In this document: positions 1-64,000 of the stretch, in pieces
Layout: the number at the start of each line of letters is the position of its first letter
Numbering within the stretch: the first letter of the stretch is position 1
DNA from: a virus
IMG/VR virus record: IMGVR_UViG_3300037141_000177
Coordinates: 9,972 to 73,971 of that record
Length of the DNA stretch: 64,000 nucleotides
Reading direction: 5' to 3' (one strand)
Program-made: the position numbers and the translations under genes
The notes under the pieces: generated by a model
The model's database searches: none
Seen by the model: only the letters and a program-made list of their open reading frames with translations
Told to the model about the DNA's origin: nothing

Positions 1-129
1 CAGACCGTATCGGCCGATTCCCGCATCAGCAGTGTCACCAGCTCAGTGGCCACGGTGCTTGGCGTAGTGATCTCGACGGACGTGCAAGCACAGACGATCG
101 CCGGAACAACTATTCCGATCACCACTTAA
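1..129 (+). CDS. 3' end of a baseplate wedge protein (gp25/GPW-like), truncated by the window edge
   Basis: Frame 1 is open to TAA at 127-129 (..ADSRISSV..) directly upstream of the baseplate J gene. Confidence 0.5.
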   Translation, partial: QTVSADSRISSVTSSVATVLGVVISTDVQAQTIAGTTIPITT

Positions 130-145
130 CGGATAAGGAAACGAC

Positions 146-1267
146 GTGGCCTTTCAGATCAAGAATTTTGTCTCGATCGTCGCTTCGATGGTGAATCGTA
201 TAAAGGCGACGCAGACGCAGGTCGACGATTTCAACGATGGAGCAATTGGACGTACGCTGGTCGAAGCACCGGCAATTGAAATTGATCAGCTGTACCAGCA
301 GGCGTTCAACCTCGTGAGCGCTGCGATCCCGGTGTCGGTCTACACGTCGTTCAGTTTTGCTGCACTCCCGTCGCTCACGGCGACCGGCCTGGTGCTGGTG
401 AGCATCGCGGCGCAGCCCATCGTGACGCTCGTCTCGGCGGGTTCGCAGTTTACGTCCAGCGGGACGCAAAACGTCTATGCCTCGACCGCGGACGTCTTGA
501 TACCGGCTGGGAGCACCAGCGCCGAAGTGCCGGTTTCGGCCACCTCGAGTGGGGCGGCATCAAACCTCGCGAGTGGCAATGTTTTCACGATGACGCCGGC
601 GGCGACTGGACTCGTCGGTGCGACGAACCTGTCTGCTTTCGTGAGTGGGCGCGATGTCGAAACCGGCCCCCAGCAGTTCATTCGTTTCAACAACTTTATC
701 TCGACACTGCCGCGGGGCACGGTGCCTTCGCTCTACTATGGCCTGTCGCTCACGTTTATCTCGGACGCCTTCGGGAACCTCATCGAGCGCGTGGTGTTCT
801 CGAGTGTGGTTGAGCCATACGTGCTCGATGATACGCAGCCGATCGCTTTGGTTAATGCCTTCATCCACAACGGGGTAGGGAGCACATCAAGTGCGCTCGT
901 CGCTCAGGCTAACAAGATCATTTACGGGTACTACCTGGCGAACGGTACCGCTGTCCCGGGCTGGAAGGCAGCAGGCATTCCAGTGATCATCGCGGCTGCG
1001 ACCGAGGTGCCCCTCGCTGTCACCGGGCGGCTCACGGCGCTGGCTGGGTACGACCAGCCGACACTCTGCGGCCTGGCAGTGACGGCAATCTTCACGTACC
1101 TCCAAAACCTGAACATCGGCGCGACCGCATTGTTCGCGGAGATCAGTGCGTTGGTGATGGCTATCCCGGGCGTGTCGAACTTCGTGTTATCGGCACCGGC
1201 GCCCGGAGTTGACACTCCGTCGACGCCGAGCACGAAAATCATGCCTGGCGTGATCGGAGTGACCTGA
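146..1267 (+). CDS. Baseplate J-like (gp47/XkdT) protein
   Basis: 373 aa with the typical layout (TDFN.G...RTL.EA, SGRDVET..RF, IPGVSN); tail gene context. Confidence 0.85.
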   Translation: MAFQIKNFVSIVASMVNRIKATQTQVDDFNDGAIGRTLVEAPAIEIDQLYQQAFNLVSAAIPVSVYTSFSFAALPSLTATGLVLVSIAAQPIVTLVSAGSQFTSSGTQNVYASTADVLIPAGSTSAEVPVSATSSGAASNLASGNVFTMTPAATGLVGATNLSAFVSGRDVETGPQQFIRFNNFISTLPRGTVPSLYYGLSLTFISDAFGNLIERVVFSSVVEPYVLDDTQPIALVNAFIHNGVGSTSSALVAQANKIIYGYYLANGTAVPGWKAAGIPVIIAAATEVPLAVTGRLTALAGYDQPTLCGLAVTAIFTYLQNLNIGATALFAEISALVMAIPGVSNFVLSAPAPGVDTPSTPSTKIMPGVIGVT

Positions 1268-1269
1268 CC

Positions 1270-2373
1270 ATGCGGCTCACGAAAACGCTCCTCGGCTACC
1301 TGAATCGGGTTTTCAACAAAGACCCGCTTGCGTACCTCGCTATCCAGCTTGACTACATGGGCGGCATGACATGGGAGGTCGCCGACGGGATATTCACGAC
1401 CGTCGTTGTCGGTGGCCCCGGCCAGAACCTCACGGTCGACTTGTCGACATACACCATCGGCGGGCTCGTCGATTATCTTGCCGCGCAGGCTGGTTATTCA
1501 ACGCCTTACTCGGATCACACCGCCGGCTCGAACCTGTCCGCGCTGATCCTGCTCGACGGTACCGGCGACATTTCGCTATCGAACGGCGACCACCTGAACG
1601 CGTATTCGAACGTGCTGTGGGCGTACATGGAGGCGAACGCGGCAGAGCTGCAGCTTGCGGAAACGCAGATTCAGAACCTTGCGCTCGAGATGGCGACCAC
1701 GACCGCAGACTCGGTCTGGCTTGACACGCTGGGCGGTTACTACAAGGTGCCGCGCCTGGTGAATGAGCTCGACGGCACGTATGGTCCGCGCATCATTGCG
1801 CAGGTGCTGCGGCCGGCCAACAACAACGTGGCCCTCGAGGCCGCGATACAGGTCTACACGGGGCAGTCCGCACTGGTGACCGATGTGGTGCTGCCTGGTG
1901 TTACCGGGAATGTCTACAACGGTGCCCATGTACACGACGGGTCAATCTTTTACAACGCAGTGTCGACGCCCATCTACGGGCTGTTCGATGTCGCCTATTC
2001 CTACGATCTGATCAATGGTGGCGATCTGTCCACGTTTCAGGCGACCGTGGTCGGTCTGATCAACACCTTGCGTGCGGCCGGCACGCATATGCGCTCGATC
2101 TCGCTTCAAGGGTCGGTGCTCGCCGATACGCTCACGCCACCGACCGATTCCTTCGGGAACATGAGTGTCGTGCTCGCGCCGGCCGACACGCTCACGCCAC
2201 CGACCGATTCAGTGTTGGCAGGCGCTGCGCTCGCGCCTTTTGCGGACACGCTGGTGCAGCCTTCAGATTCCGACACGCTGACGATCAATTACAACTACAC
2301 GTACAACGGCGTTCGCACATACAACGGGGCCATCAACCATCAAGGCGGGACGGTTGGCACTGAGCATCTATAG
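1270..2373 (+). CDS. Baseplate wedge / tail protein I-like
   Basis: Follows baseplate J; WLDTLGGYYKVPR..E.D..Y..RI motif, YNG repeats, three ADTL..P.DS repeats at ~60-bp period (2122-2270). Confidence 0.65.
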   Translation: MRLTKTLLGYLNRVFNKDPLAYLAIQLDYMGGMTWEVADGIFTTVVVGGPGQNLTVDLSTYTIGGLVDYLAAQAGYSTPYSDHTAGSNLSALILLDGTGDISLSNGDHLNAYSNVLWAYMEANAAELQLAETQIQNLALEMATTTADSVWLDTLGGYYKVPRLVNELDGTYGPRIIAQVLRPANNNVALEAAIQVYTGQSALVTDVVLPGVTGNVYNGAHVHDGSIFYNAVSTPIYGLFDVAYSYDLINGGDLSTFQATVVGLINTLRAAGTHMRSISLQGSVLADTLTPPTDSFGNMSVVLAPADTLTPPTDSVLAGAALAPFADTLVQPSDSDTLTINYNYTYNGVRTYNGAINHQGGTVGTEHL

Positions 2374-2377
2374 CGGG

Positions 2378-2393
2378 GTCGTGACGCCAGACT
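2378..2393 (+). promoter_or_regulatory. Putative late promoter motif GTCGTGACGCCAGACT
   Basis: Intergenic copy of a motif recurring upstream of virion and lysis genes. Confidence 0.65.
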
Positions 2394-2405
2394 GAACCTC
2401 ACAAT

Positions 2406-2870
2406 ATGGAGGTTCGCGTGAAGATTCGCTTTAGGGACAAACTTAAGAAAGGACCGACGGGCGTGCTGTCCTACAGCGTGTTCCGCAATGGCGTACTGAT
2501 CGAGGAAGTGGAAGATCACAACCTGATCGTCGTCGGTTCGCAAGCCACGCACGCGAACCTGCTCGGTGGCAACGTGGCAAACAGAAGCCTCACGCAGATC
2601 GGGTTCGGTACGAATGCCGCAGCGGTGGCGTTTGCCAACACGGCGCTCACCGGAGCGTACGTCAATAACCTCGCTGCGCCGCTCTATCCAGCGTCCAATC
2701 AGGTGAGTTTCGGGTTCGCGCTTGGCACCGCAGAAGCGAATGGGATCGCCATTTCGGAGTTCGGAATGTTGACCGCCGGAGGCGTGCTGTATTCGCGTCT
2801 GGTTAGGGCGCTCCCCCTTAACAAGGGGCCGGACTTGAGTATGTCCGGATCGTGGACAATCTCTTTCTAA
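2406..2870 (+). CDS. Baseplate / tail-fibre attachment protein
   Basis: HNLIV..G, IGFGT and EANG..ISEFG motifs typical of fibre-attachment proteins. Confidence 0.6.
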   Translation: MEVRVKIRFRDKLKKGPTGVLSYSVFRNGVLIEEVEDHNLIVVGSQATHANLLGGNVANRSLTQIGFGTNAAAVAFANTALTGAYVNNLAAPLYPASNQVSFGFALGTAEANGIAISEFGMLTAGGVLYSRLVRALPLNKGPDLSMSGSWTISF

Positions 2871-2889
2871 ACGTTGAGATGAACGGGGT

Positions 2890-3708
2890 ATGAAAAGGTG
2901 TTGTGACTGCAATTTAGACTTGCCACGCGAAAACTTTTCAAAGCGATCTGTCGCGAAGGATGGCCTGAAGCCGTGCTGTAAGTCTTGCGACAGCGCTTAT
3001 ATGCGCGCGCGGCGGATCGCTGATCCCGAAGGAGAGCGCCTTCGAGTTAACACCTATCGGTTAGCCAATGACGCGAAGGTAAAAGCGCGGAAAAAGGTGA
3101 GCTACGATCTTGCAGACCCAATTGTCCGTAAGGAAAAGGGCCGCGCATATTACGAGGCTAACAAAGAGGCGCTGGCCGTGCGACAGCGCGCCTACGCCGT
3201 AAAAAACGCAGTGACCGTCGCAGCGGGCCATGCCGCCTACTACCGGCAAAACAAGGCTCGCCTCATCGCGCATGGCGCCGCCTATAACAAAACAAACCCT
3301 GACGTCCGCAAGCGCGCGCAATCAAACTATTCTGAAAAGAATCGTGTTTCTATAAGTGCGAAAGGTGCCGCCTACAGGCGCGCCAATCCGGAGAAGAATT
3401 TCGAACGCGGACGAAAGTGGCGGCTCGCAAACAACGCGCTGGTTAATTCCTACGGGATTCAGAGGCGTGGAATGCGGCTGAAGCGGACTTTGCTTCACGA
3501 TGCTGAGTTACTTGGTCTGGTCGTGCGCGAAGGCTATGACGTAGCCCTTCTCCGCGAGGCAGCGACTGGCATCAAATGGGAGCTTGATCATACCGTCCCG
3601 CTTCAAAGCAAGCTCGTATCGGGGCTTCACAACGAGCACAACCTGCAGGTCATTACCCGTTTCGAGAACCGCAGCAAATCAAACCGTCATTGGCCTGATA
3701 TGCCATAA
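2890..3708 (+). CDS. HNH homing endonuclease
   Basis: N-terminal CxxC..DGL...CKxC, basic repeats, C-terminal DHTVPL..GLH..HNLQVI...N..K.N; appears less GC-rich than flanks. Confidence 0.85.
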   Translation: MKRCCDCNLDLPRENFSKRSVAKDGLKPCCKSCDSAYMRARRIADPEGERLRVNTYRLANDAKVKARKKVSYDLADPIVRKEKGRAYYEANKEALAVRQRAYAVKNAVTVAAGHAAYYRQNKARLIAHGAAYNKTNPDVRKRAQSNYSEKNRVSISAKGAAYRRANPEKNFERGRKWRLANNALVNSYGIQRRGMRLKRTLLHDAELLGLVVREGYDVALLREAATGIKWELDHTVPLQSKLVSGLHNEHNLQVITRFENRSKSNRHWPDMP

Positions 3709-3724
3709 GTCGTGACGCCATGCT
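3709..3724 (+). promoter_or_regulatory. Putative late promoter motif GTCGTGACGCCATGCT
   Basis: Immediately after the HNH stop, upstream of the tail fibre gene. Confidence 0.65.
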
Positions 3725-3747
3725 GTCCTGAACGCTAAGGGACAGAC

Positions 3748-5661
3748 ATGGCAAGCCAACCAGAAGTCAGCAACTACGACGTAGGCGTTTATCAGCTTCA
3801 AACTTCTGACGGGGTTCAGGGTGGCCTCGGCGGTGCCAGCAACACGCCGCTGTTGAACCTTGCGAACCGCACGAACTGGCTTTACACCCAGCTCAATCTC
3901 GTCATATCGGGTGCCACGATCCCGCCGACAGTAGCGGCGTTGCTCAGTCCGATCTTCAGCGGCTCGCCGACTTCGCCGACCCCGGCACTTGGTGACAACT
4001 CGCTCAAGCTGGCCACCACGGCGTTCGTGCAGGGCACGGTGAATGGGGCCTTGTCGCTGAGTGTCGCCGGCGGGGTGAACGTCAGCCTCAGTGCGGTTCA
4101 AGCGGGTAACGGGATACTGATCCTATCGGGCGCGTTGACGGCCAATATCGCCGTGATTGTGCCGTCCGCATCGCGTAAATGGATTGTCCAGAACCTGACA
4201 ACCGGTGCCTTCACGCTCACGGTTAAAACGGCGTGTGGCGGTGGGATCGCGATCACTCAGGGCAATACGCAGACGGTCTGGTGCGATGGCATCAGTGTCT
4301 TTCTCGCGTCGAACGACTTCCCGAGCGTTGCACTGCTCGGCACGCCTACATCGCCCACTCCACCGGTCGGCGACCAGTCGACGCGTATTGCCACGACCGG
4401 CTTCGCCTACACGCTGAAGAACGGCGTCGTGTCCGTGCCGGTTGGTGGCAACGTCGACGTGACGCTCACGCCTGCTCAGTACGGCGTGGGCATCCTGTTG
4501 CTGACTGGCGTGCTCACCGGGCCGATTAACCTGATCGTGCCTGCGCAGGGCGGCACCTACGTCGTTGCCAACAATACGACCGGCGCGTTCGCACTCAACG
4601 TGGGGGCGGGTGGGGCAGGGACTAAGGCGCTCGTGCCACAGGGTTCCTCTGTCGTCGCCTACTGCGATGCGACGAACGTCGTGCTCGCGGGTGCCGCGGC
4701 GACGAGTTCGTTCTCGCTCTACACGTTCACGGCGACCGCCGGGCAGACCGCATTCAACGCACCGTACACGCCTGGAAACATCGTTTTCATGCAAAACGGC
4801 GCCGTGCTGTCGCCGCTAAATTACACAGCGATCAACGGTGCAAACGTCACGCTTAATGTCGGGGCGACGCTCAACGACGACGTGTCGATCATCGCCTTTG
4901 CATCGTTCACCGTAGCAAACGCGCTGCTGCTCGCCGGCGGCACGATGGCGGGGCCGATCATTCATGCGGGGGGCGACACGGGTGTGACGCCCGCGCAGTT
5001 CAATAACTCGACGTTGCTTGCGACGACGGCATGGGTGACACAGTTAGGGAATATTGCGAGCGGCGTCTATCCGTACAACGCGAATACCGGAATCCCCGGG
5101 TCGGCGATTGGCGGCTTGGTTTATGCGTACGGCAGCGCCGCGCTGGCTTTCAACCTCCCAGGCTCCGCTGCCTTTGGAATCCCGGTTGGTGCGCAGATAA
5201 CAGTCCTCAACGCAGCTTCGCTGGCGATGACCTTGTCCTCTGTGGGCACGGACAAAATCAACATTGGGTCCGTTCAGACTGCGGCCATCATCATTCAGCC
5301 TAACGACACCATTACCCTGACCTGGAATGCAACGTCATGGTTCGCCTCTGGCGGCGCCACGATGTTGACGAAATCAGGGTTGTTCGCCTCGTCCATAGCT
5401 GCACCTGGATGGCAGAAGCTTCCGAGCGGTCTGATTATTCAGTGGGGGAGTTACACCACGTCTTCTCAGAGCATCGGCGTGACGTTTCCGCTGGCGTTCC
5501 CGTCCGCCTGCCTCTCGCTGGCGATGAGCGGGAATACTTTGACTTCCGCCGCAATGGTCGGGACTACCTCAATCTCCAGGACGGGATTTACCGCCGTTAG
5601 TTATGCGTCGGGCGGCACTTATGTGGCGGTGACTTCTAGCTACATTGCTATCGGATTTTAA
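3748..5661 (+). CDS. Main tail fibre protein
   Basis: VYQLQTSD.V.GG..G.SN.P...LANRT N-terminus, PT.PTP..GDNS..LATTAFV repeats, C-terminal GWQKLPSGLIIQWG domain. Confidence 0.9.
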   Translation: MASQPEVSNYDVGVYQLQTSDGVQGGLGGASNTPLLNLANRTNWLYTQLNLVISGATIPPTVAALLSPIFSGSPTSPTPALGDNSLKLATTAFVQGTVNGALSLSVAGGVNVSLSAVQAGNGILILSGALTANIAVIVPSASRKWIVQNLTTGAFTLTVKTACGGGIAITQGNTQTVWCDGISVFLASNDFPSVALLGTPTSPTPPVGDQSTRIATTGFAYTLKNGVVSVPVGGNVDVTLTPAQYGVGILLLTGVLTGPINLIVPAQGGTYVVANNTTGAFALNVGAGGAGTKALVPQGSSVVAYCDATNVVLAGAAATSSFSLYTFTATAGQTAFNAPYTPGNIVFMQNGAVLSPLNYTAINGANVTLNVGATLNDDVSIIAFASFTVANALLLAGGTMAGPIIHAGGDTGVTPAQFNNSTLLATTAWVTQLGNIASGVYPYNANTGIPGSAIGGLVYAYGSAALAFNLPGSAAFGIPVGAQITVLNAASLAMTLSSVGTDKINIGSVQTAAIIIQPNDTITLTWNATSWFASGGATMLTKSGLFASSIAAPGWQKLPSGLIIQWGSYTTSSQSIGVTFPLAFPSACLSLAMSGNTLTSAAMVGTTSISRTGFTAVSYASGGTYVAVTSSYIAIGF

Positions 5662-5663
5662 AC

Positions 5664-6104
5664 ATGAGCCAAAAATACGCACATCTTGACGTCGATCGCT
5701 TTGTCATTGGCTTCTATGCCGATGACTTTCATGAAGCGCATCAGATTCCCGCTGGCGCGGTCGAAATTGATGACGAGCACCACGTCGCGCTCCTCGAGGG
5801 GCAGTCGGTCGGTAAGCGCATGAAGCTCGACGCGAAGGGTCAGGCGTTGCTTGTGGATCCGGCACCGCCGACGAGCGACGAGCTGGCTACCGCGTTGCGA
5901 GGGCGACGCGATGCCGCTCTCGCGGCCACCGACTGGCTTGTCTCGCGCCATCAAGACGAGACGCTGTTCTCAGCCAAGACGACACTCACGAAAGCACAGG
6001 GAGACGCGCTCGGTGCGTACCGAAAGGCGTTGCGTGATCTGCCTGCGGTGAAAGCGTTCCCGTCCGTCGATCTTCCCGCTGCACCTGACTTCATCGGAGC
6101 CTAA
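5664..6104 (+). CDS. Tail fibre assembly chaperone
   Basis: GFY..D.H..IP.GAVEI; R..RD.L..TDW..YR.ALRDLP motif. Confidence 0.85.
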   Translation: MSQKYAHLDVDRFVIGFYADDFHEAHQIPAGAVEIDDEHHVALLEGQSVGKRMKLDAKGQALLVDPAPPTSDELATALRGRRDAALAATDWLVSRHQDETLFSAKTTLTKAQGDALGAYRKALRDLPAVKAFPSVDLPAAPDFIGA

Positions 6105-6107
6105 GCC

Positions 6108-6878
6108 ATGAGCCGTTCTGCAATCCTCGCGCAATTGGCATCCATGCTGCTTCCAGACGCGCTGGGGAACATCCTTCTGCCGCAGTCGCCGCCGCAGTTC
6201 GATAACTCGTTGAAGCTGGTAACCACGGCTGCGATGAAGGCTGCTGGCAATCAAGCATCCGGCGTGTACCCGTATAACGTCAATACCGGTATCCCTGCTT
6301 CGTGCATGGGCGGCCTTGTGTATGCGTACGGATCTAGTTCTCTCTCCTTTAACCTTCCGGGCGCTGGGGCTGCTGGGTTCCCGATTGGCGCGGAAATTAC
6401 GATCCTCAACGCCAGTTCGCAGCCGATGACGTTGTCGGCCGTAGGAACAGACAAGATCAACTTCGGCGCTTCGCAAGTAGGGTCCGTCATCATTCCGGTG
6501 AACGACGTCCTTACGCTGGCCTGGAATGCGTCGTCTTGGTTCGCTTCTAGCGGCGGCGTAATGCTGCAGTATTCTGCATTGTTTGCGGCGAGCCTTGTTC
6601 AAGCCTCTGGCTATCAGAAACTTCCGAGTGGGCTGATTATCGAGTGGGGTATCAGTCAGGCCATTACCAATGGAGCGGGTCCGACTTCAGTTTTGTATCC
6701 ACTCGCGTTTCCGCATGCTCCTCTGGTCGTTTTGGCGAACTATGGCAACTCATCGGGCGCAGCGGGCGGAAACGGGAACCCTTGTAACGCTTATCCGACC
6801 GCTTCGACTTCCGCTTTCGCCATCGTCAATAGCGGTGCGGCGCTTGCTCAGTACAACTTCATCGCACTCGGGAGCTAG
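6108..6878 (+). CDS. Second, short tail fibre / receptor-binding protein
   Basis: Paralogous to the C-terminal ~240 aa of 3748..5661 (SGVYPYN.NTGIP..GGLVYAYGS, QKLPSGLII.WG). Confidence 0.8.
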   Translation: MSRSAILAQLASMLLPDALGNILLPQSPPQFDNSLKLVTTAAMKAAGNQASGVYPYNVNTGIPASCMGGLVYAYGSSSLSFNLPGAGAAGFPIGAEITILNASSQPMTLSAVGTDKINFGASQVGSVIIPVNDVLTLAWNASSWFASSGGVMLQYSALFAASLVQASGYQKLPSGLIIEWGISQAITNGAGPTSVLYPLAFPHAPLVVLANYGNSSGAAGGNGNPCNAYPTASTSAFAIVNSGAALAQYNFIALGS

Positions 6879-6880
6879 GC

Positions 6881-7432
6881 ATGGGTCAAAAATATGCGGC
6901 GTACGATTCAACTGGCGCAATCGTCGGGTTCTACGACTCGATAGACAGCCCTGTCCCGGACGGCGTCAGCGCGATCAAAATCACCGATGCGCAGTGGCAG
7001 GCGTGCTTTAACAATCAGGGCGCATTCGTCGTTGTGAATAATGCGATCGCCGCGGCTCCGCCTCCCGATCCTACGATTCTCCTGGTTGCCACCCAAGCGA
7101 TTGTTAAACAGGCGGTGCGCGACTGGCGTGATGCATTGTTGTTGCTGACGCCGTTTAGCGGCAAGTTCGTCCAGTCGGACCTCACTTCGAAAATCCAGAT
7201 CATGAACATCGTGAATTTGGGTTCGTTGCCGCCTTACGCAACCTATTGGCGCACTAATGACAATTCGTACATGGTGATGACATTCGAGATTTTTGTTTCG
7301 CTGATGGCAACGATTATGAACCGCGAGGGTGCGGCCTACGGAGTGTCCGCGCTGATGCAGGACGCAATCGATAAGTTGACCACGACTGATGCGGTCAACG
7401 CCTTCGATATTAATGTGGGGTGGCCGCTGTGA
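6881..7432 (+). CDS. Second tail fibre assembly protein (DUF4376-like)
   Basis: MGQKYAAYD..G.I.GFYDS..SP.P; WRT.DN motif; ends GWP. Confidence 0.7.
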   Translation: MGQKYAAYDSTGAIVGFYDSIDSPVPDGVSAIKITDAQWQACFNNQGAFVVVNNAIAAAPPPDPTILLVATQAIVKQAVRDWRDALLLLTPFSGKFVQSDLTSKIQIMNIVNLGSLPPYATYWRTNDNSYMVMTFEIFVSLMATIMNREGAAYGVSALMQDAIDKLTTTDAVNAFDINVGWPL

Positions 7433-7938
7433 ATTACGACGACGCACGCGCATTAATCAAGACGAATGACATGATCGCCGTGCGTCGGCGCACGGGCTTT
7501 CTCGCCATCGCTACGCGCATTGTGACGCGCAGTCCATACACGCACACCGGCATCGCTTTCTGGACTCAGGGACGGCTCATGATCGCGCAGTCGAATGCGG
7601 GCGGCTGCAATATCGTGCCGCTCTCGCAGGAAGCGATCTATGACTTCGATGTGTTCGACTGTCCGCCAGCGGCCGTCGATGTGGAAACTTGGGTATGGAG
7701 CACGCTGGGTGCGCGCATTGGGTATGGCTACCTCGATCTGGTACGCATCGCCGCGTTCATCCTGTTCAAGATACCGCTGCCTGTGCATGACGGCGACGAT
7801 CTGGTCTGCTCCGCGCTGTCCGCGTTGATCTATCAAAAGGCGGGATGGTTGCCGGTCGGTCTGCCGTCGATCCCGTGGCCTGCGGCAGTGGTGACGGCGT
7901 TCGTGAATCCCGCGCGCATCGAAGTGCGAATCCCTTGA
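7420..7938 (+). CDS. Permuted papain-like (YiiX/YebB, NlpC/P60-like) enzyme
   Basis: His motif (SPYTHTGI) precedes Cys motif (LVCSAL), with a GYGY motif between. Confidence 0.7.
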   Translation: MAAVNYDDARALIKTNDMIAVRRRTGFLAIATRIVTRSPYTHTGIAFWTQGRLMIAQSNAGGCNIVPLSQEAIYDFDVFDCPPAAVDVETWVWSTLGARIGYGYLDLVRIAAFILFKIPLPVHDGDDLVCSALSALIYQKAGWLPVGLPSIPWPAAVVTAFVNPARIEVRIP

Positions 7939-7959
7939 AAATTCTTTGCGCCAGTAAAC

Positions 7960-7984
7960 AAAGCCGCCCTCGCGCGGCTTTTTT
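7960..7984 (+). terminator. Intrinsic terminator
   Basis: AAAGCCGC-cctcgc-GCGGCTTT followed by a T run. Confidence 0.75.
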
Positions 7985-7989
7985 CTTGT

Positions 7990-8005
7990 GTCGTGACGCC
8001 AGACT
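7990..8005 (+). promoter_or_regulatory. Putative late promoter motif GTCGTGACGCCAGACT (lysis cassette)
   Basis: Directly after the terminator, upstream of the lysis genes. Confidence 0.65.
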
Positions 8006-8088
8006 CAAATCGTGCGTAAGGCGCACATCGAGGCGGTTGAGGCGGACGTTAAGAAGCTTGGTTAGTGGGTCGGTTCAGGGAGCACTTC

Positions 8089-8781
8089 ATGGATGGTAAA
8101 GACGCCCGTCGCAGCGCCATCGAAGGTCCGGAGTGGTCGCTCGAATCATTGGAAATTTTTCTCACGAAAATATCTAACGAGCGTGATCGAACCTATCAGC
8201 AGCGCTGGGAAGCTTCAGAGAAGGCCACAGTAACGGCGCTGAACGCCGCGAAGGAAGCCGTCGCCGCTGCGCTGCTGGCGCAAAAAGAAGCGGTTACGAC
8301 CGCCTTCACTGCGCAGGAGAAAGCGGTTGCGGCGGCGCTAACGGCGGCAGAGCGTGCGGTATCAAAAGCCGAGACCGCATCAGAAAAACGCTTCGACTCG
8401 ATCAACGAGTTTCAGTCCCAGCTTACCAATCAAGCGACTACGTTTTTGCCTCGGGCTGAATTTGATCGGACCTTGCGAGCCATGTCCGACAAGCTCGACA
8501 TCATGGCCGCAACACTGGCGGATAAAACGGACACCAGTTCCAAGGCTTTAGAGGAAAGGATCCAGTCGTCCGCGCGTGCTCTGGACGCCAAAAGCGACGC
8601 GAACGCGCTGAAAATCGACTCGAACAACAAGGCGTTCGGAGCACGCCTCGATGACTTGCGCACGTTCAAGGATTCGAGTTCCGGCCGCTCGCAGGGACTC
8701 AATGCGGGCTGGTCCTATTTACTCGGACTGGTTGCTTTGATCGGTACGTTGGTGACGATTATCTTGGTGATCAAACGATGA
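8089..8781 (+). CDS. Coiled-coil protein with C-terminal membrane anchor, first gene of the lysis cassette
   Basis: Ala/Glu/Lys heptad repeats, C-terminal hydrophobic helix; GGAG before ATG 8089. Confidence 0.6.
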   Translation: MDGKDARRSAIEGPEWSLESLEIFLTKISNERDRTYQQRWEASEKATVTALNAAKEAVAAALLAQKEAVTTAFTAQEKAVAAALTAAERAVSKAETASEKRFDSINEFQSQLTNQATTFLPRAEFDRTLRAMSDKLDIMAATLADKTDTSSKALEERIQSSARALDAKSDANALKIDSNNKAFGARLDDLRTFKDSSSGRSQGLNAGWSYLLGLVALIGTLVTIILVIKR

Positions 8782-8990
8782 ATATTCGCCTGATTGATGA
8801 CATACGCCACATCCACACGTTCTACTCGTTTTGGGCGTTCGTTGCGATCTTCGGATTCTCGACGCTCGAGGCGGCGGCTCCGCTCTTGCAGGCATGGGTG
8901 CCGGTATGGGTGTATCCGCCCGTCTTGGGCCTGCTGGCGATAGCAGGCGCGCTCGTGCGCTGCATCAAGCAGGATCCGCCGCATGCCTGA
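8778..8990 (+). CDS. Holin
   Basis: 70 aa, two transmembrane segments, RLIDD.R start and R.IKQ end; overlaps the endolysin start. Confidence 0.7.
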   Translation: MNIRLIDDIRHIHTFYSFWAFVAIFGFSTLEAAAPLLQAWVPVWVYPPVLGLLAIAGALVRCIKQDPPHA

Positions 8991-9507
8991 TCCGATCCCC
9001 ACACGCGGCCCGGTATCGAAGCGCACGCTGGTCGCGATCGTCGGGGCGGGCGCCGCGGCGATCGTCTTGGGAATCTCGAGCACGCACGAGGGTGTGCGCC
9101 TCACGCCGTACGACGACGTGCTGGGCGGTCATGTGGCGTCGGTGTGCTTTGGCGAGACGAACGTCGCCATGCGCCGGTACACGCTGGGCGAATGCAAGCA
9201 GTTGCTCGCTACCAGCCTGGCGGGGTACGCGGCCGGTGTGCAAGCCTCGACACCTGGATTCGACGCGCTCACGGACGGGCAGAAAGCCGCGGCGATCGAC
9301 TTCGCGTACAACGCGGGGCTGGGCACCTGGCAGGTGTCCAGTATCCGCAACGCGTACGCGCGGCATGATTTCCCGGCCGCGTGTCAGCGCTTCATGCTTT
9401 ACACCTTCACGAATCACGGCAAGATCGATTGCAACATCGCGGCCAACAAATGCGCCGGCATTCCCGCCCGTCGCCGTGCTGAACGGTCCGCTTGCCTCGG
9501 AGACTGA
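8983..9507 (+). CDS. SAR endolysin (GH24 lysozyme)
   Basis: Ala/Gly-rich SAR helix, HEG.R..PY.D..G...CFGET, DFAYN.G, G...RR..E...CL. Confidence 0.9.
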   Translation: MPDPIPTRGPVSKRTLVAIVGAGAAAIVLGISSTHEGVRLTPYDDVLGGHVASVCFGETNVAMRRYTLGECKQLLATSLAGYAAGVQASTPGFDALTDGQKAAAIDFAYNAGLGTWQVSSIRNAYARHDFPAACQRFMLYTFTNHGKIDCNIAANKCAGIPARRRAERSACLGD

Positions 9508-9508
9508 C

Positions 9509-10000
9509 ATGCTTTCGTTTCTAGTTGCCCATTGGGGCCTGTTGCTGGGCGGTGGCGGGGTTCTCGCCGCTGTGGTGGGCCTGTGCGTGCTGGTCGGTCC
9601 TGCGGTGCTGCTGGCGCGCTGGCGGCTCGTCTTAGGCGGCGCAGTGGTGCTCGTGGCCGGGGCGACAGTCGTGTATCTGTGGCTCGCGCTCGAGGCGACG
9701 ACCGCGAAGCTCATCGTCGCGCAGGCGAACTACGCCACGGTCACCGGGCAGAACGTCACCCTTAACGCCGATAACAAGAACCTGGCGGCGCAGACCCTCT
9801 TGCAGAGCAAGTCGATCCAGCTTGTCGCCGATGGTGCGCGGGAGGCCAAAACTGCGGCCGACGCTGCGCTGGCCACCGCCGTCGCGCAGCAGTCCGTCGA
9901 CCAGTCCAGCATCGTCGCGCTGCAGGCACGCATGAAGGATCCCAAAACCAACGCGGGGAGCTGTGATGACGAGATCGCTCGTATTCGGTCCACTTTGTAG
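9509..10000 (+). CDS. i-spanin (Rz-like)
   Basis: N-terminal transmembrane helices, coiled coil, C-terminal Cys; follows the endolysin. Confidence 0.7.
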   Translation: MLSFLVAHWGLLLGGGGVLAAVVGLCVLVGPAVLLARWRLVLGGAVVLVAGATVVYLWLALEATTAKLIVAQANYATVTGQNVTLNADNKNLAAQTLLQSKSIQLVADGAREAKTAADAALATAVAQQSVDQSSIVALQARMKDPKTNAGSCDDEIARIRSTL

Positions 10001-10316
10001 CCTGTTTCTCTTATTGCTAGTGGCGTGCGGGACAGTGCCGACGGCTCCGCCGTTAATGGATACGCAAACCGTCGAAGTGAAGGTTGCGGTGCCGGTGCCT
10101 TGTATTGATTCAATCCCGCCGGGTCCGCCGGTTCTCTCGGACAAGCAGTTAATGTCGGGGAGCGGGGCGCAAGTGGTCGACAAGCTTTGGATTGATCATT
10201 TGCAGGGCAAGGATTACACCGCGCGACTGGTGGCGGTGTTGCTCGCCTGTATCCGGCCTGTCACTGCGGCTCAAAATTTGGGCGGTTCGATAATTCCTTT
10301 TACCCTCCCTGAGTAA
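9963..10316 (+). CDS. o-spanin (Rz1-like lipoprotein)
   Basis: Lipobox LVAC, Pro-rich, VEVKV.VPVPC; overlaps the i-spanin end. Confidence 0.75.
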   Translation: MMTRSLVFGPLCSLFLLLLVACGTVPTAPPLMDTQTVEVKVAVPVPCIDSIPPGPPVLSDKQLMSGSGAQVVDKLWIDHLQGKDYTARLVAVLLACIRPVTAAQNLGGSIIPFTLPE

Positions 10317-10468
10317 ACCCCTAATTCGGCACAGAATGCCGAGCGTCATCAAGCGATATTACGAAAAAATAAATAGCGCAGCGAAGTCAGGCAGAGTAGG
10401 GTGCGGTGGCGTCCCGCGATAAGTGCGCCAATCTGGCATGCACCTACCGGGACTAAAACAGGACTTCA

Positions 10469-10822
10469 ATGTCGACATATCAAGAGCTAATCGCGCAATC
10501 GAACGAGTTACTTCGTCAGGCCAATGAAATGATTGCAGTGGCGCGAAACGAGGGCATTCAGAGGGCGCTCTTGATCATTAACGAGTTCGAGCTCAACGCT
10601 TACGATCTTGGTCTGGTGCCCACTCAGTCTATCAAGGGCAGTAAAGCGCGAGCCGGTGAAAAGACTTTTGTGGCGAAGCTGCCGCACCCGCCAGTTCCGC
10701 CTAAATATCGCGACGAGGCGACAGGCAAGACGTGGAGCGGCCGTGGCCATGCGCCACTTTGGCTCGTCGGCGACCGCGATGATTTTCTAATTGAGCCTGC
10801 GCGCGAATTGCACGCGGCCTGA
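10469..10822 (+). CDS. hns: H-NS family nucleoid protein
   Basis: PPKYRD..TGKTWSGRG..P.W DNA-binding motif. Confidence 0.9.
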   Translation: MSTYQELIAQSNELLRQANEMIAVARNEGIQRALLIINEFELNAYDLGLVPTQSIKGSKARAGEKTFVAKLPHPPVPPKYRDEATGKTWSGRGHAPLWLVGDRDDFLIEPARELHAA

Positions 10823-10839
10823 TCGTGCGGCCGGTCGGC

Positions 10840-11049
10840 TTATAACTGACCGGCTTCTAAATCGCTGCGTATCTGCTTTGCCATCATCTCCAACATGTCG
10901 GGCAGCTTCAGCTGCGTCGCAAAGTCTGCTTGCACAGAGAAGCCGGAGCCGATTTCCCCGCCCAAAATAATCACGAGCGCGCCGTCGGCTTTCGCCATCT
11001 CGCGCGCTGCCGTGCAGATGTAATCGTATTTACCTGCGCCGAGAGCCAT
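10840..11049 (-). CDS. Small conserved phage protein
   Basis: MALGAGKYD..CT..RE..GSGFS; part of the leftward gene array. Confidence 0.55.
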   Translation of the reverse strand: MALGAGKYDYICTAAREMAKADGALVIILGGEIGSGFSVQADFATQLKLPDMLEMMAKQIRSDLEAGQL

Positions 11050-11082
11050 AATTTTCTCTTTAAATGGTAATGAGTGAAATCG

Positions 11083-11643
11083 TTAGGCTGCGGCGTTCGT
11101 CATGGACAGACGGCCTATCGTTCGAATGTCTATCGGCGCGAGTGCGCCAGGTTCTGCACGCCGTGGATTCTCTAGAATCGGGCAGGTTCCTATCGCCGAG
11201 TAACCGGTCGTGTGGAGCGCCACGAGAATGACCTCTTTACGCCCGGGGAAATGCTCGATGCTCTTGTGTTTGTCGTATAGCGCTTCGACATCCTTAATGG
11301 GCTTCGGGGCTGCGGCTATCCACGCCTCGGCGATCTGCACGACGATATCGGGCATCGCTGCGCCGGCCTCTTGCAAACCGATGCGTATGGGTGAGCCGGG
11401 GGTGGTGAGTAGCTTGATGACTTCACTGAGCATGTCCTTGCCGTCATCGCCGTTTTGGTAAAACTGAACGACCGACCCGGGGTGAACGGGATTGAACTCT
11501 TTGATCGACCCCGGCTCGTCGTCGAGCGTGATGCAAAAGAGCATCGGCTGCGCTTCGCCATCCTCGTTGAACGCCTTGACTGCCATCTCGCTAAACTGTT
11601 TAAACACAGATTCGAAATCTGCCCGGGTAATAGCGCGTCCCAT
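11083..11643 (-). CDS. Hypothetical protein
   Basis: 186-aa ORF with AGGAG RBS in the leftward array. Confidence 0.55.
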   Translation of the reverse strand: MGRAITRADFESVFKQFSEMAVKAFNEDGEAQPMLFCITLDDEPGSIKEFNPVHPGSVVQFYQNGDDGKDMLSEVIKLLTTPGSPIRIGLQEAGAAMPDIVVQIAEAWIAAAPKPIKDVEALYDKHKSIEHFPGRKEVILVALHTTGYSAIGTCPILENPRRAEPGALAPIDIRTIGRLSMTNAAA

Positions 11644-12102
11644 TTACTGCTCCTTTTCGACTCGATCCAGTTTCCCTGCGGCTACCCCGAGCATGAAGCA
11701 GGCGATCGGCACGCGGTCGATCAACGATTTTAGGTATCGCGATTCCTCCTGATTGGGGTCGGAGAGCAGTTCACGCTGCAGGACGATTTCCAAGGACGAG
11801 AGCATGTTTGCTGCCGCGCGCGATAGTTCGAGATTGGTCATGATGCTTAGTTCCTCGGTGCGCCGCACGCCCACGATATGGGGTTGTGCTCGTCATCTGA
11901 AAATAGCTTGCCGTGAATGTGCGCGGTCGTGAGTCCGGCCGAGAAGGATTTGAAATGCCAGCCCTCGAGCATCTGCGGGCAGTCGCCGGTCAGCCTGCAA
12001 TACACGTACACATCGGTGACGTCGGCGTGGCGCACATCGAAGCGAATCTCATCGTATGAAACGGAGCATGCGCCCATTAATGTGTTCCTCTGCCCATGTG
12101 AT

Positions 12103-12549
12103 TTACTCCGCCGCGGCGATCAGATACTTCTCGCGCTTTTTACCCACCAGCCAAGCCGGAGTATGGCCCATGCCGCTCCAAGTGGCGCCCGTTTTGGGGT
12201 CGAGGTACTTGGCTGGCCTGGTGCCCTTGGTCTTGGCTTTGGGTGCCACTGCTTCGCCGTCAGCCGCCAGACTGGCCGACTCCGAGCCGTTCAGCGCCGG
12301 AGCGTCTGTGGGTGCATCGTGCCCTGCGCCATTCGGCGCCAGGCCGTTCGTTACGATCGGTGCCCCCTGTCTCTTTTTGTACTGCTTCTTGGGCTTCGCA
12401 GGCTCGGCGAGGTCCGCCAGCGTCAGCCCGCGCTCGAGCATGAGCTGCTTCACCTCGTTGACGGATTCTGCGCGCACGCGGGCACGTTCAGCCTCAACTT
12501 TGGCGGTCAGTTTATCTAGTTGTTCTTGCAGTTCTGCGAGCGTTGCCAT
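12103..12549 (-). CDS. hns: Second H-NS family protein
   Basis: MATLAELQEQL N-terminal coil; PAKYLDPKTGATWSGMG.TP.W; start corrected to ATG 12549 (GGAG RBS). Confidence 0.88.
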   Translation of the reverse strand: MATLAELQEQLDKLTAKVEAERARVRAESVNEVKQLMLERGLTLADLAEPAKPKKQYKKRQGAPIVTNGLAPNGAGHDAPTDAPALNGSESASLAADGEAVAPKAKTKGTRPAKYLDPKTGATWSGMGHTPAWLVGKKREKYLIAAAE

Positions 12550-12874
12550 GTAAGTCTCCGGTGGTTGTCGGTACAGCGTGGGTGAAACGATTAAGTGCCT
12601 TAGTGCGGAGTTTTTCTGACGACGAAACGCCAAGCCGCTTTGAAGCGCCGGACCTTCGGATCCTGCTCGAGTTCGTACCGCTCGGTGTCGGTGGGCAGGC
12701 GCAGACATTTTTCGTACAGGTCGTATATCGACAATTGCCCACAGCCGATGCACAGGGAAGCATCGCCGTGCTTCGGAATGCCGCCTTCGAAGTCCGAGTG
12801 CTGGTCGAGTCGTTTCCCGCAGTGAATGCACGTCGTATCCAGCGTGCTGGGGCGCTTGTCGCCGAATTTCAATC

Positions 12875-14128
12875 TCATGCCGCTCGTTGACCTTCACCTA
12901 GCCATTTGTCGAGTGCAACACGGGCGGCGGACATGGAGCCGAGGAGCGGTTCGAACTTGATGTGGGCGGACTTCAATCTATTCCGTACCTCATGCGAGAC
13001 GTACTCGCCCATCAACAGCACCATGTCGCACTTCTCGACACGTCCGTAGCCGCCCTTGGGTCCGCTGCCGTCCTGGTCGCCACCGAATACAAATTCGATC
13101 CGGCCGGCGTAGTCCCGCTCGAGCTGCTTATCCTGCTGGTGGACCAATCCGAACACGCCCACGAGAGGTTTGCGGTCCCGTGGAGGCGCGGACACTGACT
13201 TGAGGGTGGGCCGGGCCGCTGGCACGAGTGACTCCACGGAGCCCGATATCTCCTCGCGCAGTGCATCCACGAGCGGACGAGCGATAGCTTTGACCAGCTT
13301 GCGCGCGATCAGGCCAAGCAGTTCCTCGATCGTCACGCGTTCGCGAAACTCTGAGAGGGCTTCCGTGCGTGCCTCGTATGCGGCGAGATCCGCCAGTTCG
13401 ATCGCTGTTTTCTCCAACTCCTCGCGCTCGTGGACATGATTGAGCTGTGCCGTCTGCTCAGCGGCCACCTCGTTGCGGTGCCGCTCTTGTGCCTCGCGTT
13501 CGAGGACCACCTCATTCGCCACCTCGACCAGCAAAGGCTCAAGCCACGGCTTCTCTGTGGCGTAGCCGGCGAATTTCCGTTGACGGTTATCTGGCAAGTT
13601 GTATTGCATGGAACGCCGCACGCATTCGCTTTTCGCCAAGTCAGGGAAATCGTTTTGCAGCTTGAGAAAACCTTTCGCGATCGTGCGCCGCTCGGCATCG
13701 TTCCAGCGAACCAGCTTGGCACCTTTCGCCATGCCCCGGTGTTTCTTGGGGGTGGGCGCGTCAGTTACTGGCGCGTCGGTCACTATCTGGGTTTCAACTT
13801 CTGTTTCAGCGACGGGAGCTGATTCGGCTGTGGCAGATTCTTGCGGCATAGGCGTCTCCGCGACGTGTGCGTTTATTCGATCCCGTTCTTCGGCGATGGC
13901 TTCCCACAGTGGAATAACCCACTGGCTATGTGCCATATCCTTTATTTCCTTGCGCTGGCCTGCTGGCAGCATCAGCACGGCTTTGCGCAGGGCGTCGACG
14001 CGCGACAGACTATTATTCTCGTGCATCAAGCGCAGCGATTCCCGCGCCATTAATTCTTTTTCCGCTGCTGACCATCGAATATCTTTCTTAGTCGTGCTGC
14101 TGTTCTTACGTGCGTAGGGGTGCGCCAT
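12875..14128 (-). CDS. Protein with a duplicated helical domain and DUF2325-like C-terminus
   Basis: Two RW..AE...A..L repeats; C-terminal CD.VL....YVSH. Confidence 0.5.
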   Translation of the reverse strand: MAHPYARKNSSTTKKDIRWSAAEKELMARESLRLMHENNSLSRVDALRKAVLMLPAGQRKEIKDMAHSQWVIPLWEAIAEERDRINAHVAETPMPQESATAESAPVAETEVETQIVTDAPVTDAPTPKKHRGMAKGAKLVRWNDAERRTIAKGFLKLQNDFPDLAKSECVRRSMQYNLPDNRQRKFAGYATEKPWLEPLLVEVANEVVLEREAQERHRNEVAAEQTAQLNHVHEREELEKTAIELADLAAYEARTEALSEFRERVTIEELLGLIARKLVKAIARPLVDALREEISGSVESLVPAARPTLKSVSAPPRDRKPLVGVFGLVHQQDKQLERDYAGRIEFVFGGDQDGSGPKGGYGRVEKCDMVLLMGEYVSHEVRNRLKSAHIKFEPLLGSMSAARVALDKWLGEGQRAA

Positions 14129-14227
14129 TTTCGTCTGCCTTAAAGGTCTTTCAATCCCTCATTAATAGCTGAATTGACATAATAAAAGTTATCAACCGGA
14201 AATTTTGGGGGCTTCCAGCCTCGTCGG

Positions 14228-14899
14228 TCATGCGTGGCGAGCCTTGCCGCCTTCCCATATCGCGACAAAATCTGGCGAGCCATTCAGCGCCCTCGAGTAC
14301 AGCCAACTCGGGTAATCAAGCGCCGGTTTTTTGCTCCATATCTCTTTGCCGCGATGGACCTGCGTGTTTCCAACGAACATATATTGCTCGCAGTTTTTAA
14401 GGACGTCCGACTCGTCCACGCCGAACTCGTTTCCACCGGCTTCGTGTCGGCGCTGGTCGTACTTGTGGGTCACCCATGCGGCCACGACGACCGCAGGCTT
14501 GTACTTGCGCACGGCATCCCGCGCTGACAGCTTCTCGACGTTCTCACCATACTTCACCGTCGCTTGGTCGATAGCGCCATAGTAGGCGCGCACCAGATCG
14601 GTGTCCTGCATCCGGTTGTCTGTCGCGCGAATGCCCAACGCTGCAGCGATCACGCCGTTACCTGCGCCTATCTCAATCGCATCACGGTCCCCGATCGCTT
14701 CTTTAAGAAACTCAATCAATTCGATTGTGGGTAAGCAATAGACGCCGTGCCGCACGCAGAAAACGCTTCGTTCCTTTGCGCTAACGCCTGCGTAGTACGC
14801 CGCTGGCATGACTTTCACTTGCCCATCGTCGCCAAGCACGTCGGGTGCGATGTCGCGAACGCCTGTCGGGTCTATCGTATGGATGCCAGTTTGGGTCAT
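14228..14899 (-). CDS. Putative class I SAM-dependent methyltransferase-like protein
   Basis: AIEIGAGNG glycine loop. Confidence 0.55.
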   Translation of the reverse strand: MTQTGIHTIDPTGVRDIAPDVLGDDGQVKVMPAAYYAGVSAKERSVFCVRHGVYCLPTIELIEFLKEAIGDRDAIEIGAGNGVIAAALGIRATDNRMQDTDLVRAYYGAIDQATVKYGENVEKLSARDAVRKYKPAVVVAAWVTHKYDQRRHEAGGNEFGVDESDVLKNCEQYMFVGNTQVHRGKEIWSKKPALDYPSWLYSRALNGSPDFVAIWEGGKARHA

Positions 14900-16086
14900 G
14901 TTAGATAGAAGTTATCAACGGGAGATCGCGTCAGGGGTTTGCACGAAAATCTCGCCATATTTGAGGTGCTGATAGAGGCCGAAATATTCGCCGCGGTGTT
15001 TTCCGATCAGTTCGATTTCAGTGCCTGGGGGCAGCGTCACTTCGGTGTCGTGCATAGCCAGATACACCACGTACGGCTCCGTCAATTGCGCGTGCCCCAT
15101 GTTCACTCCGTTTTCGATAGTAAACGCTCGTCGCCAAGTAGCTTCAAAAGCACAGTGCGCGTAACGTTGAAGTGGTTGCTCGCTGGATTCGTCTGCACGA
15201 TCGCGCGGTAGACTTCCTTGCGCTTTTCGCGCTCAGCTTCGACAAAGTGAAGTGCTTCAGCGAAGCCTCGCTTAAAAGCCGCGTCCACGGCCAGCAGATG
15301 CTCGTCGGGTTCGGCCAGTATCTCGCGCAGGTCGTCAGAACGCACAGGGATGCGCGTATTCATCCCCCACATTTCCAGTTCACCTTGTAGTCGTTCACGC
15401 GCTGTATTTGGCATAATTTTCACTTTCGAAGTTTTACTAGAATGCCGGTCACTACCGAGTGATAGCCGCCGTCGTCATCCCTTAGCACGGGCATCAAGCC
15501 GACGCAGCCGTCAAGAATGGCCTCGAATTTGAGCAGCAGTGATCTTCCGTTCTCCGATGCCAGGATGACCGTCCCTGAAACATTTCGGCCGTCGCACTCG
15601 ATCTGGACCGCGTCGCCTGTGTGCAGAATTTTTGCATCGTCACTCATGGTTTTCGCTGTCTCTCGGCTCGAGCGTCACACCGCCGTCCCATTCAAGGGCG
15701 ACGGGAGCGCGACAGAGGCCGCAATTTGTGGATTCACCGTCGTGCGAGTCGTCGACGAAATGCGTATGGCCGCGATGCCCACAGGCCGCGCAACAGTAGA
15801 CATACAAAACGTTGGCAACGGGTTTCATCTTCTCTCGCCTGCTATCGATTATTTAGGTATTTCTTGTGGTTCTGGCCCATGCCCGAGCAACCGACAAACC
15901 ACGGCTTCGGCGATCTCATTTGCACCGCCGCGGGATCGCAGCCAGACATTGAGACTCGCGCGCGTCAGCGTTGCGATGTCGTGGTTGCCGACCTTGCCCT
16001 CGTATTCTGCGCGGACGTAGTACCCCGTCTCAGGAAGGTCTAAGCGTGTCGGGTCAACCTCTATTTTGTGCAGCGGTTCGGTCATC

Positions 16087-16485
16087 TTAGTGCGCCAGTG
16101 GTTGCACAACGTTCACCGCCTGGCCGTGCACCTGAAGTTCCTCGAGCCAGCATGTGCATGCCCTCAAACCGCCGACAAAGCCCAGCGCCTCTGCGACCAT
16201 CCACACGGCATGTTCGTTTGGCACCCGGCCTTCCTTGCCGACGCTCATGCTCATATGTGCGCAGGTTCCCGCTGGGTGTCCCTTCTCGATGCTGTAGGTC
16301 ACCATAAAATTGGTGGGTATGTGCACGGTCTGCGCTGTCATCTGGATCATGTGCGCGGCTTTGCCTGCCCGGTGCTTGATGGCTTCCATCAACACCTTCA
16401 CATCCACGGGCCGTGCGCTCGCGCGCTCGCGGAGCTCGGTCAGCATCGCGATCTCGGCTGGGCCGATCATCAGTAGCGTGCTCAT
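16087..16485 (-). CDS. Hypothetical phage protein
   Basis: VTYSIE..HP.G.C.HMS.SV...P motif; start ATG 16485. Confidence 0.5.
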   Translation of the reverse strand: MSTLLMIGPAEIAMLTELRERASARPVDVKVLMEAIKHRAGKAAHMIQMTAQTVHIPTNFMVTYSIEKGHPAGTCAHMSMSVGKEGRVPNEHAVWMVAEALGFVGGLRACTCWLEELQVHGQAVNVVQPLAH

Positions 16486-16735
16486 GGTGCGCCCGGTTTG
16501 ATGGGGTTGCGTGCTATCCATGCCTGCGCGGCCATCTTCGCCGCCAAGCGGCGCGTGACGCCCTCCGGATCGGGCGATAAGCTGCCGCCGCAGCAGGCAC
16601 ACTGTCCGTTCAGATGATTCAAGCCCCCCACGACCGCGCGCAGGCCACACTCCCAATGCAGCGGCGCATTCGAGATGGGGGCCAGCGGCTCTCCCGGCAG
16701 GATCGGTTCGTGACAGTGCTGGCAGGTCACGGCGC

Positions 16736-16969
16736 TCATGGCCAGACCCTCATGAACGCGGCGGTGCGCCGGTACGTCTTGGCCGACGTGTCGTATTTCA
16801 GGTTGTCGGGCGCGATCGCGATATAGGCGTTCAGGTCGAGACTCGCCTGTTGCGTGGACAGCCCGAAATAGCCGCTGATCACGTCTCGATTGATGGTGCC
16901 GTACTGCGCCATCAGAAAGTCGATGAAGTGCAGGCGAAAGGTCTGGCCGAAGAGGTTGTTTCTCGTCAT
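16736..16969 (-). CDS. Stand-alone winged HTH resembling the N-terminal domain of CapW/BrxR WYL regulators
   Basis: RL.FIDF...G.INR..I...FGLS.QQAS.DL..Y...AP.NL.YD.S.K.Y; 77 aa, no WYL domain. Confidence 0.7.
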   Translation of the reverse strand: MTRNNLFGQTFRLHFIDFLMAQYGTINRDVISGYFGLSTQQASLDLNAYIAIAPDNLKYDTSAKTYRRTAAFMRVWP

Positions 16970-17294
16970 GGCGCTTCGCCGCGGCGAATCCTGGCGTTGC
17001 ACGCCTCTATTTCTACCACCAGTGCTTCGAGCCTGACGCGAACCCGATTCCACTCGCGCCAGTACCGACCCACCGTCCGGGTCAGAGAAGTCGCTGCCAA
17101 AAAACAACCGGCGAGGCAGATGCAGTCAATTGCGAGAAGAAGCGTTTCGCCGCGGGCTGCGTTGAAGTGGGCGGCGAATAGATTCCACCCCACCATCACG
17201 TAACCACCGAACAAGGCGACCCACAGCTTCCAGTCCTTCAGCGTCGGCGGGAACCGCGGAAGCCGTTCAGGGACTGGAAATTGCGGCGGTGTGC

Positions 17295-17825
17295 TCACGA
17301 TGCCGGTTCGATCAGGACGGCGAGCTGTGACGCGAGAATGGTGCACTCACTGCGAACGTAGTCGATATCGCGGTACGTCTCGGGGTTCCACAGCGAATCG
17401 GTTATATGCCCGCGCGCCGTCGGCACGAACCCGATCTCGCGCATGGTCGCGTGCATGGCTGGCATTAGGTCGAACGCGTGGCCACAGTCGAAGCCGAACC
17501 AGTAGACGTCATCGGGCTCACCGGGTTCGGGAATGTGGCAGATGCCCTCGCCTGTCTCGGGGTTGAATCCCGGGTCGCACTTATCCGCGAAGGTTATCCC
17601 CCCGTGCACCGACACCGGAATTTCAGAGAAGTCGTGTATTCCGTAATGCGGGTGGCCGGAGCCAACGCCCACGTATCCGCACCAGCTTCCGGTTGTCTTG
17701 GCGCGATGGATCATGCACGGCAAGCCGGTAGCCGGGTCGGTCCACTGCACCTTGTCCGGCTCGCTGTTCCACGGGCCTTCGCCCCAAGTCGTTTTATCGA
17801 GAAACTTCCATTGCATCTCTTTCAT
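17295..17825 (-). CDS. Conserved phage protein
   Basis: WCGYVGV..HP.YG, VHGGITF, WFGFDC.H..D motifs. Confidence 0.65.
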   Translation of the reverse strand: MKEMQWKFLDKTTWGEGPWNSEPDKVQWTDPATGLPCMIHRAKTTGSWCGYVGVGSGHPHYGIHDFSEIPVSVHGGITFADKCDPGFNPETGEGICHIPEPGEPDDVYWFGFDCGHAFDLMPAMHATMREIGFVPTARGHITDSLWNPETYRDIDYVRSECTILASQLAVLIEPAS

Positions 17826-18177
17826 GTCTTTACCTCACGAGTTTTTGACGTCTGCCGCCGCGGTGCCGATTAATGAACGTCGGTCTTCCGGGTGGGCATC
17901 GTGATAGATCTTGCACGCCCCGCAGAAGCGATGCCGCACGTCCTCGGTGTGATAGGAGGTGCGGTTGCACTGCGGACACGTAATGGTCCAGCCGTACTCG
18001 AATGTTTCGGGGGTCATCAGAAGTTGACGTATTCGGTGGTCGGGTCGCCATTCACCCGCCGGCGTCCGGTATCCGGATGGGCTTCGCATACTTTCTGCGC
18101 CCTTTCAGTTTCGAGCCGCTCTCTGTCCAATACGATCAAATTCGTCTCCTTTTCGGGCCTCGACGCATCAGTTCGCG

Positions 18178-18195
18178 TTTTGCGGTCTGCGCAAT
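18178..18195. promoter_or_regulatory. Putative repressor operator TTTTGCGGTCTGCGCAAT
   Basis: Matches TTnTGCG-N6-GCAA, upstream of a leftward operon. Confidence 0.45.
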
Positions 18196-18557
18196 AGTCA
18201 GACAGAGTAACCCTATATTCGTACGGGCGGTTTAATAATGGTTTAAGCGGTGCCCTGCTCCACTATCTTTTCGCAGCGTTTCATCGCCTCGACTTCGGGC
18301 GTCATTTCACTTGGCCTTTCAGGAGGAATGGTTGGAGGAGCGCGCACGCCTGCGCGTAGAGCTCGGCTTCCCCTTCCGAGGTAAGCCAGACCAGATCGTT
18401 GCCGATCTCGTGCACGCTCAATTCGACGCCGTCCTGGTCGAAGCCTCGGGCGCGGCCGAGCGTCGCCATTGTCGCCACGAGCTGGGCGCGACCTTGAACC
18501 ACTGTGTAGCTTCCGTCCTCGCTTCTGTGCACGACAATCATGGCTTTCTCCCTGCTT

Positions 18558-18905
18558 TCACGCCACCCGTCGACGACGAGCAGCTGGTTTCCGGATCCGC
18601 TCCGGAGTGATGACGTCAATAATCGCGTTCGCCTGTGCCATGAGGGCATCGTGGGACTGCAGCCCGACCGCAATGGCGAAGCGGACCGCGACAGAGGGGC
18701 GCCCTGCCTTCAGCCCGTAGATTGCTGCCCCAACGCACATGCTTTCGTTCCCGCGCCTCTCTAGCGTCTTGTGGCACTGAAACGTGGACCGGTCGTCGGC
18801 TTCCTGATCGGCGACGATCTCGGCCACCCGCCCTTCCCTCAGATAAATCGCGCCAAACTTCAGAAACGGGCAGTTGGCGCACGGTCGTTTCATGTTCGCG
18901 TTCAT
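18558..18905 (-). CDS. Cys-rich phage protein
   Basis: RPC.NCPF, F.CHKT, C.GA motifs. Confidence 0.55.
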   Translation of the reverse strand: MNANMKRPCANCPFLKFGAIYLREGRVAEIVADQEADDRSTFQCHKTLERRGNESMCVGAAIYGLKAGRPSVAVRFAIAVGLQSHDALMAQANAIIDVITPERIRKPAARRRRVA

Positions 18906-19168
18906 GTCGGCCGCGCCACCACCGCTTTTACCCTGACCTCGACAAAGGTTTCGAACCCGATCGAGATTTCACAATGGTTACAGTAAATGCTCTTGTTTTT
19001 CAGGCCCTCCGCAATGGCCCCCGGCATGTTTTTAAGCCCGTAGGTTTTAAGCGTGCACTCGCCGTCTTTGGTCTGAAATGACGTTTCCTCGCCGCACGCC
19101 GGACATTCGAATTTCACGGTATCGAACATACCCATGTCAACCTCCGTTAAAAGTAGACGGTTCGTCCT

Positions 19169-20491
19169 TCATGCTTTCTCCTGCTTCAACGAAAACGCGA
19201 GCAAGTCCTCTGCGGTCGGCTCGCCCCACAGTTTTGCGGCGAGCCACTCGGCGAACGCCGTTTTCGCCAGTTTCGATTTGACGACTCGGTTTGTAATCCC
19301 GTCGCGGACTTGTTTCGGCAGGTCCATCGCAAGCCACTCGTCTTTCAGGGCCGTCGCTTCGTCAGCCCCGACTTCTTTCCAGTAGCCGCTGGCTTCGGTT
19401 ATTTGATGGGCCTTGTATGCCGCCTTCAGGCTGGTCATCTCCGCCTCGGGGTCTGCTAGGTCGAGCGCTGCTTGCTGTGCCGCCTTAACCGCGATTTTCG
19501 GCTCTTTGTACTTGCTTCGAAGCATGACCTTGAAATAGGCCGCTTGGCTCACCAACGGTTTCCCCGACGTACTCACGGCCTTCGCGTCGGTGGCCTTCAG
19601 TGCTGCACGAATGACTTTCCTCTCGTGCTTTTGGTATATCGCACGCGCTTCGTCTTGCGGGATGTCCATCGCGACCATTCGTCGAATCAATTCAACGTCC
19701 AAGGGCGAATTGATCTCGCCGAATCCGCTATTTTCGCTGACGGGCTTGGGCACGATTTTGAACTGGATATCGCTCACCCGAATCCCGTTTTTGTGCTCCA
19801 CCAACTCGACCGTAAACGTTGCCCTGTCCTGACTGTTTATCTCAGAAATACTGGCCTTCAGAATGTCGCGTTTGAAGTATTTGTACTCGCTGTATGTGTT
19901 CTTCGCGTCGCCGGTCAGAACGGGCACCCACCACGTCCAGTCCGCTCGGTTCGTGACCCCTGTTCCGTCTTTCTGATTTCGACTGTTCGTTTCGTAGCGC
20001 GAGCAAATCTCAAAAAGGGAAACCGACGCGCCCGAGGTGAGCGACGTATGGATTTGCAGAGACAGGTGCGTGAAGGCTTTGTAATCGAACAAGCGGGATT
20101 GAATTTTTTCCGGAAACATCCACTCGAGCGTTTTTGCCTTGCCACGCGGCCCGTCGTTTAGCTCGGCTTGCGCCAGCATTGCGGTAACGCCCCACCCCGC
20201 CACTTTCCCCGGTGTGTTCCAGATAACTGCGATGCCTGCGGTCATCAATTCAAGGTGGTGCTTGATCACGTGTGTCGCGCCGCTGCTGAATTCGATGTAC
20301 TCCATCACTTCGGATAAGGGACGGCTGTACTTGGCTTGTGGGCCGTCCTGTTGAGCGAAATAAACCAGCACGTTGAAGAGGCGCCGCACCACAAGCGTGA
20401 CTCGACCGCGCTGCGGGTGAATGGCGATTGTCTCGTTCATGCGCCGGACGAAATCTTCGTCGTTCGGTGTCGAAATGTCTGTGTTTTGCAT
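19169..20491 (-). CDS. repA: Plasmid replication initiator (Rep_3/RepB family)
   Basis: RRLFNVL, SLFEIC.RY, YSEYKYFKRDILK.SI.EIN motifs; adjacent to iterons. Confidence 0.88.
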   Translation of the reverse strand: MQNTDISTPNDEDFVRRMNETIAIHPQRGRVTLVVRRLFNVLVYFAQQDGPQAKYSRPLSEVMEYIEFSSGATHVIKHHLELMTAGIAVIWNTPGKVAGWGVTAMLAQAELNDGPRGKAKTLEWMFPEKIQSRLFDYKAFTHLSLQIHTSLTSGASVSLFEICSRYETNSRNQKDGTGVTNRADWTWWVPVLTGDAKNTYSEYKYFKRDILKASISEINSQDRATFTVELVEHKNGIRVSDIQFKIVPKPVSENSGFGEINSPLDVELIRRMVAMDIPQDEARAIYQKHERKVIRAALKATDAKAVSTSGKPLVSQAAYFKVMLRSKYKEPKIAVKAAQQAALDLADPEAEMTSLKAAYKAHQITEASGYWKEVGADEATALKDEWLAMDLPKQVRDGITNRVVKSKLAKTAFAEWLAAKLWGEPTAEDLLAFSLKQEKA

Positions 20492-20556
20492 GGGCCACAA
20501 CATATCCGAGCCGGTGAGACAGATCAACAATTAATTTTCACCTGTTTTTTCGGCAA

Positions 20557-20676
20557 AGTTCCCTATATCCACTCACCTAGTTCCCTAAATACGCTCACCT
20601 GTTGGTTCAAAGTTCCCTAAATTCACTCACCTAGTTCCCTAAATTCACTCACCTAGTTCCCTAAATACGCTCACCT
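20557..20676. repeat. Five 22-bp iterons (AGTTCCCTAAATwCrCTCACCT), plasmid oriV
   Basis: Copies at 20557, 20579, 20611, 20633 and 20655, directly upstream of the rep gene. Confidence 0.92.
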
Positions 20677-20720
20677 GTTGGTGCCTCAAACCCTTGCTGG
20701 GCGGGCTTCTCCGTTTTCTC

Positions 20721-20750
20721 AAGGTTTACAAGGGTTTACAAGGGTTAAAA
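20721..20750. repeat. AT-rich 10-bp repeats (A[A/G]GGTT[T/A]A[C/A]A x3), likely unwinding element
   Basis: aaggtttaca agggtttaca agggttaaaa next to the iterons. Confidence 0.6.
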
Positions 20751-20940
20751 GCTTCAAGAATTCTCAATGTCGAGGCTCGTAAAAAAAGCTTCGAACCCAA
20801 ATCCGCCGGCAATCCGTGGCCTCCGGTGCGGCGGCGCTGCGGCGGGGGAAAGAGGTGAGCGAATTCGTGATCGAAAGCGCCCGTTCGGACGGCCACCAGC
20901 ACGGTGGCGTCGGTTTTTCGGATGAGGGTGGGTTTGGACG

Positions 20941-21291
20941 TCAGCGCGCGATTCCGTACTTCTTTTTGAGGCGTGCCAACTCGGTCCTCGCTCCGTCGAC
21001 CAGCACTTCCGTCATCGGAATGTCGGTTTGCTTCGTGAAATCCCGGAGTTCGTCGTAAAAATCAAGAGGCACGCGGAGGTTCATGGTCGCCTTCGGTTGG
21101 CGGCGTCGCGGCAATACAGCCCCTTGGTGCGGTTTTGCGGTATCCGCCTGTTCGGATGGGTCCACCACCCGGAACGAAGGCGCTGGCGGCATCTCTGAGG
21201 CCGCTGGTGCCGTTTCGGGTGCGGATAGGTTCTCGCTGGCGTCCTCGATTGAGGGGGGATCGCCGAGTCCTTTGGTTTTGAAAGTGACCAT
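20941..21291 (-). CDS. Partition adaptor (ParG-like ribbon-helix-helix)
   Basis: Follows parA; disordered N-terminus, C-terminal TMNLRVP..Y.EL..F RHH. Confidence 0.7.
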   Translation of the reverse strand: MVTFKTKGLGDPPSIEDASENLSAPETAPAASEMPPAPSFRVVDPSEQADTAKPHQGAVLPRRRQPKATMNLRVPLDFYDELRDFTKQTDIPMTEVLVDGARTELARLKKKYGIAR

Positions 21292-21296
21292 TTTTG

Positions 21297-21920
21297 TTAC
21301 TCCGCTGCGTTGACTAAGGCTTGGATCAGGGCGTCTGCTCGTGAATTCAGCGCCTTGTACCGGGTTTCTGTGACCGCATACCCCTCGTTTTGCGCCGTTC
21401 GGTAGCTCGGGCGCTCGACCATGCAGCCGTCCAGCACGGCGTATCCGGCTTTGGCGATATAGGCGCGGGCTTGGGCCTCCTCCGCGTCGGTGCCTATGCG
21501 GCTCAGGGCAAAAGCGAGTTTCTCGATAGGCACGCCCGCCTTCACCAGCGCGTGAAACTCCCGGACCGCTGGGCGCAGATCGTCAAGGGACGCTCCGCTC
21601 GGCTGGACGACGAGGTTCGCCGCCATCGCGATCGCGAGCGTCGCCGCGCTCGTGCGCGCTGGCGCATCGATCACGAGGATGTCGTACTGCCCAGCAATCG
21701 CGAGCGCCTGTGCTGCCGTTTTGAACGATTCGGCGGAGATGGCCGGTTGGATGCCGGCGTCGTTCCTGGTGATCTGCCAGAACACGCTTGTCGATTGCTG
21801 GGTGTCCAGGTCGGCGAGTTTTACGCGTAGGCCGGCTGCTGCACCTTCCCTTGCTAATGCCCTGGCGAGTGTGCTTTTGCCTACCCCGCCCTTCTGTGAG
21901 ACGAACGCGACAATGGTCAC
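21297..21920 (-). CDS. parA: Type Ib ParA ATPase
   Basis: SQKGGVGKST deviant Walker A, DLDTQ, VIDAP. Confidence 0.92.
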   Translation of the reverse strand: MTIVAFVSQKGGVGKSTLARALAREGAAAGLRVKLADLDTQQSTSVFWQITRNDAGIQPAISAESFKTAAQALAIAGQYDILVIDAPARTSAATLAIAMAANLVVQPSGASLDDLRPAVREFHALVKAGVPIEKLAFALSRIGTDAEEAQARAYIAKAGYAVLDGCMVERPSYRTAQNEGYAVTETRYKALNSRADALIQALVNAAE

Positions 21921-21929
21921 TTTTGTAAA

Positions 21930-22340
21930 TCCTCATGTATTGCAGTGTGGCAACGTTAGTGTATTTGTGCGTTTGCTGCAATGTTTCTGTATGGCCGTGC
22001 GTATATACAGTTGTAAAGACGTGCGTACGTACGGCGTTACGTGCAGATAGCTGTGTGTATGGCCGGGTTGTCGTCTCCGGGCAACCACCTAGAGTCCAAG
22101 GTGGTCGAACGCGCCGGTTTATTGATGTGCTGCCGGAGTGGTGTCTGTAAGCGCACCCGTCCGCGCATCTGCACGTCAGTGCGTACGCATGTAAAGACGT
22201 ACGTGTATACGTCTGTAAAGACACGTGGATATGTGCGTGGAAGCGGTGAAACAAAGCAGGATGTAAGGAAGTAATGCTGTGCGCATGGGTGTAATGGCAG
22301 AAGCACTGACTTCTTTATACAAAGCCGTCTATACGTGCAT
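21930..22340. repeat. Candidate centromere (parC) / par promoter region with short degenerate repeats
   Basis: Apparently non-coding and rich in alternating purine-pyrimidine; TGTAAAGAC at 22012, 22190 and 22214. Confidence 0.45.
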
Positions 22341-22378
22341 CAATGCGTGCGCACTGAAGGGTGTATTGGTGGACCCGT

Positions 22379-22879
22379 TCAAATTTCCTCGTACCCGACT
22401 TGAAACAAGGGGATACCGAGTTGCGCCTGCACGAGGTGGAGCAACTCGACCTCGCTCTTGCCGTGGAGTGCGGCGAACTGCGGACGACCCATGTCGTGTA
22501 CGCCGACGCCGCTGTCCTGATGGTGCCGTGGGCACAGTGGCATGGTGTTGGTGTGCGCGGCCTTCATCTTTCCCTGTCCGGTGCGCAGGTGATGCACGAT
22601 CGCTGGTGTGTCGGCGATCCCGTAGCAGGCCAAGCAGCAAATACACCCAAGCCCACGGACGCGCTCCATGTAGCGCAGGTCAGCCGCGCTCACGTACGGG
22701 CGGCTGCTTTTCAGCGTCGAATACGCTTTCCCCGATCCTTTCTCTAACGCCCTGGCGATGACCTTCTTCGACTGCTTGGCGAGCGGGGTGGAGCGCGACA
22801 GACCCTTCGCGTCCGGCTTGGTTTTGAAGCCGCTGCGCTTCATGGGTGCGCTGCGCGTGAGGCGGTTACCGAAGCTCAT
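22379..22879 (-). CDS. Ref-like (RecA-dependent) HNH nuclease
   Basis: Basic N-terminus, GCICC, HHLR.G.G, PLC..HH....G.H. Confidence 0.75.
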   Translation of the reverse strand: MSFGNRLTRSAPMKRSGFKTKPDAKGLSRSTPLAKQSKKVIARALEKGSGKAYSTLKSSRPYVSAADLRYMERVRGLGCICCLACYGIADTPAIVHHLRTGQGKMKAAHTNTMPLCPRHHQDSGVGVHDMGRPQFAALHGKSEVELLHLVQAQLGIPLFQVGYEEI

Positions 22880-23109
22880 GGCGCCGCCCGCATGGTGCGC
22901 ACAACTTGGCTGTTGAAAATCCGGCGCAGGGTGAAGCTGCGCACCAGTGATATGGCGGTATAAATCACGCCCAGCCCGAGGTTCTGTTCGCCACTTAAGT
23001 GCCAGCCGAACAGTGGAAATAGCAGCGCGTTTGCGGCGAAGTTGATGGCAAAGCCGACCGCCACGTTCACAACCGCCTCGAGCGCGGATCCTTTTTTTGA
23101 TTGGGTCAT
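22876..23109 (-). CDS. Small membrane protein
   Basis: QS..GS.LEA..NV.VGF..RS..LRR.FN. Confidence 0.6.
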   Translation of the reverse strand: MTQSKKGSALEAVVNVAVGFAINFAANALLFPLFGWHLSGEQNLGLGVIYTAISLVRSFTLRRIFNSQVVRTMRAAP

Positions 23110-23119
23110 TTTTGTTATC

Positions 23120-23611
23120 TCAGAAAGGGATCTGGTCGTCTTGAAGCTCGTCAGCCGGTGGTGACCGGCTACCGGCTGTATTTGTCGTGCGCCCCGCAGC
23201 GCGGTTATTGCGGCCCTGTCCGTAGCCGTCGGTGCGCTGGTCCCGGTCCTCCTCCTCCATGCCTCTGCCGGTGCCGCTGATGCGCCCGCCGAGCATCTGA
23301 AGGTTCAACACCCTGACCTCGGTCTGGTAGTGCGTGACCCCGGCCTTCTCCCACGTCTTGGTGCGCAGAGCTCCTTCGATGTAGATCGACGCGCCTTTCT
23401 TGAGGTACTCGTTCGCGATCTCGGCGAGGCGCCCGAATAGGACCAGCCTGTGCCACTCCGTGAGTTCTTTTTGCTCGCCGCTGACCTTGTCTTTGAATTT
23501 GTCGGTGGTCGCGAGCCGGATGTTGCAGACCGGATCGCCAGAGGGCGCGTACCGCATTTCCGGATCCGCGCCGAGGTTTCCGACCAGAATCACCTTGTTA
23601 ACTGAAGCCAC
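23120..23611 (-). CDS. ssb: Single-stranded DNA-binding protein
   Basis: [20 protein letters not shown]-terminal DDQIPF; GTG start at 23611. Confidence 0.95.
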
Positions 23612-23667
23612 GTTCTGTCCTTTGTTTGTCGAAAAACCCGGCGGCGCAGTGCCGGTCGGGTTCTGTT

Positions 23668-25518
23668 TCAGGCGGCTTTTCGGTACGCCGGCGTGTCGAG
23701 CAGCTTCTTTTCGAGTGCCGGAAATTGCTGAATCAGTGCGTCCAGATCGAGCACGGAGCCTTCGTGGATCCACTCGCACGCGATGGCCGCTGGTAGGCCC
23801 GTGGGCGGTTGCTTGAGCGTCGCGAAGAGGAGGGCTGTGTTGATCGCTCCGGCCTCGGCGCGGCCGGCGAGCCAGAGCATCAGTTCGACGCGCCCGTCGT
23901 TATCGAGCACGTCGACCCGGTCGAGCAGGAGCACGCGCACTTCGGATAGCTCGGCGATCGCGTCGGCGATCATCGCGTCGATGCGCCAGCGCTCGGACTC
24001 GGAGTGCAGCGCGTAGTCGCGGCCCTCGGCGGTGATCGTCATGTCGGTGTTGATGGTTGGCTGGCGCCAGCCGGTGGCCACGGCGCTCTGGCGCATGGCC
24101 GTGTTGACCGGTCGCAGCGCTTGGGCGAGCAGCTGCGCGGGGATGCCGTTCGGCGCGAGCTGGTCGGCGATGGCGAGCCACTGCGTGACTTCGGAGTGGT
24201 GCGTCGCGGCGTTCGCGGTCTTTTCGTCCGCCTGTGCGGCTTGGTCGGCGATCACCAGCAGCGCGGCCAGCGAGTTCGCCGCGCCCGTGAACGCTGTCTT
24301 GCACGCGGTAATCCGAAGTTGCGCCTGGTGGACGTCCTCATCCGAGACGCGCTTCGGTGCGTCGCCGGCGATCAGGGTCGCTGCCGCCTCGGAGCTCGCC
24401 AGATCGCGCTTGCCGTTCGTGACGGCGTTTTGCATGAGGGTGAGCGCCGCGCGGTACTTGACCAGTTCGGAGAGCACGTCGGGGTCGCCGACGTTGCTGG
24501 GCAGGCCGAACTGCTCGACGTACTTGTCGAAGGCGCTGCGCGTGACCGCGACCGCCTGTTGCGTGCTCGGGCGCTGATCGTCGCTTAAGGTGTCGATCAT
24601 CGTTTCGGCCGCTGCGCCGAATTCGTGCACCAGTCCGACGCGGGGCGCGGCACCGGCCTTGGTCGCGAGGTCAGCCACCTTGAGTTCAAGGTCGCTCAAA
24701 TTCTTCTCGTCTATGGCCAGTTTGTTGCGGATCCGCCCGATCTGGCCTGCCGTCGCTTCGGCCTTTTCCCGGAACCTGATGTCCAGGTTGTATTGCGCCT
24801 GCTGTGCCGTCAGGGTGCCGAGGGCGGTCTGCTCGAGCCGCAGCGCGTCGTCCGCCGCGTCGCGCTGGGTCGTTGCCGCGGTGATCGCTTGCGGGTCGTA
24901 TTCCGGCTTGTCGGCTTCCCACTCCTCGGATTTCTTCGAGCCGTAGTTCTCGCCCGTGAGCGCCTTCCATGCGCCCTTGGCCTCGGTGGCTTTGGTCGAC
25001 GCAAAGGTGGCCGCAGCGGGAAAACCGGTTATGGACTTGAGCAGCGGCACGGTCTGCGCGACCTTCGCCGGGTCGCACTCTTTCTCGATCAGGATCCGCT
25101 GGACAATCGCTTCGGTGACGCTGCAGTGCGTGAGCGAAAACAGGAAGGTGCGCCGCGCCTCCGGCGTGAGGGATGCGAAGCCCTGCGCGTTCAACACGAA
25201 GGGCAGGGCGTCGGGCAGGCCGAGCAGCAGGTCGCCCTCGAGCGTGTGCACGCCGCTCGGCAGCGTGTAGCTCGCGGTACCGGAGTCGGTCGACACTGAG
25301 CAAGTGCCAGATTTGGCACCTTCTGAGACCATCGTCGGATAGTCGCGCTTCAGGCTCACGCGCAAGGTGACGCCTGTGAAGGCCATCCGGACGGCTTCCT
25401 GAATGCTCGACTTGGCTGCGCCGTTGAACCCGGCAAAGAGGATCACCGGCGTGCGCGGGGTGATATCGACGTGCCGCGCGCCGAGGATGTTGGTGATTTT
25501 GATGCGGTTGATTTTCAT
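23668..25518 (-). CDS. SMC/SbcC-like ATPase
   Basis: G.NGAAKSS Walker A, long coiled coil, SESE signature, LLLDR.D Walker B. Confidence 0.8.
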
Positions 25519-25521
25519 GGC

Positions 25522-26613
25522 TCAGTCCACCGACATTTGCGATTGCCGCGCCGTCGCACGGGCGGCTTGCTTGGCATCCGGCTTGGCCTCGAGCGCTTCG
25601 CGGCACTCGCGATAGATCGCATCGAGGTCGGCGCGATGCTCGAGCACGGCGGTGCGTATCTGCTCGGCTGCTTCGTCGAGCGCATCGTTGGTCGAGGCGT
25701 TGCGCATCTCGAGCGCGATGGCGTTCATCAGGTCGCTTCCGGCGTTCGCAGAGGCGCCGCCTTGCCGCTGGTCTGGTCCGGGGGATGTGGTGTTGGCCTT
25801 TTCGTTGTCGCCGTGATGGCGGTGCGTTTCTTCGCTCGAGCCGCTTTGGTCGTTCGCCGGGGGCGTTTCGGCTTGCTTGACCAGCATGTCGCCGTCGATG
25901 GTCAGCCCACGGCCTTCGTCGGCTGCTTCGCTGGCGGTGATCGCGTTGATCATTTCCTGCGATTTCGGCATGTACTTGAGCACCTGCAGCAGCGCTACTT
26001 TCCTGCCGTACATCTCCATGTTTCCGTACGCGTAATGCTTGGCCCCGACCTTGTTGTATTTCTTGAGGTGCTTTGCCACGCGCGCCATCGTCCACACCTC
26101 GATCACCGGCCAGTCGCCCCCCTTGATCCGGCCCACCGCGTAGACGTGCGTGATCTTGGCAGGGTCATCCTCGCCCTGCGGCTTGTGGGTGATGAACGGC
26201 TTGTCGCCCTTGGCGTATTCGAAAATGTCACCGTCGTACACGGCGTCTGTCCACACCCCGGCGCGGCCCGAGCGCGACACCAGATCGACCAGTCCCATCC
26301 ACCCGGGCACGAACGTGCAGATGCCCTTGTAGGGCACGAGAAAGCCCTGCCCGCCGACGATCTCGAGGCCGAGGTTGGCCGAGATGCTCAGCGAGGCGTA
26401 GACGGATTCCTCGGAGCACGCGAGCAGGTCGGGGTTCTTGTTCATCGCGACCACTGCCGAGCGCACGAGGCGGCTCGCATCCATGTGCTGCGGCATGCCT
26501 TTCGCCAGATTGCCGATACGTGATTCGAGGTATCGAACCTTCGTGGCGAATGTCTGAACGGCCCGGTTCTCCGGGTTGTCCCGCGTTTTCATGTCTGCGA
26601 GCTGTGTAGCCAT
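25522..26613 (-). CDS. recT: RecT-family ssDNA annealing protein
   Basis: L..C...S, LGLE..GQ.FLVPY, G..G.VDL..RSG, M..K....LKY.PKS. Confidence 0.9.
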   Translation of the reverse strand: MATQLADMKTRDNPENRAVQTFATKVRYLESRIGNLAKGMPQHMDASRLVRSAVVAMNKNPDLLACSEESVYASLSISANLGLEIVGGQGFLVPYKGICTFVPGWMGLVDLVSRSGRAGVWTDAVYDGDIFEYAKGDKPFITHKPQGEDDPAKITHVYAVGRIKGGDWPVIEVWTMARVAKHLKKYNKVGAKHYAYGNMEMYGRKVALLQVLKYMPKSQEMINAITASEAADEGRGLTIDGDMLVKQAETPPANDQSGSSEETHRHHGDNEKANTTSPGPDQRQGGASANAGSDLMNAIALEMRNASTNDALDEAAEQIRTAVLEHRADLDAIYRECREALEAKPDAKQAARATARQSQMSVD

Positions 26614-26653
26614 CGTGGTGTCTTTGTCCGTGGTTAAAGCGTGCGGGTGGAGG

Positions 26654-27481
26654 TCATGCGTGGAACAAACACGTTTTCCAGCGAGCGCAGAATTTCTCTG
26701 AACAAAGCGTGGATTGCGGGTTGGGGGGGAAGTCGCCGGACTTGAAAAAACCGGCGGCGTATTCGATCAAGCCTTTCTGCGTGGAGGTGCCGACCATCGA
26801 CTGCTTGGCGTCGAAGATCGGACTCACGAGGGCGGGGGCAGCGGAGGTGGTTTGGAGGGCGATGATTTGGGAGCCGACGGTGCGCTCGCCCGTGTTCTCC
26901 TCGTACATCAACTCGTAAGCGCCCAGCTGCGCGACGCGGCCCTTCAGGATCACGCGGTCCTGTTCAATGAGGCGTGAGCCGCTCTTGATGTCGGGGATGA
27001 CGACGCCACCCTCGGCTTCGGCCACGCGTGCGCGGTCCATCGTTCCCTTGAGGCGGATGGTGATGCCGTCGACGTCGATCTCGACCGGCTCCATCAGCAT
27101 CTCGACGGCTTTGAAGGTGAAGCGGGGGCTGATCTCGACGCAGTATTTGGTGTGCAGGGTCAGGCCGATGACTTCGGCCTCGCGCATGGTGATGCTGCGG
27201 TCCTGCTTGTAGTCGACGTCGTCGGTGGGGTGGTGGAGCGTGTGAATGAACACGTCCGCTGCATCGCTGGCGCTGATGTTCGTGCGGTCGAGGCGGGACT
27301 GGTCGAAGGCGGCGGTGCTGGCGTGGATCGCGGTGCCGAGCGTGGCGCGCAAGCCGGAGGGGCGCCGCAGGCCGAGGAGGTGTTCGCCCTCCCAGGCATG
27401 CGCGCAGTCGAAAAGTCGGCCCCATGAGGAGGCGCGGACGTCGATCGTGCGCGTGTACAGCGGGTTGTGTGTCTTGTCCAT
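26654..27481 (-). CDS. PD-(D/E)XK exonuclease (RecB/Cas4-like)
   Basis: LGTAIH, GTMD, DIKSG, QL..Y, C-terminal C..KFC..W..C. Confidence 0.8.
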   Translation of the reverse strand: MDKTHNPLYTRTIDVRASSWGRLFDCAHAWEGEHLLGLRRPSGLRATLGTAIHASTAAFDQSRLDRTNISASDAADVFIHTLHHPTDDVDYKQDRSITMREAEVIGLTLHTKYCVEISPRFTFKAVEMLMEPVEIDVDGITIRLKGTMDRARVAEAEGGVVIPDIKSGSRLIEQDRVILKGRVAQLGAYELMYEENTGERTVGSQIIALQTTSAAPALVSPIFDAKQSMVGTSTQKGLIEYAAGFFKSGDFPPNPQSTLCSEKFCARWKTCLFHA

Positions 27482-27536
27482 CGTGCCGGTCCGTGTCGTC
27501 CCGGAGATGTAACGCCGGTATTGCACGATAGACAAA

Positions 27537-27554
27537 TTGTGCGTCTAAAGCAAT
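27537..27554 (-). promoter_or_regulatory. Putative operator overlapping the -35 of a leftward sigma70 promoter (TTGCTT-17-TATCGT)
   Basis: TTGTGCGTCTAAAGCAAT upstream of the recombination operon. Confidence 0.55.
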
Positions 27555-27611
27555 TTATTCCTGCCGAACAATGTTCGTTTAAAGAATATTTTATTCATTG
27601 GGATTGAAACG

Positions 27612-27637
27612 AAAAGACCCGCCGGAGCGGGTCATTT
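27612..27637 (-). terminator. Terminator downstream of the repressor gene
   Basis: GACCCGC-cgga-GCGGGTC hairpin with flanking A/T runs. Confidence 0.65.
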
Positions 27638-27694
27638 ATGTGCTGGTGATAATGACAGGTTGTGTAATTGTGAGGCTTCTGATAATGCCTTTTC

Positions 27695-28450
27695 TTAAAA
27701 TCCGCCTCTGCAGCTGGATCGTTTAACCCGGCCCACGATGTTGACGCCCGCAGCTTGCTGCGCGGTGAGAACCATCTCGGGGTAGCGCGAATTTTCACAG
27801 ATGATCCGAATGCCTTTGTTCACGAATGGGAGCACTCGACGCACGCAAAGTTGAGGATCTAATTCGTCGAGAACTATGACGAAAATCCCGCCGTTCAACG
27901 GTATCTCTTTATCTCCTAAGTCCGCCACCACCACGTCTGACGCGTACATACGAGGCTCCATCGTATCGTCTAGTAGTTCGAAGCATCCAATATTATCGGG
28001 TTTGCTATCCAAGTCATTCACCATGAACCCGCCGAAGAGGTGAGTCGTGCGTTCTTCCACACTGTATGTAATGCCGCCTCTTGAGGCATTTGGCCTCGCG
28101 GTGATTATTCCAATGGCCACGTTCTCGTCCTTTGGTATCTCGTTGAGACACTTAAACTCGCTGAGATGTCGGGTGTGGCGTCCGACGTCTGGATCACCAG
28201 TATTACCCCGTATTCCGTTATGTGCCGGTATATCCGAAAACAATTGCGCGAGCGTTATGTCTAGTGCCTTCGCGATCGCAATCATGGAGTCGTTGGTCAG
28301 GCTTTGGTGGCCGTTCTCGATTTTTGAAAGGCTCCCGGTGTTGATCCCGGTTCGTAGGTTCATCTCTCGGAGCCGAAGGCCACGCTGCTCGCGATGCGCT
28401 TTTATTCGTTTGCCAATTTCGGCGTTTTCTACATTCTCGGCTTCGCTCAC
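27695..28450 (-). CDS. CI-like repressor (XRE HTH plus S24-like domain)
   Basis: IGKRIK..R..RGL, LSKIENG; C-terminal D.MEP..D.VV, RII.EN..YP; GTG 28450 with AAGGAG (ATG 28531 also possible). Confidence 0.85.
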   Translation of the reverse strand: MSEAENVENAEIGKRIKAHREQRGLRLREMNLRTGINTGSLSKIENGHQSLTNDSMIAIAKALDITLAQLFSDIPAHNGIRGNTGDPDVGRHTRHLSEFKCLNEIPKDENVAIGIITARPNASRGGITYSVEERTTHLFGGFMVNDLDSKPDNIGCFELLDDTMEPRMYASDVVVADLGDKEIPLNGGIFVIVLDELDPQLCVRRVLPFVNKGIRIICENSRYPEMVLTAQQAAGVNIVGRVKRSSCRGGF

Positions 28451-28551
28451 GACGCTCGCTCCTTGAGGTGTCGCTAGGTTTTTCCCCGATGCTCGTGCTC
28501 TTGTTAGACGGGTATTACGAGCATCATCCATAAACGTATCATTGTTAATAT

Positions 28552-28569
28552 TTTGCTTCACGCGCACAA
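28552..28569. promoter_or_regulatory. Putative operator between the cI-like and cro-like genes
   Basis: Reverse complement is TTGTGCGCGTGAAGCAAA. Confidence 0.55.
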
Positions 28570-28603
28570 TTCCCTTCGTAAACTTTCTTACATGTGACAT
28601 AAA

Positions 28604-28894
28604 ATGAATCCGTCCGACCAGAAGACCGGCGCCTCTCCGCTGCGAAAAGTCCGGCACCTGCGTGGCCTGACGCTGCAGGAAGTCGGCCGGCGCATGAACA
28701 TGGACTCGGGCAGTATTTCGCGCATCGAAGTCGGGGGTCAATGGCCCCCTAAAGACCTACTGGTGCGGCTTACAGCGTTTTACGCGCCTGACCTGCTCGA
28801 GGTGCACATCCTGTTTCCGGAGCGGTACATGAGCTTCGTTGCTCCGCCTCTGGCCGTTAAGAAAGTAATTAAAACTGTAGACAAATCCAAATAA
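28604..28894 (+). CDS. Cro-like HTH regulator
   Basis: SPLRKVR..RGLTL.EV, ISRIE.G; divergent from the repressor. Confidence 0.85.
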   Translation: MNPSDQKTGASPLRKVRHLRGLTLQEVGRRMNMDSGSISRIEVGGQWPPKDLLVRLTAFYAPDLLEVHILFPERYMSFVAPPLAVKKVIKTVDKSK

Positions 28895-28927
28895 AAGGCG
28901 TCAACGTCGTTATTCACAATACGCATC

Positions 28928-28945
28928 TTATGCGTTTAACGCAAA
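28928..28945. promoter_or_regulatory. Putative operator TTATGCGTTTAACGCAAA
   Basis: Palindromic match upstream of the replication gene. Confidence 0.55.
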
Positions 28946-29101
28946 GGGTAAACGTTCATCACGCGAAAATATTCGCGTTTGCACCTAAAACTACGGTGCG
29001 GCCCGGGCCGCATCCTTCCCTGCCAGGCGTAGGCAGGCAGCGCCACACGGAGTCGATCCTCGCCTTTGTGAACTAGAAATCCGACGACCAAGCTGCGCGC
29101 C

Positions 29102-29950
29102 ATGAATCACTCTTTTGACATCGATCACGCTGCTCGCTTCGGGACCAACGAAGCGATCCTGATCGAGTGCATCGCCTTCTGGGTCCGCACGAACAAGGCC
29201 AATGGAACGGGCGAGTTCGAAGGCCGGACCTGGACCTACAACTCCGTGCGCGCCTATGCGGTGATGTTCCCCTACATGTCCGCCGGTCAGGTGCGCCGCG
29301 CGCTCGAGCACCTCGTCGAGCTCAACGTGCTCATGGTCGGCGAGTTCAACGCCAAAGCGGGCGACCGGACCAAGTCCTACGCGTTCGTCGACGACCGGCC
29401 TTTTCAGCCTGAAGTCGACCATTTGTCGCTGGCAGCAAATGGTCCCGAAACGCCCGAAACCGACCATTTGTCATTGGCGACAAATGGTCCCGAAACACCC
29501 GAAACTGACCATTTGTCACCGGCAGCAAATGGGGCCGACCATTTGTCACTGGTGCCAACTCCATTTGTCACCAGTGACAAGTCACTAATAAGTACAGTTG
29601 TAAACACAGTTAACCCGGCGGTGAAGCCCAAAAAAGCCCCGCCTGCGGCGCCTGATCTCGCGCCTGGTGAGCCGCTCTGGTCGAGGACCGACGAGTCGAT
29701 CATGGCGCGCGGAGTCGAGCTGGGCGTCGCGCCGCTTGTGGGCGAATCGATGACGGCGTTCAAAAACCGGATTCAGGCAAAAACCGACCCGGTGAAAGCA
29801 AAACCCGCTCGCGCAAACGTTGCCGTCTCCGCTTCTGTGCAATCCCGGGCTCCGTTGCCCCGGCCAGCCGTACCGACGCCCGAGGTAATCGCGGCCAGAC
29901 GCCGAGCGCTTGACCACGCGCTGCACGGTCAGCAGGGGAGACTGCATTGA
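29102..29950 (+). CDS. Phage replication initiator-like wHTH protein
   Basis: HSFD..A..G..EAIL..I.FW..N, GRTWTYNS, FPY.S..Q.RR.L; internal DNA repeats. Confidence 0.75.
   Translation: MNHSFDIDHAARFGTNEAILIECIAFWVRTNKANGTGEFEGRTWTYNSVRAYAVMFPYMSAGQVRRALEHLVELNVLMVGEFNAKAGDRTKSYAFVDDRPFQPEVDHLSLAANGPETPETDHLSLATNGPETPETDHLSPAANGADHLSLVPTPFVTSDKSLISTVVNTVNPAVKPKKAPPAAPDLAPGEPLWSRTDESIMARGVELGVAPLVGESMTAFKNRIQAKTDPVKAKPARANVAVSASVQSRAPLPRPAVPTPEVIAARRRALDHALHGQQGRLH
29417..29580. repeat. Intragenic palindromic iterons (GACCATTTG-N10-CAAATGG), candidate lytic origin
   Basis: Units at 29417, 29462 and 29507 (45-bp period), plus partial copies at 29537 and 29561. Confidence 0.75.
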
Positions 29951-30474
29951 GTTCCGGCCTTCGATGGACAGCCGCCCAATTTGACGCCCACAGCGCCCGT
30001 CTCGCCGCTGCGCTGGCGCCGGACGTCCCAATCCCCGGGTTGGCTGTGGCGACCCGGCCACGGCCCGCTGCTGCCGCGCAGGCGGTCAATGCTGAGGCGG
30101 TTCTGCGTGCTCACGCGGCCACCGAGCGTTTTCAAGCGCTTGGCAGAATGCCTAAAACGTCGATGAACCGGACGGAGGCGGCTTATGCGGAGCTCCTCGA
30201 CGAGCGAAAACACGCGCGCCAGATCATCGAGTGGCGGTTTCACCCGATGAACGTACGCCTGGCACCGAATACGTTCTACGAGGTCGACTGGCTGGTGTTC
30301 GCCGCCGACCTCGGGCTGGAAATTCATGAAACGAAAGGTGGTTTTACGACGGTGCACGGCCAGCTGAAAATCAAGTTGTGCGCCGCGGTGCTGCCGTTTA
30401 TTCGCATGTTCAAGGTCACGCGCCTGGCGAAGAAGCTCGGCGGCGGATGGCACAGCCAGGAGTATTTCGCATGA
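29947..30474 (+). CDS. DUF1064-like PD-(D/E)XK nuclease
   Basis: MNRTE..YA..L, Y.VDW, HETKG. Confidence 0.7.
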   Translation: MSSGLRWTAAQFDAHSARLAAALAPDVPIPGLAVATRPRPAAAAQAVNAEAVLRAHAATERFQALGRMPKTSMNRTEAAYAELLDERKHARQIIEWRFHPMNVRLAPNTFYEVDWLVFAADLGLEIHETKGGFTTVHGQLKIKLCAAVLPFIRMFKVTRLAKKLGGGWHSQEYFA

Positions 30475-30686
30475 GCGCAGCGATGGTTTCGATTGGATGG
30501 CGGTTCGACCGCGCCCTAGCGGCGCTGCGCACAGGGCGGGACGTCGACTTCACGAAGTACAGCAAGATTTTCGAGATCGACGAAGCCCGGACGATTGTGA
30601 TTTTCATGGACGCCGCGTGCTCGCTCGGCGTCTGTCTCGAGGTGCGAGCTGATCCGGTGCTGCATTGACCAGCTTCAGGAGCAGAT

Positions 30687-31280
30687 GTGATGGAAAAAGA
30701 CGCGGCGGTTGCGGTCCTTTACTTCCGGCCAGATGGGGTGCCCGGGCGCTATTTCGAGTGTGCGCATTACGGCGTGATGAGCGTGGGGGCGTGCGCGCGT
30801 AATTTCTCGGCGGCGCCGGAGTCAGCCAAGACCGGGCGTCTGCAGCGCTGTGTCGGCTGTGCGATCGGCAGGAAGCACGCAGGGACGGTGCTCGACGAGC
30901 CGGTGAGCGCGCGGGTCGCCACCTCGGTGGTGTATCGCATCGCGTGTGTGCGGTGTCGTCGCGACGGCAAGCATTCGGGCACGCGGCTGATCGGTCGGCT
31001 GCGCCTGGTGCGGGGCCACACGATTTGCGTGAGCTGCTTCAATCGCGAGGCCGAGGTTCGCCGCGGTGCGAATTCGAAGGGCGCCAGGCCGAAAAAATGG
31101 GCGGGTTTGTTCTCCACGCGTGCGGCCTACGTGGCGAGCGCGAAGGCGGTCGTGCTCACGCATCCGAGTCCAGTTGTGGACCGCATTGAGCTCGCGCTGA
31201 CGTTGATTCGGTGCGGCCACGACAGCGGCATTGTGTGGGCGCGCTCCGTGGTCCAGCGCGACATCGAGGCGAAGGGGTAG
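30687..31280 (+). CDS. Cys-rich zinc-binding protein
   Basis: C..C..G..H, C.RC.R, CVSC.NRE.E. Confidence 0.6.
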   Translation: MMEKDAAVAVLYFRPDGVPGRYFECAHYGVMSVGACARNFSAAPESAKTGRLQRCVGCAIGRKHAGTVLDEPVSARVATSVVYRIACVRCRRDGKHSGTRLIGRLRLVRGHTICVSCFNREAEVRRGANSKGARPKKWAGLFSTRAAYVASAKAVVLTHPSPVVDRIELALTLIRCGHDSGIVWARSVVQRDIEAKG

Positions 31281-31283
31281 GGC

Positions 31284-31688
31284 GTGCGGGTGTTCCAGTT
31301 CGATCTGTTCGATCCCACCGCGACGAAGGACGCCGGCGAGCCCGAGGCCGTCAAAAGGCCGCGTCTGTCCGCTGGCTGGCAGTTGGCTAACCACGCGTGC
31401 CGATTCTGTTTCGGGCGCGTGCTGCAGCGTGTGGCGGGGGGCAGGGTGGTCGAGGTGCGCTGCGCGGAGTGTGGGAAAAGCGCGGACGGCTTGCCGCGGA
31501 TGCTTTGTTGCTGCGGGGCGGAGTGTGGCGATCTCGGGTATGTGCTCGAGTGCGTCAGAAACCGGAACGTGACGAATGAAGTCCCGCACGAGATCCTCGT
31601 GCGCGAGCGGCTCGTGCCCGTGACGACGGAGGTACGTCCAGCTTCCCGGCCGGTGCTCGAGCATGGCACCTCGGGGAGAGAAAAGTAA
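31284..31688 (+). CDS. Cys-rich zinc-binding protein
   Basis: HACR.CFGRVL, RCAECG, LCCCG, C..N. Confidence 0.6.
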   Translation: MRVFQFDLFDPTATKDAGEPEAVKRPRLSAGWQLANHACRFCFGRVLQRVAGGRVVEVRCAECGKSADGLPRMLCCCGAECGDLGYVLECVRNRNVTNEVPHEILVRERLVPVTTEVRPASRPVLEHGTSGREK

Positions 31689-31700
31689 CGCTGCTTGGCG

Positions 31701-31716
31701 GTCGTGACGCGAGACT
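31701..31716 (+). promoter_or_regulatory. Putative late promoter motif GTCGTGACGCGAGACT
   Basis: Intergenic, upstream of the HU-like gene. Confidence 0.6.
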
Positions 31717-31755
31717 GGTTTCATCGAATACGGTTAGTTATCAACGGGAAATACG

Positions 31756-32043
31756 ATGAACAGGCTGCAGTTTGTTGAGGCTGTCGCGAAGATTTCGAAG
31801 CTCGGTGTCAAGCAGGTGGCGTCGGTGTTGCTCGGCATCGAGGAAGTCGCGGCAGCGGAAATTAAAGAATTCGGCCTGGTGCGCGTTCCCGGCCTGGTGA
31901 TGATCAAGCGGCTCGACCGCGGCGAGCGCCTGGTGCGCAATCCGAAAACGGGCGAAGAGTTTCTGATGGGTGCCACGATTACGGTGCGATCGAAGCCTTC
32001 GCTGGCGTTTTCGGACCGCATCAAGCTTGAGAATCCTGTTTGA
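31756..32043 (+). CDS. HU/IHF-like DNA-binding protein
   Basis: MNRLQFVEAVA, V.VPGL, RNPKTGE. Confidence 0.85.
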   Translation: MNRLQFVEAVAKISKLGVKQVASVLLGIEEVAAAEIKEFGLVRVPGLVMIKRLDRGERLVRNPKTGEEFLMGATITVRSKPSLAFSDRIKLENPV

Positions 32044-32220
32044 CGGTGCGGTCCCGCCAAGCAGGTTCAGAGGCGGTCAATATCACTTGCAGATGTGAGC
32101 GTGGCGGGTGTGGGCCGGTCATCGAGGCATCACACAATCGGACAGGCCCGAGCTCCCGGGTTAGTCGCGCGTCGCATCGGACGGCCGAGAAAGAACGGCA
32201 CCAACACCCCAAGGACGCAG

Positions 32221-32589
32221 ATGAATATCTCTTGGTTCAAGCTTCGGGGCGATCGTCGCCTCGAGGCGCTTTTAGTCAACGTACATCACAAACTAGGATT
32301 AATTATGAGCGCTCTTGACGACCTGACGGCAGAAGTAGCCGCGAACACGGCAGTGGAAGCATCAGCTGTCACCTTGATTACGGGCATCGCTGCGCAACTC
32401 GCTGCGGCACTCGCAGCATCGTCGGCCTCGGAAGACCCGGCGCTGGTCGCTCTGACGGCCCAGCTCACCGCGAGCGCATCGGCATTGGGCGCAGCAGTCA
32501 CGGCGAACACTCCGGCTGTCGCACCGGCTGATCCGGCGCCCGCCGATCCGGCACCGTCTGACCCTGTACCAGCTGATCCGACCGCTTAA
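32221..32589 (+). CDS. Ala-rich protein with Pro-Ala-Asp tail
   Basis: LDDL.AEVA.NT.VE.SA..LI.G; PADP repeats; start may be 32305. Confidence 0.55.
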   Translation: MNISWFKLRGDRRLEALLVNVHHKLGLIMSALDDLTAEVAANTAVEASAVTLITGIAAQLAAALAASSASEDPALVALTAQLTASASALGAAVTANTPAVAPADPAPADPAPSDPVPADPTA

Positions 32590-32606
32590 TTGAGGTTCGG
32601 TTAAAA

Positions 32607-32747
32607 GGGCGAAAAGCAGATGCGTGGGGCTCATTAGCTATGAGCCTTTTCCGATAATCGACGCACGAAACCCCGGTTAGGCGTCGGCCCGGAAGGCCAG
32701 ATTATTGGCCCTGATGGTGCGGAACGGGCGCGTAGCGGAAGTAGCCC
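32607..32747 (+). ncRNA. Candidate structured RNA
   Basis: Nested stems GGCTCAT/ATGAGCC, CCGATAATC/GATTATTGG, GACGC/GCGTC, GGCC/GGCC, closed by GGGC..GCCC. Confidence 0.4.
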
Positions 32748-32804
32748 CCAATCGATGGCCCGGGCGTATCAGCCGGCGGCAATGTCTAAACCTTGGAGTG
32801 AAAG

Positions 32805-33110
32805 ATGACCGATACCTTGCAGCAAGCCGCAGATGCGGTGTTGAAAGATGCGACGGATGCTGCTGCGGCCGAGGCCACGTCGGGCACTGCGGCTGCTACG
32901 CTGTTGGTGGCCGCCGACGCGGCTCACATCGTTGATGAAGCGGTGATCGCAGGCACTGGCGTGGTCGCCGCGGCCTCGACCGAGATCGAAGCGGAATTGC
33001 CTGCTGCCGAGACGCTGTGGGAAAAGATCAAGGCGGATCTAGCTGGCATCGTCGAATGGCCTTTGCATGAATGGGAATATCTCGAAGCGGCCGTTAAACG
33101 GCATCTTTAG
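32805..33110 (+). CDS. Acidic Ala-rich hypothetical protein
   Basis: GGAG RBS, 101 aa. Confidence 0.55.
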   Translation: MTDTLQQAADAVLKDATDAAAAEATSGTAAATLLVAADAAHIVDEAVIAGTGVVAAASTEIEAELPAAETLWEKIKADLAGIVEWPLHEWEYLEAAVKRHL

Positions 33111-33119
33111 GCTGGACGG

Positions 33120-33620
33120 GCCGGGTCGAACCCGGCACCTTCAGAGAACGGCATCGGGGCCTTGCGGCCTGCGCCCCGTCGGGAGTGGATCCACACCGAC
33201 GATGGTAAAGACCGGTGCCGTTCTCTGAAGGTAAAGCCGGTCGCGATGCCGGTAGCAGAACCAACCTCTGCGGATCGCTAAAAATGCCGGGTTGCCACCC
33301 GGGACGGCGCGTGCGACGAGCAGGTTAATGCTGACTGGACTTCGTGTGCCGCTGGAGTAGCGACCAGACGCCTTCTTCGAACCCCAGCCCGGGATGTAAT
33401 GGGCACCTCGGTGGAATGCCGAGGGCCATCATGCAAGACGGCTCATGGCCCGTTCGGGCCAGCGGGCAGCGCGAACACGATTTGCTTGTGAGCCGTCTTG
33501 ACATGAAGGTGAATGCGCAGGCTGATGCGCAGCTGCACAAGCGGTCCTTGTTCGCTCCTACGCGGGTGCAGCCGCCAAATGCCGGAAGATGTCAGCACCG
33601 GTCGCCTTCTTCGATCAAGT
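33120..33620 (+). ncRNA. Structured RNA cluster with long stems and tRNA-like cloverleaf elements
   Basis: 17-bp stem 33137-33153/33216-33232, 12-bp stem 33434-33445/33489-33500, four-way junction 33505-33609. Confidence 0.55.
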
Positions 33621-33649
33621 AGGCCACCGTCAACCACCAAGGAAACACC

Positions 33650-33952
33650 ATGAGCTATTCGTTTAATATCCGCGCTGCTTCGAAGGCCAATGCGCGCGAG
33701 CGTGCAGCCCAAGAGTTTGACAGTGTGGTCGCTTCGCAGCCGGTGCACGCGCAAGACCGAACGGCGGCACTCGCGGCGCTCGATGCGTACCTGGACCTGC
33801 TGGTGGATGACGCCACCCGCGACATCATCGTGTCAGTCAACGGCTCGGTGAGCTATGACTGGGCACCGGATGTCGAAGCCACGGCGGTCCCACTGACCAA
33901 CGCTTCGGTGGGCGTGGGCGCGTACTTGGCCCCCCGCGAAGCGGCCGAGTAA
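33650..33952 (+). CDS. Hypothetical protein
   Basis: AAGGA RBS; flanked by 19-bp direct repeats. Confidence 0.65.
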   Translation: MSYSFNIRAASKANARERAAQEFDSVVASQPVHAQDRTAALAALDAYLDLLVDDATRDIIVSVNGSVSYDWAPDVEATAVPLTNASVGVGAYLAPREAAE

Positions 33953-34063
33953 GCCACGAGTCACCTTCTTCGATCAAGCGTAACGGTGCCCTCTGGTTTT
34001 GCTTGCGCTGACAGAGATTCATTGGAATGCGTCCGCAACGTGGCATCGTGACTTGAGTAAGGG

Positions 34064-34087
34064 AACCGGCTTCGCGCCGGTTTTTTT
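34064..34087 (+). terminator. Intrinsic terminator between convergent operons
   Basis: AACCGGC-ttcgc-GCCGGTT plus T run. Confidence 0.8.
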
Positions 34088-34280
34088 ACGCCCGCGTTCT
34101 GAAGGGGGAACGCCGCACGCGGATGCCGCGCGACTCGCGCTCGGCGAGCAGCTGGTGGTAAAGCCTGCTCATGTAGATGGCGGGTGACGAGATGCCCGTC
34201 TCTCGAGCGGCCCGGTACGCGGTGGCACCGTCCTTGATTAGCTCGATTGCGGCCAGCATCCGGGCGCTCGGTATGTTCAC
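34086..34280 (-). CDS. Small HTH protein
   Basis: AI.LI.DG.T.Y.AARETGIS..AIY. Confidence 0.55.
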   Translation of the reverse strand: MNIPSARMLAAIELIKDGATAYRAARETGISSPAIYMSRLYHQLLAERESRGIRVRRSPFRTRA

Positions 34281-34693
34281 TTGACGACCTTGATGGCGGT
34301 GCCGCGCGTGTCTGCGACGGGCTTCCTCACCATAGCTTCGCCGAAGCCGTCAGCGGGGTAGATTGAGTGGTGGCAGTGTGGGCATATCGGCACCATCTTG
34401 TGCCGCCGCCACGCTTCCTCGACCTTGAGCGCGGCCTTCAGGACAACGGTCTTTTTCTCCAGCTCAATTTGCCGCTCCTCGCGCGCCAGAATCTTTTCCC
34501 GGGCTTTCCTGTATTGCTCGAGGAAATGGTTCATGGTCCACCACGCGGTCAACTGCACGCCGCAGTCGTCGCACTTAATAATCTCGCCTTTATCGTCGAG
34601 CGTGATGTGGAGGTGCTGGCACTCAGGCGCTGGGCGGAAAAGTCGCTGATCCCGTGTGAGGCGCATCTCCTCAATGTCGATGACGACTCTCAT
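34277..34693 (-). CDS. Zinc-finger phage protein
   Basis: C.H, C.DC and CPHC motifs. Confidence 0.55.
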   Translation of the reverse strand: MRVVIDIEEMRLTRDQRLFRPAPECQHLHITLDDKGEIIKCDDCGVQLTAWWTMNHFLEQYRKAREKILAREERQIELEKKTVVLKAALKVEEAWRRHKMVPICPHCHHSIYPADGFGEAMVRKPVADTRGTAIKVVK

Positions 34694-37312
34694 CGGTTGG
34701 GCACGCGGGGCAGGGCGTTAAATTCGGCCATGTCCATTGCATGGATCAAGTCCATTGCCGTCATCGGGCACGCGGCGCAAAGCCGTACGACCTCCTGCCT
34801 GCCATCGGGACGTACGACCGTGACGTCGTGGTCAACCGCAGGCAGCAGGTCGCTGGCGGGCGTGTTGGGGTTGCTGGTGCATGCGCTGATGGGACGGAGG
34901 CGAGTCGGTTTCACGGCGGTGGTCCTGAAAACGGTTATGCGCTTTTCGCCAGCGCGGACGGGAAGGCACGCGGGTGACGGGTTATCTCGATTTGACCGGG
35001 CAGGCACATCGTGACGGTGCCGTGCTGATCGTTGGCGAGCAATTGCGTGATCGTGCTGATTACCGACAGCGTGAGGGCCGCAGGCGGCTTCCCGGCGAGT
35101 AAGTACGCCTGCAGCGCGGCGACCGCGGGGACGACGTCGGTCCGGACCAATTGCTGAAGCTCGAGCGTTTTCATAAATTTTCTCTCGTCTGCGGCCCTTT
35201 GTTGTCGCGAGGGCTCGACGTTGTTTTCGGGTGCTGGATTTAAGGGCTGTTTCTCGTCTGACTTATTGCTCGAATCCATCATGCCCATTACTCCGCACAC
35301 ATCAAAGAGAACGTTTGTTATCAAACGATTTTATGAAAAACGCCTATTCGATCGCTGCCTTGGCGAGGCTCCAAGCCTTGCACCACGCGCAAATGGTCCC
35401 AGCCTTCGCGCCGTTGTCAGAATCCCACACGCCTGGCACGCTGTGGCCGTGTCCTGGCGCATTGCCGTCGTCCTCGTCGTCGCCGAGTTCGCGCACGACC
35501 GCGCTCAGGATCTCGCGGAAACGTTCGGCGTCCTGGCGAAGTGTCTGCATCGTCTGGTAAGCACGCACGCGCTCCATCGGCATGTCAGTTCGCTCGATCA
35601 GGATCCTCGCGCGCTGGACTTGGTCGGTGTGGTTTGCCTTCCAATGGTCACGCTCGGCGGTCAGCGTCTTGATCTGCGCCTGTAGCGTCGACACATCGGG
35701 ATCTGTCGTCAAAGCGTCACCCGCGACTCACGCATGAATTCCGGCGTTGCCTGCATCGTTTTGATGGCGGTACCGCGCTCCTCCTGCGTGAGCAGATCGC
35801 GCAACACCATGCGGGCGAGCGTGGCCGCTCGGTGCGGGTCCAGTTGCACGCAACCCGGTCCGGTGAGGTCTTGGGGGATCACATGCCAAAGGAAGGCATA
35901 GGCCCGGGCAATGCCGGCGAGCTGGGCAGCGATGCGCACATCCGGGTCGTTGTTCTGGTCAGGGGTCGTTTCGGTCGTCATGATGCGGCTCCTTGTCGCG
36001 CGATGCGGTCGCGCTCGTTTGCTTCGGTGACGCTCAATTCCTCGGCGGCTCGGACGAGCAGCTTGGCGACGGTGGACTGCAGCAGTCTCAAAATAAGCAC
36101 CGACTGGCTCGTCGGACCGCTGGACATTGAGTCGGCTACGCGGTCTAGCTGCCAGCGCGCCTGCATGTAAAGCTCCGCGGTGTTCTCAGGCGCCATTGGT
36201 TCGTCTGGTGGTTCGGCGCGGTCGGTCATTGCTTGCCGTCCGGCGGGTTGTGGCCACGGCCTTCGTTGTTTGCAATGAATTCTTTCATGGCCACGATCAT
36301 GTCCTCGCGACTGGCGCTGGAGATGTAGTTCATCCGGCCTTCATGGGTGCCTGTCATGAAGATCATCAGCGTAAAGCCGATGGGAGGAGGGAATATATCG
36401 CCCAACACATGGGCGATCTTGTTCATTGATTCGCGATAGTCCGCTTCGATTGGTCGTTCGCCGTCTGTGGTCACTGTGGTGCTCCTTTTTGGAGATGGCT
36501 ACATTTGGAGCCATCTCTTTGTGGTGTGTTCATGCTGGTTTGCCGTTGACGGCCGCGTGCACGGCTGCGATCAGCAGCAGGCCGATGTCGTGCCGCATCT
36601 TTCCGTCCTCGACGCCCTGGTGAGCGATTCGGGCGAGTTCGACGGTCAGCGCGTCGACGTTCGGTTCGATGCCCGCCGCGGTGCGCGGCGCTTGGCCCAT
36701 CATCGCGCGGTACACGGCGGCGCAGACGTCGCGGCCAACCTCCGGTGTGGACTGGCGGTGCCAGTTGACCGGTCGCTCGGCATCGCCGGCGCTGAGCATC
36801 CGGTCTGTCGGCTCGAGCGGGGAAAGCTGCCATGCGGTTTCGTCGAAGGTGATCGTTTTCAATGCAGCCCCACGATGATGGCGTCAAGCGCTTCGCACTC
36901 GCTGGGATCCAAAAGACGCCCTATGTATGACGGCGGAACCTTGGCCGAATACTCGGGTGGGAGTCCCGTTCCCCGCACTTCGCCTCCCGGGTTGCAGCCT
37001 GTGAGCCATGAAGTGGTCATTGCTTCGCCGAAGCCGTCAGCGGTGACGATGCACGCGCCTAAGAACTGGGTGCCCTTCGGACGACGCGCGTCGGCAAAAC
37101 TCAGCCAGTAAAGCGTGGGAGTAGCTTTTTTGCTGGTCATGGATCGACCTTTTCGTTGGTGTCGACGGAATGGTCCGCCAGCGCGGCGTCGATGCGCGCG
37201 AGCAGCTCGACGGGCACGCTCAACGTCCGAAAATTGCCAATCGGCAGACCTGTGCGCATACTTTTGTTCGCGTGGCGCTTGAGCGCGGCCAGTTCGCGCA
37301 GCAGGTCGAGGC

Positions 37313-37612
37313 TCATTTCAGCCCGCCGAAGTCACTGTCTGGCACGATCACCACATCGCCGTGGATGCTGTATTCGTTTACGCGGCCACACTTGTCGTGG
37401 TAGATCGCGGTGGCCTTCGGATTGATCGGACGCCCATCGACCATGCCTGTGTCGTCCACCAGCATGACGTGGATGTGATCGGGCAGGTTGACGCTGTCGA
37501 GGCATTCGGCACCGATCAGTTCGCAAACCTCTCTGATGGACAGCTTGCCTGGAAGCGGCGATTCGGCGCCGTCGACGCGGATTAGCTTGCGGGTGACAGG
37601 TGGGTTATTCAT
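37313..37612 (-). CDS. DUF3846-like protein
   Basis: MLVDD.G...G.P.N..AT..Y, I.GDVVI. Confidence 0.5.
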   Translation of the reverse strand: MNNPPVTRKLIRVDGAESPLPGKLSIREVCELIGAECLDSVNLPDHIHVMLVDDTGMVDGRPINPKATAIYHDKCGRVNEYSIHGDVVIVPDSDFGGLK

Positions 37613-38542
37613 GTTGGGTTTCCGGTGGCAATGACGGCTCGAGCTTCGTTGCAGAGTGCTCCTGCAAAGCATTCGCACGGGCCTTTAGGTGGGATCGCAT
37701 CTTGTGGGCATCCGTGATAGTGGTGCTCGCCAAACTCGTGCAGAAGGCGCCTGATCATCTCCAGTGGAGCGCTCGCGGCTTGCGCATTGGCTGCGCCGCC
37801 GTTATAAGGCGTCGATGGCTGAAACCCGTCATCGACTGGACCGTCGGCAAAGTCAGGACCGGCATCGGCTTGCGCACTGGCTGGGGGTGCGGCGTCGTAC
37901 AGCGGGTGAAGTTGGCTATTGGCTATGAATGTCGGGGCCTCGAAACCGATAGCCTTGACCACGCTGCCACCTTTGCCGAGATCGTTCCACCAGTACGCCG
38001 TTGGGTCTGTGGTGCTGGCCTGGTCCAGATGCTTGAGCACAAATGACAAGTCGCCGTGCGTTTTCTTCCATGCTGGGTTTGCATCGCTGGGTCGCGCGCT
38101 CGCATGTGCCCGTCGGATCTGCAGCAGACGCTCATCGCCCGTCATGTTGCCGCTCCGCTCGCAGCATCTGCGTGCGCAATCGCAATGTTGATCGACTCAA
38201 TAATGCGAGTGGTCATGCTGTCGGTATCTGTCTCGAGCGTCAGTTCGTTGCCTTCAGCGTCGTCGATCTCGACCGATCCCGAGTCTTTTTCGAGGCAAAT
38301 ACGCATGACGTAACCTATCGGCAATTCGGCTGCTGCGCGCTGCATCGCCTCCTCACCGGCGTTGGCTTGCTTCCTTTTCAACAGCGCGACCGCGTGAAGG
38401 ATTGGACCGGCGCCACCCGATTCTTCAGGGTCGATATCGAGTGCATGGGTGATCGCCGCAAGATCGCGCACGGCATCTTCAAACATACGCGTCATTGCCC
38501 CGAGTTCGTCGCGCGCTCGCTCGATTTCGTGATTGGAGTCGG

Positions 38543-39112
38543 TCATGGCGCGTCTCCCTTTGCGAGGGTGCTCGGGGCTTGCGCATTGGCAGCGAGAATG
38601 TTTTGGGCTGCGGCATACATATCGCCTTCCTGTAATTCCCATGATTCCCCTAGATGCCCGGTCGTCTTTTGGCCTTCTTTCTTGATGGCCTCGACTACGG
38701 CTTCTTTCGTCAGCACGGCTTGCGCATTGGCTGCGTTATCTCGATAGCGCGGCCGAGCGGGCGGGGGCGTGGCGCGGGCGTACATGGCGTACGGGCCGTC
38801 CTCCGTGTCGTAGATATCAATGAGCATCCACCCGGTGCCTTCCGGCGGGGTGGGAATCCAGTACGAGCAGTCGGCATCGGCCGCATCGTTGTAGCGGTCG
38901 TATGCCTCGCTGTCGTCCGCTTCCATGCTCACGAAGTCGGATTCCATGCCGAAGGCTGCGAGGAACAGGTCTGTTCGCACATCCTCGTCGTATAGCGGAA
39001 ACGCCGGATGCGTCAGCCAGCCTTCGGCATCGCGGGCGATCTCGCGCGGTGCGAGCAACGCGTCGCGCAGGCCCTCGAGTTCGGCGGGAGCAGCGATCAC
39101 GGGATCGGTCAT
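38543..39112 (-). CDS. Ead/Eaa-like early phage protein
   Basis: RD.EGW..HP, W.P..P.G.GW.L..I.DTEDGP.A. Confidence 0.55.
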   Translation of the reverse strand: MTDPVIAAPAELEGLRDALLAPREIARDAEGWLTHPAFPLYDEDVRTDLFLAAFGMESDFVSMEADDSEAYDRYNDAADADCSYWIPTPPEGTGWMLIDIYDTEDGPYAMYARATPPPARPRYRDNAANAQAVLTKEAVVEAIKKEGQKTTGHLGESWELQEGDMYAAAQNILAANAQAPSTLAKGDAP

Positions 39113-39771
39113 TGGAGGACCACGCTCAGCGGTGGCACAAACTTCATGGCCAGACGCGTCATTGCGGCGAGCTGGCGCACCGCTTCCGGGCCGTCGATGG
39201 TCGCGATGTCTTGCAGAAGGGGAAGGCCGGACTTGATCGAGTCCATGACTTCATATTGGGTCGCCGCGCGTCCCTGCGCGTACCACTGCGTATCGGTCGG
39301 CTCGCCTAACTGGAAGACGACGCCGCCGTTGGATTTGATCACTTTGAAGGACGTCGTCACCCACACGAGCGTCACGCCCGGGTTGCGCTCGAGCATGATT
39401 CCACCCGGTGCGTGTCCCTCCTCGGGGAAGTTGGCATCACGGCGTACGGCTTTGGGCATGATCAGGAACGGGCACGCGGTTGCTGAAAAGACCGAGCATT
39501 CGCGGTGCGCCGGCGGCTCGGCAGATATGCGATTGACCGAGCACATCGGCCCGATGGTGAAGGCAACAAACTTGCCGAGCGGCTCGCCACATACCCAGCA
39601 GCGCTTCTCCTTCACGCAGCGGACGAGTTTGTCGCCGTCCGCGATGCGAAAGTCCGGCTCGCCGTCGACGTACCCAACGAAAAATGGGATGGGGTAGCCT
39701 TTGCTACTCACTGGCAGGGTTCGGATGCGCTCAGGCATGAACGGCAGGGATTCGCGGTGCGGATGGCTCAT
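39109..39771 (-). CDS. Conserved Cys/His phage protein
   Basis: GYPIPFFV, PDFR, CWVCG, GPMC..NR..EPP.H.EC, CPFL. Confidence 0.6.
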   Translation of the reverse strand: MSHPHRESLPFMPERIRTLPVSSKGYPIPFFVGYVDGEPDFRIADGDKLVRCVKEKRCWVCGEPLGKFVAFTIGPMCSVNRISAEPPAHRECSVFSATACPFLIMPKAVRRDANFPEEGHAPGGIMLERNPGVTLVWVTTSFKVIKSNGGVVFQLGEPTDTQWYAQGRAATQYEVMDSIKSGLPLLQDIATIDGPEAVRQLAAMTRLAMKFVPPLSVVLQ

Positions 39772-40254
39772 GCGGGTTCCTGTGCGGTTGTGTTCGGGCA
39801 AATGAAGAGGGTCATGCTACACGTCAGCGTTATCAAAGCGGTTTATGGGTCGTGGCGCTTCGTGGGCGCTGCGCCTGCACGCTGGGCCTGCTCAATCACA
39901 AGCCTGGCGTCGACGCCGACCTCATACACGGTGTTGCCCACTTGGGCGCGGGCGGTCAATGGGCCGAGCGAATCTGCGCCTGGCGCTGCGGAGTTCCAGC
40001 GGCAACCGGCGCAGCGCGCGTCGAGCGGTCGGCTCAGTGTGTACTGGCAATCAACGGAGAACACGTTTTTGACGCTCACGTACCGCGGGTGGCGCTTTAT
40101 GTTTCCCCAATTCATATCCTCGACGTCGTATCCGTCCTGTGCCATGTAGGTCGTGGACTCACGCGGCTTGTTGTGGCATCCGTACGGGGCAGACGTGCTC
40201 ATGGAGGCTTTCCTGAAATCCGCTCGCCTGTGTGCCAGCGCGAGCGGCGAGACG

Positions 40255-41097
40255 TTACTCGGGTGACCCTAGCAGGATCTTGGTGCCCGTCTCTCCCTCG
40301 ATCTGCGACCAGATGGCGCGAAACGCTGCCTCGAGCACTTTGTGTGGGCGCACGAGTTCGTACCAGATGTGCAGCTGGCCACCGTTGACGCGGTACTTGA
40401 TGCGCGCCTCGATCGCGTACGGCTCGCCGTTCTCGAACACCGGAATGGACAGGACCATTACCGTGGGCATCGTGATTTTGTTGCCCGCGGTCGCGTTGAC
40501 GTCCTCTTTCCAGACAAACGTCGTGCTGCCGTCGCTTAAGCGTGCGGCCGACACGAAGCTGGCGTCCTTGCTGGCCTCGAAGTTAAGCGCGACGGTTAGC
40601 ATGGTGGAGCCGTCCGGCGTCACGATATCCGGGAGGTTGTCCTCGATCAGCGCGGCAAATTCAAGCTGGTCCAGCTTCGTGCGGTCCTTGTCGGTCCACG
40701 TTTTCCACTCGCGGGAAGGCGGCACGGCAAACTCGACGCGGTATTCGCGCCAGTTCGCGCCGTCGTTCAGGGCTGGTTTGTCCTTCGATTCTTCGTGGTC
40801 GTCGATCACGCCGAGGATGCGCGCCGGGTTCAGGGAGGCATAGATCAGGCTCTCGACGCGCTTCTGACGATTGAAGTACGAGGTGAAGCTGGCGGAGTCG
40901 CGGAGCTTTACCGTGCCTCTGGCGCGAGCTGGCTCCGTGAAAATGTCGGTAACAGGCGCGACGGTGTAACCGGGCGGCACCAGCACGAACGGCTTGCCAT
41001 CGGGCAACGGGCTTTTCTGGATCTCGGCCAGACCAGCGCCGGCAGCGAGGACAGCGGCGAGGTCGCGCTCGCCGTTTGATGCATCGATCTTCGACAT
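40255..41097 (-). CDS. DUF2303 (YfdQ-like) protein
   Basis: SF..YF, DDH, S.EWK.W, Q.EFA..IEDN, IPVF.NG. Confidence 0.8.
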   Translation of the reverse strand: MSKIDASNGERDLAAVLAAGAGLAEIQKSPLPDGKPFVLVPPGYTVAPVTDIFTEPARARGTVKLRDSASFTSYFNRQKRVESLIYASLNPARILGVIDDHEESKDKPALNDGANWREYRVEFAVPPSREWKTWTDKDRTKLDQLEFAALIEDNLPDIVTPDGSTMLTVALNFEASKDASFVSAARLSDGSTTFVWKEDVNATAGNKITMPTVMVLSIPVFENGEPYAIEARIKYRVNGGQLHIWYELVRPHKVLEAAFRAIWSQIEGETGTKILLGSPE

Positions 41098-41134
41098 TAC
41101 ATTTCCGAATAGTTGAGGGGTGGGGCGCTACGCG

Positions 41135-41461
41135 TTAGTTGCTGGACGAGCGTGAGTCGGCCAGCGAAATGCCTGGCAGTTCGGTCTGGCGCTCGCTGTG
41201 GCGCGACAGGTTGTTTTCGAAGGTGGGGAAGAACACCTCTGCGGTTTCCTTCTCGCGCGGCAGGGAGGTGGTGACCTTGCCGGTCACCTCGAGCGCGTCG
41301 GCGACCTTGGAGAACGGCTTCACGTCGATAGTGACGGTGATCTTCCCGGGCTTGCCGGTGTCGCGGACCATCGACACCAGTTCGTTCAATTGATTGGTGG
41401 CTTCCTCGACCAGTTCGCCGCCGCGTAGCTCGACCAGCGTCTGCGTAAATGCTTTCTTCAT
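41135..41461 (-). CDS. Partner protein usually found upstream of DUF2303
   Basis: L.ELV..V..TGK.G.IT.T, FF.T...NL.R. Confidence 0.65.
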   Translation of the reverse strand: MKKAFTQTLVELRGGELVEEATNQLNELVSMVRDTGKPGKITVTIDVKPFSKVADALEVTGKVTTSLPREKETAEVFFPTFENNLSRHSERQTELPGISLADSRSSSN

Positions 41462-42181
41462 CTCAAAATCCCTTGTAGAAGAACCAGATTTCCGGATTGC
41501 ACCGCGCGTGGCGCGGCCAAAGCCGGTATGTCAAGTAGGGCGTCACGTCGCTGCGCGTGGCGAACTATTCGTGTGGAAACAAGCGTTTTTCAGCCTCGAG
41601 GGACCGGGAGGCAATGGGCAGTGACGACGCAGCCGTTTTTGCCGCTCAGCCAGACGACGGAGGTGTGGCCCGACAGAACCATCGCCGGGGTGCGGGTGGT
41701 GTGAAGCGTGGGCTTGCTGATGCCAAGCACTTCGGTGTAGGAGACGGTGTCGCCCACGTTCACGATGGTGTTGAACGCATTGGCTTCCTTCTCCGGCTCG
41801 GAGATGTTCCTCATACGACGCCTCCGACCTTCTCGAGCGCGGCACGCGCGTGGCGCATCCACACGGTGACGAAGTCGATCATGTCGGCACCGCTCAGGTT
41901 GGTGTCGTTCTCGATATCGGGGTATTGCTCGATAAACGCCTTGATAACGCTCACGCAATCTGTCGCTGCGCGCTCGGACGTGGACGCTTGGCCGCGCAGT
42001 CGTGCTGGCCACGATCCAATGATCCGGCTGCTGTCGCGGTTGTAATCGCTGTGGAGCACGCTCTTTGCCGGTTCGAACGATTGCCAAATCTGAACCAGCC
42101 TCGCAGCCTCGCGCAAGCCGTCCGCGTAGGTGATCTGCGGTCCCGGGACGATGGACGCGCCGTCGCCGAAGTTGATGTCGC

Positions 42182-42613
42182 TCATTTGGCGGCTCCGGCT
42201 TTCACGGTCCGACCGGCCTCGAGGATCGGCAGTCCCGCCTCGGTGGGCACGTAGATGACCTGTCCGCCTTTGCCCTCGCTGTCTGACAGCTTGTTGATCC
42301 ACAGGTAGCGCAGGTACGCCGCGCCCTCATCGCCCTTAAGCGACTGCCCGATGATCGCGTTCGCTTTGGCGACGCCTCCCGCCCGGATCACCTCGGCATT
42401 GGCGAACGACTGCGCGCTTTCTTCCTTCGCTTTGGCGTCCTGCACCTGCACCAGCTTGCTGTAGTTCGCCTGCGCCAGTTCGGCTTCGCCGTCCATGCGC
42501 TGCGAGTAGACCTTGTATTGCGGGTAGCCCCACATGCAGCCGCCGATGGACGACACCACGATCACCGCGACGGCGAGAACGAGGGTGCTGGTCACGCGTA
42601 CGTCACTTGCCAT
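42182..42613 (-). CDS. Membrane-anchored SPFH/band-7-like protein
   Basis: Transmembrane helix, P.Y.V..Q...GEAELA, YL.YLWI, IYVPTEAGLPILEA. Confidence 0.6.
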   Translation of the reverse strand: MASDVRVTSTLVLAVAVIVVSSIGGCMWGYPQYKVYSQRMDGEAELAQANYSKLVQVQDAKAKEESAQSFANAEVIRAGGVAKANAIIGQSLKGDEGAAYLRYLWINKLSDSEGKGGQVIYVPTEAGLPILEAGRTVKAGAAK

Positions 42614-43213
42614 TTCGACTCCTTTTTATGAGCGTTATCAACGGATTTAGAGCGCCTTGAGGCGCTCGCCATGCGTGTGGATCGGGGGGGGTGCTACCGC
42701 GCGCTTCGCGTGTGGGAAAAGGCGGCATGCGGCAGGACTGGCGAGGCCGGAACCGCTCGAGCGGCGGGCGCGTCACCTTCGATGCGCTTGATGCGCGCCT
42801 TGAGCATGGTGGTGCTGTGCTCGTAAAACTCGCGCTGGCATTCGTGCTCGACCAGCAGGAAGCGCGCAGCGGCCAGCTTTTTAGCGGCCTCGCGCTCGGG
42901 TGAATAGGTGATGAACAGGTCGATCAACTTCCCGTAAAGGCTCATGGCTTGGTGACTCCGCAGTCGTGATGCTAGTGGGCGATGGTGAGGTGGCTAACAC
43001 CGAGGGCAAGAGCGACGTACCAGAGGGTTGCGATGGGGAAGCTGAACCCAAGCATCCAGCCGATGACGCGCAGGCTTCTGGCGGGGCTGTGCGTCGTCCG
43101 AAATCTGCCGCGCAGCTTCAGCAGGTCTGTCTTGCCGGGGATCGTCGTGTGCATATCGCCTCTTGTTCGTGTGGGGCAAGTATGTAAGTTTAGAATCTTC
43201 CCCGCAAGAAGAT

Positions 43214-43231
43214 TTTGCTTATAACGCAAAA
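43214..43231. promoter_or_regulatory. Putative operator at the divergent early/late junction
   Basis: Reverse complement is TTTTGCGTTATAAGCAAA. Confidence 0.55.
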
Positions 43232-43340
43232 ATTCCGTGATATTGTTGTCGTGTTGTCATTGATAACGCTCACCGATTGGTGATTCTGTTGTCAGGCGAC
43301 AAGCCAGCCAAGCCTTTGTAAACAAGCGCGCGTTCATGTT

Positions 43341-43356
43341 GTCGTGACGCCAAGCT
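43341..43356 (+). promoter_or_regulatory. Putative late promoter motif GTCGTGACGCCAAGCT
   Basis: Upstream of the terminase-small-like gene. Confidence 0.65.
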
Positions 43357-43388
43357 GGCCGAATCGGGTTTTTTGCGGGACAGGAACA

Positions 43389-43988
43389 ATGGCTCGGCCA
43401 TCGATTAGTAAAGAACAGTGGACGGTTGCTCGCGCAATTTGGGAGAGCGATCCGGTCGTGACATTCGCGGAGATCGCCGAGGACTTTGGCGTCACGCGTC
43501 AGGCCGTCCAACTTCACGCCCGACGCCACGGTTGGGTGAAGCGCCTCGATAAGCAGACCGTTTCGGATCTGGCTCACGCTGCGGCGGATTCAAAACTTAC
43601 AGGATCGCCGGCGGACGGATCCAAGCCGGCGGGGTCTGTTGTCGCGGACACGCTTGAAAAACGCATCACGCGCGCTTTGCCTGATCTGCCGCTCGGTGCG
43701 TCGCCTGAAGACGCGCAGAAGGCTGCTGAAGCCGCCGCGATCGATAGACGGGCGGAGGTGTTGGGTACGCACCGGAAGGAGCTACTGGCCGCTCGCACGC
43801 TTCTGTATGGCGCGATCAAATCGAAGGTGCTCGACGAGGCCAAGCAGGTAAAGATCGCGGCCGAGGCGATGAAGATCATCCAGGACGCCGAACGAAAAGC
43901 CTGGGGTCTGGATTCCGATGAAAAGGGCGGTCGTCCGCAGGTCCAGGTGATCGTGCATCGACGCGCGGGTAAGCCGAATGGACACTAA
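43389..43988 (+). CDS. Terminase small subunit-like HTH protein
   Basis: W...R..WE, IA..FGV.RQAV...A...GW; C-terminal IQ..ERKAWGLD. Confidence 0.6.
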   Translation: MARPSISKEQWTVARAIWESDPVVTFAEIAEDFGVTRQAVQLHARRHGWVKRLDKQTVSDLAHAAADSKLTGSPADGSKPAGSVVADTLEKRITRALPDLPLGASPEDAQKAAEAAAIDRRAEVLGTHRKELLAARTLLYGAIKSKVLDEAKQVKIAAEAMKIIQDAERKAWGLDSDEKGGRPQVQVIVHRRAGKPNGH

Positions 43989-45243
43989 TCGGGTCTTGTT
44001 CGGGGATTGTCGCGCGTCGCTGCGCCTGATGGCCGCTGAAGGTATGCAGGTGCAAACGTGCGTCACGTCGCCTCCGTACTACGGCTTGCGTGACTATGGC
44101 GTGGATGGCCAGCTCGGCCTCGAAGAAACGCCCGACGAGTACGTTGCCGCGCTGGTGGACGTGTTCCGCTGCGTGCGCGACGTGCTGGCCGACGACGGCA
44201 CGCTCTGGCTGAACATCGGCGACAGCTACGCGGCGAACCGCGGCTATCAGGTCGCCTCCACGCTTATGAATGGCAAGGCCACGAACGAAGCGCAGGCCGC
44301 TGGCGGTCGTGGCATGAAGGCCGCTGACTATGGGGTGAAGCCGAAGGACCTGATCGGTATCCCGTGGATGGTGGCGTTCGCGCTGCGCGCTGACGGCTGG
44401 TATCTGCGCTCGGACATCATCTGGTCGAAGGGCAACCCCATGCCTGAGAGCGTCACGGACCGGCCGACGAAAAGCCACGAGTACTTGTTTCTGCTCGCAA
44501 AGTCCGAGCGCTACTACTACGACCACGAAGCGGTGAAGGAGCCCGCCGTGAGCGATCACGCGTCGGGTAACGGCTTCAAGCGCGACGCGCGCTTGTCCTA
44601 CAAAGACGCCAATGGCGCGCGCGGCAACGATGAACAGTGGACGGATATTGGCGGTAGACGTAATCGCCGGTCGGTGTGGAGCGTCAATACGAAGCCGTAC
44701 AAGGGTGCCCACTTCGCCACGTTCCCGCCGGGACTGGTCGAGCCTTGCATCCTCGCGGGCACAAGTGCGGAGGGGCATTGCCCGGTCTGCAGTGCGCGTT
44801 GGCAACGTGTCACAGACCGTCAGGCGACCGGCTGGAATGGGAGCAGATATGGCGAGGCGGCGCAGGCGGCGACCGGCGGGGCGATCAGCGGCGGCACTGC
44901 GCGCAGCACGCTCGGGTCGAGTAACGGCAGGCTCACCGCCCAATACCTCACGACCGGCTGGCAACCGACCTGCGCATGCGGTGCCGATTCGGTGCCCGAC
45001 GTGGTGCTCGATCCGTTTATGGGCAGCGGCACGACTGCGGCTGTTGCTGTCGACCTTCGTCGGGGCTTCCTCGGCTGCGAGCTGAACCCCGAATACGAAC
45101 ATCTTCAAACCGAGCGGATAACGCGCGCGCGTGCGGCGCTCGCCGAGCGGCTTGCTGCCGCCTACGCCGCTACCGCGCAGGGCGATCTGTTGAACCCAAA
45201 TTCGTCTCACACCGTAGTTCAATTCGAAGGAGCAAAGGCATGA
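43978..45243 (+). CDS. DNA N4-cytosine/N6-adenine methyltransferase (beta class)
   Basis: TSPPY, IIW.K.NPMPES, HFA.FP, VLDPF.GSGTT. Confidence 0.92.
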   Translation: MDTNRVLFGDCRASLRLMAAEGMQVQTCVTSPPYYGLRDYGVDGQLGLEETPDEYVAALVDVFRCVRDVLADDGTLWLNIGDSYAANRGYQVASTLMNGKATNEAQAAGGRGMKAADYGVKPKDLIGIPWMVAFALRADGWYLRSDIIWSKGNPMPESVTDRPTKSHEYLFLLAKSERYYYDHEAVKEPAVSDHASGNGFKRDARLSYKDANGARGNDEQWTDIGGRRNRRSVWSVNTKPYKGAHFATFPPGLVEPCILAGTSAEGHCPVCSARWQRVTDRQATGWNGSRYGEAAQAATGGAISGGTARSTLGSSNGRLTAQYLTTGWQPTCACGADSVPDVVLDPFMGSGTTAAVAVDLRRGFLGCELNPEYEHLQTERITRARAALAERLAAAYAATAQGDLLNPNSSHTVVQFEGAKA

Positions 45244-45911
45244 CGACCACTGTAAAGATCACCGTTTCGCAAGTGCATGAAGGCGCGCATGTCGAGGTGC
45301 AATACATCGATGCGACGTCGAAGAAGCCGGTCGGACTCGCTGCAAAGCTTGCGCTCGGTGAGAGCGCCGATGTTGTGTGCCACGACGCAGGGTCGCTGCT
45401 GATAGAAGAGGTTGGCGGCATTTACCAGCGCGGCGTCTGAGCATGCGACGCCTTCCTGCGCGGACCGACCTGTTCGGAGGTTCATATGCCGCTTGACGCT
45501 GCGCAGGAGGCCGTGTGGGCGGCTCAACGTATCGAAAGCTATGCGCGCTTCTATGCTGCGGTGGCATCGGCTAAGGCGGGCAGCTTCGCGCTTGGGCGAG
45601 CGATTGCCTCGCGGGTGCGTGCGGCGTCTGGCGACGAAGCGGCCGAGTACGCGCTTGCTGAGCTGCGGTCCTGCACGGAGCTGTGGAAATGATCATAAGC
45701 ACGGGCAAAGAGGCAGGCGCTGAATGGGCATTCAAGCTGCTCGCGCGGGGGAAGTCGCGCACGGGCCTTGGGATGCCGCTTGAGGTCACGCGCTGCGCGA
45801 CCGATGCGATTCGGTCCGGTGCCGGTTATCGGTTTATGCGTGACGCGCCGGAAGACGTTCGCGAGCAATACGCACTGATGTACGACGGGATCATCGCGGC
45901 GGAGGGGCAGC

Positions 45912-47345
45912 GTGACTTTTAGCGCGATCACCTTCGGCTCAGTGTGTTCGGGCATTGAAGCGGCGAGTGTGGCGTGGGTTCCGCTTGGCTGGCGCGCGGT
46001 GTGGTTCGCGGAGATAGACGCGTTCCCGTCCGCGGTGCTTGCGCATCGGCATCCGTCGGTGCGGAACCTGGGGGATATGACGCTGCTGGTGGCACGCGTG
46101 CAGTCGGGGGAGATTGAGGCGCCCGACGTCCTGGTGGGCGGCACACCGTGTCAGGCGTTCTCGCTGGCGGGGCTTCGTGCTGGTTTGAATGATCCACGCG
46201 GTCAGCTTGTGCTGCGGTTTTTGGAATTGGCAAATGCAATTGACGCAGCTCGACTTGTTCTCGGAAAGCCCGCGTGTGTCGTCGTCTGGGAGAACGTCTA
46301 CGGCGTGCTCAGCGACAAGACCAACGCCTTCGGATTCTTACTTGGTGGGCTGGCCGGCGAAGATGTTCCACTTGAGCCGCCAAGGGACGCCCGTGGCCTG
46401 AGAAAGCCTTGGTCGCACGCTGGTGCTGTGTATGGACCCCAAAGAGCAGCGGCATGGCGGCTCCTCGACGCCCAATATTTCAGAGTGGCACAACGACGCC
46501 GCCGTTGTTTCCTTGTGGGCAGTGCTCGAGCGGGGTTCGATCCAGCGAAGGTACTTTTTGACTTCGAAGGCGTGCGCCGGGATTCTCCGCCGAGCCGAGA
46601 TGCGGGGGAAAACGTTACCGGCACTCTTAGCGCGCGCACTTCAGCAGGTGGCGGACTTGGGACCGACTTTGAACTAGCCGGTGGCCTGCAGGTGTGCTCG
46701 CCGGTCGTGTGCCTGGCGCACGGGCAGGGAGGGGCCGAGGTGTCGGAGGACCGGTCGCCGACGCTCACCTGCAACCACGAGGCACCGATCGCCGTGTATG
46801 CGTTCCAGCCGCGCATCGCGCGCAATGGTCGGGGCGATATGGGCGAGCTCGTCAATGCGTTGACGGCCACTGCTGGCGAGACGGGCAAGGGTGATGCTGC
46901 GCCGTGCGTCGCACTCGCGTTCAAGGCTTCGCACTTCACGCGCGGTAAGGATGGCGCTCCGTCTGAGGTCTGTCCGCCGCTGTCGGCCGACGCCGACAAG
47001 GGCGATCAGGACACGCTGGTGTGTGCGCCCACGGGGATCGCCTTCGACGCCCGTCAAGACCCGGTTTCAAACGATCACGTCGCAGGCGCGCTCGGCTCAT
47101 CCAGCCCGCAATCGCAGGCCGTGTGCGTCGCCGGAGGCATGGCGGTGCGTCGTCTCACGCCGGTCGAGTGCGAGCGGCTTCAGGGATTCGCGGACGGCTA
47201 CACAAACGTTCCGTACCGCGGCAAGCCTGCTGCGGACGGTCCGAGATACAAGGCGCTTGGCAATTCTATGGCCGTGCCGTGCATGGCCTTTCTTGGGCGC
47301 CGCATCGCGGTCGCTATTGGTGAGCTTATTCGGGAGCACGCATGA
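45912..47345 (+). CDS. DNA C5-cytosine methyltransferase
   Basis: SVCSGI, GGTPCQAFS, WENV, QRRRR.F, RRLTP.ECERLQGF, RYKALGNS. Confidence 0.93.
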   Translation: MTFSAITFGSVCSGIEAASVAWVPLGWRAVWFAEIDAFPSAVLAHRHPSVRNLGDMTLLVARVQSGEIEAPDVLVGGTPCQAFSLAGLRAGLNDPRGQLVLRFLELANAIDAARLVLGKPACVVVWENVYGVLSDKTNAFGFLLGGLAGEDVPLEPPRDARGLRKPWSHAGAVYGPQRAAAWRLLDAQYFRVAQRRRRCFLVGSARAGFDPAKVLFDFEGVRRDSPPSRDAGENVTGTLSARTSAGGGLGTDFELAGGLQVCSPVVCLAHGQGGAEVSEDRSPTLTCNHEAPIAVYAFQPRIARNGRGDMGELVNALTATAGETGKGDAAPCVALAFKASHFTRGKDGAPSEVCPPLSADADKGDQDTLVCAPTGIAFDARQDPVSNDHVAGALGSSSPQSQAVCVAGGMAVRRLTPVECERLQGFADGYTNVPYRGKPAADGPRYKALGNSMAVPCMAFLGRRIAVAIGELIREHA

Positions 47346-47624
47346 GAACGATCTACAAGTACCCGCTCGAGCGCGGCGTGACTCGCCTCGATGTTCCGCC
47401 TGGTTCGACGCTGGTGTCGGTTGACATACAGAACGGCGAGCCGATTGGCTGGGTGATGCACGACCGGGAGCGTCTGCAGGCGAAGGAGCGCGAGGCGATC
47501 ATCGTGACTATCGCGCGTACGGGTGGCGACATACCTCGGGAGTGCGGAAGCTATCTGTCGACGTTTTTCGAGCACGGCGGGCTGTACGTGTGGCACGCGT
47601 TCGCCCATTACGAAGGGCCGGTGA

Positions 47625-48992
47625 ATGGCTGATATCTCGATGCCGACCGCGCTGGTGATGCGTAACGTCGCGGACCTGTTGCCGTATGCGAGGAATGCCA
47701 GAACGCATTCGGATGAGCAGCTGGCGCAGATCGTCGCGTCGATGACCGAGTTTGGCTTCACGAACCCGATCCTCGTCTCCGGTGACGGGATCCTCGCGGG
47801 GCACGGTCGGATTCTAGCGGCCGAGAAGCTCGGGCTGACGGTGGTGCCGACGATCGACCTGTCGCATCTGTCCGAGACGCAGCGGCAGGCGTACGTGCTC
47901 ACTGACAACAAGATCGCGCTCAATGCGGGATGGGATCTCGACATGCTGCGCGTTGAGCTGGAGGAGCTGGAAGCGAAGGGGTTTGATCTGTCGATCACGG
48001 GCTTCGGCGCGGACGAGCTCGAGGAGCTCCTGCATCCGGATCTGGAAGCGCCTGGTGGTGATCCGGACGAAGTGCCGGAGACGCCCACGGTCGCGCACTC
48101 GGTGCTTGGCGACGTGTGGATTTGTGGCGCGCACAAGGTCATGGTTGGAGATGCGCTGTCGGTCGATGCCTGGGACGCGCTGATGGGCACGGAGAAGGCG
48201 GACGTGGTGTGGACGGACCCGCCGTACAACGTTGATTACGAGTCGAAGCTGGCCGGGAAAATCAAGAACGACAAGATGGGCGACGGTGCCTTTCATGAGT
48301 TCCTGCTGGGTGCCTTTGTGGCGCTGTTCACGGTCATGAAGTCGGGTGCGGCGATCTATATCGCGCATGCCGATACGGAGGGCTACAACTTCCGCAGCGC
48401 CTTCCTGAAGGCCGGGTTGAAGCTGTCGGGTTGCCTCATCTGGAAGAAGAACACGCTGGTCCTCGGGCGTAGCCCGTACCAGTGGATCCACGAGCCGATT
48501 CTGTACGGATGGAAGCCGGGAAAAGCGCACCGATGGTTCGGCGGCCGCAAGCAAACGACGGTCACGGATTTAGGCGATGCGTCGCCGTTCGAACTGCAGC
48601 CCGACGGTCGCTGGGTGGTGCGCGTCGGTGAGGAGACGCTTGTCGTGTCCGGCGATGCGCTGGTGGAGCGCGTTGAGACATCGCTGATCTATCACGACAA
48701 GCCTGCGCGCTCGGCACTTCATCCCACGACGAAACCGGTCGGACTTGTCACTCGTCTTTTGAAGAATTCCGCGCGTCGCAACGACATTGTGGTCGATGCC
48801 TTTGGCGGTTCCGGCACGACCTTGATCGGCTCTGAAATGGTCGGCATGTGCGCGCGCCTGATGGAGCTTGACCCTCGCTTTGTCGACGTGACCTGCGCTC
48901 GTTACCTTGCCTACACGGGCCGCGTGCCGGTGAGTGCGGTGACCGGTCTGGAATTCCCGCGCGGCGTGCTCGAGCGGCTTAACGCCAAGTAA
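47625..48992 (+). CDS. ParB-like domain fused to an N6-adenine methyltransferase
   Basis: PY.RNAR.H, FGFTNP, AGHGR; TDPPYNV, HPT.KP, D.FGGSGTT. Confidence 0.9.
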   Translation: MADISMPTALVMRNVADLLPYARNARTHSDEQLAQIVASMTEFGFTNPILVSGDGILAGHGRILAAEKLGLTVVPTIDLSHLSETQRQAYVLTDNKIALNAGWDLDMLRVELEELEAKGFDLSITGFGADELEELLHPDLEAPGGDPDEVPETPTVAHSVLGDVWICGAHKVMVGDALSVDAWDALMGTEKADVVWTDPPYNVDYESKLAGKIKNDKMGDGAFHEFLLGAFVALFTVMKSGAAIYIAHADTEGYNFRSAFLKAGLKLSGCLIWKKNTLVLGRSPYQWIHEPILYGWKPGKAHRWFGGRKQTTVTDLGDASPFELQPDGRWVVRVGEETLVVSGDALVERVETSLIYHDKPARSALHPTTKPVGLVTRLLKNSARRNDIVVDAFGGSGTTLIGSEMVGMCARLMELDPRFVDVTCARYLAYTGRVPVSAVTGLEFPRGVLERLNAK

Positions 48993-49005
48993 AACGGAGG
49001 TTGTC

Positions 49006-49179
49006 ATGTTGGATACGACTGACCATGAATTGCGTGGCGGATTCAAACGCGCTGAGCAGGAACCGGTTCGACTCACGAAGTCAACGCCGCCGAATACCGG
49101 CTGGGTTTGCCCGCTGTGCCGCGTGTCCAATGCGCCGACCGTGCGCCAGTGCCCGTGCTCATCGGCGATTCGGCCATGA
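49006..49179 (+). CDS. Small zinc-ribbon protein (absent from the ORF track)
   Basis: GGAGG RBS; 57 aa with GWVCPLC..SNAP.V..CPC. Confidence 0.55.
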   Translation: MLDTTDHELRGGFKRAEQEPVRLTKSTPPNTGWVCPLCRVSNAPTVRQCPCSSAIRP

Positions 49180-49874
49180 ACGCTCATCAACGTCGGATCG
49201 TGCGTCGTTCTCTTGGCCGCTCTCTCGCACTGCTTGGCGAGCCGTTATTTGAGCCGCGCGTTGCCGCTCCGACGATCCTATTGAGGCATATGTTCGGGAT
49301 ACCCATCCTCGACAATCGGGCGCTTGCCCGTATGAGCATATGAACGCTCGCCAGCGCCGGTTTGTGAAGCGCCACCGCCTGCCTGCTGGCACGGAGGTCT
49401 GGTACCGCTCGAGCCGCTTCGGCTGGGTCGTGGGCACGGTCATGACGAATCAATGGGATGCAGGCGCGTACCGGGTGCGCGTCAACTTAGACGGCGAGCG
49501 CGAATACCCGCTGATTAGCGATCTGGTGTTCGTCGAGCCAGAGGCCATGTCGTTGCTCGCGGTACCCGACCAAGCGAATGCCTTCGTTGAATTCGTCGAG
49601 CACATGAACCGCCAGATTTGCGGTGCGTTCAGTCCTCCGCAGCGTTACTTCTTTCCGCCTTCATCCACGCTCCCGGGCCATGTAATTAACAGATCGGATG
49701 GCGTATGAGCGACGTGTTTAAAGGGATGTCGCTTGAACGCCTGGCGGAGCTCGCTGAGAAGTTCGGTATTGACGGTCCTGCCGATGGCCTTGTCACGTTT
49801 GCTCGCGCGATCCGCTTTGCCGCTTTGGCTGTGGACGGGCGCCCGGTGCTCACGCCGGTCCATAAGGATTCGAA

Positions 49875-50537
49875 ATGATTGATACCTACGCGCCAAACAC
49901 GAACGGGCGTGACTTCATTGTGGGCGATCTGCACGGCTGTTTCTTGACGCTCGAGCAAGAGATGGAGTCGGCGGGTTTCGATACGGACCACGACCGGCTG
50001 TTTTCAGTTGGCGACCTGGTGGATCGTGGCCTTGAGTCGGAGCGCGCGCTGGAGTTCATTGACGAGCCGTGGTTCCACCCGGTGCGCGGCAATCACGAGC
50101 AGATGGCGATCGACTATCTCTGTGGGCGAGTCAGCGGCAGCGACTATGTGCGAAACGGCGGGGCCTGGTTCATCGGCATGCCGAAGGTGGAGCAGCAGGA
50201 CTATGCGGTGGCGTTTCAGATGATGCCGCTCGCGATTGAGGTTGATCTCGGGCGCTGTCGCATCGGCATCGTGCATGCGGATTGTCCTGTCGAAAATTGG
50301 GCCGACCTCGAGGCGGCGCTCAATGGTCCGAACCGGGACATGTTCGAAGAGTGGATGTTGTGGAGCAGGGCGCGGTACGACGAACGGCGCGCGGATGGCG
50401 TGAAAGGCATCGACACGGTGTTCGTTGGGCATACGGTGGTCCCTGCTGGCTTTCGGCTGGGGAACGTCGCCTACATCGACACAGGGGCCGTGTATGGGCG
50501 CGAGTTGACGCTGCTGAATCTGAGCGCACTGCCATGA
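49875..50537 (+). CDS. Ser/Thr protein phosphatase (lambda NinI-like metallophosphoesterase)
   Basis: GDLHG, GDLVDRG, RGNHE, GHT, IDTGA. Confidence 0.92.
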   Translation: MIDTYAPNTNGRDFIVGDLHGCFLTLEQEMESAGFDTDHDRLFSVGDLVDRGLESERALEFIDEPWFHPVRGNHEQMAIDYLCGRVSGSDYVRNGGAWFIGMPKVEQQDYAVAFQMMPLAIEVDLGRCRIGIVHADCPVENWADLEAALNGPNRDMFEEWMLWSRARYDERRADGVKGIDTVFVGHTVVPAGFRLGNVAYIDTGAVYGRELTLLNLSALP

Positions 50538-52072
50538 AGTACGGTCCTTTCAACATCGTCGCGAAAGCGCACGGCGACGCAATGGTCATCGAGGTCAGCC
50601 AGAAGCCGGTCGCGCCGCTCACCAACCGCTCGCGTCGCCGTGAGCGGCGGTTTAAAGCGATCCATAAGCGCGAGCTGGTGAAAGGGCTGATGCGGTTCAA
50701 GGGCGAGCGCTACACGCCGGAGTTGTTCGCGCTGATTATGGACACTACGTTCTCGATAACGGACCGCATCAACGAGCGATTCGGGCACCTGACGCCTTGG
50801 GGCGTGACGTGACCTTTTACTTTCTGCTGTATCTGCACTGGTGCGTTCTGTTCTTTGATCCGCGCGCGCCGGGGGAACGGCACCACCCGCTGTTAGGTCA
50901 TCGGGTCAACACCTGGCGATGAGGCCGTGAAAAATGATTGAACGTAAGTTGTCCGACTTGGAGTTTCTCGCCGTCGCGGATTCTATGTACACGTTTGATA
51001 GAAGCGGCGTGAACTTCGCAATCGGGGCGGATATCAACGCCTTCGTGCATGACGTCCGATTGATCATGGAAGAGCGCAACGCCGCGAACGCGCGAGCAGC
51101 CGCATCGGCCGTTGATGCGATCAAATATCGGGCGCAACGCGACACACAAATCCAGTTGAAGCTTGGTTTGGCGGCCGAGACGGGCGAACTGCGAGCGCGC
51201 CTTGGCCTCGTGCGCACGGAGCGCGACGATCTGCATCTCGCGCTGGGTGCGATGAAGGTGAAGCCGGCGGTGTCGGCATTGGGCACGGCGAAGATTGTCG
51301 TGCGTCCTGACGGTTCGATTGAAATACAGGCTGATCAGGTGTCGATCAGCGGTCCCGTGTCTGTCGCGGCTCTCTCGTCGCCCTAGTTGGTCAACCAGTC
51401 GGCATAACCCAAGCGGCAGGCGCGTTCGTAGGCGACGTGAAAACACGGCGGGGCGCTGCGCAGGTTATGGATGCCGAGCAGCTTGGGATTGAACGTGGAG
51501 TATTCGTGGCCTTCGTTGCCGTAACGGGCGACGAGGGTGGCTGGCAGGCCGGTTTGCTCGCACAGGTACAGGTCGTATTCCTCGAAGCGGCCGAGGATCA
51601 CGCCGGGGCTGTCGGGGTGGGCGAAGCGCGCATAGTACGGCCATGCGGTTTGCCAGCGTCCGGCGATCTCGGTTCCGTCGTTGGCGAGGCGCAGGCCGGT
51701 GATGATGATGCCCCAATCCTCGACGTAGGCGGTTTCGCCGTCGCGTTCGCGCTGGTTGAAAAACTCATTGAGCGTGGTTTGCATGGTGTCGAGCGTTGCG
51801 CGGTGCATGGCGCATCCTTATCGTGGGTTGAATCCAGCGTCGGCAAGTGCTCGTTGTACCGCTTCCATGCCGTCGATCATCGAGCGTGCGAGCGCTTGGC
51901 GCTCGGTGCGTGAAAAGTGCGCTTCGGTAAACTGGTAGAACGTTTCAAAAGTCGAGCGTTTTGCGAACTGTGCCAGCTGTTCCGCCTGCTCGGCTGTGAT
52001 GGTCGCTGTGAATGTGACTTCGTGCATCGCCTGTCCTTATATCGAAAGGGTGATCAGTTCGCTGATTCTCAT

Positions 52073-52549
52073 TTAATGTGCTGTGGGCGTGGCATCGAAC
52101 AGCAGCATCTGGTGTCCCGCATAGTCCGGATCCGCGCCCGTTTGCCACGGGAAGGTGCCAGCCGGGTCGGGCCAGATGATCTGCACGGCGCGCACGTCGT
52201 CGCCTTCGATCGCGCGTGCGGCACGCAGATAATCGGGGAGGTGGTTGGGGTGCACCGTGCGGAACATGACGCTGTAGCCCTCCACCACCCGGTCGTCGGA
52301 CGCACTGTCTTGGCACGTCAGGGTGCCTTGCTTGATGCGCTCGCAGGCTCCGGCGAGGATGCTTTGCGCCACTTCGGGCGGCAGGCCCATGATGACCAGT
52401 TCGGGGTGCTGGCAGTTTTCCGTCAGGCCGATGGTGTAGGCGAAGGAGGGTACGGGCGGCTGCGCCTCGGGGTCGGCGAACACGCCCATTACGGTCCAGC
52501 CATGCTGGTCGATGCGCTTGCGCAGTTGTTCGAGGATCGGGTTATTCAT
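52073..52549 (-). CDS. DUF4262-like protein
   Basis: I..HGW.V..V, FAYTIGL, HPEL...GL, Q..WPD..G.FPW. Confidence 0.75.
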   Translation of the reverse strand: MNNPILEQLRKRIDQHGWTVMGVFADPEAQPPVPSFAYTIGLTENCQHPELVIMGLPPEVAQSILAGACERIKQGTLTCQDSASDDRVVEGYSVMFRTVHPNHLPDYLRAARAIEGDDVRAVQIIWPDPAGTFPWQTGADPDYAGHQMLLFDATPTAH

Positions 52550-53124
52550 CTTGGTCCTTGATTAGCCGGGGCACGCCTTGGGTCGGCAACGTGAGCGGGA
52601 TGTCGGTGGGGTCCAGCGATTCGCGGATCGCTTGTTCCCACATATTCGTGTTGTTCAGGCGCTCCGCGATGCCCTGCGCATCTGCAAGCCGTTCCTCGAA
52701 TTGCGTGATGGTGATGGGCGGTTTTGCTGGATCCGCTTCCCACTGTGAGGCGATGGCGCGAAGGACGGTGACGTCGACGCCGAGCATCCGGGCGATCACG
52801 GCATAGCCGGTTGAGAGAGGGTGATCCACGCATGTCTCCTGTATCTAGTGGGGGAGTTGAAACACAGTGACGATGATTTCGGGCGCGGCCATCACGAACA
52901 CGATGCGCGAGCGCGTCATGCAGAAGTACCGCCCCTTGAAGCCGCCCTTGTGCCATTGCGGATAGGCGACCGGGTTCGACGCTTCGATGCGCCGCTTGGT
53001 CTTTTTGCCGACTCGCTGTTTGGCCTGTGCATACTCGTTTTCAATGTCGCGCTCGGGGAACCGTTCGGCCCATCGTGTGCGTGCGTGGTCGGAGATCAAG
53101 AGGGCCATGATTACTGCTGCCTTG

Positions 53125-53406
53125 TCACTTGCCTTCGGGGCGACGTGCCTTGCTAAGCATGGCATCTCGAAGAATGTCGTTCAGGCGGCTCTGATAGCCC
53201 TTGCCTTGGCTCTTGAGCCATTCCAGTACGTCGGCGTCGATACGCACCGTCAATTGTTGTTTGACGGGTCGATAAAACCTGCCGCGCGTGGCTCCCTGCC
53301 AGTCCTGCGCGTTGGTCGCCGGGATGTCGGAGAAGTCGATCTCAGATTCCGGTTTCGCGGCCAACGCTGCGAGTTCGCGGCGAATTGATTCAGGCACCTT
53401 GTTCAT
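53125..53406 (-). CDS. brnA: BrnA antitoxin
   Basis: IDFSDIP, YRPVK.Q.T.RIDADVLEWLKSQGKGYQ.RLN.ILR. Confidence 0.9.
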   Translation of the reverse strand: MNKVPESIRRELAALAAKPESEIDFSDIPATNAQDWQGATRGRFYRPVKQQLTVRIDADVLEWLKSQGKGYQSRLNDILRDAMLSKARRPEGK

Positions 53407-53686
53407 AAATTTTCCTTTCTTGCTTAGTCGCACGTCGCGCCGAGATGATGCGGATGTGTTCCTCGCCGCTCTCTGCTTCGTACCATGTGTGAGCTACTAA
53501 AAGCAGGACGACGTCGCCTGCCATGCCAACGGTCTGCCACCGTGCTTCGCCGTTCTCGATGCGATCCTGCCGTGAGACGTGCAGGGGGTCATCGAACACA
53601 AGGCTGGCGGCTTCAAAACTGACGCCGTGGTTGCGCTGGTTGCTCTTGTTTTTGGCGGCGTCCCATGAAAACAATTTTAGCTCCAT
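53390..53686 (-). CDS. brnT: BrnT ribonuclease toxin
   Basis: F.WD..KN..N...HGVSFE.A..VF.DP, E.RW, IRIISARRAT..ER..Y. Confidence 0.92.
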   Translation of the reverse strand: MELKLFSWDAAKNKSNQRNHGVSFEAASLVFDDPLHVSRQDRIENGEARWQTVGMAGDVVLLLVAHTWYEAESGEEHIRIISARRATKQERKIYEQGA

Positions 53687-53760
53687 ATTTGTAGTTACAA
53701 TAGTGTAGCTCTAATTTGGTCAAAGTTCAACGGCCGGTTAAACGCCTGAAAGCCTGTGCC

Positions 53761-53776
53761 GTCGTGACGCCAGACT
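53761..53776 (+). promoter_or_regulatory. Putative late promoter motif GTCGTGACGCCAGACT
   Basis: Upstream of tagged protein 1. Confidence 0.65.
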
Positions 53777-53801
53777 CGAATGAACATATTCGGGGTATCT
53801 G

Positions 53802-54902
53802 ATGGCTCACGCACTTTCCAGCTTCTCGCGCCCGTTGCTGTTCCTGAAGGCCGCGATGCATCAGGTGTACGTCCCGACCTTCTCGCGTGCCGACGGTGTG
53901 GTGGTGAACGGCCATTACGCGATGCATGCTGCTGGCGGCAACAGGCCGCCTGCGCTGAAGGTGGTTGCTGCGGTGGCAACCCCTGCGCCTGTTCGGAGCG
54001 GTGGCCACGACGCGATCGTGGGGCATTTGGAGGCGATTGCTGCGGCCAAGCTGCCCGCGTCGAATACGAATGCCAAGTCAGTGAACCCGCGGCTTGACGT
54101 GATCGCTGCGGCGCTGAAGTCGGGCGACCCGGGGCTGCTCACGATGATGTCGTACGGTTCGAACAACTACGGGGTCAAAGCCGCGAAGCTGGCGAACCTG
54201 GCGCTCGAGGCGCTTGGCTCGGACGAGCGGGTGTCGCCGGGGCAGAAGGGCGTTCCCGGGTACCGCTCGGATGCACAGGCGGCGGCAGCGAAGGCGCGCG
54301 CCCATGCCGAGCGCACGGTTCATCCGTCGCAAGATAGCCTCATGACGGCGATGGCGAAGCTTGGTGGTGTCAAAAAGTCCGAAGCTATGAAACAGTGGGG
54401 CTACGGCAAGAACGATCTGAAGGGCGCTTACGTGGGCATCAAGCCGGTGTTTTCTTCGCAGGGGTTGAGCGTTGAAAACATGGGCGCGGCGCTGCACGAG
54501 CTGGGCTATCTGCGCAGCGACGAGCATGGGCGCTTCGACGGTCGCGAGCTGGAGGAGCACGTTTCGAATGCGCTTGGCGGTGCCGATCACTTCACGCCGG
54601 ACGGGTTCGTCAACAAGGCGCAGCAGGACCAAGAGGAGCAGTATCAGGGCCTTGGTGCGAGCGACGTAAAGGCGAGCGGCTTCGATGAATTGCCTGAAGA
54701 GGCACAACAACAGATTGAGGAATTCCTTGATGAAAACCCCGACTTCTCAGCCGACGAAATTGCCAGTTTCGAAGGTGCTCAGCGAGTGGCAGACGAGGAT
54801 GACGTCCCGTTTGAGCCACTTGACTTCGGCGCAGCGCAAGGCCACCACCGCGACTTTGGTCAACCTCATGAAAGCTCGGGCGGCAGCGACGTCCCGTTCT
54901 AA
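53802..54902 (+). CDS. Putative virion-packaged protein 1 (LFLKA tag, shared helical domain, acidic tail ending DVPF)
   Basis: N-terminus and an ~80-aa domain are paralogous to 54972..59381. Confidence 0.6.
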   Translation: MAHALSSFSRPLLFLKAAMHQVYVPTFSRADGVVVNGHYAMHAAGGNRPPALKVVAAVATPAPVRSGGHDAIVGHLEAIAAAKLPASNTNAKSVNPRLDVIAAALKSGDPGLLTMMSYGSNNYGVKAAKLANLALEALGSDERVSPGQKGVPGYRSDAQAAAAKARAHAERTVHPSQDSLMTAMAKLGGVKKSEAMKQWGYGKNDLKGAYVGIKPVFSSQGLSVENMGAALHELGYLRSDEHGRFDGRELEEHVSNALGGADHFTPDGFVNKAQQDQEEQYQGLGASDVKASGFDELPEEAQQQIEEFLDENPDFSADEIASFEGAQRVADEDDVPFEPLDFGAAQGHHRDFGQPHESSGGSDVPF

Positions 54903-54931
54903 GCCGGAATAAACCGGCTGCTTGTCTCCGC

Positions 54932-54947
54932 GTCGTGACGGTAGCCT
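54932..54947 (+). promoter_or_regulatory. Putative late promoter motif GTCGTGACGGTAGCCT
   Basis: Promoter and leader nearly identical to 53761-53810. Confidence 0.65.
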
Positions 54948-54971
54948 CGAATGAACACATTCGGGGTTCTC

Positions 54972-57900
54972 ATGGCTCACCTGCACGCTCTGTCCAGTCT
55001 CTCGCGCCCCCCGCTGTTGTTCCTCAAAGCGACGCAGAAAAAGCGGGTGTTCGTTCCTACGTTCACGCGGCGAAATGGCGTGGTCGTGCAGGGACATTAC
55101 GCGATGGTGCATGTCTCCGATGCGCACGACGCTCACAAAATCCTGTCGGGTGAGGGATCGCATTCGCAGAAGGCTGCGCACGCGAAGCTCGTTAAAAAAG
55201 ACTGGTTCCAGGCGTTGCCGCATGACCACCAGCTGCCCGTCCTGCTCGAGCACGCGACCGAGATTCAGGATAAGGCCAGCGCCGGTTCGGTCCTGTCGAC
55301 GCTCAAGAAGAAGGTTCTCGCAGGGCAGAAGCCGTCAAACGCTGAAATGAACGCGTTTGCCGCGGCGCCGGGGGATAAGCAGAAGGCGTTGCTGGGCGAG
55401 TTCACTGCGGGCGGGAAGGGGGCATCGTTTGGCGCGTTGTTTCATCAGCACGCGGCGTCGGTGCCCAAAGTTGCAGAAGTGCCCGCAGTTATGCAACAAG
55501 AGCCTGCGGTGACTGTGGTAGCTGCTCCGGTGCCGGTCGCGCCGAAGGTTGTCGGGGCCACGCAGGCGGCGCCACCTCCTGCGGTGCCGGTGCAGGCTTC
55601 CACGCCCGAATGGAGCGACGAGAAGGGGGCGATCGCCTTGCACCTCGACGCCATCGATAACGCGAAGCTGCCTGATTCGAACACCAACGCCGCGTCAGCG
55701 AATAAGAAGCTGCAGGCCATTGCAGCCGCGACGGCCAAGGGCGACGTGAAGTCGCTTTTGATGATGGGTTACGGGTCGAACAATTACGGCGCGACGGCGG
55801 CGAAGCTCGCCAACCAGTCGTTGGCGCTGCTCGGTTCCACGCATCAGGTGTCCGCTGGCCAGAAGATGGCGAGCCACCCGGGGATGAGCGGAGCGCCTGC
55901 TACGCCGACGGTGGTTCCCACTTCTCCTACCGGGGAAAGCGGGAAAAGCGGGGAAACCGGGATTCCCGCGTCTCCCGCGCCGGCTGGCATTACCACAAAG
56001 CTGAAGCTCGACGGCCACAGCGTGGAGATTGCGCCGGTTGCCGGTGGCAAGTTCTCACTGTCGATCGACGGCACGAAGGAGGGTGAGTACGCGTCGCCTG
56101 GCGCGGCTCAGGCGCACGCACACGAGGTTGTCTACGAGAGCGAGCCGGCCGCGCTCACGCCGACCGTGGTGCCCACGCCTGGTGTTGCAGCCCCAGCGAA
56201 GGACTCGGCAGCGGTCAAGAAGGCGAAGGCGATCGATCCGGCAAAGGTCAGCGCGTGGCTTGCGGCGGTGCCAGGCAAGGCAGACACGTCGCTGTTCGAC
56301 GGTGTTTCGACGAAGGCGAAGGACAAGTTTTTAAAGTGGAAGCAAGCGGTAGGCAAAACGCACATGCCGGAATACAAGGCAGGCTACGTGAATGTCGCCG
56401 TGTCGTCGCTGTATGGGATGACCGATCAGGTGCTGCTGAACAATGGTTCGTTCGTTGCCGTCACCGATATCCTGATGCACGGTGGCTGGGGGCAGGTCGC
56501 GCCGGCCGATCCCGTCGCGATCCAGAAGGCGGCGATCGCGGCTTTGTCTGGCGTGTCGACACCCACAGTCGCGGCTGTGCCTGTCGCGCCAGTTGCGGCC
56601 AAGCCGGTCACAGCGGGACTGCCGCCCATCCCGCTCGGTATCAAGCAGGCGCAGGGCGTGAAGGCCATGAAAATGGCGAAGCTGGGGGACGTCGCGGGGC
56701 TGACGAACCTCCACGACAAGCTGGTCGCGCCGAAGACGAAGGCGTACGTTGGCGAACTGCTCGCGGCTATCAAAAAGGCGCAGGGCGTCTCCGCCGCTGG
56801 CGCCTCGGTTGCGAACTGGGAATTTAACAGCTCTGATCATGGCTTTAGTGGCGCTCCGACGCTGTATCTGAAGAAGGAGGGCGTCGATCACTTCATCGTG
56901 AAAACGCCCGAAGGCGAGTACGAGGTCTACGGCATCGGCTCGGGTGATCAAGAGACGGCCGGCGACGAACCGGAGATATTCGGTTCGAAGGAAGATGTGC
57001 AGGAGTATTTGTCGGGCGCACTTGATGTTCACGTCACGAAGGCGACGCTCGCGAAGCTCGACAGCGGTGCTGATGCTAGTCCGAAGGAAGGCGACACGAA
57101 GCAGGGCGCAGACGGCGCGCTGGTGTTCCAGAACGGGCGCTGGCACAAGCAGGGCGACGTGCTCCCGGTGGTGCCCGTCGCTGTGTCGAAGGCCAAGGTC
57201 ACGCAGCACGTCTATACGAACACCGAGGAAGGTCACAACAAGTTTTGGGCCACTGCAGTCCAAGGCAGTATTTTGCGCACCACGTACGGGAAGATCGGCA
57301 CGAAGGGTTCAGAGACGATGAAGCTTTTCGCGTCTGAAATGCAGGCGTATGAGGCTCAGGCGAAACTGATCAAGGAAAAAACTGCCAAGGGTTACAAGTT
57401 TCAGGATTCCGTCTCGGTGGAGGGCTTTGCGCCTGCTCAGGCGGCTCCGGTCAAGGTAGTGGGCGCTACGGCTGGGAGTGGCTTCGCGATCCCGCCCAAG
57501 CCGACGCCTACCGTCCAGGTGACGCCGAATGCCGGACCGGCCGCGCCAGTGTCGATTGACGCCTGGAAGAAAACGGGCGAGCAGGGCGGCTACAACGAGG
57601 GCGGCACGTACGTGGATCCGCAGGGCGTCGCCTGGTATTGCAAATTCCCGGCCGGCGGTGAAAAGGTCGCGAAGAACGAACTGCTCGCCGGGAAGCTGTA
57701 CGAGCTCGCCGGGGTGGATGTCGCCGCGGTGAAGTTGATCACGCAGGGCGGGAAGGTCGGACTCGCCTCGAAGATCGTCGTGGGCGCGGCGCCGAGCAAG
57801 GCGGCGATGCTCGCTGGCACGGCGCCCGGGCTGCTGTCGGGCTTTGCCGCCGATGCTTGGCTTGCCAATTGGGACGCGGTGGGGAACAACCCGCAGAAGG

Positions 57901-59381
57901 GGTACGACAACATCCTGATCAAGCCGGACGGCTCGGCGGTGCGCATCGATGCGGGTGGTGCGTTGCTTTACGGGGGAGCTGGCGGGAAAAAGCAAACCTT
58001 CACGGACAAGGTGACGGACCTGAAGACCATGCTCGACCCGGCGAAGAACGCACACACGTCGAAGGTGTTCGGGAAAATGACGCCGGCGGATATCGCGGCG
58101 TCGGTGGCGAAGGTCGCGGCCATCGATCCATCGATGATTGCGGCGGTGGTGGAGATGTATGGCCCGGGCAACGGTGAGGAACGCGCGCGCATGGCGGCGA
58201 AGCTGATCGCGCGACAGGCTGACATGCTTGAGCAGTACCCGGCCGCGAAGAAGGCCGCAGAGAAGGCTCAGGCGAAGGCTCCGAAGCCCAAGGTGGAGAA
58301 GCCTGACCCGACGAAGCTGAAGGTTGACGCGTCGCTGTTGCCGCCGATGCACAACTTCATGAACTGGAATGGTTCGGGGAAACCCATTTCAGACAAGCCG
58401 TATGTGGCGCAAAACATCATTGACGAGCAGGCCATTCTCGCGTTCGCGTTGAAGGGAAACCTGGTCGCGTTGAAGGCGTACAAATACCAGCCGGTCGACA
58501 AGCTCACGGGCCAGCCGCTCGGTGAGCCGAAGTCGATGGACCAGAACCCGTCGCAGTACGTGCGCGAGTTCTACGACTCGTGCGTGTCGTTCCTCGAGGT
58601 GGTGGCGAACCCTGCGGAGCCGATGCGCACGTATGACTCGAAAGACGCGCATACCGTCGCGCAGCTTGCGTCGATGTTCAAGCCGTTCGACTACGGTGTG
58701 TCGGTGGCCAGCGCGCCGGCGAACCAGCGGCTCGGCTTCTGGATCGCGTTGGGGGTGGCGAGCAGCCCCGCCAAATTCAAGCCGAAGACGGTCAGCCTGA
58801 AGTTTACGGAGGCCGCGAAGCAGGCGGCATATACGGCCTATACCCTGCTTCCGAAGACGGTTAAAACATTCATCAATGCGGTGCAGTCGTCGGGTTCGGC
58901 CAACCAGCCGTATCGCGACGGTAAAGAAGTCGATCAGCAGGGGCAGAACACGCGCACGGTGCTCGCTGACCTGTACACACACGCTGTTGCGCACGAGGCG
59001 GGGACGACGGTCAACAAGTGGATCAATATGCCCGATTCGATGGTGGCGCAGTTCATCGCGGAGCCGGAGGGCCTGGTGTTCCAGAACCCGGGTTCGATGT
59101 GCACGTCGCAGCACACGTCCAAAACCGCTAATTTCGGCAAGCACCGGGTCATCATCCACTATGCGGACGGGGCCTCTGCGATTGACACGTTCGGCTCGGG
59201 CGATCATCACGGGGAGGCGGAAATCACGACGCTCCCGGGCGCCCGGTATATGGTGTTGAGTCGGAAGATGGTCGCGGACGCCGAACACAGCAATCCGGGC
59301 GCGCAGCGGCTCGAGCTTGAAGTGTTGATGCTGCCGCCGGATGCGACGTATATTGCCAACATTCCCAAGAAGCCAACATGA
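54972..59381 (+). CDS. Large polyvalent protein: LFLKA tag, WGR domain, HipA/PI3K-like kinase, ADP-ribosyltransferase
   Basis: WGR ~57200-57400 (HNKFW..YGKIGTKG..EK..KGY); kinase ~57560-58235; ART ~58990-59340 (MCTS, GEAEI). Confidence 0.7.
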   Translation: MAHLHALSSLSRPPLLFLKATQKKRVFVPTFTRRNGVVVQGHYAMVHVSDAHDAHKILSGEGSHSQKAAHAKLVKKDWFQALPHDHQLPVLLEHATEIQDKASAGSVLSTLKKKVLAGQKPSNAEMNAFAAAPGDKQKALLGEFTAGGKGASFGALFHQHAASVPKVAEVPAVMQQEPAVTVVAAPVPVAPKVVGATQAAPPPAVPVQASTPEWSDEKGAIALHLDAIDNAKLPDSNTNAASANKKLQAIAAATAKGDVKSLLMMGYGSNNYGATAAKLANQSLALLGSTHQVSAGQKMASHPGMSGAPATPTVVPTSPTGESGKSGETGIPASPAPAGITTKLKLDGHSVEIAPVAGGKFSLSIDGTKEGEYASPGAAQAHAHEVVYESEPAALTPTVVPTPGVAAPAKDSAAVKKAKAIDPAKVSAWLAAVPGKADTSLFDGVSTKAKDKFLKWKQAVGKTHMPEYKAGYVNVAVSSLYGMTDQVLLNNGSFVAVTDILMHGGWGQVAPADPVAIQKAAIAALSGVSTPTVAAVPVAPVAAKPVTAGLPPIPLGIKQAQGVKAMKMAKLGDVAGLTNLHDKLVAPKTKAYVGELLAAIKKAQGVSAAGASVANWEFNSSDHGFSGAPTLYLKKEGVDHFIVKTPEGEYEVYGIGSGDQETAGDEPEIFGSKEDVQEYLSGALDVHVTKATLAKLDSGADASPKEGDTKQGADGALVFQNGRWHKQGDVLPVVPVAVSKAKVTQHVYTNTEEGHNKFWATAVQGSILRTTYGKIGTKGSETMKLFASEMQAYEAQAKLIKEKTAKGYKFQDSVSVEGFAPAQAAPVKVVGATAGSGFAIPPKPTPTVQVTPNAGPAAPVSIDAWKKTGEQGGYNEGGTYVDPQGVAWYCKFPAGGEKVAKNELLAGKLYELAGVDVAAVKLITQGGKVGLASKIVVGAAPSKAAMLAGTAPGLLSGFAADAWLANWDAVGNNPQKGYDNILIKPDGSAVRIDAGGALLYGGAGGKKQTFTDKVTDLKTMLDPAKNAHTSKVFGKMTPADIAASVAKVAAIDPSMIAAVVEMYGPGNGEERARMAAKLIARQADMLEQYPAAKKAAEKAQAKAPKPKVEKPDPTKLKVDASLLPPMHNFMNWNGSGKPISDKPYVAQNIIDEQAILAFALKGNLVALKAYKYQPVDKLTGQPLGEPKSMDQNPSQYVREFYDSCVSFLEVVANPAEPMRTYDSKDAHTVAQLASMFKPFDYGVSVASAPANQRLGFWIALGVASSPAKFKPKTVSLKFTEAAKQAAYTAYTLLPKTVKTFINAVQSSGSANQPYRDGKEVDQQGQNTRTVLADLYTHAVAHEAGTTVNKWINMPDSMVAQFIAEPEGLVFQNPGSMCTSQHTSKTANFGKHRVIIHYADGASAIDTFGSGDHHGEAEITTLPGARYMVLSRKMVADAEHSNPGAQRLELEVLMLPPDATYIANIPKKPT

Positions 59382-59854
59382 CGCCTGACAACCCTGAATT
59401 CTCGCCCACGGGCCTGTACCTCGACGATCTGGTGTCGACGGGCAAGCCGTCGCTGGGCGTTTTCCCGATCGTCTCGCGGATCGTTCGCGAGTACGTCAAG
59501 AACGTGCTCGAGATTCGGAGCGCCTTCAATTTGGGGCAGGGCGGGGCGGATGCGCCACTGGTCGAGATCGAAGCTGCCGCGCGGCATTGGGGCAACGTGT
59601 TCCTCGGGCGCGACAACCGGTTCGATGCGCAGCCGTGGAATACCCCTAACCGGCTTGGCATGACGCTGACCATGCTGTTCCCGGAGGAAACCAAGCATTA
59701 CGGCGACCCGGGCGCAGCGGCGTTCATGTGGCTTGCAGGGCAAACCCTGCAGGCTTCGCAGTTTATGGAGGGTGGCGGCTCGGAAGACGAAGCGCGCGCG
59801 AAGCTCGAGCCGGTAGTGGAGGACTTCGAGCAACGTCTGATAGGGATCAAATAA
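59378..59854 (+). CDS. Hypothetical protein translationally coupled to the ART gene (candidate immunity protein)
   Basis: ATGA overlap with the upstream stop; acidic, 158 aa. Confidence 0.5.
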   Translation: MTPDNPEFSPTGLYLDDLVSTGKPSLGVFPIVSRIVREYVKNVLEIRSAFNLGQGGADAPLVEIEAAARHWGNVFLGRDNRFDAQPWNTPNRLGMTLTMLFPEETKHYGDPGAAAFMWLAGQTLQASQFMEGGGSEDEARAKLEPVVEDFEQRLIGIK

Positions 59855-59860
59855 AGGCGG

Positions 59861-59876
59861 TTCGTGATGCTACATT
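59861..59876 (+). promoter_or_regulatory. Degenerate late promoter motif TTCGTGATGCTACATT
   Basis: Same spacing as the other copies, upstream of tagged protein 3. Confidence 0.5.
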
Positions 59877-59905
59877 GGGGAGAACTAGCCAATTAGGTGT
59901 CACGA

Positions 59906-61603
59906 ATGTCCGCACCCGTCCTGTTTCTGAAGGCTCACGTCAAGACGTTCACTCGCAAGGACGGGGTGGTCGTGCAAGCGCACGAGACGAAGGTGAACGC
60001 CAAGGGCAAGCCTGCCGCGGCTCCCTTAAAGTCGAAAATTGCGCAGTGGGCGGGCTGGAACACGAAGGCACCGCTCGATCTCGGCACCGCCACGGTGGCC
60101 GTAGACCATATTCCCGAACCCAAGAAGAAGGTTGCGGCCAAGCCGACCGGCTGGCCGTTCGTCGACGAGCAGGTCAAACCCGAACCCAAAGCTTCGAAAG
60201 TGGTTAGCGCCAAGTACGGCGCTGGTGCCGCTCGTGGCAAGCAGAGCGGTCTGTTCGGGTCAAGCTACGGGAAAGGGGCTTACCCGAACGCGATCACCCA
60301 TCCCCAGCGCGGCGAGGGCGGTAAGCCCGTCAAGGTCAACGAGCCGTCTGCGGCGTCCGACGCGGCGACGTGGAGCGATCCTGCGGCTGTCGCCGTGTTC
60401 GTTCCCGGTGGCGATGCGCCGGCGGTGCTGAACGGCGTGGCGCTCGCGCCGTGGCTCGACCATCCGAAAACGCTCGAGGGCTGGGATCTGGTGCCCGGGC
60501 AAATGGACGACCTGGTTGAGCCGGATATGGTCCTGAAGGGCAAGGAGCCTGCGGCCGGGGTGGTGATTGAGGAGGCGGACGGGCGCATATGGATGGTCAA
60601 GCCGTCGAATGGCTTCGCGGGTTACGTCACCACGTTTCCGAAGGGCCACGCCGATGACGGTCTGTCGATGCAGGCTACGGCGATCAAGGAGGCATTCGAG
60701 GAATCCGGCATGCAGGTGGAAATCACCGGCTTGATCGGGGACGTTGAGCGCGGCCAGACCATGACTCGCTACTACCGTGCGCGCCGTGTGGGCGGCTCGC
60801 CGACGGCGATGGGGTGGGAGTCGCAGGCGGTGGTTCTGGCGCCGCCCGGGGCGGTCCACGGCGAGCTGAACCGGCAATACGACCGCACGGTCGCCTCGCT
60901 CGCGGGTATCACTTCTCCGGAGGGGCTGGTGGAGACAGCGGACGATTGGGAAAAGACGGGAAAGAACACCGGCACAAACCCGGGGGGCTTCTATACAGAC
61001 CCGGCTGGCGAGCACTGGTACGTCAAGGTGCCGAAGTCGACGGCTATCGCGAAAAACGAGGTGCTCGCCGCGAAGCTATACGAAGCGGCGGGGGTGACGG
61101 TGCCCGAGTTGAAGCACGTCACGCTGGGCGGAAAGATGGCGATTGCCTCGCAGATCATTCCCGGCCTCTCGAAGCTGAAGCCGGGAGCCGACGTCGCGGG
61201 GGTGATGGACGGCTTCGCGGTTGACGCGTGGCTCGCCAATTGGGATGTGGTCGGGCTTGAGCACGACAACCTCCTCGAGGACGTGCTCGGGCAGGCGGTG
61301 CGCGTCGACGTGGGCGGCTCGCTGCTGTTTCGCGCGCAGGGCGAGCCGAAGGGTAAGGCGTTTGGGCACGAGGTGGGCGAGCTCGACACGCTCACGAGCG
61401 GCAAGAACCCGCAATCCGCCTCGGTGTTCGGGGGGATTACGCACGACGAGCTGATGGCGGGCGTGGCAAAGGTCGCCTCGGTACCGGTGGACACCATTCG
61501 GGCCGCGTGCGAGACGTACGGTCCGGGGACTGCCAAACAGCGCGTGGCGCTCGCCGATACGCTGATTGCTCGCCGGGAATATTTGCTTAATCTGCAACAA
61601 TAA
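59906..61603 (+). CDS. LFLKA-tagged Nudix hydrolase plus HipA/PI3K-like kinase
   Basis: Nudix box PKG.....L.......KEA.EESG (60644-60709); kinase 60941-61590 paralogous to the one in the large protein. Confidence 0.75.
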   Translation: MSAPVLFLKAHVKTFTRKDGVVVQAHETKVNAKGKPAAAPLKSKIAQWAGWNTKAPLDLGTATVAVDHIPEPKKKVAAKPTGWPFVDEQVKPEPKASKVVSAKYGAGAARGKQSGLFGSSYGKGAYPNAITHPQRGEGGKPVKVNEPSAASDAATWSDPAAVAVFVPGGDAPAVLNGVALAPWLDHPKTLEGWDLVPGQMDDLVEPDMVLKGKEPAAGVVIEEADGRIWMVKPSNGFAGYVTTFPKGHADDGLSMQATAIKEAFEESGMQVEITGLIGDVERGQTMTRYYRARRVGGSPTAMGWESQAVVLAPPGAVHGELNRQYDRTVASLAGITSPEGLVETADDWEKTGKNTGTNPGGFYTDPAGEHWYVKVPKSTAIAKNEVLAAKLYEAAGVTVPELKHVTLGGKMAIASQIIPGLSKLKPGADVAGVMDGFAVDAWLANWDVVGLEHDNLLEDVLGQAVRVDVGGSLLFRAQGEPKGKAFGHEVGELDTLTSGKNPQSASVFGGITHDELMAGVAKVASVPVDTIRAACETYGPGTAKQRVALADTLIARREYLLNLQQ

Positions 61604-61621
61604 TTGTGCGTTAGCCGCAAA
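61604..61621. promoter_or_regulatory. Putative operator TTGTGCGTTAGCCGCAAA
   Basis: Matches TTnTGCG-N6-GCAA, upstream of the rightward small-ORF operon. Confidence 0.55.
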
Positions 61622-61704
61622 TAAAGACACGCGGAAACGGTTTTTGTGGGGATATGGATGGCAGTATGCATTCGTCAACTTCCCCACCAAACCGAGGTTT
61701 CCCC

Positions 61705-62076
61705 ATGTGGATCTGTCTGAATCAAGCGTTTCTCTCCATCGTTTCAAACCCTGCCGACAAAGCCACGCTGCTCGTGCGCGCTCGCCGTGTTGGCGACCTC
61801 GAGCATGTGTTCGGTGCTGACACGGTGGTCACCACGATCCCGGGCCGCGACTATCAATTCCGCGCGTTCCTGCCGCGTGAGCAGGTGGGTCGCGTCATCG
61901 CCGCAAACGTGGAGATGATCTCGTATCCCAACTTCAAAAGCTCGGTGAAGGACGACTCGCTGCATGACGCGTACATGGCGATTTGGCACGTCATGGCCGA
62001 TCTGCAACCGACGGCTCCCTATGCCGATGCGCCCCGCAAGAATTTTCGTAAGCATCCTGTTCGGACAACGCGATGA
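61705..62076 (+). CDS. Conserved hypothetical protein
   Basis: MWI....FLSIV, LLVRAR..GDL, DY.FRA, YPNFK..V, HDAY..W; GAGG RBS. Confidence 0.65.
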   Translation: MWICLNQAFLSIVSNPADKATLLVRARRVGDLEHVFGADTVVTTIPGRDYQFRAFLPREQVGRVIAANVEMISYPNFKSSVKDDSLHDAYMAIWHVMADLQPTAPYADAPRKNFRKHPVRTTR

Positions 62077-62314
62077 AAACCGGCCTCGGCTTCTCGACGC
62101 GATTCACCTTCGAGTGGACATACGACGGCGATGAAACGTTCGAGCATGAGCAGGTGACGCTCGAAGCCCCTGATGTATGGGCGGCTTGGCGGCGTCTCGC
62201 AGGGCAACTCATCAACGTTGCCGAAGGTTCGCGCGTTCCGCTTAACGTGAGGCTTCTTGACACTCCCGACGCGGTCGCGGCACCGCTTAAAACGCGGACA
62301 AAGGGAGCGGGAAA

Positions 62315-62557
62315 ATGAAAGACTGCCCGTTCTGCCGCAACCCGCTAAATCCGGGTGCCACAGCGTGTGGCCACTGCGGTTCGTTTCTGCGAATCAGCAC
62401 GCTTAGCTCGGTGCGCAAATTGGTTGCCCTCGTTTGGATTCTGTTCGGTCTGTTCCTTACGTGGGCGCTTTTCCCGGCACCGCTCGGCCCGATCATTCTC
62501 GTCTTGTCGCTCATCGTGTTTGTCATTCCGTCGAAAGTTGGTTGGACCAAGCATTAA
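62315..62557 (+). CDS. Zinc-ribbon membrane protein
   Basis: CPFC..C.HCG followed by two transmembrane helices. Confidence 0.55.
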   Translation: MKDCPFCRNPLNPGATACGHCGSFLRISTLSSVRKLVALVWILFGLFLTWALFPAPLGPIILVLSLIVFVIPSKVGWTKH

Positions 62558-62598
62558 GCCTCTCGCTGCACCGACACTCAAAACCACAAGGATTCGCC

Positions 62599-63132
62599 AT
62601 GTCGATTTATACCGCTACGAAAATCAAAACGTTTGAAGGGATGGAAGGGCGCGGTTACAACGCGACGCTCCTGCGCGATGGAAAGCCCGTAGCAGAGGTC
62701 ATTGACGACGCGAGCGGCGGCGGCACGATGTTCCACTGGCTGGACCGCGATGCGAAAGCCGTGGTGCGCACGGTGAACCACAAGGACGAGCCGCACGAAT
62801 ACAACGGCACGGTCGAGGAGGCGATGTTCGTCGCCTACTGCCTCACGCTGCCGAAGTGGACGTATAGCGGGATGACGTCGTTCCAGTCGACGGACATGGT
62901 GGTCGATGGCTTGGTGAATGCGGTCGAAACGGAGAGGCGTCTGAAGCGCCAGTTCAAGACGAAGCTGGTTTTCGTGGATGGTGGGCAGGAGTACTCCTAC
63001 GGTTCGAAGACGAAGGGCGTCGATCCGCTGACGCTGGTGGACGGCCTGAAGCGCAAGCGTCCGACCGCCGTGATCCTGAACCTGCTTCCGCTGGAAGAAG
63101 CGGTCCGCATGTCGCTCGCACAGGGGGAGTGA
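62599..63132 (+). CDS. Hypothetical phage protein
   Basis: AAGGA RBS; G.NA.L..DGK.VA.V.DD..GG motif. Confidence 0.55.
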   Translation: MSIYTATKIKTFEGMEGRGYNATLLRDGKPVAEVIDDASGGGTMFHWLDRDAKAVVRTVNHKDEPHEYNGTVEEAMFVAYCLTLPKWTYSGMTSFQSTDMVVDGLVNAVETERRLKRQFKTKLVFVDGGQEYSYGSKTKGVDPLTLVDGLKRKRPTAVILNLLPLEEAVRMSLAQGE

Positions 63133-64000
63133 ATGTCTGCCCATCTCTCGCATTGGGACGCGTCGGCGCTCGTTGCCGCATGGAGCCACAGCACGCCAGT
63201 GGTGGCGAATCTGTTTAAGCACGAGTCGCTGTGGGATAAGTCGCACCGGCTCGAGTTCGTCGACGACCGTGAGCCAGCAGGGCACACGATCTCGGTTTCG
63301 TTCTGCGCGGTCAAGGATCACCCGGAGTGGATGCGCGTGAACTCCTCGAACTGGCGCTGCGAGGACGAGCCGAACAACATTTACCCCATCATTGAATGCC
63401 GCGTGTTCTACCGTCGTCTGGTCGCGGCTGGTTTCGAGGCTTTCTGAGATGCGTAACCTGAAGCGAGGCATCTGCGAGGTCGTTAACCCGGCAATTCGGC
63501 TGGGTTGTTATTGGAGGCTGAAATGAGCGGACACTATTGGAATCCGCGTTACATGCGCGCATGGTCAGCAATATGCGATAGCACCCCCGCCGATGAAACG
63601 GCGACGTTCAATGTGTATGACATTCTTCGCGCCGAAGGCATCCCAACAGGTAGTCATTGGGGGATTATCCAGAAGGCTCAATCGGGAGCACCGCATAGGA
63701 TTGTGAAGGTCGCGCCATCGTTGTGGAAATGGCAATTTGACGTCCCGCTTCCAGACGTTGTCGTCTCGAAGTAGGCCACGTCCATGACCATCAAAGTGAT
63801 CGTGCTCGCTGGCCAGACGTTTCGTGGCGTGACCTACTTCGGCGACGCTGCGTTTGAAATGTCCGACAACTACGCGCGGTACGTGGTCGGGACGGGCGTC
63901 GCGCGCTTCGCACTGCCGTTTGTCTACGTCGACTCGTCCACCGCCACCATCGCTGATCTGAGGGCCTTCGTGCTCGAGCAAGTGGGCCACACCGAGGTGT

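Follow-up and report, generated by a model that had tools for sequence, protein, structure and literature searches.

A stand-alone, sensor-less CapW/BrxR-type winged helix in a temperate phage-plasmid and a mostly viral protein family, with a possible role in repressing host defense operons

Background

WYL-domain repressors, including CapW, BrxR and their relatives, control many bacterial defense systems, and CapW and BrxR in particular reportedly repress CBASS and BREX loci, with ligand sensing placed in the WYL domain. CapW is released by the single-stranded DNA made after DNA damage, and CBASS induction that depends on CapW helps to protect against induction of a lambda prophage (PMC11662680). 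In the laboratory, this induction was reportedly dispensable for CBASS protection against lytic infection (PMC9122588). A preprint describes survivors as overwhelming phage counter-defenses through WYL-dependent BREX induction, and the parallel WYL repressors of V. cholerae as free of cross-talk (bioRxiv 10.1101/2025.11.13.688357).

Here, we describe P0001, a 77-residue protein encoded in a 64,000-nucleotide stretch of viral DNA (hereafter, the window), and the family of small proteins to which it belongs. Literature searches on phage-encoded or stand-alone BrxR/CapW winged helices returned no description of such proteins. The P0001 family is a stand-alone form of a known regulator, with a function that we infer from comparative analysis.

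Methods

The window comprises bases 9972–73971 of a 73,971-bp IMG/VR metagenomic record. To collect relatives of P0001, 1.84 billion representatives were searched exhaustively with phmmer, which yielded 552 relatives at E <= 1e-3; the best 150 of these were used for family analysis, giving 152 rows including the query and P0002, with clusters formed at 50% identity. A word-index protein search returned one short relative only, whereas the exhaustive search exposed the family. Bacterial genomes, one per species, were scanned using a 4-sequence alignment as the query. The AlphaFold2 model of P0001 was built with 29 family members as input.

Results

A 77-residue gene inside a tightly packed operon

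The gene and its immediate neighbors are as follows.

16736..16969, minus strand: stand-alone CapW/BrxR-type winged-helix gene, 77 aa, P0001 (PDB sequence matches, fold, clade, and PF26109 WHD_BrxR in Pfam 38.1)
16966..17346, minus strand: upstream ORF, 126 aa, no Pfam or PHROG match
16482..16739, minus strand: downstream Cys-rich ORF, 85 aa, weak DUF2175 match only

Re-reading of the ORF on the minus strand places its ATG at 16969 and its stop codon at 16736–16738, so that the coordinates and the length of 77 aa given in the preliminary description are exact. A 123-aa version starting from TTG was rejected as an over-extension of the same frame. The P0001 start codon shares an ATGA with the stop of the upstream ORF, and the P0001 stop codon shares another with the start of the downstream ORF; these overlaps on both sides place the gene inside a tightly packed operon, as one member of a chain of translationally coupled small genes. 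Judged from this layout, a position among the early genes is plausible. The Cys-rich downstream ORF is the sole neighbor in common with other loci of the family (L004, L023, L028, L032). Elsewhere in the region, a 223-aa ORF (14228–14899, minus strand) with no Pfam or PHROG match carries a glycine-rich EIGAGNG motif that recalls SAM-dependent methyltransferases.

P0001 is the winged helix of CapW/BrxR cut off before the linker

In a phmmer search against PDB sequences, P0001 matched CapW and BrxR chains (7tb5, 4e-15; 7tb6, 6e-10; 9c5g, 7e-8; 7qfz, 1.5e-4; 7t8k, 6.5e-4), the single exception being a RecC at the chance-level E-value of 0.98, and the matched part of the CapW/BrxR chains was confined to the N-terminal ~70–90 residues. 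The AlphaFold2 model (pLDDT 94.4) consists of three helices and a beta-hairpin wing and aligns with Pa CapW at TMq 0.97 and an rmsd of 0.9 A in Foldseek, where all 15 hits with E < 1e-3 were CapW/BrxR chains (TMq 0.81–0.97). The wHTH pattern of WYL regulators noted in the preliminary description is thus borne out by a sequence search and a fold comparison that are both specific to the CapW/BrxR winged helix. The precomputed Pfam label of P0001 is PF26109, named WHD_BrxR in the ESM Atlas output; Pfam and PHROG scans of P0001 produced chance-level matches only, because the PF26109 model was absent from the Pfam set scanned.

P0001 ends at residue 77, 4–7 residues past the wing and, as first proposed, before any WYL domain. 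Domain scans detected neither WYL, WCX/BrxR_CTD nor a linker in P0001, and neither WYL nor WCX domains in the adjacent ORFs, which rules out a split gene with the WYL domain encoded next door. In Rl CapW, the winged helix spans residues 1–70 and the linker begins at residue 71 (PMC11662680), so that P0001 ends where the linker would begin. P0001 is confirmed as a real and recurrent sensor-less variant of the CapW/BrxR winged helix.

An old stand-alone clade with a common stop position

Among the best 150 of the 552 relatives, 43 cluster representatives with full domain coverage end exactly at the last residue of P0001, 30 proteins are full-length (283–344 aa), and 72 are of intermediate length and are probably mostly fragments. 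The full-length relatives extend 200–230 residues beyond the end of P0001. Members of the stand-alone clade consist of 70–86 aa and end 4–7 residues past the wing at a common stop position; the C-terminal extension is zero in the 43 cluster representatives and, among the 51 viral loci described below, in most. One branch of the maximum likelihood domain tree (SH-aLRT 95) splits the 43 stand-alone from the 30 full-length proteins, with P0001 on the stand-alone side; one state change is needed on this tree, compared to about 23 with shuffled labels. The stand-alone family is old, mostly viral, and of a single origin.

The carrier is a temperate phage-plasmid

The following features of the window characterize the genome that carries P0001.

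12103-12897, minus strand: H-NS-like protein (Histone_HNS C-terminal domain, 2.2e-8, and an N-terminal domain)
19169..20530, minus strand: Rep3-type replication initiator, upstream of the small-gene block (Rep3_N, 1.4e-8; Rep3_C, 3.8e-7)
20557..20690, no strand: 22-bp iterons, five or six copies, preceding rep (repeat analysis)
20941..21291, minus strand: small ORF between the iterons and parA
21297..21920, minus strand: ParA partition ATPase (phrog_164, 1.2e-31)
21988-22220: CGTA-rich direct and inverted repeats upstream of parA
27695..28741, minus strand: CI/LexA-like repressor, HTH_3 and Peptidase_S24 (domain match), with the true start probably internal
43978..45243, 45912..47345 and 47625..48992, plus strand: three consecutive DNA methyltransferases

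The window also encodes tail-fiber and baseplate proteins, as well as a PD-(D/E)XK nuclease, RecT, an SbcC-like protein and a RecA-dependent nuclease. The presence of Rep3, iterons, ParA, and the repeats upstream of parA in a tailed-phage contig identifies a phage-plasmid, and the S24 repressor identifies a temperate phage with an SOS-type repressor. By this gene content, the carrier is a temperate phage-plasmid that is probably SOS-inducible. The P0001 gene is on the same strand as rep, downstream of it, amid small genes with no assigned function.

The three methyltransferases, the last of which carries a fused ParB-like N-terminal domain, probably protect the element from restriction by self-methylation. 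Translation of the H-NS-like ORF probably begins internally, near MATLAELQ. At four other loci (L004, L012, L030, L043), comparable H-NS-like ORFs lie no more than a few kb from the stand-alone winged helix, and the H-NS-like gene could represent a second 'silencing' function in the same block.

Stand-alone copies are enriched in viruses

Scanning IMG/VR identified 54 loci, of which 51 are stand-alone and 3 full-length, the former on contigs of 5–315 kb, some of them jumbo-sized. In bacterial species genomes, 4 of the 28 loci are stand-alone, and one of these four contigs is itself an IMG/VR record. The ESM Atlas shows the same enrichment, with WHD_BrxR clusters of 76–77 aa that are 77–83% viral and a cluster of ~296 aa that is 100% bacterial. 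Homologues with the same stop thus recur in phages, at these 51 of 54 loci and among the 43 cluster representatives, and the common stop, the single branch in the tree, and the viral recurrence rule out a one-off truncation or a broken gene.

The sole homologue in GenBank phages is CPT_Sonora_088 (gp088; QYW02189.1) of Stenotrophomonas phage Sonora, a 75-aa "hypothetical protein"; megablast of the 10-kb neighborhood of P0001 against GenBank phages retrieved nothing related. Of four genomes with a stand-alone copy, too small a sample to carry weight, two contain a detectable full-length homologue. In one, a Frateuria MAG, the recognition helices of the stand-alone and full-length proteins are near-identical (STPQASLDL and SIPQASLDL, respectively). 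A CapW-like winged helix of Rhizorhabdus histidinilytica (L084, match 8001–8189) is found in a 157-aa open frame that continues 37 residues past the domain; it could represent another kind of truncation or a gene in decay, and it falls outside the pattern of the stand-alone clade.

In the window, ParA, Rep3, and the iterons precede P0001 in the same orientation, in a block that also contains the H-NS-like gene. This placement is compatible with a housekeeping factor of the plasmid or prophage state, for example, a nucleoid-associated or partition/replication accessory DNA-binding protein unrelated to defense. However, most of the homologous loci are not beside rep or par genes, and the family member in Sonora lies in a 63.8-kb linear siphophage, at the right end among small hypothetical genes, so that we consider such a function improbable.

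The DNA-binding face is retained and the helix-1/helix-2 face is remodeled

In Sm CapW, the substitutions R32A and S42A/Q45A/S47A abolish DNA binding (PMC9122588); the S/Q/S triad touches DNA in BrxR as well, and SRQQ has been named as the base-contact motif of Acinetobacter BrxR (PMC9122588; PMC9122589). Residues R32, S42, Q45 and S47 of Sm CapW align to R28, S38, Q41 and S43 of P0001, all four being present. Across the stand-alone clade, R28 is kept in 98% of the proteins, S38 in 84%, Q41 in 79%, and S43 in 67% (with T in a further 26%), compared to 97–100% at the same four positions in the full-length proteins. Key recognition residues are altered in 20–30% of the stand-alone members, so that at least part of the family must read other DNA; in one subgroup (P0023, P0041, P0045 and P0073), they are replaced by G-x-A-T-A-T. 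By these residue frequencies, the clade has retained the DNA-binding face in a somewhat freer form.

A second set of positions (7, 14, 19, 22, 23, 30 and 74) differs systematically between the clades, with W, E, R, W, E, D and P in the full-length proteins and Y, R, L, Q/H, Y, A/V and R in the stand-alone ones, which also possess an aromatic residue at position 76. W22, conserved in 97% of the full-length proteins, is lost in the stand-alone clade. P0001 itself carries the clade residues L19, Y23, R74 and W76, and H14 where the clade mostly has R.

Homodimer prediction for P0001 gave an ipSAE of 0.46, compared to 0.14 for the best control, and passed a calibration mark attained by 20 of 30 proteins whose structures are same-chain pairs and by 1 of 23 with single-chain structures; at least 85% of the contacts agree between runs, and the partner pLDDT is at least 88. 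The predicted contact is small (13 contacts) and involves residues 15, 18, 22–23, 25, 29–30 and 33–34, thus taking in the clade-specific positions 22, 23 and 30, with 14 and 19 adjoining. This is a hint of a P0001 homodimer, and the pass may reflect memory of, or likeness to, the solved CapW/BrxR dimers rather than real pairing.

The same face bears on the possibility that P0001 acts on the host repressor itself, the free winged helix docking on the WYL/linker surface of host CapW/BrxR or forming mixed pairs and thereby altering sensing or DNA binding. A docking surface is conceivable, given that the WYL domain of each protomer in a full-length dimer packs on its partner's winged helix (PMC9122588, PMC11662680). 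Yet the positions 14, 19, 22 and 23 in helix 1 and 30 in helix 2 are systematically replaced in the clade, including the loss of W22, and the DNA-contact residues, which such a role would not need to conserve, are conserved. Moreover, if the host repressor were kept off its DNA, defense would be de-repressed, to the detriment of the phage. We regard action at the protein level as very improbable. The dominant-negative partner suggested in the preliminary description meets a further difficulty, in that P0001 lacks the linker, WYL and WCX, the domains that join the protomers of full-length dimers (PMC9122588, PMC11662680); this version is less likely than that of a non-inducible repressor.

A portable gene with no recurrent partner

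About half of the stand-alone copies overlap an upstream ORF by ATGA or GTGA. All-against-all clustering of the ORFs within ±4 kb at 56 loci revealed no recurrent partner, and a PHROG tally of 150 flanking ORFs revealed neither a recurrent family (best, 3 of 150) nor a known anti-defense gene. By these neighborhoods, the gene moves on its own, as a portable cassette. In some of the phages, tandem small ORFs with an 'SRN(Q/A)REGRY(x)G' motif lie within 1.5 kb of the stand-alone winged helix, and a separate small family with the motif 'WTVY(D/E)HP.D.P..FVAR.W' also occurs within this distance (L005, L006, L008, L009, L011, L030 and L031 for the two families).

Candidate operators are found at full-length capW-like genes

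Perfect palindromes of the form CGYRWW-N3-8-WWYRCG were found 11 times in 300 kb of full-length loci, compared to 1.6 ± 1.3 in shuffled sequences, and 8 of the 11, mostly with a 5-bp spacer, lie 76–115 bp upstream of a capW-like gene in several genera. The candidate operator class can be written as CG(T/C)(A/G)TA-N5-TA(T/C)(G/A)CG, and its positions in the loci are as follows.

L058:7889-7907, candidate operator
L089:1425-1443, candidate operator
L065:1128-1146, candidate operator
L068 and L070:7886-7904, candidate operators
L078:7889-7907, candidate operator
L052:5913-5931, candidate operator
L066:7891-7911, candidate operator

In Stenotrophomonas nematodicola (L058), a type III CBASS operon (cyclase, HORMA, TRIP13, and TIR effector) is divergent from capW, and the palindrome is located in the intergenic region common to both.

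The stand-alone loci show no enrichment of this class, which was derived from full-length relatives and might not suit a dimer with another geometry: within ±6 kb at the 51 phage loci (555 kb), 3 palindromes were found, with 2.4 ± 1.5 expected. The strict CapW-type palindrome is absent from the 64-kb window, and a looser class is represented there by one site (28961–28978), not above chance given an expectation of 0.37. This site is in the immunity region and adjoins the S24 repressor gene, which makes the S24 repressor the more obvious binder. A cis-operator near the P0001 gene was accordingly rejected, and the CGTA-rich repeats at 21988–22220 were rejected as CapW operators because their pattern and spacing do not fit. 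A scan for sigma-70 promoters and terminators between 11.5 and 24 kb performed no better than on shuffled sequences.

The immunity region (27695–29600) contains two ACGC-type palindromes, at 28961–28978 (7-nt arms) and 28922–28936, and a cluster of GACAAATGGTC-type palindromes at 29462–29489 (11-nt arms), 29526–29545 and 29565–29580.

Small phage HTH proteins of known function mostly regulate phage genes, and P0001 could likewise be a Cro- or Aca-like winged-helix repressor or activator of the phage's own promoters at other places in the genome, with sites built differently from CapW operators and no more than a common ancestry with CapW/BrxR. The clade is old and self-contained in the maximum likelihood tree, and the recognition positions are more variable than in the full-length proteins (S38, 84 vs 100%; Q41, 79 vs 97%; S43, 67 vs 97%), a looseness in keeping with sites particular to each phage lineage. 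Palindrome-rich regions are available in the window (28922–28978, 29462–29580 and 21988–22220), including one CapW-like palindrome at 28961–28978. Regulators, however, normally travel with their operators, whereas here the neighbors vary and the gene is usually operon-internal with overlapping codons; CapW-type palindromes are not enriched within ±6 kb at the 51 phage loci, and the sole site in the window is not above chance (1 vs 0.37) and adjoins the S24 repressor. In addition, occurrence in very different phages, on contigs of 5–315 kb that include jumbo-sized ones, is the pattern of an accessory gene rather than of core circuitry. We consider regulation of the phage's own genes unlikely, although with an appreciable chance of being correct.

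Discussion

For a lone cassette that is found in unrelated phages, keeps its DNA-contact residues and lacks a cis site, the simplest explanation is that the sites lie in trans and already exist in many hosts. The CapW/BrxR operators of host defense loci are such sites, and in several genera operators of the CapW type are conserved ahead of full-length capW genes. An anti-defense function is thus plausible, and we put forward, tentatively but as a serious possibility, that P0001 is a sensor-less CapW/BrxR derivative that holds host defense operons repressed. Of the two versions considered, the non-inducible repressor fits the evidence from the DNA-contact residues, the predicted homodimer, the lack of a cis operator, the host operators, and the SOS-inducible carrier.

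Under this scenario, two copies of P0001 would pair through the helix-1/helix-2 face, and the pair would bind palindromic operators of the CapW/BrxR type. Lacking the linker, WYL and WCX, P0001 could not be released by single-stranded DNA, so that P0001 expressed from the phage-plasmid would keep CapW/BrxR-controlled operons (CBASS, BREX, and others) repressed. The effect would be greatest when DNA damage induces the phage and would otherwise de-repress the defense operons. DNA damage presumably both induces the carrier and raises CBASS expression in hosts with CapW, and a repressor that cannot be released fits such a carrier.

A broader version, in which P0001 is a portable single-gene super-repressor that blocks induction by DNA damage or infection at CapW/BrxR operators in several defense systems at once, is possible but more doubtful. 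If CapW-dependent induction is dispensable against lytic infection and parallel WYL repressors do not cross-talk, as reported (PMC9122588; bioRxiv 10.1101/2025.11.13.688357), the gain from a generic super-repressor would be limited. Several points argue against an anti-defense function in general: repression of transcription leaves the defense proteins already made in place, the tree shows one old origin of the clade rather than repeated captures from current hosts, and known anti-defense genes do not recur beside the gene among the 150 flanking ORFs.

If repression of host defense by P0001 is correct, it would represent counter-defense at the level of transcription, through mimicry of a regulator rather than inhibition of an effector, and several defense systems with common operator types might be silenced together. 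The viral family corresponds exactly to the DNA-binding module without the sensor, which makes it an obvious candidate for a counter-measure. The small size of the protein, the large family, a cultured phage (Sonora), and published CapW reporter systems make the idea directly testable. If P0001 regulates phage genes instead, the family would still be a case of a defense-regulator domain taken over by viruses.

Comparison with known systems

Like P0001, the Aca proteins are small phage-encoded HTH proteins (in the case of Aca, repressors) that belong to accessory regions. Aca genes form short operons with acr genes behind a promoter whose inverted repeats are bound by Aca, whereas P0001 is operon-internal, with neither a conserved partner nor a nearby palindrome, and no sequence relation between P0001 and Aca proteins was seen.

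CPT_Sonora_088 is 48.5% identical to P0001 over residues 12–77, ends at the same stop position, and is likewise embedded by overlapping start and stop codons in a run of small hypothetical genes. Unlike the carrier of P0001, Sonora is a siphophage of the Mesyanzhinovviridae with a linear genome of 63.8 kb; the two have no neighbors in common, and gp088 is at the right end.

BrxR (7qfz, 7t8k/7t8l) is further off in sequence, at 28–35% identity, and P0001 lacks the same domains relative to BrxR as it does relative to CapW. The fold is shared (TMq 0.84–0.88), as is the Pfam domain WHD_BrxR (PF26109), and the S-x-Q-Q motif of P0001 matches the SRQQ base-contact motif of Acinetobacter BrxR (PMC9122589).

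CapW (7tb5, 7tb6, 9c5g) differs from P0001 in possessing the linker, WYL and WCX, and P0001 consequently has neither single-stranded DNA sensing nor the dimer scaffold; P0001 also has replacements of W7, E14, R19, W22, E23 and D30 of the full-length proteins and, unlike CapW, no cis operator. In contrast to the CapW/BrxR family as a whole, P0001 is encoded in a phage operon rather than beside a defense operon, with phage and plasmid genes and unassigned ORFs as neighbors. The winged helices themselves, nevertheless, are 43–50% identical over ~70 residues and superimpose with an rmsd of 0.5–0.9 A, and the recognition helix of P0001, S-T-Q-Q-A-S-L-D, fits the motif of the full-length proteins, S-x-[PQ]-Q-A-S-x-D.

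Follow-up and report, generated by a model that had tools for sequence, protein, structure and literature searches.

Organisation of the locus

The window analysed here, a 64,000-nucleotide stretch of the viral record IMGVR_UViG_3300037141_000177, belongs to an incomplete contig of a temperate phage (a CI-like repressor is encoded), the head genes of which lie off the contig. Three plus-strand genes, encoding the proteins P0001, P0002 and P0003 (Table 1), open with one N-terminal motif, referred to below as the tag. A sequence-only reading of this DNA had proposed these ORFs and their common tag; the ORFs are real and their N-termini match those that it quoted, whilst nothing in the record points to the phage-plasmid that it had envisaged. 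Pairwise BLASTP aligned the tag of P0002 with those of P0001 (71% identity over 41 aa, E 7e-13) and P0003 (53% identity over 34 aa, E 2e-5), and a search with a tag HMM revealed no further tagged ORF in the 74-kb record. The shuffling of domains among these proteins that had been suggested was likewise recovered by BLASTP, with a domain of approximately 100 aa shared by P0001 and P0002 (Table 1) and another of 225 aa shared by P0002 and P0003 (44% identity, E 5e-43). P0001, which has a homologue in the relative L007 (4143-5585), matched no Pfam or PHROG family.

Table 1. Positions of genes, domains and regulatory features of the tagged-gene module, numbered from the first letter of the window
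Feature	Position	Strand	Description or evidence
Late-promoter-like motif GTCGTGACGCCAGACT, gene 1	53761..53776	+	Exact copy
Leader hairpin CUCGAAUG/CAUUCGGG, gene 1	53775..53794	+	RNA fold; near-identical in gene 2
P0001, 366 aa	53802..54902	+	Tag (residues 10-39), shared ~100-aa 'LPxSNTNA' domain (49-149), acidic C-terminal part
Tag of P0001	53829..53918	+	Tag HMM, 81.7 bits; alignment
Shared domain in P0001, residues 49-149	53946-54248	+	BLASTP
Late-promoter-like motif GTCGTGACGGTAGCCT, gene 2	54932..54947	+	3 mismatches; same variant 5' of the giant gene in L004 and L007
Leader hairpin, gene 2	54943..54968	+	RNA fold -22.3 kcal/mol, z -4.6
P0002, 1469 aa, polyvalent-type giant	54972..59381	+	Tag, shared domain, WGR, kinase-like domain, VIP2-like ART
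Tag of P0002, long form with KKRVFVP insert	55005..55100	+	Tag HMM and alignment
Shared domain in P0002, residues 202-298	55575..55865	+	BLASTP, 55% identity, E 4e-23
WGR domain of P0002, residues 748-809	57213..57398	+	Pfam PF05406, E 5.7e-14
CtkA/HipA-like kinase domain of P0002, residues 863-1086	57558..58229	+	44% identity to P0003 domain; fold evidence from paralogue
VIP2/C3-type ART, C-terminal region of P0002, residues 1091-1469	58242..59378	+	Profile against PDB 1qs2, E 3.8e-4
P0004, 158 aa	59378..59854	+	ATGA overlap; translationally coupled to ART end
Decayed promoter motif (probable), inverted repeat with gene 3 start region	59861..59905	+	Fold -18.9 kcal/mol, z -3.0
P0003, 565 aa	59906..61603	+	Tag (residues 4-26), Lys/Ala/Pro-rich disordered linker, Nudix (214-329), kinase-like domain (346-561)
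Tag of P0003, short form	59915..59983	+	Tag HMM and alignment
Nudix domain of P0003	60545..60892	+	Pfam PF00293, E 8.8e-12
CtkA/HipA-like kinase domain of P0003	60941..61588	+	AF2 pLDDT 95.3; Foldseek
P0005	61705..62076	+	Real start probably MWICLN...; conserved neighbour of module

Two further genes accompany the module. P0004 has a homologue in 44 loci, conserved directly 3' of the giant gene, and is a candidate partner or immunity protein of the ADP-ribosyltransferase (ART). A complex of P0004 with the ART region was predicted with a score of 0.49, the best control reaching 0.00, contacts agreeing between runs by at least 73% and a partner pLDDT of at least 79. Among solved complexes, 58 of 80 passed the mark applied to such scores, as did two of 110 mismatched pairs; as scores of 0.60 or under take in only seven of the solved complexes together with both of the passing mismatches, the prediction lends weak support to an interaction. 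P0005 belongs to a viral hypothetical family with homologues in 67 loci, and its fold also occurs fused to NUDIX.

Promoter-like motifs and leaders

The 16-mer GTCGTGACGCCAGACT had 11 matches at up to three mismatches, relative to 0.85 expected (13-fold over-represented), a count reached in none of 100 shuffles. Exact or near-exact intergenic copies on the plus strand begin at 2378, 3709, 7990, 31701, 43341, 53761 and 54932, and stand 5' of genes 1 and 2, of the tail-fibre genes and of other plus-strand units; in relatives, the motif precedes both the giant gene and that encoding the large terminase (TerL). Genes 1 and 2 both have the ATGGCTCAC start, and their promoter, leader and tag DNA averaged 84% column identity across about 200 columns. 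The sequence at 59861, 5' of gene 3, which had been read as a degenerate copy, has only the TCGTGA core in common with GTCGTGACGCCAGACT and is probably a decayed copy, since L005 and L009 have the canonical motif at the equivalent position. As the motif also precedes non-structural units (at 31701, and at 43341 before methyltransferases), the description of these promoters as 'late' is presumptive. The evidence supports the three genes as late-type, co-regulated, multi-domain phage effector genes.

Enzymatic domains of the tagged proteins

The WGR domain and kinase that had been read from the sequence were both upheld. The WGR domain passes the Pfam threshold (52.4 bits, gathering score 22). 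Foldseek searches with the modelled kinase domain of P0003 returned CtkA (3akk) as the top match (E 7.7e-7, TM 0.59-0.63), followed by many kinases, and the domain combines the HipA/CtkA-like fold with the ATP-binding Lys, the catalytic Asp/Asn loop and the metal-binding Asp. Residues K36, E47, D102, N107, D109, D116, N117 and D130 are invariant in this domain. It scored below the Pfam HipA_C threshold (15.3 bits, cut-off 30.5), and its profile found no solved kinase by sequence.

The ADP-ribosyltransferase claim stands in its profile match to VIP2 and in two parts of the R-S-E signature, the STS (as CTS) and the catalytic ExE (as EAE), with S289, E325 and E327 invariant in 21 sequences; the motif-1 Arg is replaced by Lys in P0002 and six close relatives, and is Arg in more distant ones. 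Pfam ADPrib_exo_Tox was matched by four of 39 homologues, and homologues of P0002 in phages ST4, Dolphis and fHe-Yen8-01 are annotated as ADP-ribosyltransferases. The Nudix domain of P0003 is also genuine, with invariant REUXEE glutamates (E262, E265 and E266) and a Nudix box that has Leu for the first Glu of GX5E and Lys for the Arg. Its nearest structures are Ap4A/Ap6A hydrolases and MutT1 (fold matches E 1e-8), hence hydrolases of the ApnA/MutT type and not specifically the ADP-ribose pyrophosphatases that had been suggested. The tagged proteins yielded no protease domain, secretion signal or export domain.

Form and distribution of the tag

The tag, of approximately 30 residues, takes the form hhhhK[A/S]-H-V-x-x-[Y/F]-T-[R/K]-x-D-G-x-x-V-x-x-H. 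A profile search retrieved 1,713 representative proteins at E<=1e-3. Where the form with the hydrophobic prefix occurs as a single copy, 32 of 38 matches begin no more than 15 residues from the N-terminus, relative to 4.6 expected. It had been predicted that a tag HMM would find diverse cargo, and the proteins found with the prefixed form carry the repertoire of polyvalent proteins: InPase (10), ART-PolyVal (7), Zeta_toxin (3), NUDIX (3), PBECR3, LPD3, RelA_SpoT, GNAT and RadC. The tag is rare in prokaryote genomes (17 pattern matches in 596 Gb, one confirmed) and more frequent in IMG/VR (274 pattern matches, 26 confirmed), where the pattern was one residue shorter than that used for the prokaryote genomes. 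Clusters of two to four tagged genes were seen again in other viral contigs.

The claim of an N-terminal tag requires qualification, in that the motif also recurs inside polyvalent giants, with up to five copies per protein (median spacing 264 residues) at module boundaries flanking cargo, and its hairpin core, taken alone, is a commonplace repeat outside phages, in cellular proteins that are secreted or of low complexity. Such repetition suggests a more general binding or structural property of the hairpin core. Internal copies at module boundaries are not needed by a pure N-terminal targeting signal.

In the AF2 model of P0003, the tag folds into beta strands that make up a small unit (pLDDT about 81-85), with some 90 disordered residues between it and the Nudix domain, as would be expected of an independent docking element. 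In its N-terminal position, its length of up to 30 residues and its placement 5' of unrelated cargo, the tag resembles N-terminal capsid-targeting sequences such as those of T4 IPIII and P1 DarB. As it also heads many other phage 'injected effector' proteins in metagenomes, it is a good candidate for a virion-loading signal. Cargo of the same kind occurs on another carrier: of the 91 distinct viral ORFs in which this kinase domain was found, MuF stands at the N-terminus in 30 and the tag in 24. Pfam Phage_Mu_F was found at the N-terminus of all eight ORFs tested, five of which also had an ADPrib_exo_Tox ART.

Related modules and annotated particle association

In relatives, the module adjoins the genes for TerS, TerL (phrog_675) and portal (phrog_12). 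In Yersinia phage fHe-Yen8-01 (OR620963), the giant ART (gp129), a P0004-like protein (gp130) and a tagged Nudix protein (gp131) all carry the annotation 'particle associated protein', a wording that denotes proteins detected by LC-MS/MS in papers of the Skurnik laboratory (e.g. PMC7316996). The earlier proposal of packaged effectors thereby gains an annotation of particle association for homologues in one isolated, distant relative, in addition to the occurrence of the same cargo on MuF. The annotation likewise extends to the untagged gp130 and gp133, and the giant protein of this phage has no more than a variant of the tag, so that the canonical motif is not necessary for particle association, nor proven sufficient. 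This giant and that of ST4 keep the hydrophobic prefix alone, with a different hairpin.

Proposed function and alternative explanations

We favour, with moderate confidence, an effector module of a temperate myovirus, in which polyvalent-type proteins would be made late along with virion parts, docked by their tags to a head component, taken up into the particle and passed to the next host together with the DNA. The cargo would comprise, in P0002, a VIP2/C3-type ADP-ribosyltransferase behind a WGR domain and a CtkA/HipA-like kinase, in P0003, a further copy of this kinase joined to a Nudix hydrolase, and in P0001, an activity without assignment. The tag module itself would consist of a hydrophobic strand that ends in Lys-Ala/Ser, followed by a beta hairpin (..[Y/F]T[R/K]xDGxxVxxH) and a flexible basic linker. 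It most likely acts as MuF does for the same cargo elsewhere, and like the targeting sequences at the N-termini of T4 internal proteins and of P1 DarB, tying the protein to a head component at assembly, perhaps by adding a strand to the partner's sheet, such that the protein would be enclosed and ejected later on. P0004 probably binds to the ART end and is carried along with it.

A tentative extension, to which we give somewhat less credence, is that hhhhK[A/S]-HVxGYTRKDGTxVxxH serves as a general, portable virion-loading (perhaps ejection) signal of a large tailed-phage lineage, as an alternative to MuF fusion. If so, the tag would mark the injected proteome by sequence alone, across over 1,700 protein clusters, many with unknown cargo domains, and could serve to load foreign proteins into phage heads.

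The proteins may instead be packaged whilst the motif acts as an inter-module element, either a processing site from which units are freed or one that acts after delivery, for example on nucleic acid or a host hub to which it binds, with incorporation directed by another region or by P0004-like partners. The multiple, spaced internal copies that flank cargo in polyvalent giants would suit such a role, as would the generic hairpin core outside phages, the Lys/Ala/Pro-rich linkers 3' of the tag, the giants of fHe-Yen8-01 and ST4 with their other hairpin, and the processing of polyvalent proteins into units that has been proposed (PMC5512222). However, the prefixed form is strongly N-terminal, the tag takes the place of MuF for the same cargo, no protease domain was found in these proteins, and cleavage 10 residues from the N-terminus would free nothing useful unless a targeting peptide were removed; we regard this explanation as rather unlikely.

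We consider it improbable that the proteins are ordinary late enzymes that remain unpackaged and act in the producing cell, in host takeover or counter-defence, their shared N-terminus reflecting a duplicated promoter-leader-start cassette. Genes 1 and 2 do share promoter, leader and the first ~45 codons at the DNA level, yet conservation of the tag at the protein level spans very divergent contigs and cargoes, far past a local duplication; the particle-associated annotation of homologues, the fusion of the same cargo to the head protein MuF and the consistent proximity of terminase and portal genes also argue against it. A toxin-immunity or lysogen-benefit cassette, in which the prophage would express the ART as a toxin and P0004 as its immunity protein for competition or abortive defence, is more improbable still. 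The toxin-type (VIP2/C3) ART, the small, tightly coupled gene 3' of it, the weakly supported P0004-ART binding and the temperate nature of the phage are in keeping with such a cassette, but its genes share a promoter motif with structural genes and TerL, the tagged proteins lack export features, and the whole set, Nudix and kinase included, is conserved in phages deposited as isolates.

Comparison with known systems

Virion-packaged polyvalent effectors with ART, Nudix and kinase domains are an established idea, set out by Iyer, Burroughs, Anand, de Souza and Aravind in 2017 (PMC5512222) and in a 2022 survey of NAD/ADPr systems (PMC9503650). Like polyvalent proteins, which are large, join disparate effectors (ART, kinase and Nudix-type hydrolases), are encoded amid late or packaging genes and are predicted to travel in the virion and be injected, P0002 (WGR, kinase and ART) and P0003 (Nudix and kinase) each combine at least two disparate effector domains, and the module has a late/packaging setting in its promoter motif and its neighbours in relatives. 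P0001-P0003 lack the hallmark domains, with no match to LPD, MuF, MPTase, ART-PolyVal, PBECR or InPase (Pfam, E<=0.1), whereas InPase, ART-PolyVal, PBECR3 and LPD3, hallmarks of the polyvalent study, are present in other tag-sharing proteins. The kinase is CtkA/HipA-like, in contrast to the S/T/Y kinase without a C-lobe of that study. WGR does not occur in the text of either paper, and a text search of PMC5512222 turned up no account of a short motif shared at N-termini or between modules; a conserved, recognisable tag on such effectors appears not to have been described previously.

A syntenic module is present in Dolphis-like myoviruses of ~90 kb (Pseudomonas Dolphis, Jeremy and Touem01, Yersinia fHe-Yen8-01, Aeromonas ST4, Morganella Mecenats66, Bordetella PHB04 and Escherichia ECML-606-1), which similarly encode a giant ART protein, a ~160-aa protein, a tagged Nudix protein and a P0005-like protein, followed by terminase. 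They share only 31-57% protein identity with this module and no DNA match. In the two isolates examined, fHe-Yen8-01 and ST4, the Nudix proteins are without the extra kinase, and neither phage has a P0001-like gene annotated immediately 5' of the giant gene.

In T4, internal proteins and Alt bear a short N-terminal signal cleaved by the prohead protease, and a head-packaged ADP-ribosyltransferase is injected with the DNA (PMC9503650, PMC9024508). No sequence relation between the T4 targeting sequence and the tag is expected, and the former is not known to be repeated inside proteins. P1 is likewise a temperate myovirus in which a giant multi-enzyme protein is encoded beside head genes and carries a signal of up to 30 residues at its N-terminus, the first 30 residues of DarB sufficing to target a reporter to the capsid (PMC9024508). 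The N-terminus of DarB (MNKLSMGVFRCSSVSEILKY...) bears no visible likeness to the tag over its first 50 residues, compared by eye, and the Dar enzymes are methylase and helicase, as opposed to ART, kinase and Nudix here. The P1 Dar proteins share no consensus (PMC9024508), whereas the three proteins here share one motif. The same cargo is found in effectors fused to MuF (Mu F / SPP1 gp7), a head component described as carrying packaged effectors (PMC9503650): kinase and ART are again encoded near portal and terminase genes, with an N-terminal carrier and C-terminal effectors. The tagged proteins have no sequence similarity to MuF in Pfam, and in place of the ~110-aa MuF domain their carrier is a motif of ~30 residues with a linker, joined in the giants by the ~100-aa domain.

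Three tagged ORFs and their shared domains

The three plus-strand ORFs P0001, P0002 (the giant) and P0003 were found to have a common N-terminus, as the sequence-only reading had proposed. This tag of approximately 30 residues consists of a hydrophobic stretch ending in Lys-Ala/Ser (the prefix), followed by a hairpin, and searches with a tag HMM found no further copies in the 74-kb record. The exchange of domains described between the ORFs was also borne out, with P0001 and P0002 sharing approximately 100 residues (55% identity, E 4e-23) and P0002 and P0003 a domain of 225 residues (44% identity, E 5e-43). At the DNA level, genes 1 and 2 are additionally alike in promoter, leader hairpin and the initial ~45 codons (mean column identity 84%). 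Gene 2 truly begins with ATGGCTCAC at 54972; the ORF list uses an ATG upstream of this position, to which nothing in frame corresponds in gene 1.

Positions of the effector module, promoter-like motif copies and associated features (window coordinates unless stated)
Feature	Position	Remark
P0001 (gene 1)	53802-54902	tagged, +
P0002 (gene 2)	54972-59381	tagged giant, +
ART region of P0002	58242-59378	motif-1 Lys at residue ~1340
P0004	59378-59854	+
P0003 (gene 3)	59906-61603	tagged, +
P0005	61705-62076	+
GTCGTGACGCCAGACT, good copies	2378, 7990, 31701, 53761, 54932
GTCGTGACGCCAGACT, good copy	3709	tail fibre
GTCGTGACGCCAGACT, good copy	43341	precedes TerS-like gene and methyltransferases
Leader hairpins	2394-2415, 3717-3752, 8012-8026, 53775-53794, 54943-54968	within a few bases of TCGTGACG
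Inverted repeat at Nudix gene start	59861-59905
Inverted repeat, related locus L005	about 9915-9967	L005 coordinates
Inverted repeat, related locus L009	about 9945-9997	L009 coordinates
HNH/endonuclease VII-like gene	2890-3708	between baseplate and tail-fibre genes

Cargo domains

The WGR and Nudix domains assigned to these proteins both pass Pfam (WGR, E 5.7e-14; NUDIX, E 8.8e-12). For the 225-residue domain of P0002 and P0003, only a below-threshold match to HipA_C was obtained, and single-sequence and profile searches of the PDB found no kinase by sequence; the fold search was positive. An AlphaFold model built from 50 homologues (pLDDT 95.3) had the Helicobacter kinase CtkA as its best structural match (E 7.7e-7, TM about 0.6), with numerous protein and lipid kinases ranking next, and Lys36, Glu47, a DAWLANWD loop, Asp116/Asn117 and Asp130 were invariant across 50 sequences.

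The C-terminal 379 residues of P0002 gave a profile match to VIP2 (1qs2, E 3.8e-4) spanning the STS and ExE motifs, and four homologues of this ADP-ribosyltransferase (ART) region reached Pfam ADPrib_exo_Tox unaided. Both motifs are intact in P0002. The motif-1 arginine is replaced by lysine in P0002 and six close relatives, and is kept in more distant ones. The nearest solved structures to the Nudix domain are Ap4A/Ap6A hydrolases and MutT1, such that ADP-ribose hydrolysis is just one of the activities this domain may have. No catalytic domain was recognisable in P0001. The cargo set is an unusual one: besides a Nudix enzyme and a CtkA-like kinase in two copies, it combines WGR with a VIP2-type ART whose motif 1 has Lys.

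Distribution of the tag

Among 1.84 billion representative proteins, a tag profile of 36 positions, derived from 42 tags (alignment A2), had 1,713 matches at E<=1e-3, 160 of them at <=1e-10. The best 150 of the 1,713 matches, a sample biased towards multi-copy proteins because ranking was by summed score, fell into two classes. Class a, with prefix and hairpin (LLxLK[A/S]HVxGYTRKDGTxVxxHDDKR), comprised 101 of these best 150. Where a class a protein has a single copy, it starts within 15 residues of the N-terminus in 32 of 38 cases (4.6 expected); 63 proteins have 2-5 copies, the later ones lying between cargo domains at a median spacing of 264 residues. With internal copies seen, the reading of the tag as strictly N-terminal was dropped. 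Only 2 of the 101 have a signal-peptide-like start. The diverse cargo that had been anticipated behind the tag was recovered by Pfam searches of 90 class a proteins, which identified InPase (10), ART-PolyVal (7), Zeta_toxin (3), NUDIX (3) and AAA_33 (3), as well as DUF6900, ADPrib_exo_Tox, PBECR3, RadC, GNAT, LPD3, RelA_SpoT and Mrr_N; this set matches the effectors described in polyvalent proteins that are carried by virions (PMC5512222).

Class b comprised 49 low-complexity proteins in which only the hairpin core (VxGYTRxDGTxVxGYxRS) occurs, as a repeat; 19 of the 49 have a signal-peptide-like start and one a eukaryote-type kinase. The contrast between the classes indicates that the hairpin is a generic small repeat, and that what distinguishes the phage form is the hydrophobic-Lys-Ala/Ser prefix. 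Neither the hairpin core nor the tag motif is in any Pfam model. As VxGYTRxDGTxVxGYxRSxP, the core is a widespread tandem repeat of secreted or low-complexity cellular proteins (P0012, P0014, P0020, P0075 and 45 others).

Matches to the strict prefix pattern were very rare across 185,579 prokaryote genomes (17, one confirmed) and commoner in IMG/VR (274, 26 confirmed), although the two counts are not strictly comparable, the IMG/VR pattern being one residue shorter. In the new viral loci, two to four tagged genes are clustered and adjoin those for TerS, TerL (phrog_675) and portal (phrog_12). BLAST searches of 50,697 deposited phage genomes with a 35-residue tag retrieved the Dolphis-like group only, including Bordetella PHB04. 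One 582-residue ORF (L026:12079-13824), near TerS and TerL, has two full copies of the tag (residues ~34 and ~445), as though two tagged units had been joined. A description of the motif was not found in two Aravind-group papers (PMC5512222, PMC9503650), nor by a literature string search.

Exchange of carriers and the proposed role of the tag

Within the studied loci the kinase domain was present in 91 distinct viral ORFs, which were sorted by N-terminus: 30 begin with MuF (Phage_Mu_F), 24 with the tag and at least six with a variant hhhhK[A/S] prefix, whilst 11 are cut by a contig end and 20 have other N-termini. Pfam placed Phage_Mu_F at the N-terminus of all eight proteins tested, five of which also have a C-terminal ADPrib_exo_Tox. 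The same cargo is thus carried by either MuF or the tag, and packaged effectors typically occur as fusions to MuF, itself a component of the head (PMC9503650). In the kinase and ART proteins of three loci (L024, L025 and L039) there is another hairpin-like N-terminus (..KHSKDYYRVVNGKLVHTSGHTYNV..), lacking both the hydrophobic prefix and MuF, which may represent a third kind of carrier.

This carrier swap is the strongest argument, if an indirect one, that the tagged N-terminus would serve as a vehicle. Modelling of residues 1-340 of P0003 placed short strands at residues 7-31 (pLDDT about 81-85), then a disordered, Lys/Ala/Pro-rich stretch at 31-122 (pLDDT about 40) and, after it, the Nudix domain; such an arrangement would suit a flexibly tethered element that docks independently. 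The motif might alternatively be an element acting between modules or after delivery, a reading that its internal copies and the generic nature of the hairpin core allow. That the tag is a loading signal is plausible, and we consider it only slightly less probable than even; the shared tag is itself probably undescribed. For the tagged proteins as loaded effectors, we infer packaging, injection, late timing, cleavage and a binding partner.

The conserved module

The order of the module was read from 80 IMG/VR loci found with P0003, and is usually (P0001-like), tagged giant, P0004-like of ~160 residues, tagged Nudix protein and P0005-like. The kinase may be present in or absent from the Nudix protein, and the order of the last two genes is variable. 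Terminase genes lie near the module, which in L022 is located between TerS and TerL. In Yersinia phage fHe-Yen8-01, the giant gp129 ('ADP-ribosyltransferase toxin'), gp130 and the Nudix protein gp131 are all termed 'particle associated protein', a record annotation that in the usage of the Skurnik laboratory denotes proteins from LC-MS/MS of purified particles (e.g. PMC7316996).

P0004, with homologues in 44 loci, directly follows the ART end and is translationally coupled, the start of P0004-like genes overlapping the stop of the giant gene. A predicted complex of the ART region (alignment A4) with P0004 (alignment A8) scored 0.49, against 0.00 for the best control, with at least 73% contact agreement between runs and a partner pLDDT of at least 79. 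Of 80 solved complexes, 58 attained the mark for such scores, as did 2 of 110 mismatched pairs; since scores up to 0.60 that attain it include only 7 of the 80 solved complexes yet both passing mismatches, the prediction supports a complex weakly. It would be a reasonable guess, and no more, that P0004 is a co-packaged partner or an inhibitor of the ART. The ESM Atlas returned no usable result for P0004.

The P0005 family (MWIxLNxAFLSIV...) has homologues in 67 loci, and its fold is also found within NUDIX-carrying bacterial proteins (ESM Atlas, TM 0.80 by query). There are hints that P0005 may be functionally linked to the adjacent Nudix enzyme. A P0005-like protein as the universal partner of the tag was rejected, being absent from the gene maps of tag clusters L098, L087 and L105.

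Promoter-like motif and leader hairpins

The 16-mer GTCGTGACGCCAGACT of the late-promoter-like motif occurs 11 times at up to three mismatches (0.85 expected), the good copies being intergenic and in the same direction as the next gene; one further good copy lies before the window. The degenerate copy reported at 59861 retains the core of the motif and not the remainder, and in L005 and L009 the canonical motif occupies the equivalent place. In nine relatives the TCGTGACG motif lies ~35-40 nt 5' of the giant gene, and in several it is also directly 5' of TerL, which supports co-expression with the packaging genes. In each case it is followed by a leader hairpin whose stem sequence varies by gene and phage whilst the layout is kept, as it is upstream of the giant genes in L004-L022, and late transcripts of the phage group may share this hairpin as a conserved structure of the 5' leader. 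The promoter motif preceding the Nudix gene and the start-codon sequence make up an inverted repeat (..CGTGACGC...GCGTCACGATG), which could hide the start site of this gene in read-through transcripts. The HNH/endonuclease VII-like gene is flanked by motif copies 2378 and 3709, as if it were an insertion in a late operon.

The phage and its contig

The window covers the final 64 kb of a virus record of 73,971 bp and encodes a CI-like repressor, RecT/exonuclease, replication, several DNA methyltransferase, baseplate and tail-fibre genes. The preceding 10 kb (G000:C1:1-9971) carry tail sheath, tube and baseplate genes, together with a 961-residue ORF, without a PHROG match, that is probably the tape-measure protein; the record starts within the tail sheath gene. 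No portal, capsid or large terminase gene was found in the 74-kb record (window and preceding 10 kb), and with this gene content the contig is that of a temperate myovirus minus its head genes. Synteny with relatives places portal, capsid and TerL after the effector module, hence some 15-20 kb would be missing. Megablast against phages and plasmids found no DNA-level relatives of the region. Distant protein relatives (31-57% identity) are ~90-kb myoviruses, namely Pseudomonas Dolphis, Jeremy and Touem01, Yersinia fHe-Yen8-01, Aeromonas ST4, Morganella Mecenats66, Escherichia ECML-606-1 and Enterobacter phiT5282EW.

Comparison with known packaged effectors

Polyvalent effectors that bear ART, Nudix and kinase domains and are packaged into heads are already known (PMC5512222, PMC9503650), and the sequence-only reading is supported in part, the effector module being of this kind and a loading function of the tag plausible rather than settled. 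With a conserved motif at the head of many different effector domains, phage and metagenome sequence could be screened for injected effectors directly. Such a motif would also lead to numerous uncharacterised cargo domains, likely enzymes of anti-defence or host takeover, and could serve as an easy means of loading proteins into phage particles.

A few model phages (T4 and P1) have provided the known targeting signals for proteins packaged in the head, and to our knowledge these are short, idiosyncratic and unrecognisable by sequence elsewhere. N-terminal capsid-targeting sequences occur in T4 and in P1 DarB, for which 30 residues are enough, and no consensus among the P1 Dar proteins was found by the authors of that work (PMC9024508). 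The N-terminus of DarB bears no visible likeness to the tag. What is apparently new is a conserved motif, recognisable by sequence, that is common to several effectors of one phage and to very many elsewhere, and that alternates with MuF as carrier.

What the first reader, a model, noticed from the sequence alone, without database searches (positions are those of the whole stretch)
54972..59381. 1469-aa polyvalent protein combining WGR, an atypical kinase and an Alt-like ART
Seen in sequence: Ala/Pro/Lys linkers separate a PKEGDTK..DG.LVFQNGRWH motif (57081-57149), a WGR-like domain (~57200-57400), a kinase (G..EGG..WYCK..KNELLA.KLY..DAWLANWDAVG..DNIL..RIDAG) and a C-terminal ART-like domain (TVNKW / MCTS / GEAEI). 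The ART motifs correspond to the R-STS-ExE triad, with Lys at the Arg position. Established: WGR senses nucleic acid in PARP1, and R-S-E ARTs such as T4 Alt modify host proteins. Inference: a nucleic-acid-activated enzyme with two modifying activities, a PARP-like logic that I do not know from phages.
Basis: partly seen in the sequence, partly recalled or inferred. Interest (0 to 1): 0.8.

Follow-up and report, generated by a model that had tools for sequence, protein, structure and literature searches.

The report
Phage-injected kinase plus ADP-ribosyltransferase effector
This 1,469-residue phage protein really does join a WGR domain, an unusual protein-kinase-like enzyme and a toxin-type ADP-ribosyltransferase, but it is best read as a virion-packaged effector injected into the host, of a widespread and so far undescribed kinase-plus-ART type, not as a PARP-like DNA-activated enzyme.

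Summary
The ORF 54972-59381 is intact. WGR is a clear Pfam hit. Residues 860-1095 fold as a CtkA/HipA/PI4K-like atypical kinase with all catalytic residues conserved. Residues 1269-1456 fold as a VIP2/C3-like R-S-ExE ADP-ribosyltransferase. This protein has Lys at the Arg position; the family has Arg in 81 of 110 members and Lys in 29.

The PARP-like interpretation is not supported. In 120 relatives the kinase-ART pair is invariant, whereas WGR occurs in only 42, at variable distance from the kinase, among shuffled repeat modules.

The window comes from a roughly 90-kb Dolphis/Mecenats66/ST4-type myophage. The gene lies in an operon behind a phage promoter-like motif that also precedes the tail-fibre gene. 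Three of the operon's proteins share a roughly 45-residue N-terminal leader. One of them is a downstream Nudix protein fused to a second kinase copy.

Homologues in Yersinia phage fHe-Yen8-01 are annotated as particle-associated. In unrelated phages the same kinase is fused to MuF or portal head proteins, often together with ART and Nudix domains.

Best reading: a head-packaged, ejected polyvalent effector that phosphorylates and ADP-ribosylates host targets. The targets are unknown. Another first-stage note of this scan (e1-6046315) covers the same stretch.

Verdict: a new variant of a known kind, of moderate to high interest.

The parts
53761..53770 (+). Phage-specific promoter-like motif GTCGTGACGC, 41 bp before the first gene of the operon
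   Evidence: There are 6 exact copies in the window, all on the + strand, against 0.53 expected by chance. Other copies precede the tail-fibre gene (3709, before 3748) and a terminase-small-subunit-like gene (43341).
53802..54902 (+). P0124, 366 aa: the same N-terminal leader, a copy of module B and a very acidic C-terminal tail. It is a tandem paralogue of the N-terminus of the large protein.
   Evidence: tblastn gives 71% identity for the leader and 62% for module B. Translation.
54932..54941 (+). Degenerate copy of the promoter-like motif (GTCGTGACGG), with a duplicated 5' leader region before the large gene
   Evidence: Read directly.
54972..59381 (+). The large polyvalent protein P0001, 1,469 aa
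54972..55112 (+). N-terminal leader (LLFLKA..V..FTR.NGVVV.GH), shared by three proteins of this operon; a leader of this or the second type (see report) opens most relatives. Inferred to be a virion-incorporation signal.
   Evidence: The same leader is on the Nudix proteins of phages ST4 and fHe-Yen8-01.
55107..55421 (+). Module A (aa 46-150), function unknown. Present in 43 of 120 relatives, sometimes repeated.
55644..55907 (+). Module B (aa 225-312), function unknown. Present in 95 of 120 relatives, in up to 4 copies.
56199..57041 (+). Modules C (aa 410-545) and E (aa 561-690), function unknown and rare in the family (8 and 17 of 120)
57057..57167 (+). Module D (aa 696-732): the short PKEGDTK..G.LVFQNGRWH motif. 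A similar motif forms part of the alternative leader type.
   Evidence: Present in 118 of 120 relatives, 198 copies in all. Leader comparison.
57213..57398 (+). WGR domain (aa 748-809), a facultative accessory module
   Evidence: Pfam PF05406, E 5.7e-14. PDB 2ra8, E 1.7e-6. Present in 42 of 120 relatives.
57549..58256 (+). Atypical protein-kinase-like domain (aa 860-1095) of CtkA/HipA/PI4K type. Conserved features: the Gly-rich loop GGxNxGG, K891, E903, D961-x4-N966, D968, D979-N980 and D993 (in RIDAGG).
58269..58775 (+). Conserved subdomain of about 170 residues (aa 1100-1268) before the ART core. Mostly helical, with no clear structural match.
58776..59339 (+). ADP-ribosyltransferase core (aa 1269-1456) of VIP2/C3 type. 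Key residues: K1349 (Arg in most relatives), S1379 and E1415-x-E1417.
59378..59854 (+). P0123, 158 aa, of no known family. It is found directly after the ART gene; homologues were found in 47 of the fetched loci (some are overlapping fetches of the same contig). It may be a partner of the ART module.
   Evidence: complex prediction gives weak support: 0.46 against a best control of 0.01.
59897..61603 (+). P0122, 568 aa: the same leader, a NUDIX domain (aa 217-332, 60545-60892) and a second copy of the kinase domain (aa 345-568, 60929-61600)

Best explanation
The gene encodes a polyvalent effector of a roughly 90-kb Dolphis/Mecenats66/ST4-type myophage.

Shown here:
- The protein is a chain of modules joined by Ala/Pro-rich linkers. 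It ends in an invariant pair of enzymes.
- The first enzyme is a CtkA/HipA/PI4K-like atypical kinase with an intact ATP-binding and phosphotransfer site.
- The second is a VIP2/C3-like mono-ADP-ribosyltransferase with the ExE signature. In characterised relatives that signature goes with arginine-specific protein modification (established knowledge).
- In this lineage the NAD-contacting Arg is Lys.
- The N-terminal part is a variable set of shuffled repeat modules, and WGR is one of them.
- The gene lies in an operon preceded by the same promoter-like motif as the tail-fibre gene.
- Three proteins of that operon share a roughly 45-residue N-terminal leader.

Inferred:
- The leader directs these proteins into the phage head.
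- They are ejected with the DNA, and during the first minutes of infection they phosphorylate and ADP-ribosylate host proteins. This would combine in one polypeptide what T7 Gp0.7 and T4 Alt do separately.
- The companion Nudix-kinase protein would act on NAD- or ADP-ribose-type nucleotides.
- WGR most likely tethers the protein to nucleic acid (phage DNA in the head, or host DNA/RNA) and does not switch the enzymes on.
- The small protein P0123 may bind the ART module, as a chaperone or inhibitor, until delivery.

The host targets are unknown.
For: Domain identity:
- WGR: Pfam E 5.7e-14.
- Kinase: model pLDDT 94.5. Matches are CtkA Z 15.8 (207 aa, 3.3 A), PI4KIIalpha 13.2, CotH 13.1, MavQ 13.1 and HipA 12.0.
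- In 110 relatives K891, E903, D961, N966, D968, D979, N980 and D993 are invariant.
- ART: model pLDDT 91.7. The top 19 VIA-align matches are all R-S-E ARTs or ART-fold toxin domains. The profile against VIP2 gives E 0.0017. S1379, E1415 and E1417 are invariant.
- The Lys state arose through at least two changes on the family tree and is kept in a 13-member clade with 100% local support.

Family and architecture:
- More than 350 relatives were found, many on contigs of 85-95 kb.
- The kinase-ART pair is present in 120 of 120, WGR in 42 of 120.

Phage context:
- The record is an IMG/VR virus record of 73,971 bp, estimated about 80% complete.
- Relatives are myoviruses (PMC9503643, PMC11256456).
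- Baseplate and tail-fibre genes lie in the same window.

Late expression and packaging:
- The GTCGTGACGC motif occurs 6 times against 0.53 expected, including before the tail-fibre gene and before this operon.
- The leader is shared by three proteins of the record and by no others in it, and a leader of one of two types is seen at the N-terminus of most relatives.
- In Yersinia phage fHe-Yen8-01 the homologues of the large protein, the small protein and the leader-Nudix protein are annotated as particle-associated.

Independent support from other phage lineages:
- Of 30 unrelated viral proteins carrying this kinase, 24 carry the MuF head-morphogenesis domain, 10 carry ADPrib_exo_Tox, 8 ART, 4 NUDIX and 1 WGR.
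- Examples are MuF-kinase-ART and MuF-NUDIX-kinase-ART.
- BFVD shows the kinase fused to an HK97 portal and to proteins named ADP-ribosyltransferase or Nudix.
- MuF, polyvalent proteins, ARTs and Nudix proteins are published candidates for head packaging and ejection (PMC5512222, PMC5576092, PMC9503650).

P0123:
- It is found directly after the ART gene in the relatives examined.
- Complex prediction gives weak support: median score 0.46, best control 0.01. The score falls to 0.01 when the ART chain is replaced.
- That mark was reached by 58 of 80 solved complexes and 2 of 110 mismatched pairs. At 0.60 or under it was reached by only 7 of those 80 solved complexes and by both mismatches that passed.
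- The runs agree in at least 37% of contacts, and the partner's pLDDT is at least 76.
Against: - There is no proteomic or expression evidence for this phage itself.
- The particle-association evidence is a depositor's annotation on a distant homologue (31% identity over the C-terminal 600 residues), not a paper I could read.
- The leader's role is inferred only from its sharing and position. No cleavage site or head protease was identified.
- The promoter-like motif is assigned to late genes only by its neighbours.
- As far as I recall, Arg-to-Lys changes at this position strongly reduce activity in C3- and iota-type toxins (not checked here). The ART in this lineage may therefore be weak or have altered chemistry.
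- Kinases of this fold class include lipid and small-molecule kinases (PI4K, MavQ), so a protein substrate is not established.
- The P0123 complex prediction is only weak support.
Confidence: 0.65

Rival explanations
1. PARP-like logic: WGR senses DNA or RNA ends and allosterically switches on the ART, the kinase or both.
For: WGR is genuine. When present it often sits next to the kinase, with a gap of 16-53 residues in 24 of 42 relatives. It also turns up once among 30 unrelated kinase carriers, so the association recurs.
Against: WGR is absent from 78 of 120 relatives that keep the kinase-ART pair. Its distance to the kinase varies up to 753 residues. The ART is of the VIP2/C3 clade, without a PARP-type regulatory helical subdomain. 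The kinase always separates WGR from the ART.
Confidence: 0.1
2. Anti-defence nucleotide enzymes: the kinase, ART and Nudix act mainly on NAD- or ADP-ribose-derived small molecules or nucleic-acid ends, for example immune signals, and not on host proteins.
For: The kinase, ART and Nudix domains recur together in several phage lineages. A second kinase copy is fused directly to Nudix. The fold class includes lipid and small-molecule kinases. Packaged Nudix enzymes have been proposed to counter ADP-ribose-based signals (PMC9503650).
Against: The closest structural relatives of the kinase (CtkA, HipA, CotH) are protein kinases. The ART is closest to protein-modifying toxins with ExE.
Confidence: 0.15
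3. Polymorphic-toxin-like weapon: the enzymes are toxins used in competition between lysogens and non-lysogens or between phages, and P0123 is the immunity protein.
For: A small conserved ORF directly follows the toxin-type domain, as with MuF toxins (PMC5576092). Its predicted contact with the ART has weak support: 0.46 against a best control of 0.01. Relatives are integrated in bacterial chromosomes, for example on a 1.44-Mb contig of Microvirga lupini and a 6.6-Mb contig of Tardiphaga. A relative is predicted to be temperate (PMC11256456).
Against: The C-terminal enzyme pair is conserved rather than polymorphic; it is the N-terminal modules that vary. The P0123 homologue in fHe-Yen8-01 is itself annotated as particle-associated, which fits a co-packaged partner better than a cytoplasmic immunity protein.
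Confidence: 0.15
4. Not packaged: a late-expressed cytoplasmic enzyme that acts in the producing cell, for example on phage or host proteins during assembly.
For: There is no direct evidence of packaging for this phage.
Against: The shared leader, the particle-associated annotation of three homologues, and fusion of the same kinase to MuF and portal proteins elsewhere.
Confidence: 0.08

Closest known systems
Polyvalent proteins of phages and conjugative elements (Iyer et al. 2017, PMC5512222)
   Same: Very large multidomain proteins that combine unrelated enzymes. They have variable architectures, are encoded with virion genes, and are predicted to be packaged and injected. ARTs and kinases are among their protein-modifying domains.
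   Different: [quoted passage not shown] Here the ART is VIP2/C3-like. The kinase described there lacks the whole C-terminal subdomain and has a conserved His; the kinase here is CtkA/HipA-like, has a helical C-lobe and uses D-x4-N. WGR is not mentioned there (0 occurrences).
T4 Alt (head-packaged ADP-ribosyltransferase, ejected with the DNA)
   Same: An R-S-E-type ART that is carried in the virion and acts on host proteins at the start of infection. Both are late genes next to structural genes.
   Different: Sequence similarity is only at motif level (hhalign E 0.025, probability 1.9%). The protein here has Lys for Arg, is fused to a kinase and many other modules, and has a different leader.
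VIP2 / C3 exoenzyme / iota-toxin Ia family of bacterial mono-ARTs
   Same: The fold (Z 12.6-13.6 over 172-182 residues), the order and spacing of the three motifs, and the ExE motif.
   Different: There is no Pfam ADPrib_exo_Tox hit. The motifs are Y-K-W instead of Y-R-W and M-C-T-S instead of M-S-T-S. An extra conserved subdomain of about 170 residues precedes the core. It is a phage virion protein, not a secreted toxin.
Helicobacter pylori CtkA and HipA-type toxin kinases
   Same: They are the best structural matches (CtkA Z 15.8, HipA Z 12.0). They share the D-x4-N catalytic loop, a DxG metal-binding Asp, a Lys-Glu pair and a helical C-lobe. One relative hits Pfam HipA_C at E 1e-5.
   Different: Sequence identity is 12-17%. 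There is no Pfam match for this protein. The signature is distinct (GGxNxGG, DAWLANWD, DN). The domain is embedded in giant phage proteins.
MuF polymorphic toxins of temperate phages (Jamet et al. 2017, PMC5576092)
   Same: In other phage lineages the same kinase, ART and Nudix domains ride on MuF head proteins. A small ORF follows the toxin-type gene.
   Different: This protein has no MuF domain and instead uses a short N-terminal leader. Its enzyme pair is conserved, not polymorphic. The unnamed 'Ct_MAD' domain of that paper might be this kinase, but that could not be checked.
PARP1-3 (WGR plus ART)
   Same: WGR and an ART are in one polypeptide.
   Different: The ART clade differs (R-S-E against H-Y-E). 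There is no helical regulatory subdomain. WGR is facultative and separated from the ART by a kinase.

Membership tests
WGR domain (Pfam PF05406) | Match to the family profile above the curated threshold | tested here: met
   52.4 bits against a cut-off of 22, E 5.7e-14, aa 748-809. Also matches the WGR protein 2ra8, E 1.7e-6.
WGR domain (Pfam PF05406) | Binds nucleic acid | not testable with these tools
The eponymous W-G-R reads Y-G-K in this protein.
R-S-E mono-ADP-ribosyltransferases (VIP2/C3/Alt clade) | ART fold | tested here: met
   Model pLDDT 91.7. C3bot2 Z 13.6 over 172 aa at 3.0 A, CPILE-a 13.0, VIP2 12.6. Foldseek E 5e-8.
R-S-E mono-ADP-ribosyltransferases (VIP2/C3/Alt clade) | Catalytic Arg on the first motif strand | tested here: not met
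   This protein has K1349. The family column is R in 81 and K in 29 of 110. The column aligns with the Y-R-W of VIP2.
R-S-E mono-ADP-ribosyltransferases (VIP2/C3/Alt clade) | S-T-S motif | tested here: met
   The motif is M-C-T-S with S1379 invariant (110 of 110). It aligns with the M-S-T-S of VIP2. The first Ser is Cys throughout the family.
R-S-E mono-ADP-ribosyltransferases (VIP2/C3/Alt clade) | Catalytic E-x-E (ARTT loop) | tested here: met
   E1415 and E1417 are invariant in 110 of 110 and align with the E-K-E of VIP2.
R-S-E mono-ADP-ribosyltransferases (VIP2/C3/Alt clade) | NAD-dependent ADP-ribosyl transfer | not testable with these tools
   Needs an enzyme assay.
T4 Alt family specifically | Detectable sequence homology to T4 Alt | tested here: inconclusive
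   hhalign of profile A3 against T4 Alt gives E 0.025 and probability 1.9%, with 40 columns around the Y-R motif only. tblastn against 50,697 phage records found no T4-type hit.
Protein-kinase-like superfamily, CtkA/HipA/PI3-4K-like branch | Bilobal kinase fold | tested here: met
   Model pLDDT 94.5. CtkA Z 15.8, PI4KIIalpha 13.2, CotH 13.1, MavQ 13.1, HipA 12.0.
Protein-kinase-like superfamily, CtkA/HipA/PI3-4K-like branch | ATP-binding Lys with its partner Glu, catalytic D-x4-N, and metal-binding Asp (DFG-equivalent) | tested here: met
   K891, E903, D961, N966 and D993 are invariant in 110 relatives and in 73 domain sequences from many lineages. The assignment of roles rests on motif order and is an inference.
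Protein-kinase-like superfamily, CtkA/HipA/PI3-4K-like branch | Match to an existing family profile (Pfam HipA_C, PI3_PI4_kinase or similar) | tested here: not met
   No Pfam hit for aa 860-1100 even at E 10. One of 30 distant relatives hits HipA_C at E 1e-5. The profile against PDB sequences gives only E about 0.6 to HipA and LepB.
Polyvalent virion-packaged effectors | Several unrelated enzymatic domains in one very large phage protein with variable architecture | tested here: met
Polyvalent virion-packaged effectors | Presence in the virion and ejection into the host | not testable with these tools
   Support is indirect only: the annotation of fHe-Yen8-01 gp129-131 as particle-associated, the shared leader, and MuF or portal fusions of the kinase elsewhere.
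PARP-like WGR-regulated ART | Conserved coupling of WGR to the catalytic domain | tested here: not met
   WGR is present in 42 of 120 relatives, at variable position.

The most novel reading that the evidence does not exclude
The atypical kinase, the R-S-E ART and the Nudix hydrolase form a recurrent, co-delivered effector guild of tailed phages. They would be carried into the head by a MuF domain, a portal fusion or, as here, a new short N-terminal leader. They would act together on one host pathway, for example sequential phosphorylation and ADP-ribosylation of the same target, or dismantling of NAD/ADP-ribose-based immunity. The kinase would be a large, unnamed family (5,772 clusters at 50% identity) dedicated to this role.
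Probability: 0.3. Interest if true: 0.75.

Novelty: new variant of a known kind. Interest (0 to 1): 0.6.

Why it matters
Phage proteins injected with the DNA decide the first minutes of infection, yet few have been characterised beyond T4 Alt and the N4 virion polymerase.

This locus points to a very common, unnamed kinase family: 5,772 clusters at 50% identity, with no Pfam model. It is found mostly inside very large proteins; the phage ones examined here are virion-associated. It is repeatedly coupled to toxin-type ADP-ribosyltransferases and Nudix hydrolases.

The locus also offers a compact, testable system:
- three proteins with one shared leader, which makes a candidate packaging signal easy to test;
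- a natural Arg-to-Lys variant of the ART active site, retained in two clades;
- a conserved small partner protein.

If the targets turn out to be host transcription, translation or defence proteins, this would add a new type of host take-over or anti-defence effector. It would also give annotators names for thousands of 'hypothetical' giant phage proteins.

Tried and rejected
- Pfam on six separate pieces of the protein at E up to 10 found nothing for the kinase or the N-terminal modules. For the ART it gave only a chance-level hit to Endotoxin_M.
- PHROGs matched only the WGR region.
- Megablast against phage records found no match.
- The search for related loci with the single ART sequence found nothing. 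It worked only with an alignment.
- The kinase profile against PDB sequences gave only insignificant hits: LepB and HipA at E about 0.6.
- ESM Atlas gave no usable hit for P0123 or for the subdomain before the ART core (aa 1100-1268).
- VIA-align gave no convincing match for that subdomain (Z under 6, helical). It was not modelled alone, so a known fold is not excluded.
- The sigma-70 promoter and terminator scan of 53300-62700 found no more sites than shuffled sequence.
- hhalign against T4 Alt gave a motif-level match only.
- Literature searches for fHe-Yen8-01, for Ct_MAD follow-ups, for CtkA-like kinases in phages and for WGR with ART and kinase in phages found no description of this family.
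- I considered that the ART annotation of homologues might come from a different, N-terminal ART domain. That is true for one relative (P0094, which carries ART-PolyVal and ADPrib_exo_Tox), but the conserved C-terminal domain is an ART in its own right.
- I considered a pseudokinase or pseudo-ART. This was rejected because all catalytic positions except the R/K column are invariant.

Full report
**1. The observation**

The + strand frame 54972-59381 is open and gives 1,469 residues. An in-frame ATG lies 21 bases upstream. However, the 40 bases before 54972 and the first codons (ATGGCTCAC) are a near copy of the region before the neighbouring gene at 53802, so 54972 is the likely start.

The stretches between the modules are rich in Ala, Pro, Val and Lys.

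**2. The three domain calls**

*WGR.* Pfam finds WGR at residues 748-809 (E 5.7e-14, 52.4 bits against a cut-off of 22). The only significant PDB sequence match of the whole protein is the WGR protein 2ra8.

*Kinase.* Nothing else in the protein is recognised by Pfam or PHROGs, even piece by piece. I therefore built domain alignments from related viral loci and predicted structures.
- Residues 860-1095 give a confident model (pLDDT 94.5).
- Its best match is the Helicobacter kinase CtkA (VIA-align Z 15.8, 207 residues, 3.3 A), followed by PI4K II-alpha, CotH, MavQ and HipA at Z 12-13. Foldseek agrees.
- In 110 relatives the Gly-rich loop, K891, E903, D961-x4-N966, D968, D979-N980 and D993 are invariant or nearly so. 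This looks like an active enzyme, not a pseudokinase.

*ART.* Residues 1100-1469 also give a confident model (pLDDT 91.7).
- Its last 190 or so residues match C3bot2 (Z 13.6, 172 residues, 3.0 A), CPILE-a, VIP2, C3stau2 and Certhrax. The top 19 matches are all R-S-E-type ARTs or ART-fold toxin domains (Foldseek).
- The family profile finds VIP2 by sequence alone (E 0.0017).
The column is Arg in 81 and Lys in 29 of 110 relatives, while the Ser and both Glu are invariant.
- On a tree of the kinase-ART region the R/K state needs at least two changes. This protein lies in a 13-member all-Lys clade with 100% local support. Lys is therefore a retained state, not a recent lesion.
- The first 170 or so residues of this module (aa 1100-1268) form a conserved, mostly helical subdomain with no convincing structural match.

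**3. What the protein belongs to**

The window is part of an IMG/VR virus record of 73,971 bp, estimated about 80% complete. It also encodes baseplate, tail-fibre and tail-fibre-assembly proteins.

The closest isolated phages with a homologue are Aeromonas phage ST4, Pseudomonas phages Jeremy, Dolphis and Touem01, Yersinia phage fHe-Yen8-01, Morganella phage Mecenats66 and two enterobacterial phages, all of 86-95 kb. Mecenats66 and Touem01 are described as myoviruses, and Touem01 is predicted to be temperate (PMC9503643, PMC11256456).

Relatives are also integrated in bacterial chromosomes, for example Microvirga lupini and Tardiphaga.

**4. Architecture of the family**

The large protein database holds more than 350 relatives of the C-terminal 610 residues, many on contigs of 85-95 kb. 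A census of 120 of them with iterated profiles of each module shows the following:
- The kinase-ART pair is present, and C-terminal, in all 120.
- WGR is present in 42.
- Modules A, B and the short PKEGDTK..NGRWH motif (D) are repeated and shuffled.
- Where WGR exists, it directly precedes the kinase in 22 and is separated from it by other modules, 135-753 residues away, in the rest.

This is the signature of a polyvalent protein (PMC5512222): a conserved enzymatic cargo with variable accessory modules. It does not fit a fixed sensor-enzyme unit. Moreover, the ART is of the R-S-E VIP2/C3 clade, whereas PARPs belong to the H-Y-E clade (established knowledge). The PARP-like reading is thus not supported, although activation by nucleic acid in this one protein cannot be excluded without an assay.

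**5. The operon and the shared leader**

Three proteins in the record begin with the same roughly 45-residue sequence (..LLFLKA..V..FTR.NGVVV.GH..):
- the 366-residue protein at 53802-54902 (71% identity in the leader; it also has a copy of module B and an acidic tail);
- the large protein;
- the 568-residue protein at 59897-61603.

The last of these is a Nudix hydrolase (Pfam E 8.8e-12) fused to a second copy of the kinase domain (44% identity, E 1e-52).

Most relatives of the large protein start either with this leader or with a second type (RLLLLKS.KFAHQAGYYL.NGRWHK) that contains a D-like motif. The Nudix proteins of phages ST4 and fHe-Yen8-01 carry the first type.

Between the large gene and the Nudix gene lies a 158-residue protein of no known family. 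Homologues lie directly after the ART gene in the related loci (47 hits, some from overlapping fetches of the same contigs).

The operon is preceded, 41 bp before its first ATG, by GTCGTGACGC. This motif occurs six times in the window, always on the + strand, against 0.53 expected by chance. It also precedes the tail-fibre gene and a terminase-small-subunit-like gene. A one-mismatch copy sits before the large gene itself. Another first-stage note of this scan (e1-6046301) gave me this motif as a lead. I confirmed its presence and its enrichment, but not its function.

**6. Evidence for packaging and ejection**

*Direct but second-hand.* In the GenBank record of Yersinia phage fHe-Yen8-01, three proteins are annotated as particle-associated: the homologue of the large protein (gp129, 2,146 residues), the following small protein (gp130) and the leader-Nudix protein (gp131). 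gp131 shares 39% identity with P0122 (E 1e-66). gp130 resembles P0123 only weakly (E 0.008). I found no paper on that phage.

*Indirect and independent.*
- The same kinase domain is very common: 5,772 cluster representatives at E up to 0.001 among 1.84 billion, and 3,050 at E up to 1e-30. Among the 150 best-scoring, most are proteins of 700-7,000 residues, sometimes with several copies of the domain.
- Of 30 kinase-bearing proteins from unrelated viral contigs, 24 carry the MuF head-morphogenesis domain, 10 carry ADPrib_exo_Tox, 8 ART, 4 NUDIX and 1 WGR.
- Examples are MuF-kinase-ART and MuF-NUDIX-kinase-ART.
- Predicted structures of viral proteins show the kinase fused to an HK97-type portal and inside proteins named ADP-ribosyltransferase or Nudix. 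The kinase itself is never named.

MuF and portal fusions, polyvalent proteins, and packaged ARTs and Nudix enzymes are all published routes or candidates for delivery with the DNA (PMC5512222, PMC5576092, PMC9503650).

**7. Most likely mechanism**

*Shown:* the domain identities, the intact catalytic residues, the invariant kinase-ART pair, the shared leader, the motif-marked operon, and the recurrence of kinase, ART and Nudix on head-protein carriers.

*Inferred:*
- The leader brings the three proteins into the head.
- They enter the cell with the DNA.
- The kinase phosphorylates host proteins and the ART ADP-ribosylates them. The ExE signature goes with arginine targets in characterised relatives (established knowledge).
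- The Nudix-kinase protein handles NAD- or ADP-ribose-type nucleotides.
- WGR, like the other variable modules, serves for binding, probably of nucleic acid.

P0123 may bind the ART module. The complex prediction gave weak support:
- Median score 0.46, best control 0.01. The score falls to 0.01 when the ART chain is replaced.
- That mark was reached by 58 of 80 solved complexes and 2 of 110 mismatched pairs. At 0.60 or under it was reached by only 7 of those 80 solved complexes and by both mismatches that passed.
- The runs agree in at least 37% of contacts, and the partner's pLDDT is at least 76.

The targets are unknown. It is also open whether the Lys variant is fully active. As far as I recall, Arg-to-Lys mutants of C3- and iota-type toxins lose most of their activity, but I did not check this.

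**8. Comparison with what is known**

In function the protein resembles T4 Alt and T7 Gp0.7 combined. In organisation it resembles the polyvalent proteins of Iyer et al. It differs from what that paper describes in three ways:
- Its kinase is a different lineage (CtkA/HipA-like with a full C-lobe).
- WGR is not listed there.

Homology to T4 Alt itself could not be shown beyond one motif. The searchable literature holds no description of this kinase family in phages. The unnamed 'Ct_MAD' domain of MuF proteins (PMC5576092) may be the same domain, but I could not check that.

**9. Verdict**

This is a new variant of a known kind. It is a virion-effector protein whose conserved cargo, an unnamed atypical kinase coupled to a toxin-type ART with a Nudix-kinase companion and a shared leader, has not been described. 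It is readily testable.

Noticed in passing
window 49875-50537 (+): A NinI-like Ser/Thr protein phosphatase (PHROG E 1.2e-66; Pfam Metallophos) lies a few kb upstream of the two kinase domains. It could counteract or complement them.
   Followed up: no
window 53802-54902 (+): The first leader-bearing protein ends in a long, very acidic tail (runs of D and E with aromatic residues). This is reminiscent of DNA-mimic anti-restriction proteins. No family match was found.
   Followed up: no
window 45912-48992 (+): A C5 cytosine DNA methyltransferase and a ParB-fused N6/N4 methyltransferase lie upstream of the effector operon. A C5 cytosine methyltransferase likewise lies upstream of the homologous gene in Aeromonas phage ST4.
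   Followed up: partly
window 2378, 3709, 7990, 31701, 43341, 53761 (+): The 10-base motif GTCGTGACGC, followed by cAgaCT, occurs 6 times against 0.53 expected. All copies are on the + strand before genes, including tail-fibre and terminase-like genes. It is a candidate phage-specific late promoter.
   Followed up: partly
window 2890-3708 (+): An HNH / endonuclease VII-like ORF sits between the baseplate and tail-fibre genes, with a copy of the promoter-like motif (2378) about 500 bp upstream. It looks like an inserted homing-type gene.
   Followed up: no
L060:2367-10421 (IMGVR_UViG_3300028602_002280): A 2,685-residue MuF-NUDIX-kinase protein whose MuF region is interrupted by an intein-like element (PT-HINT, Intein_splicing, DUF559 endonuclease).
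   Followed up: no
P0128 (3,416 aa) and P0145 (7,004 aa): Some proteins carry several matched stretches of this kinase domain in one polypeptide: five in P0128 and three in P0145.
   Followed up: no
loci L003-L006, L013, L014, L017, L028, L033: The fusion of a second kinase copy to the Nudix protein was seen only in the clade closest to this phage. In ST4 and fHe-Yen8-01 the leader-Nudix protein has no kinase.
   Followed up: partly
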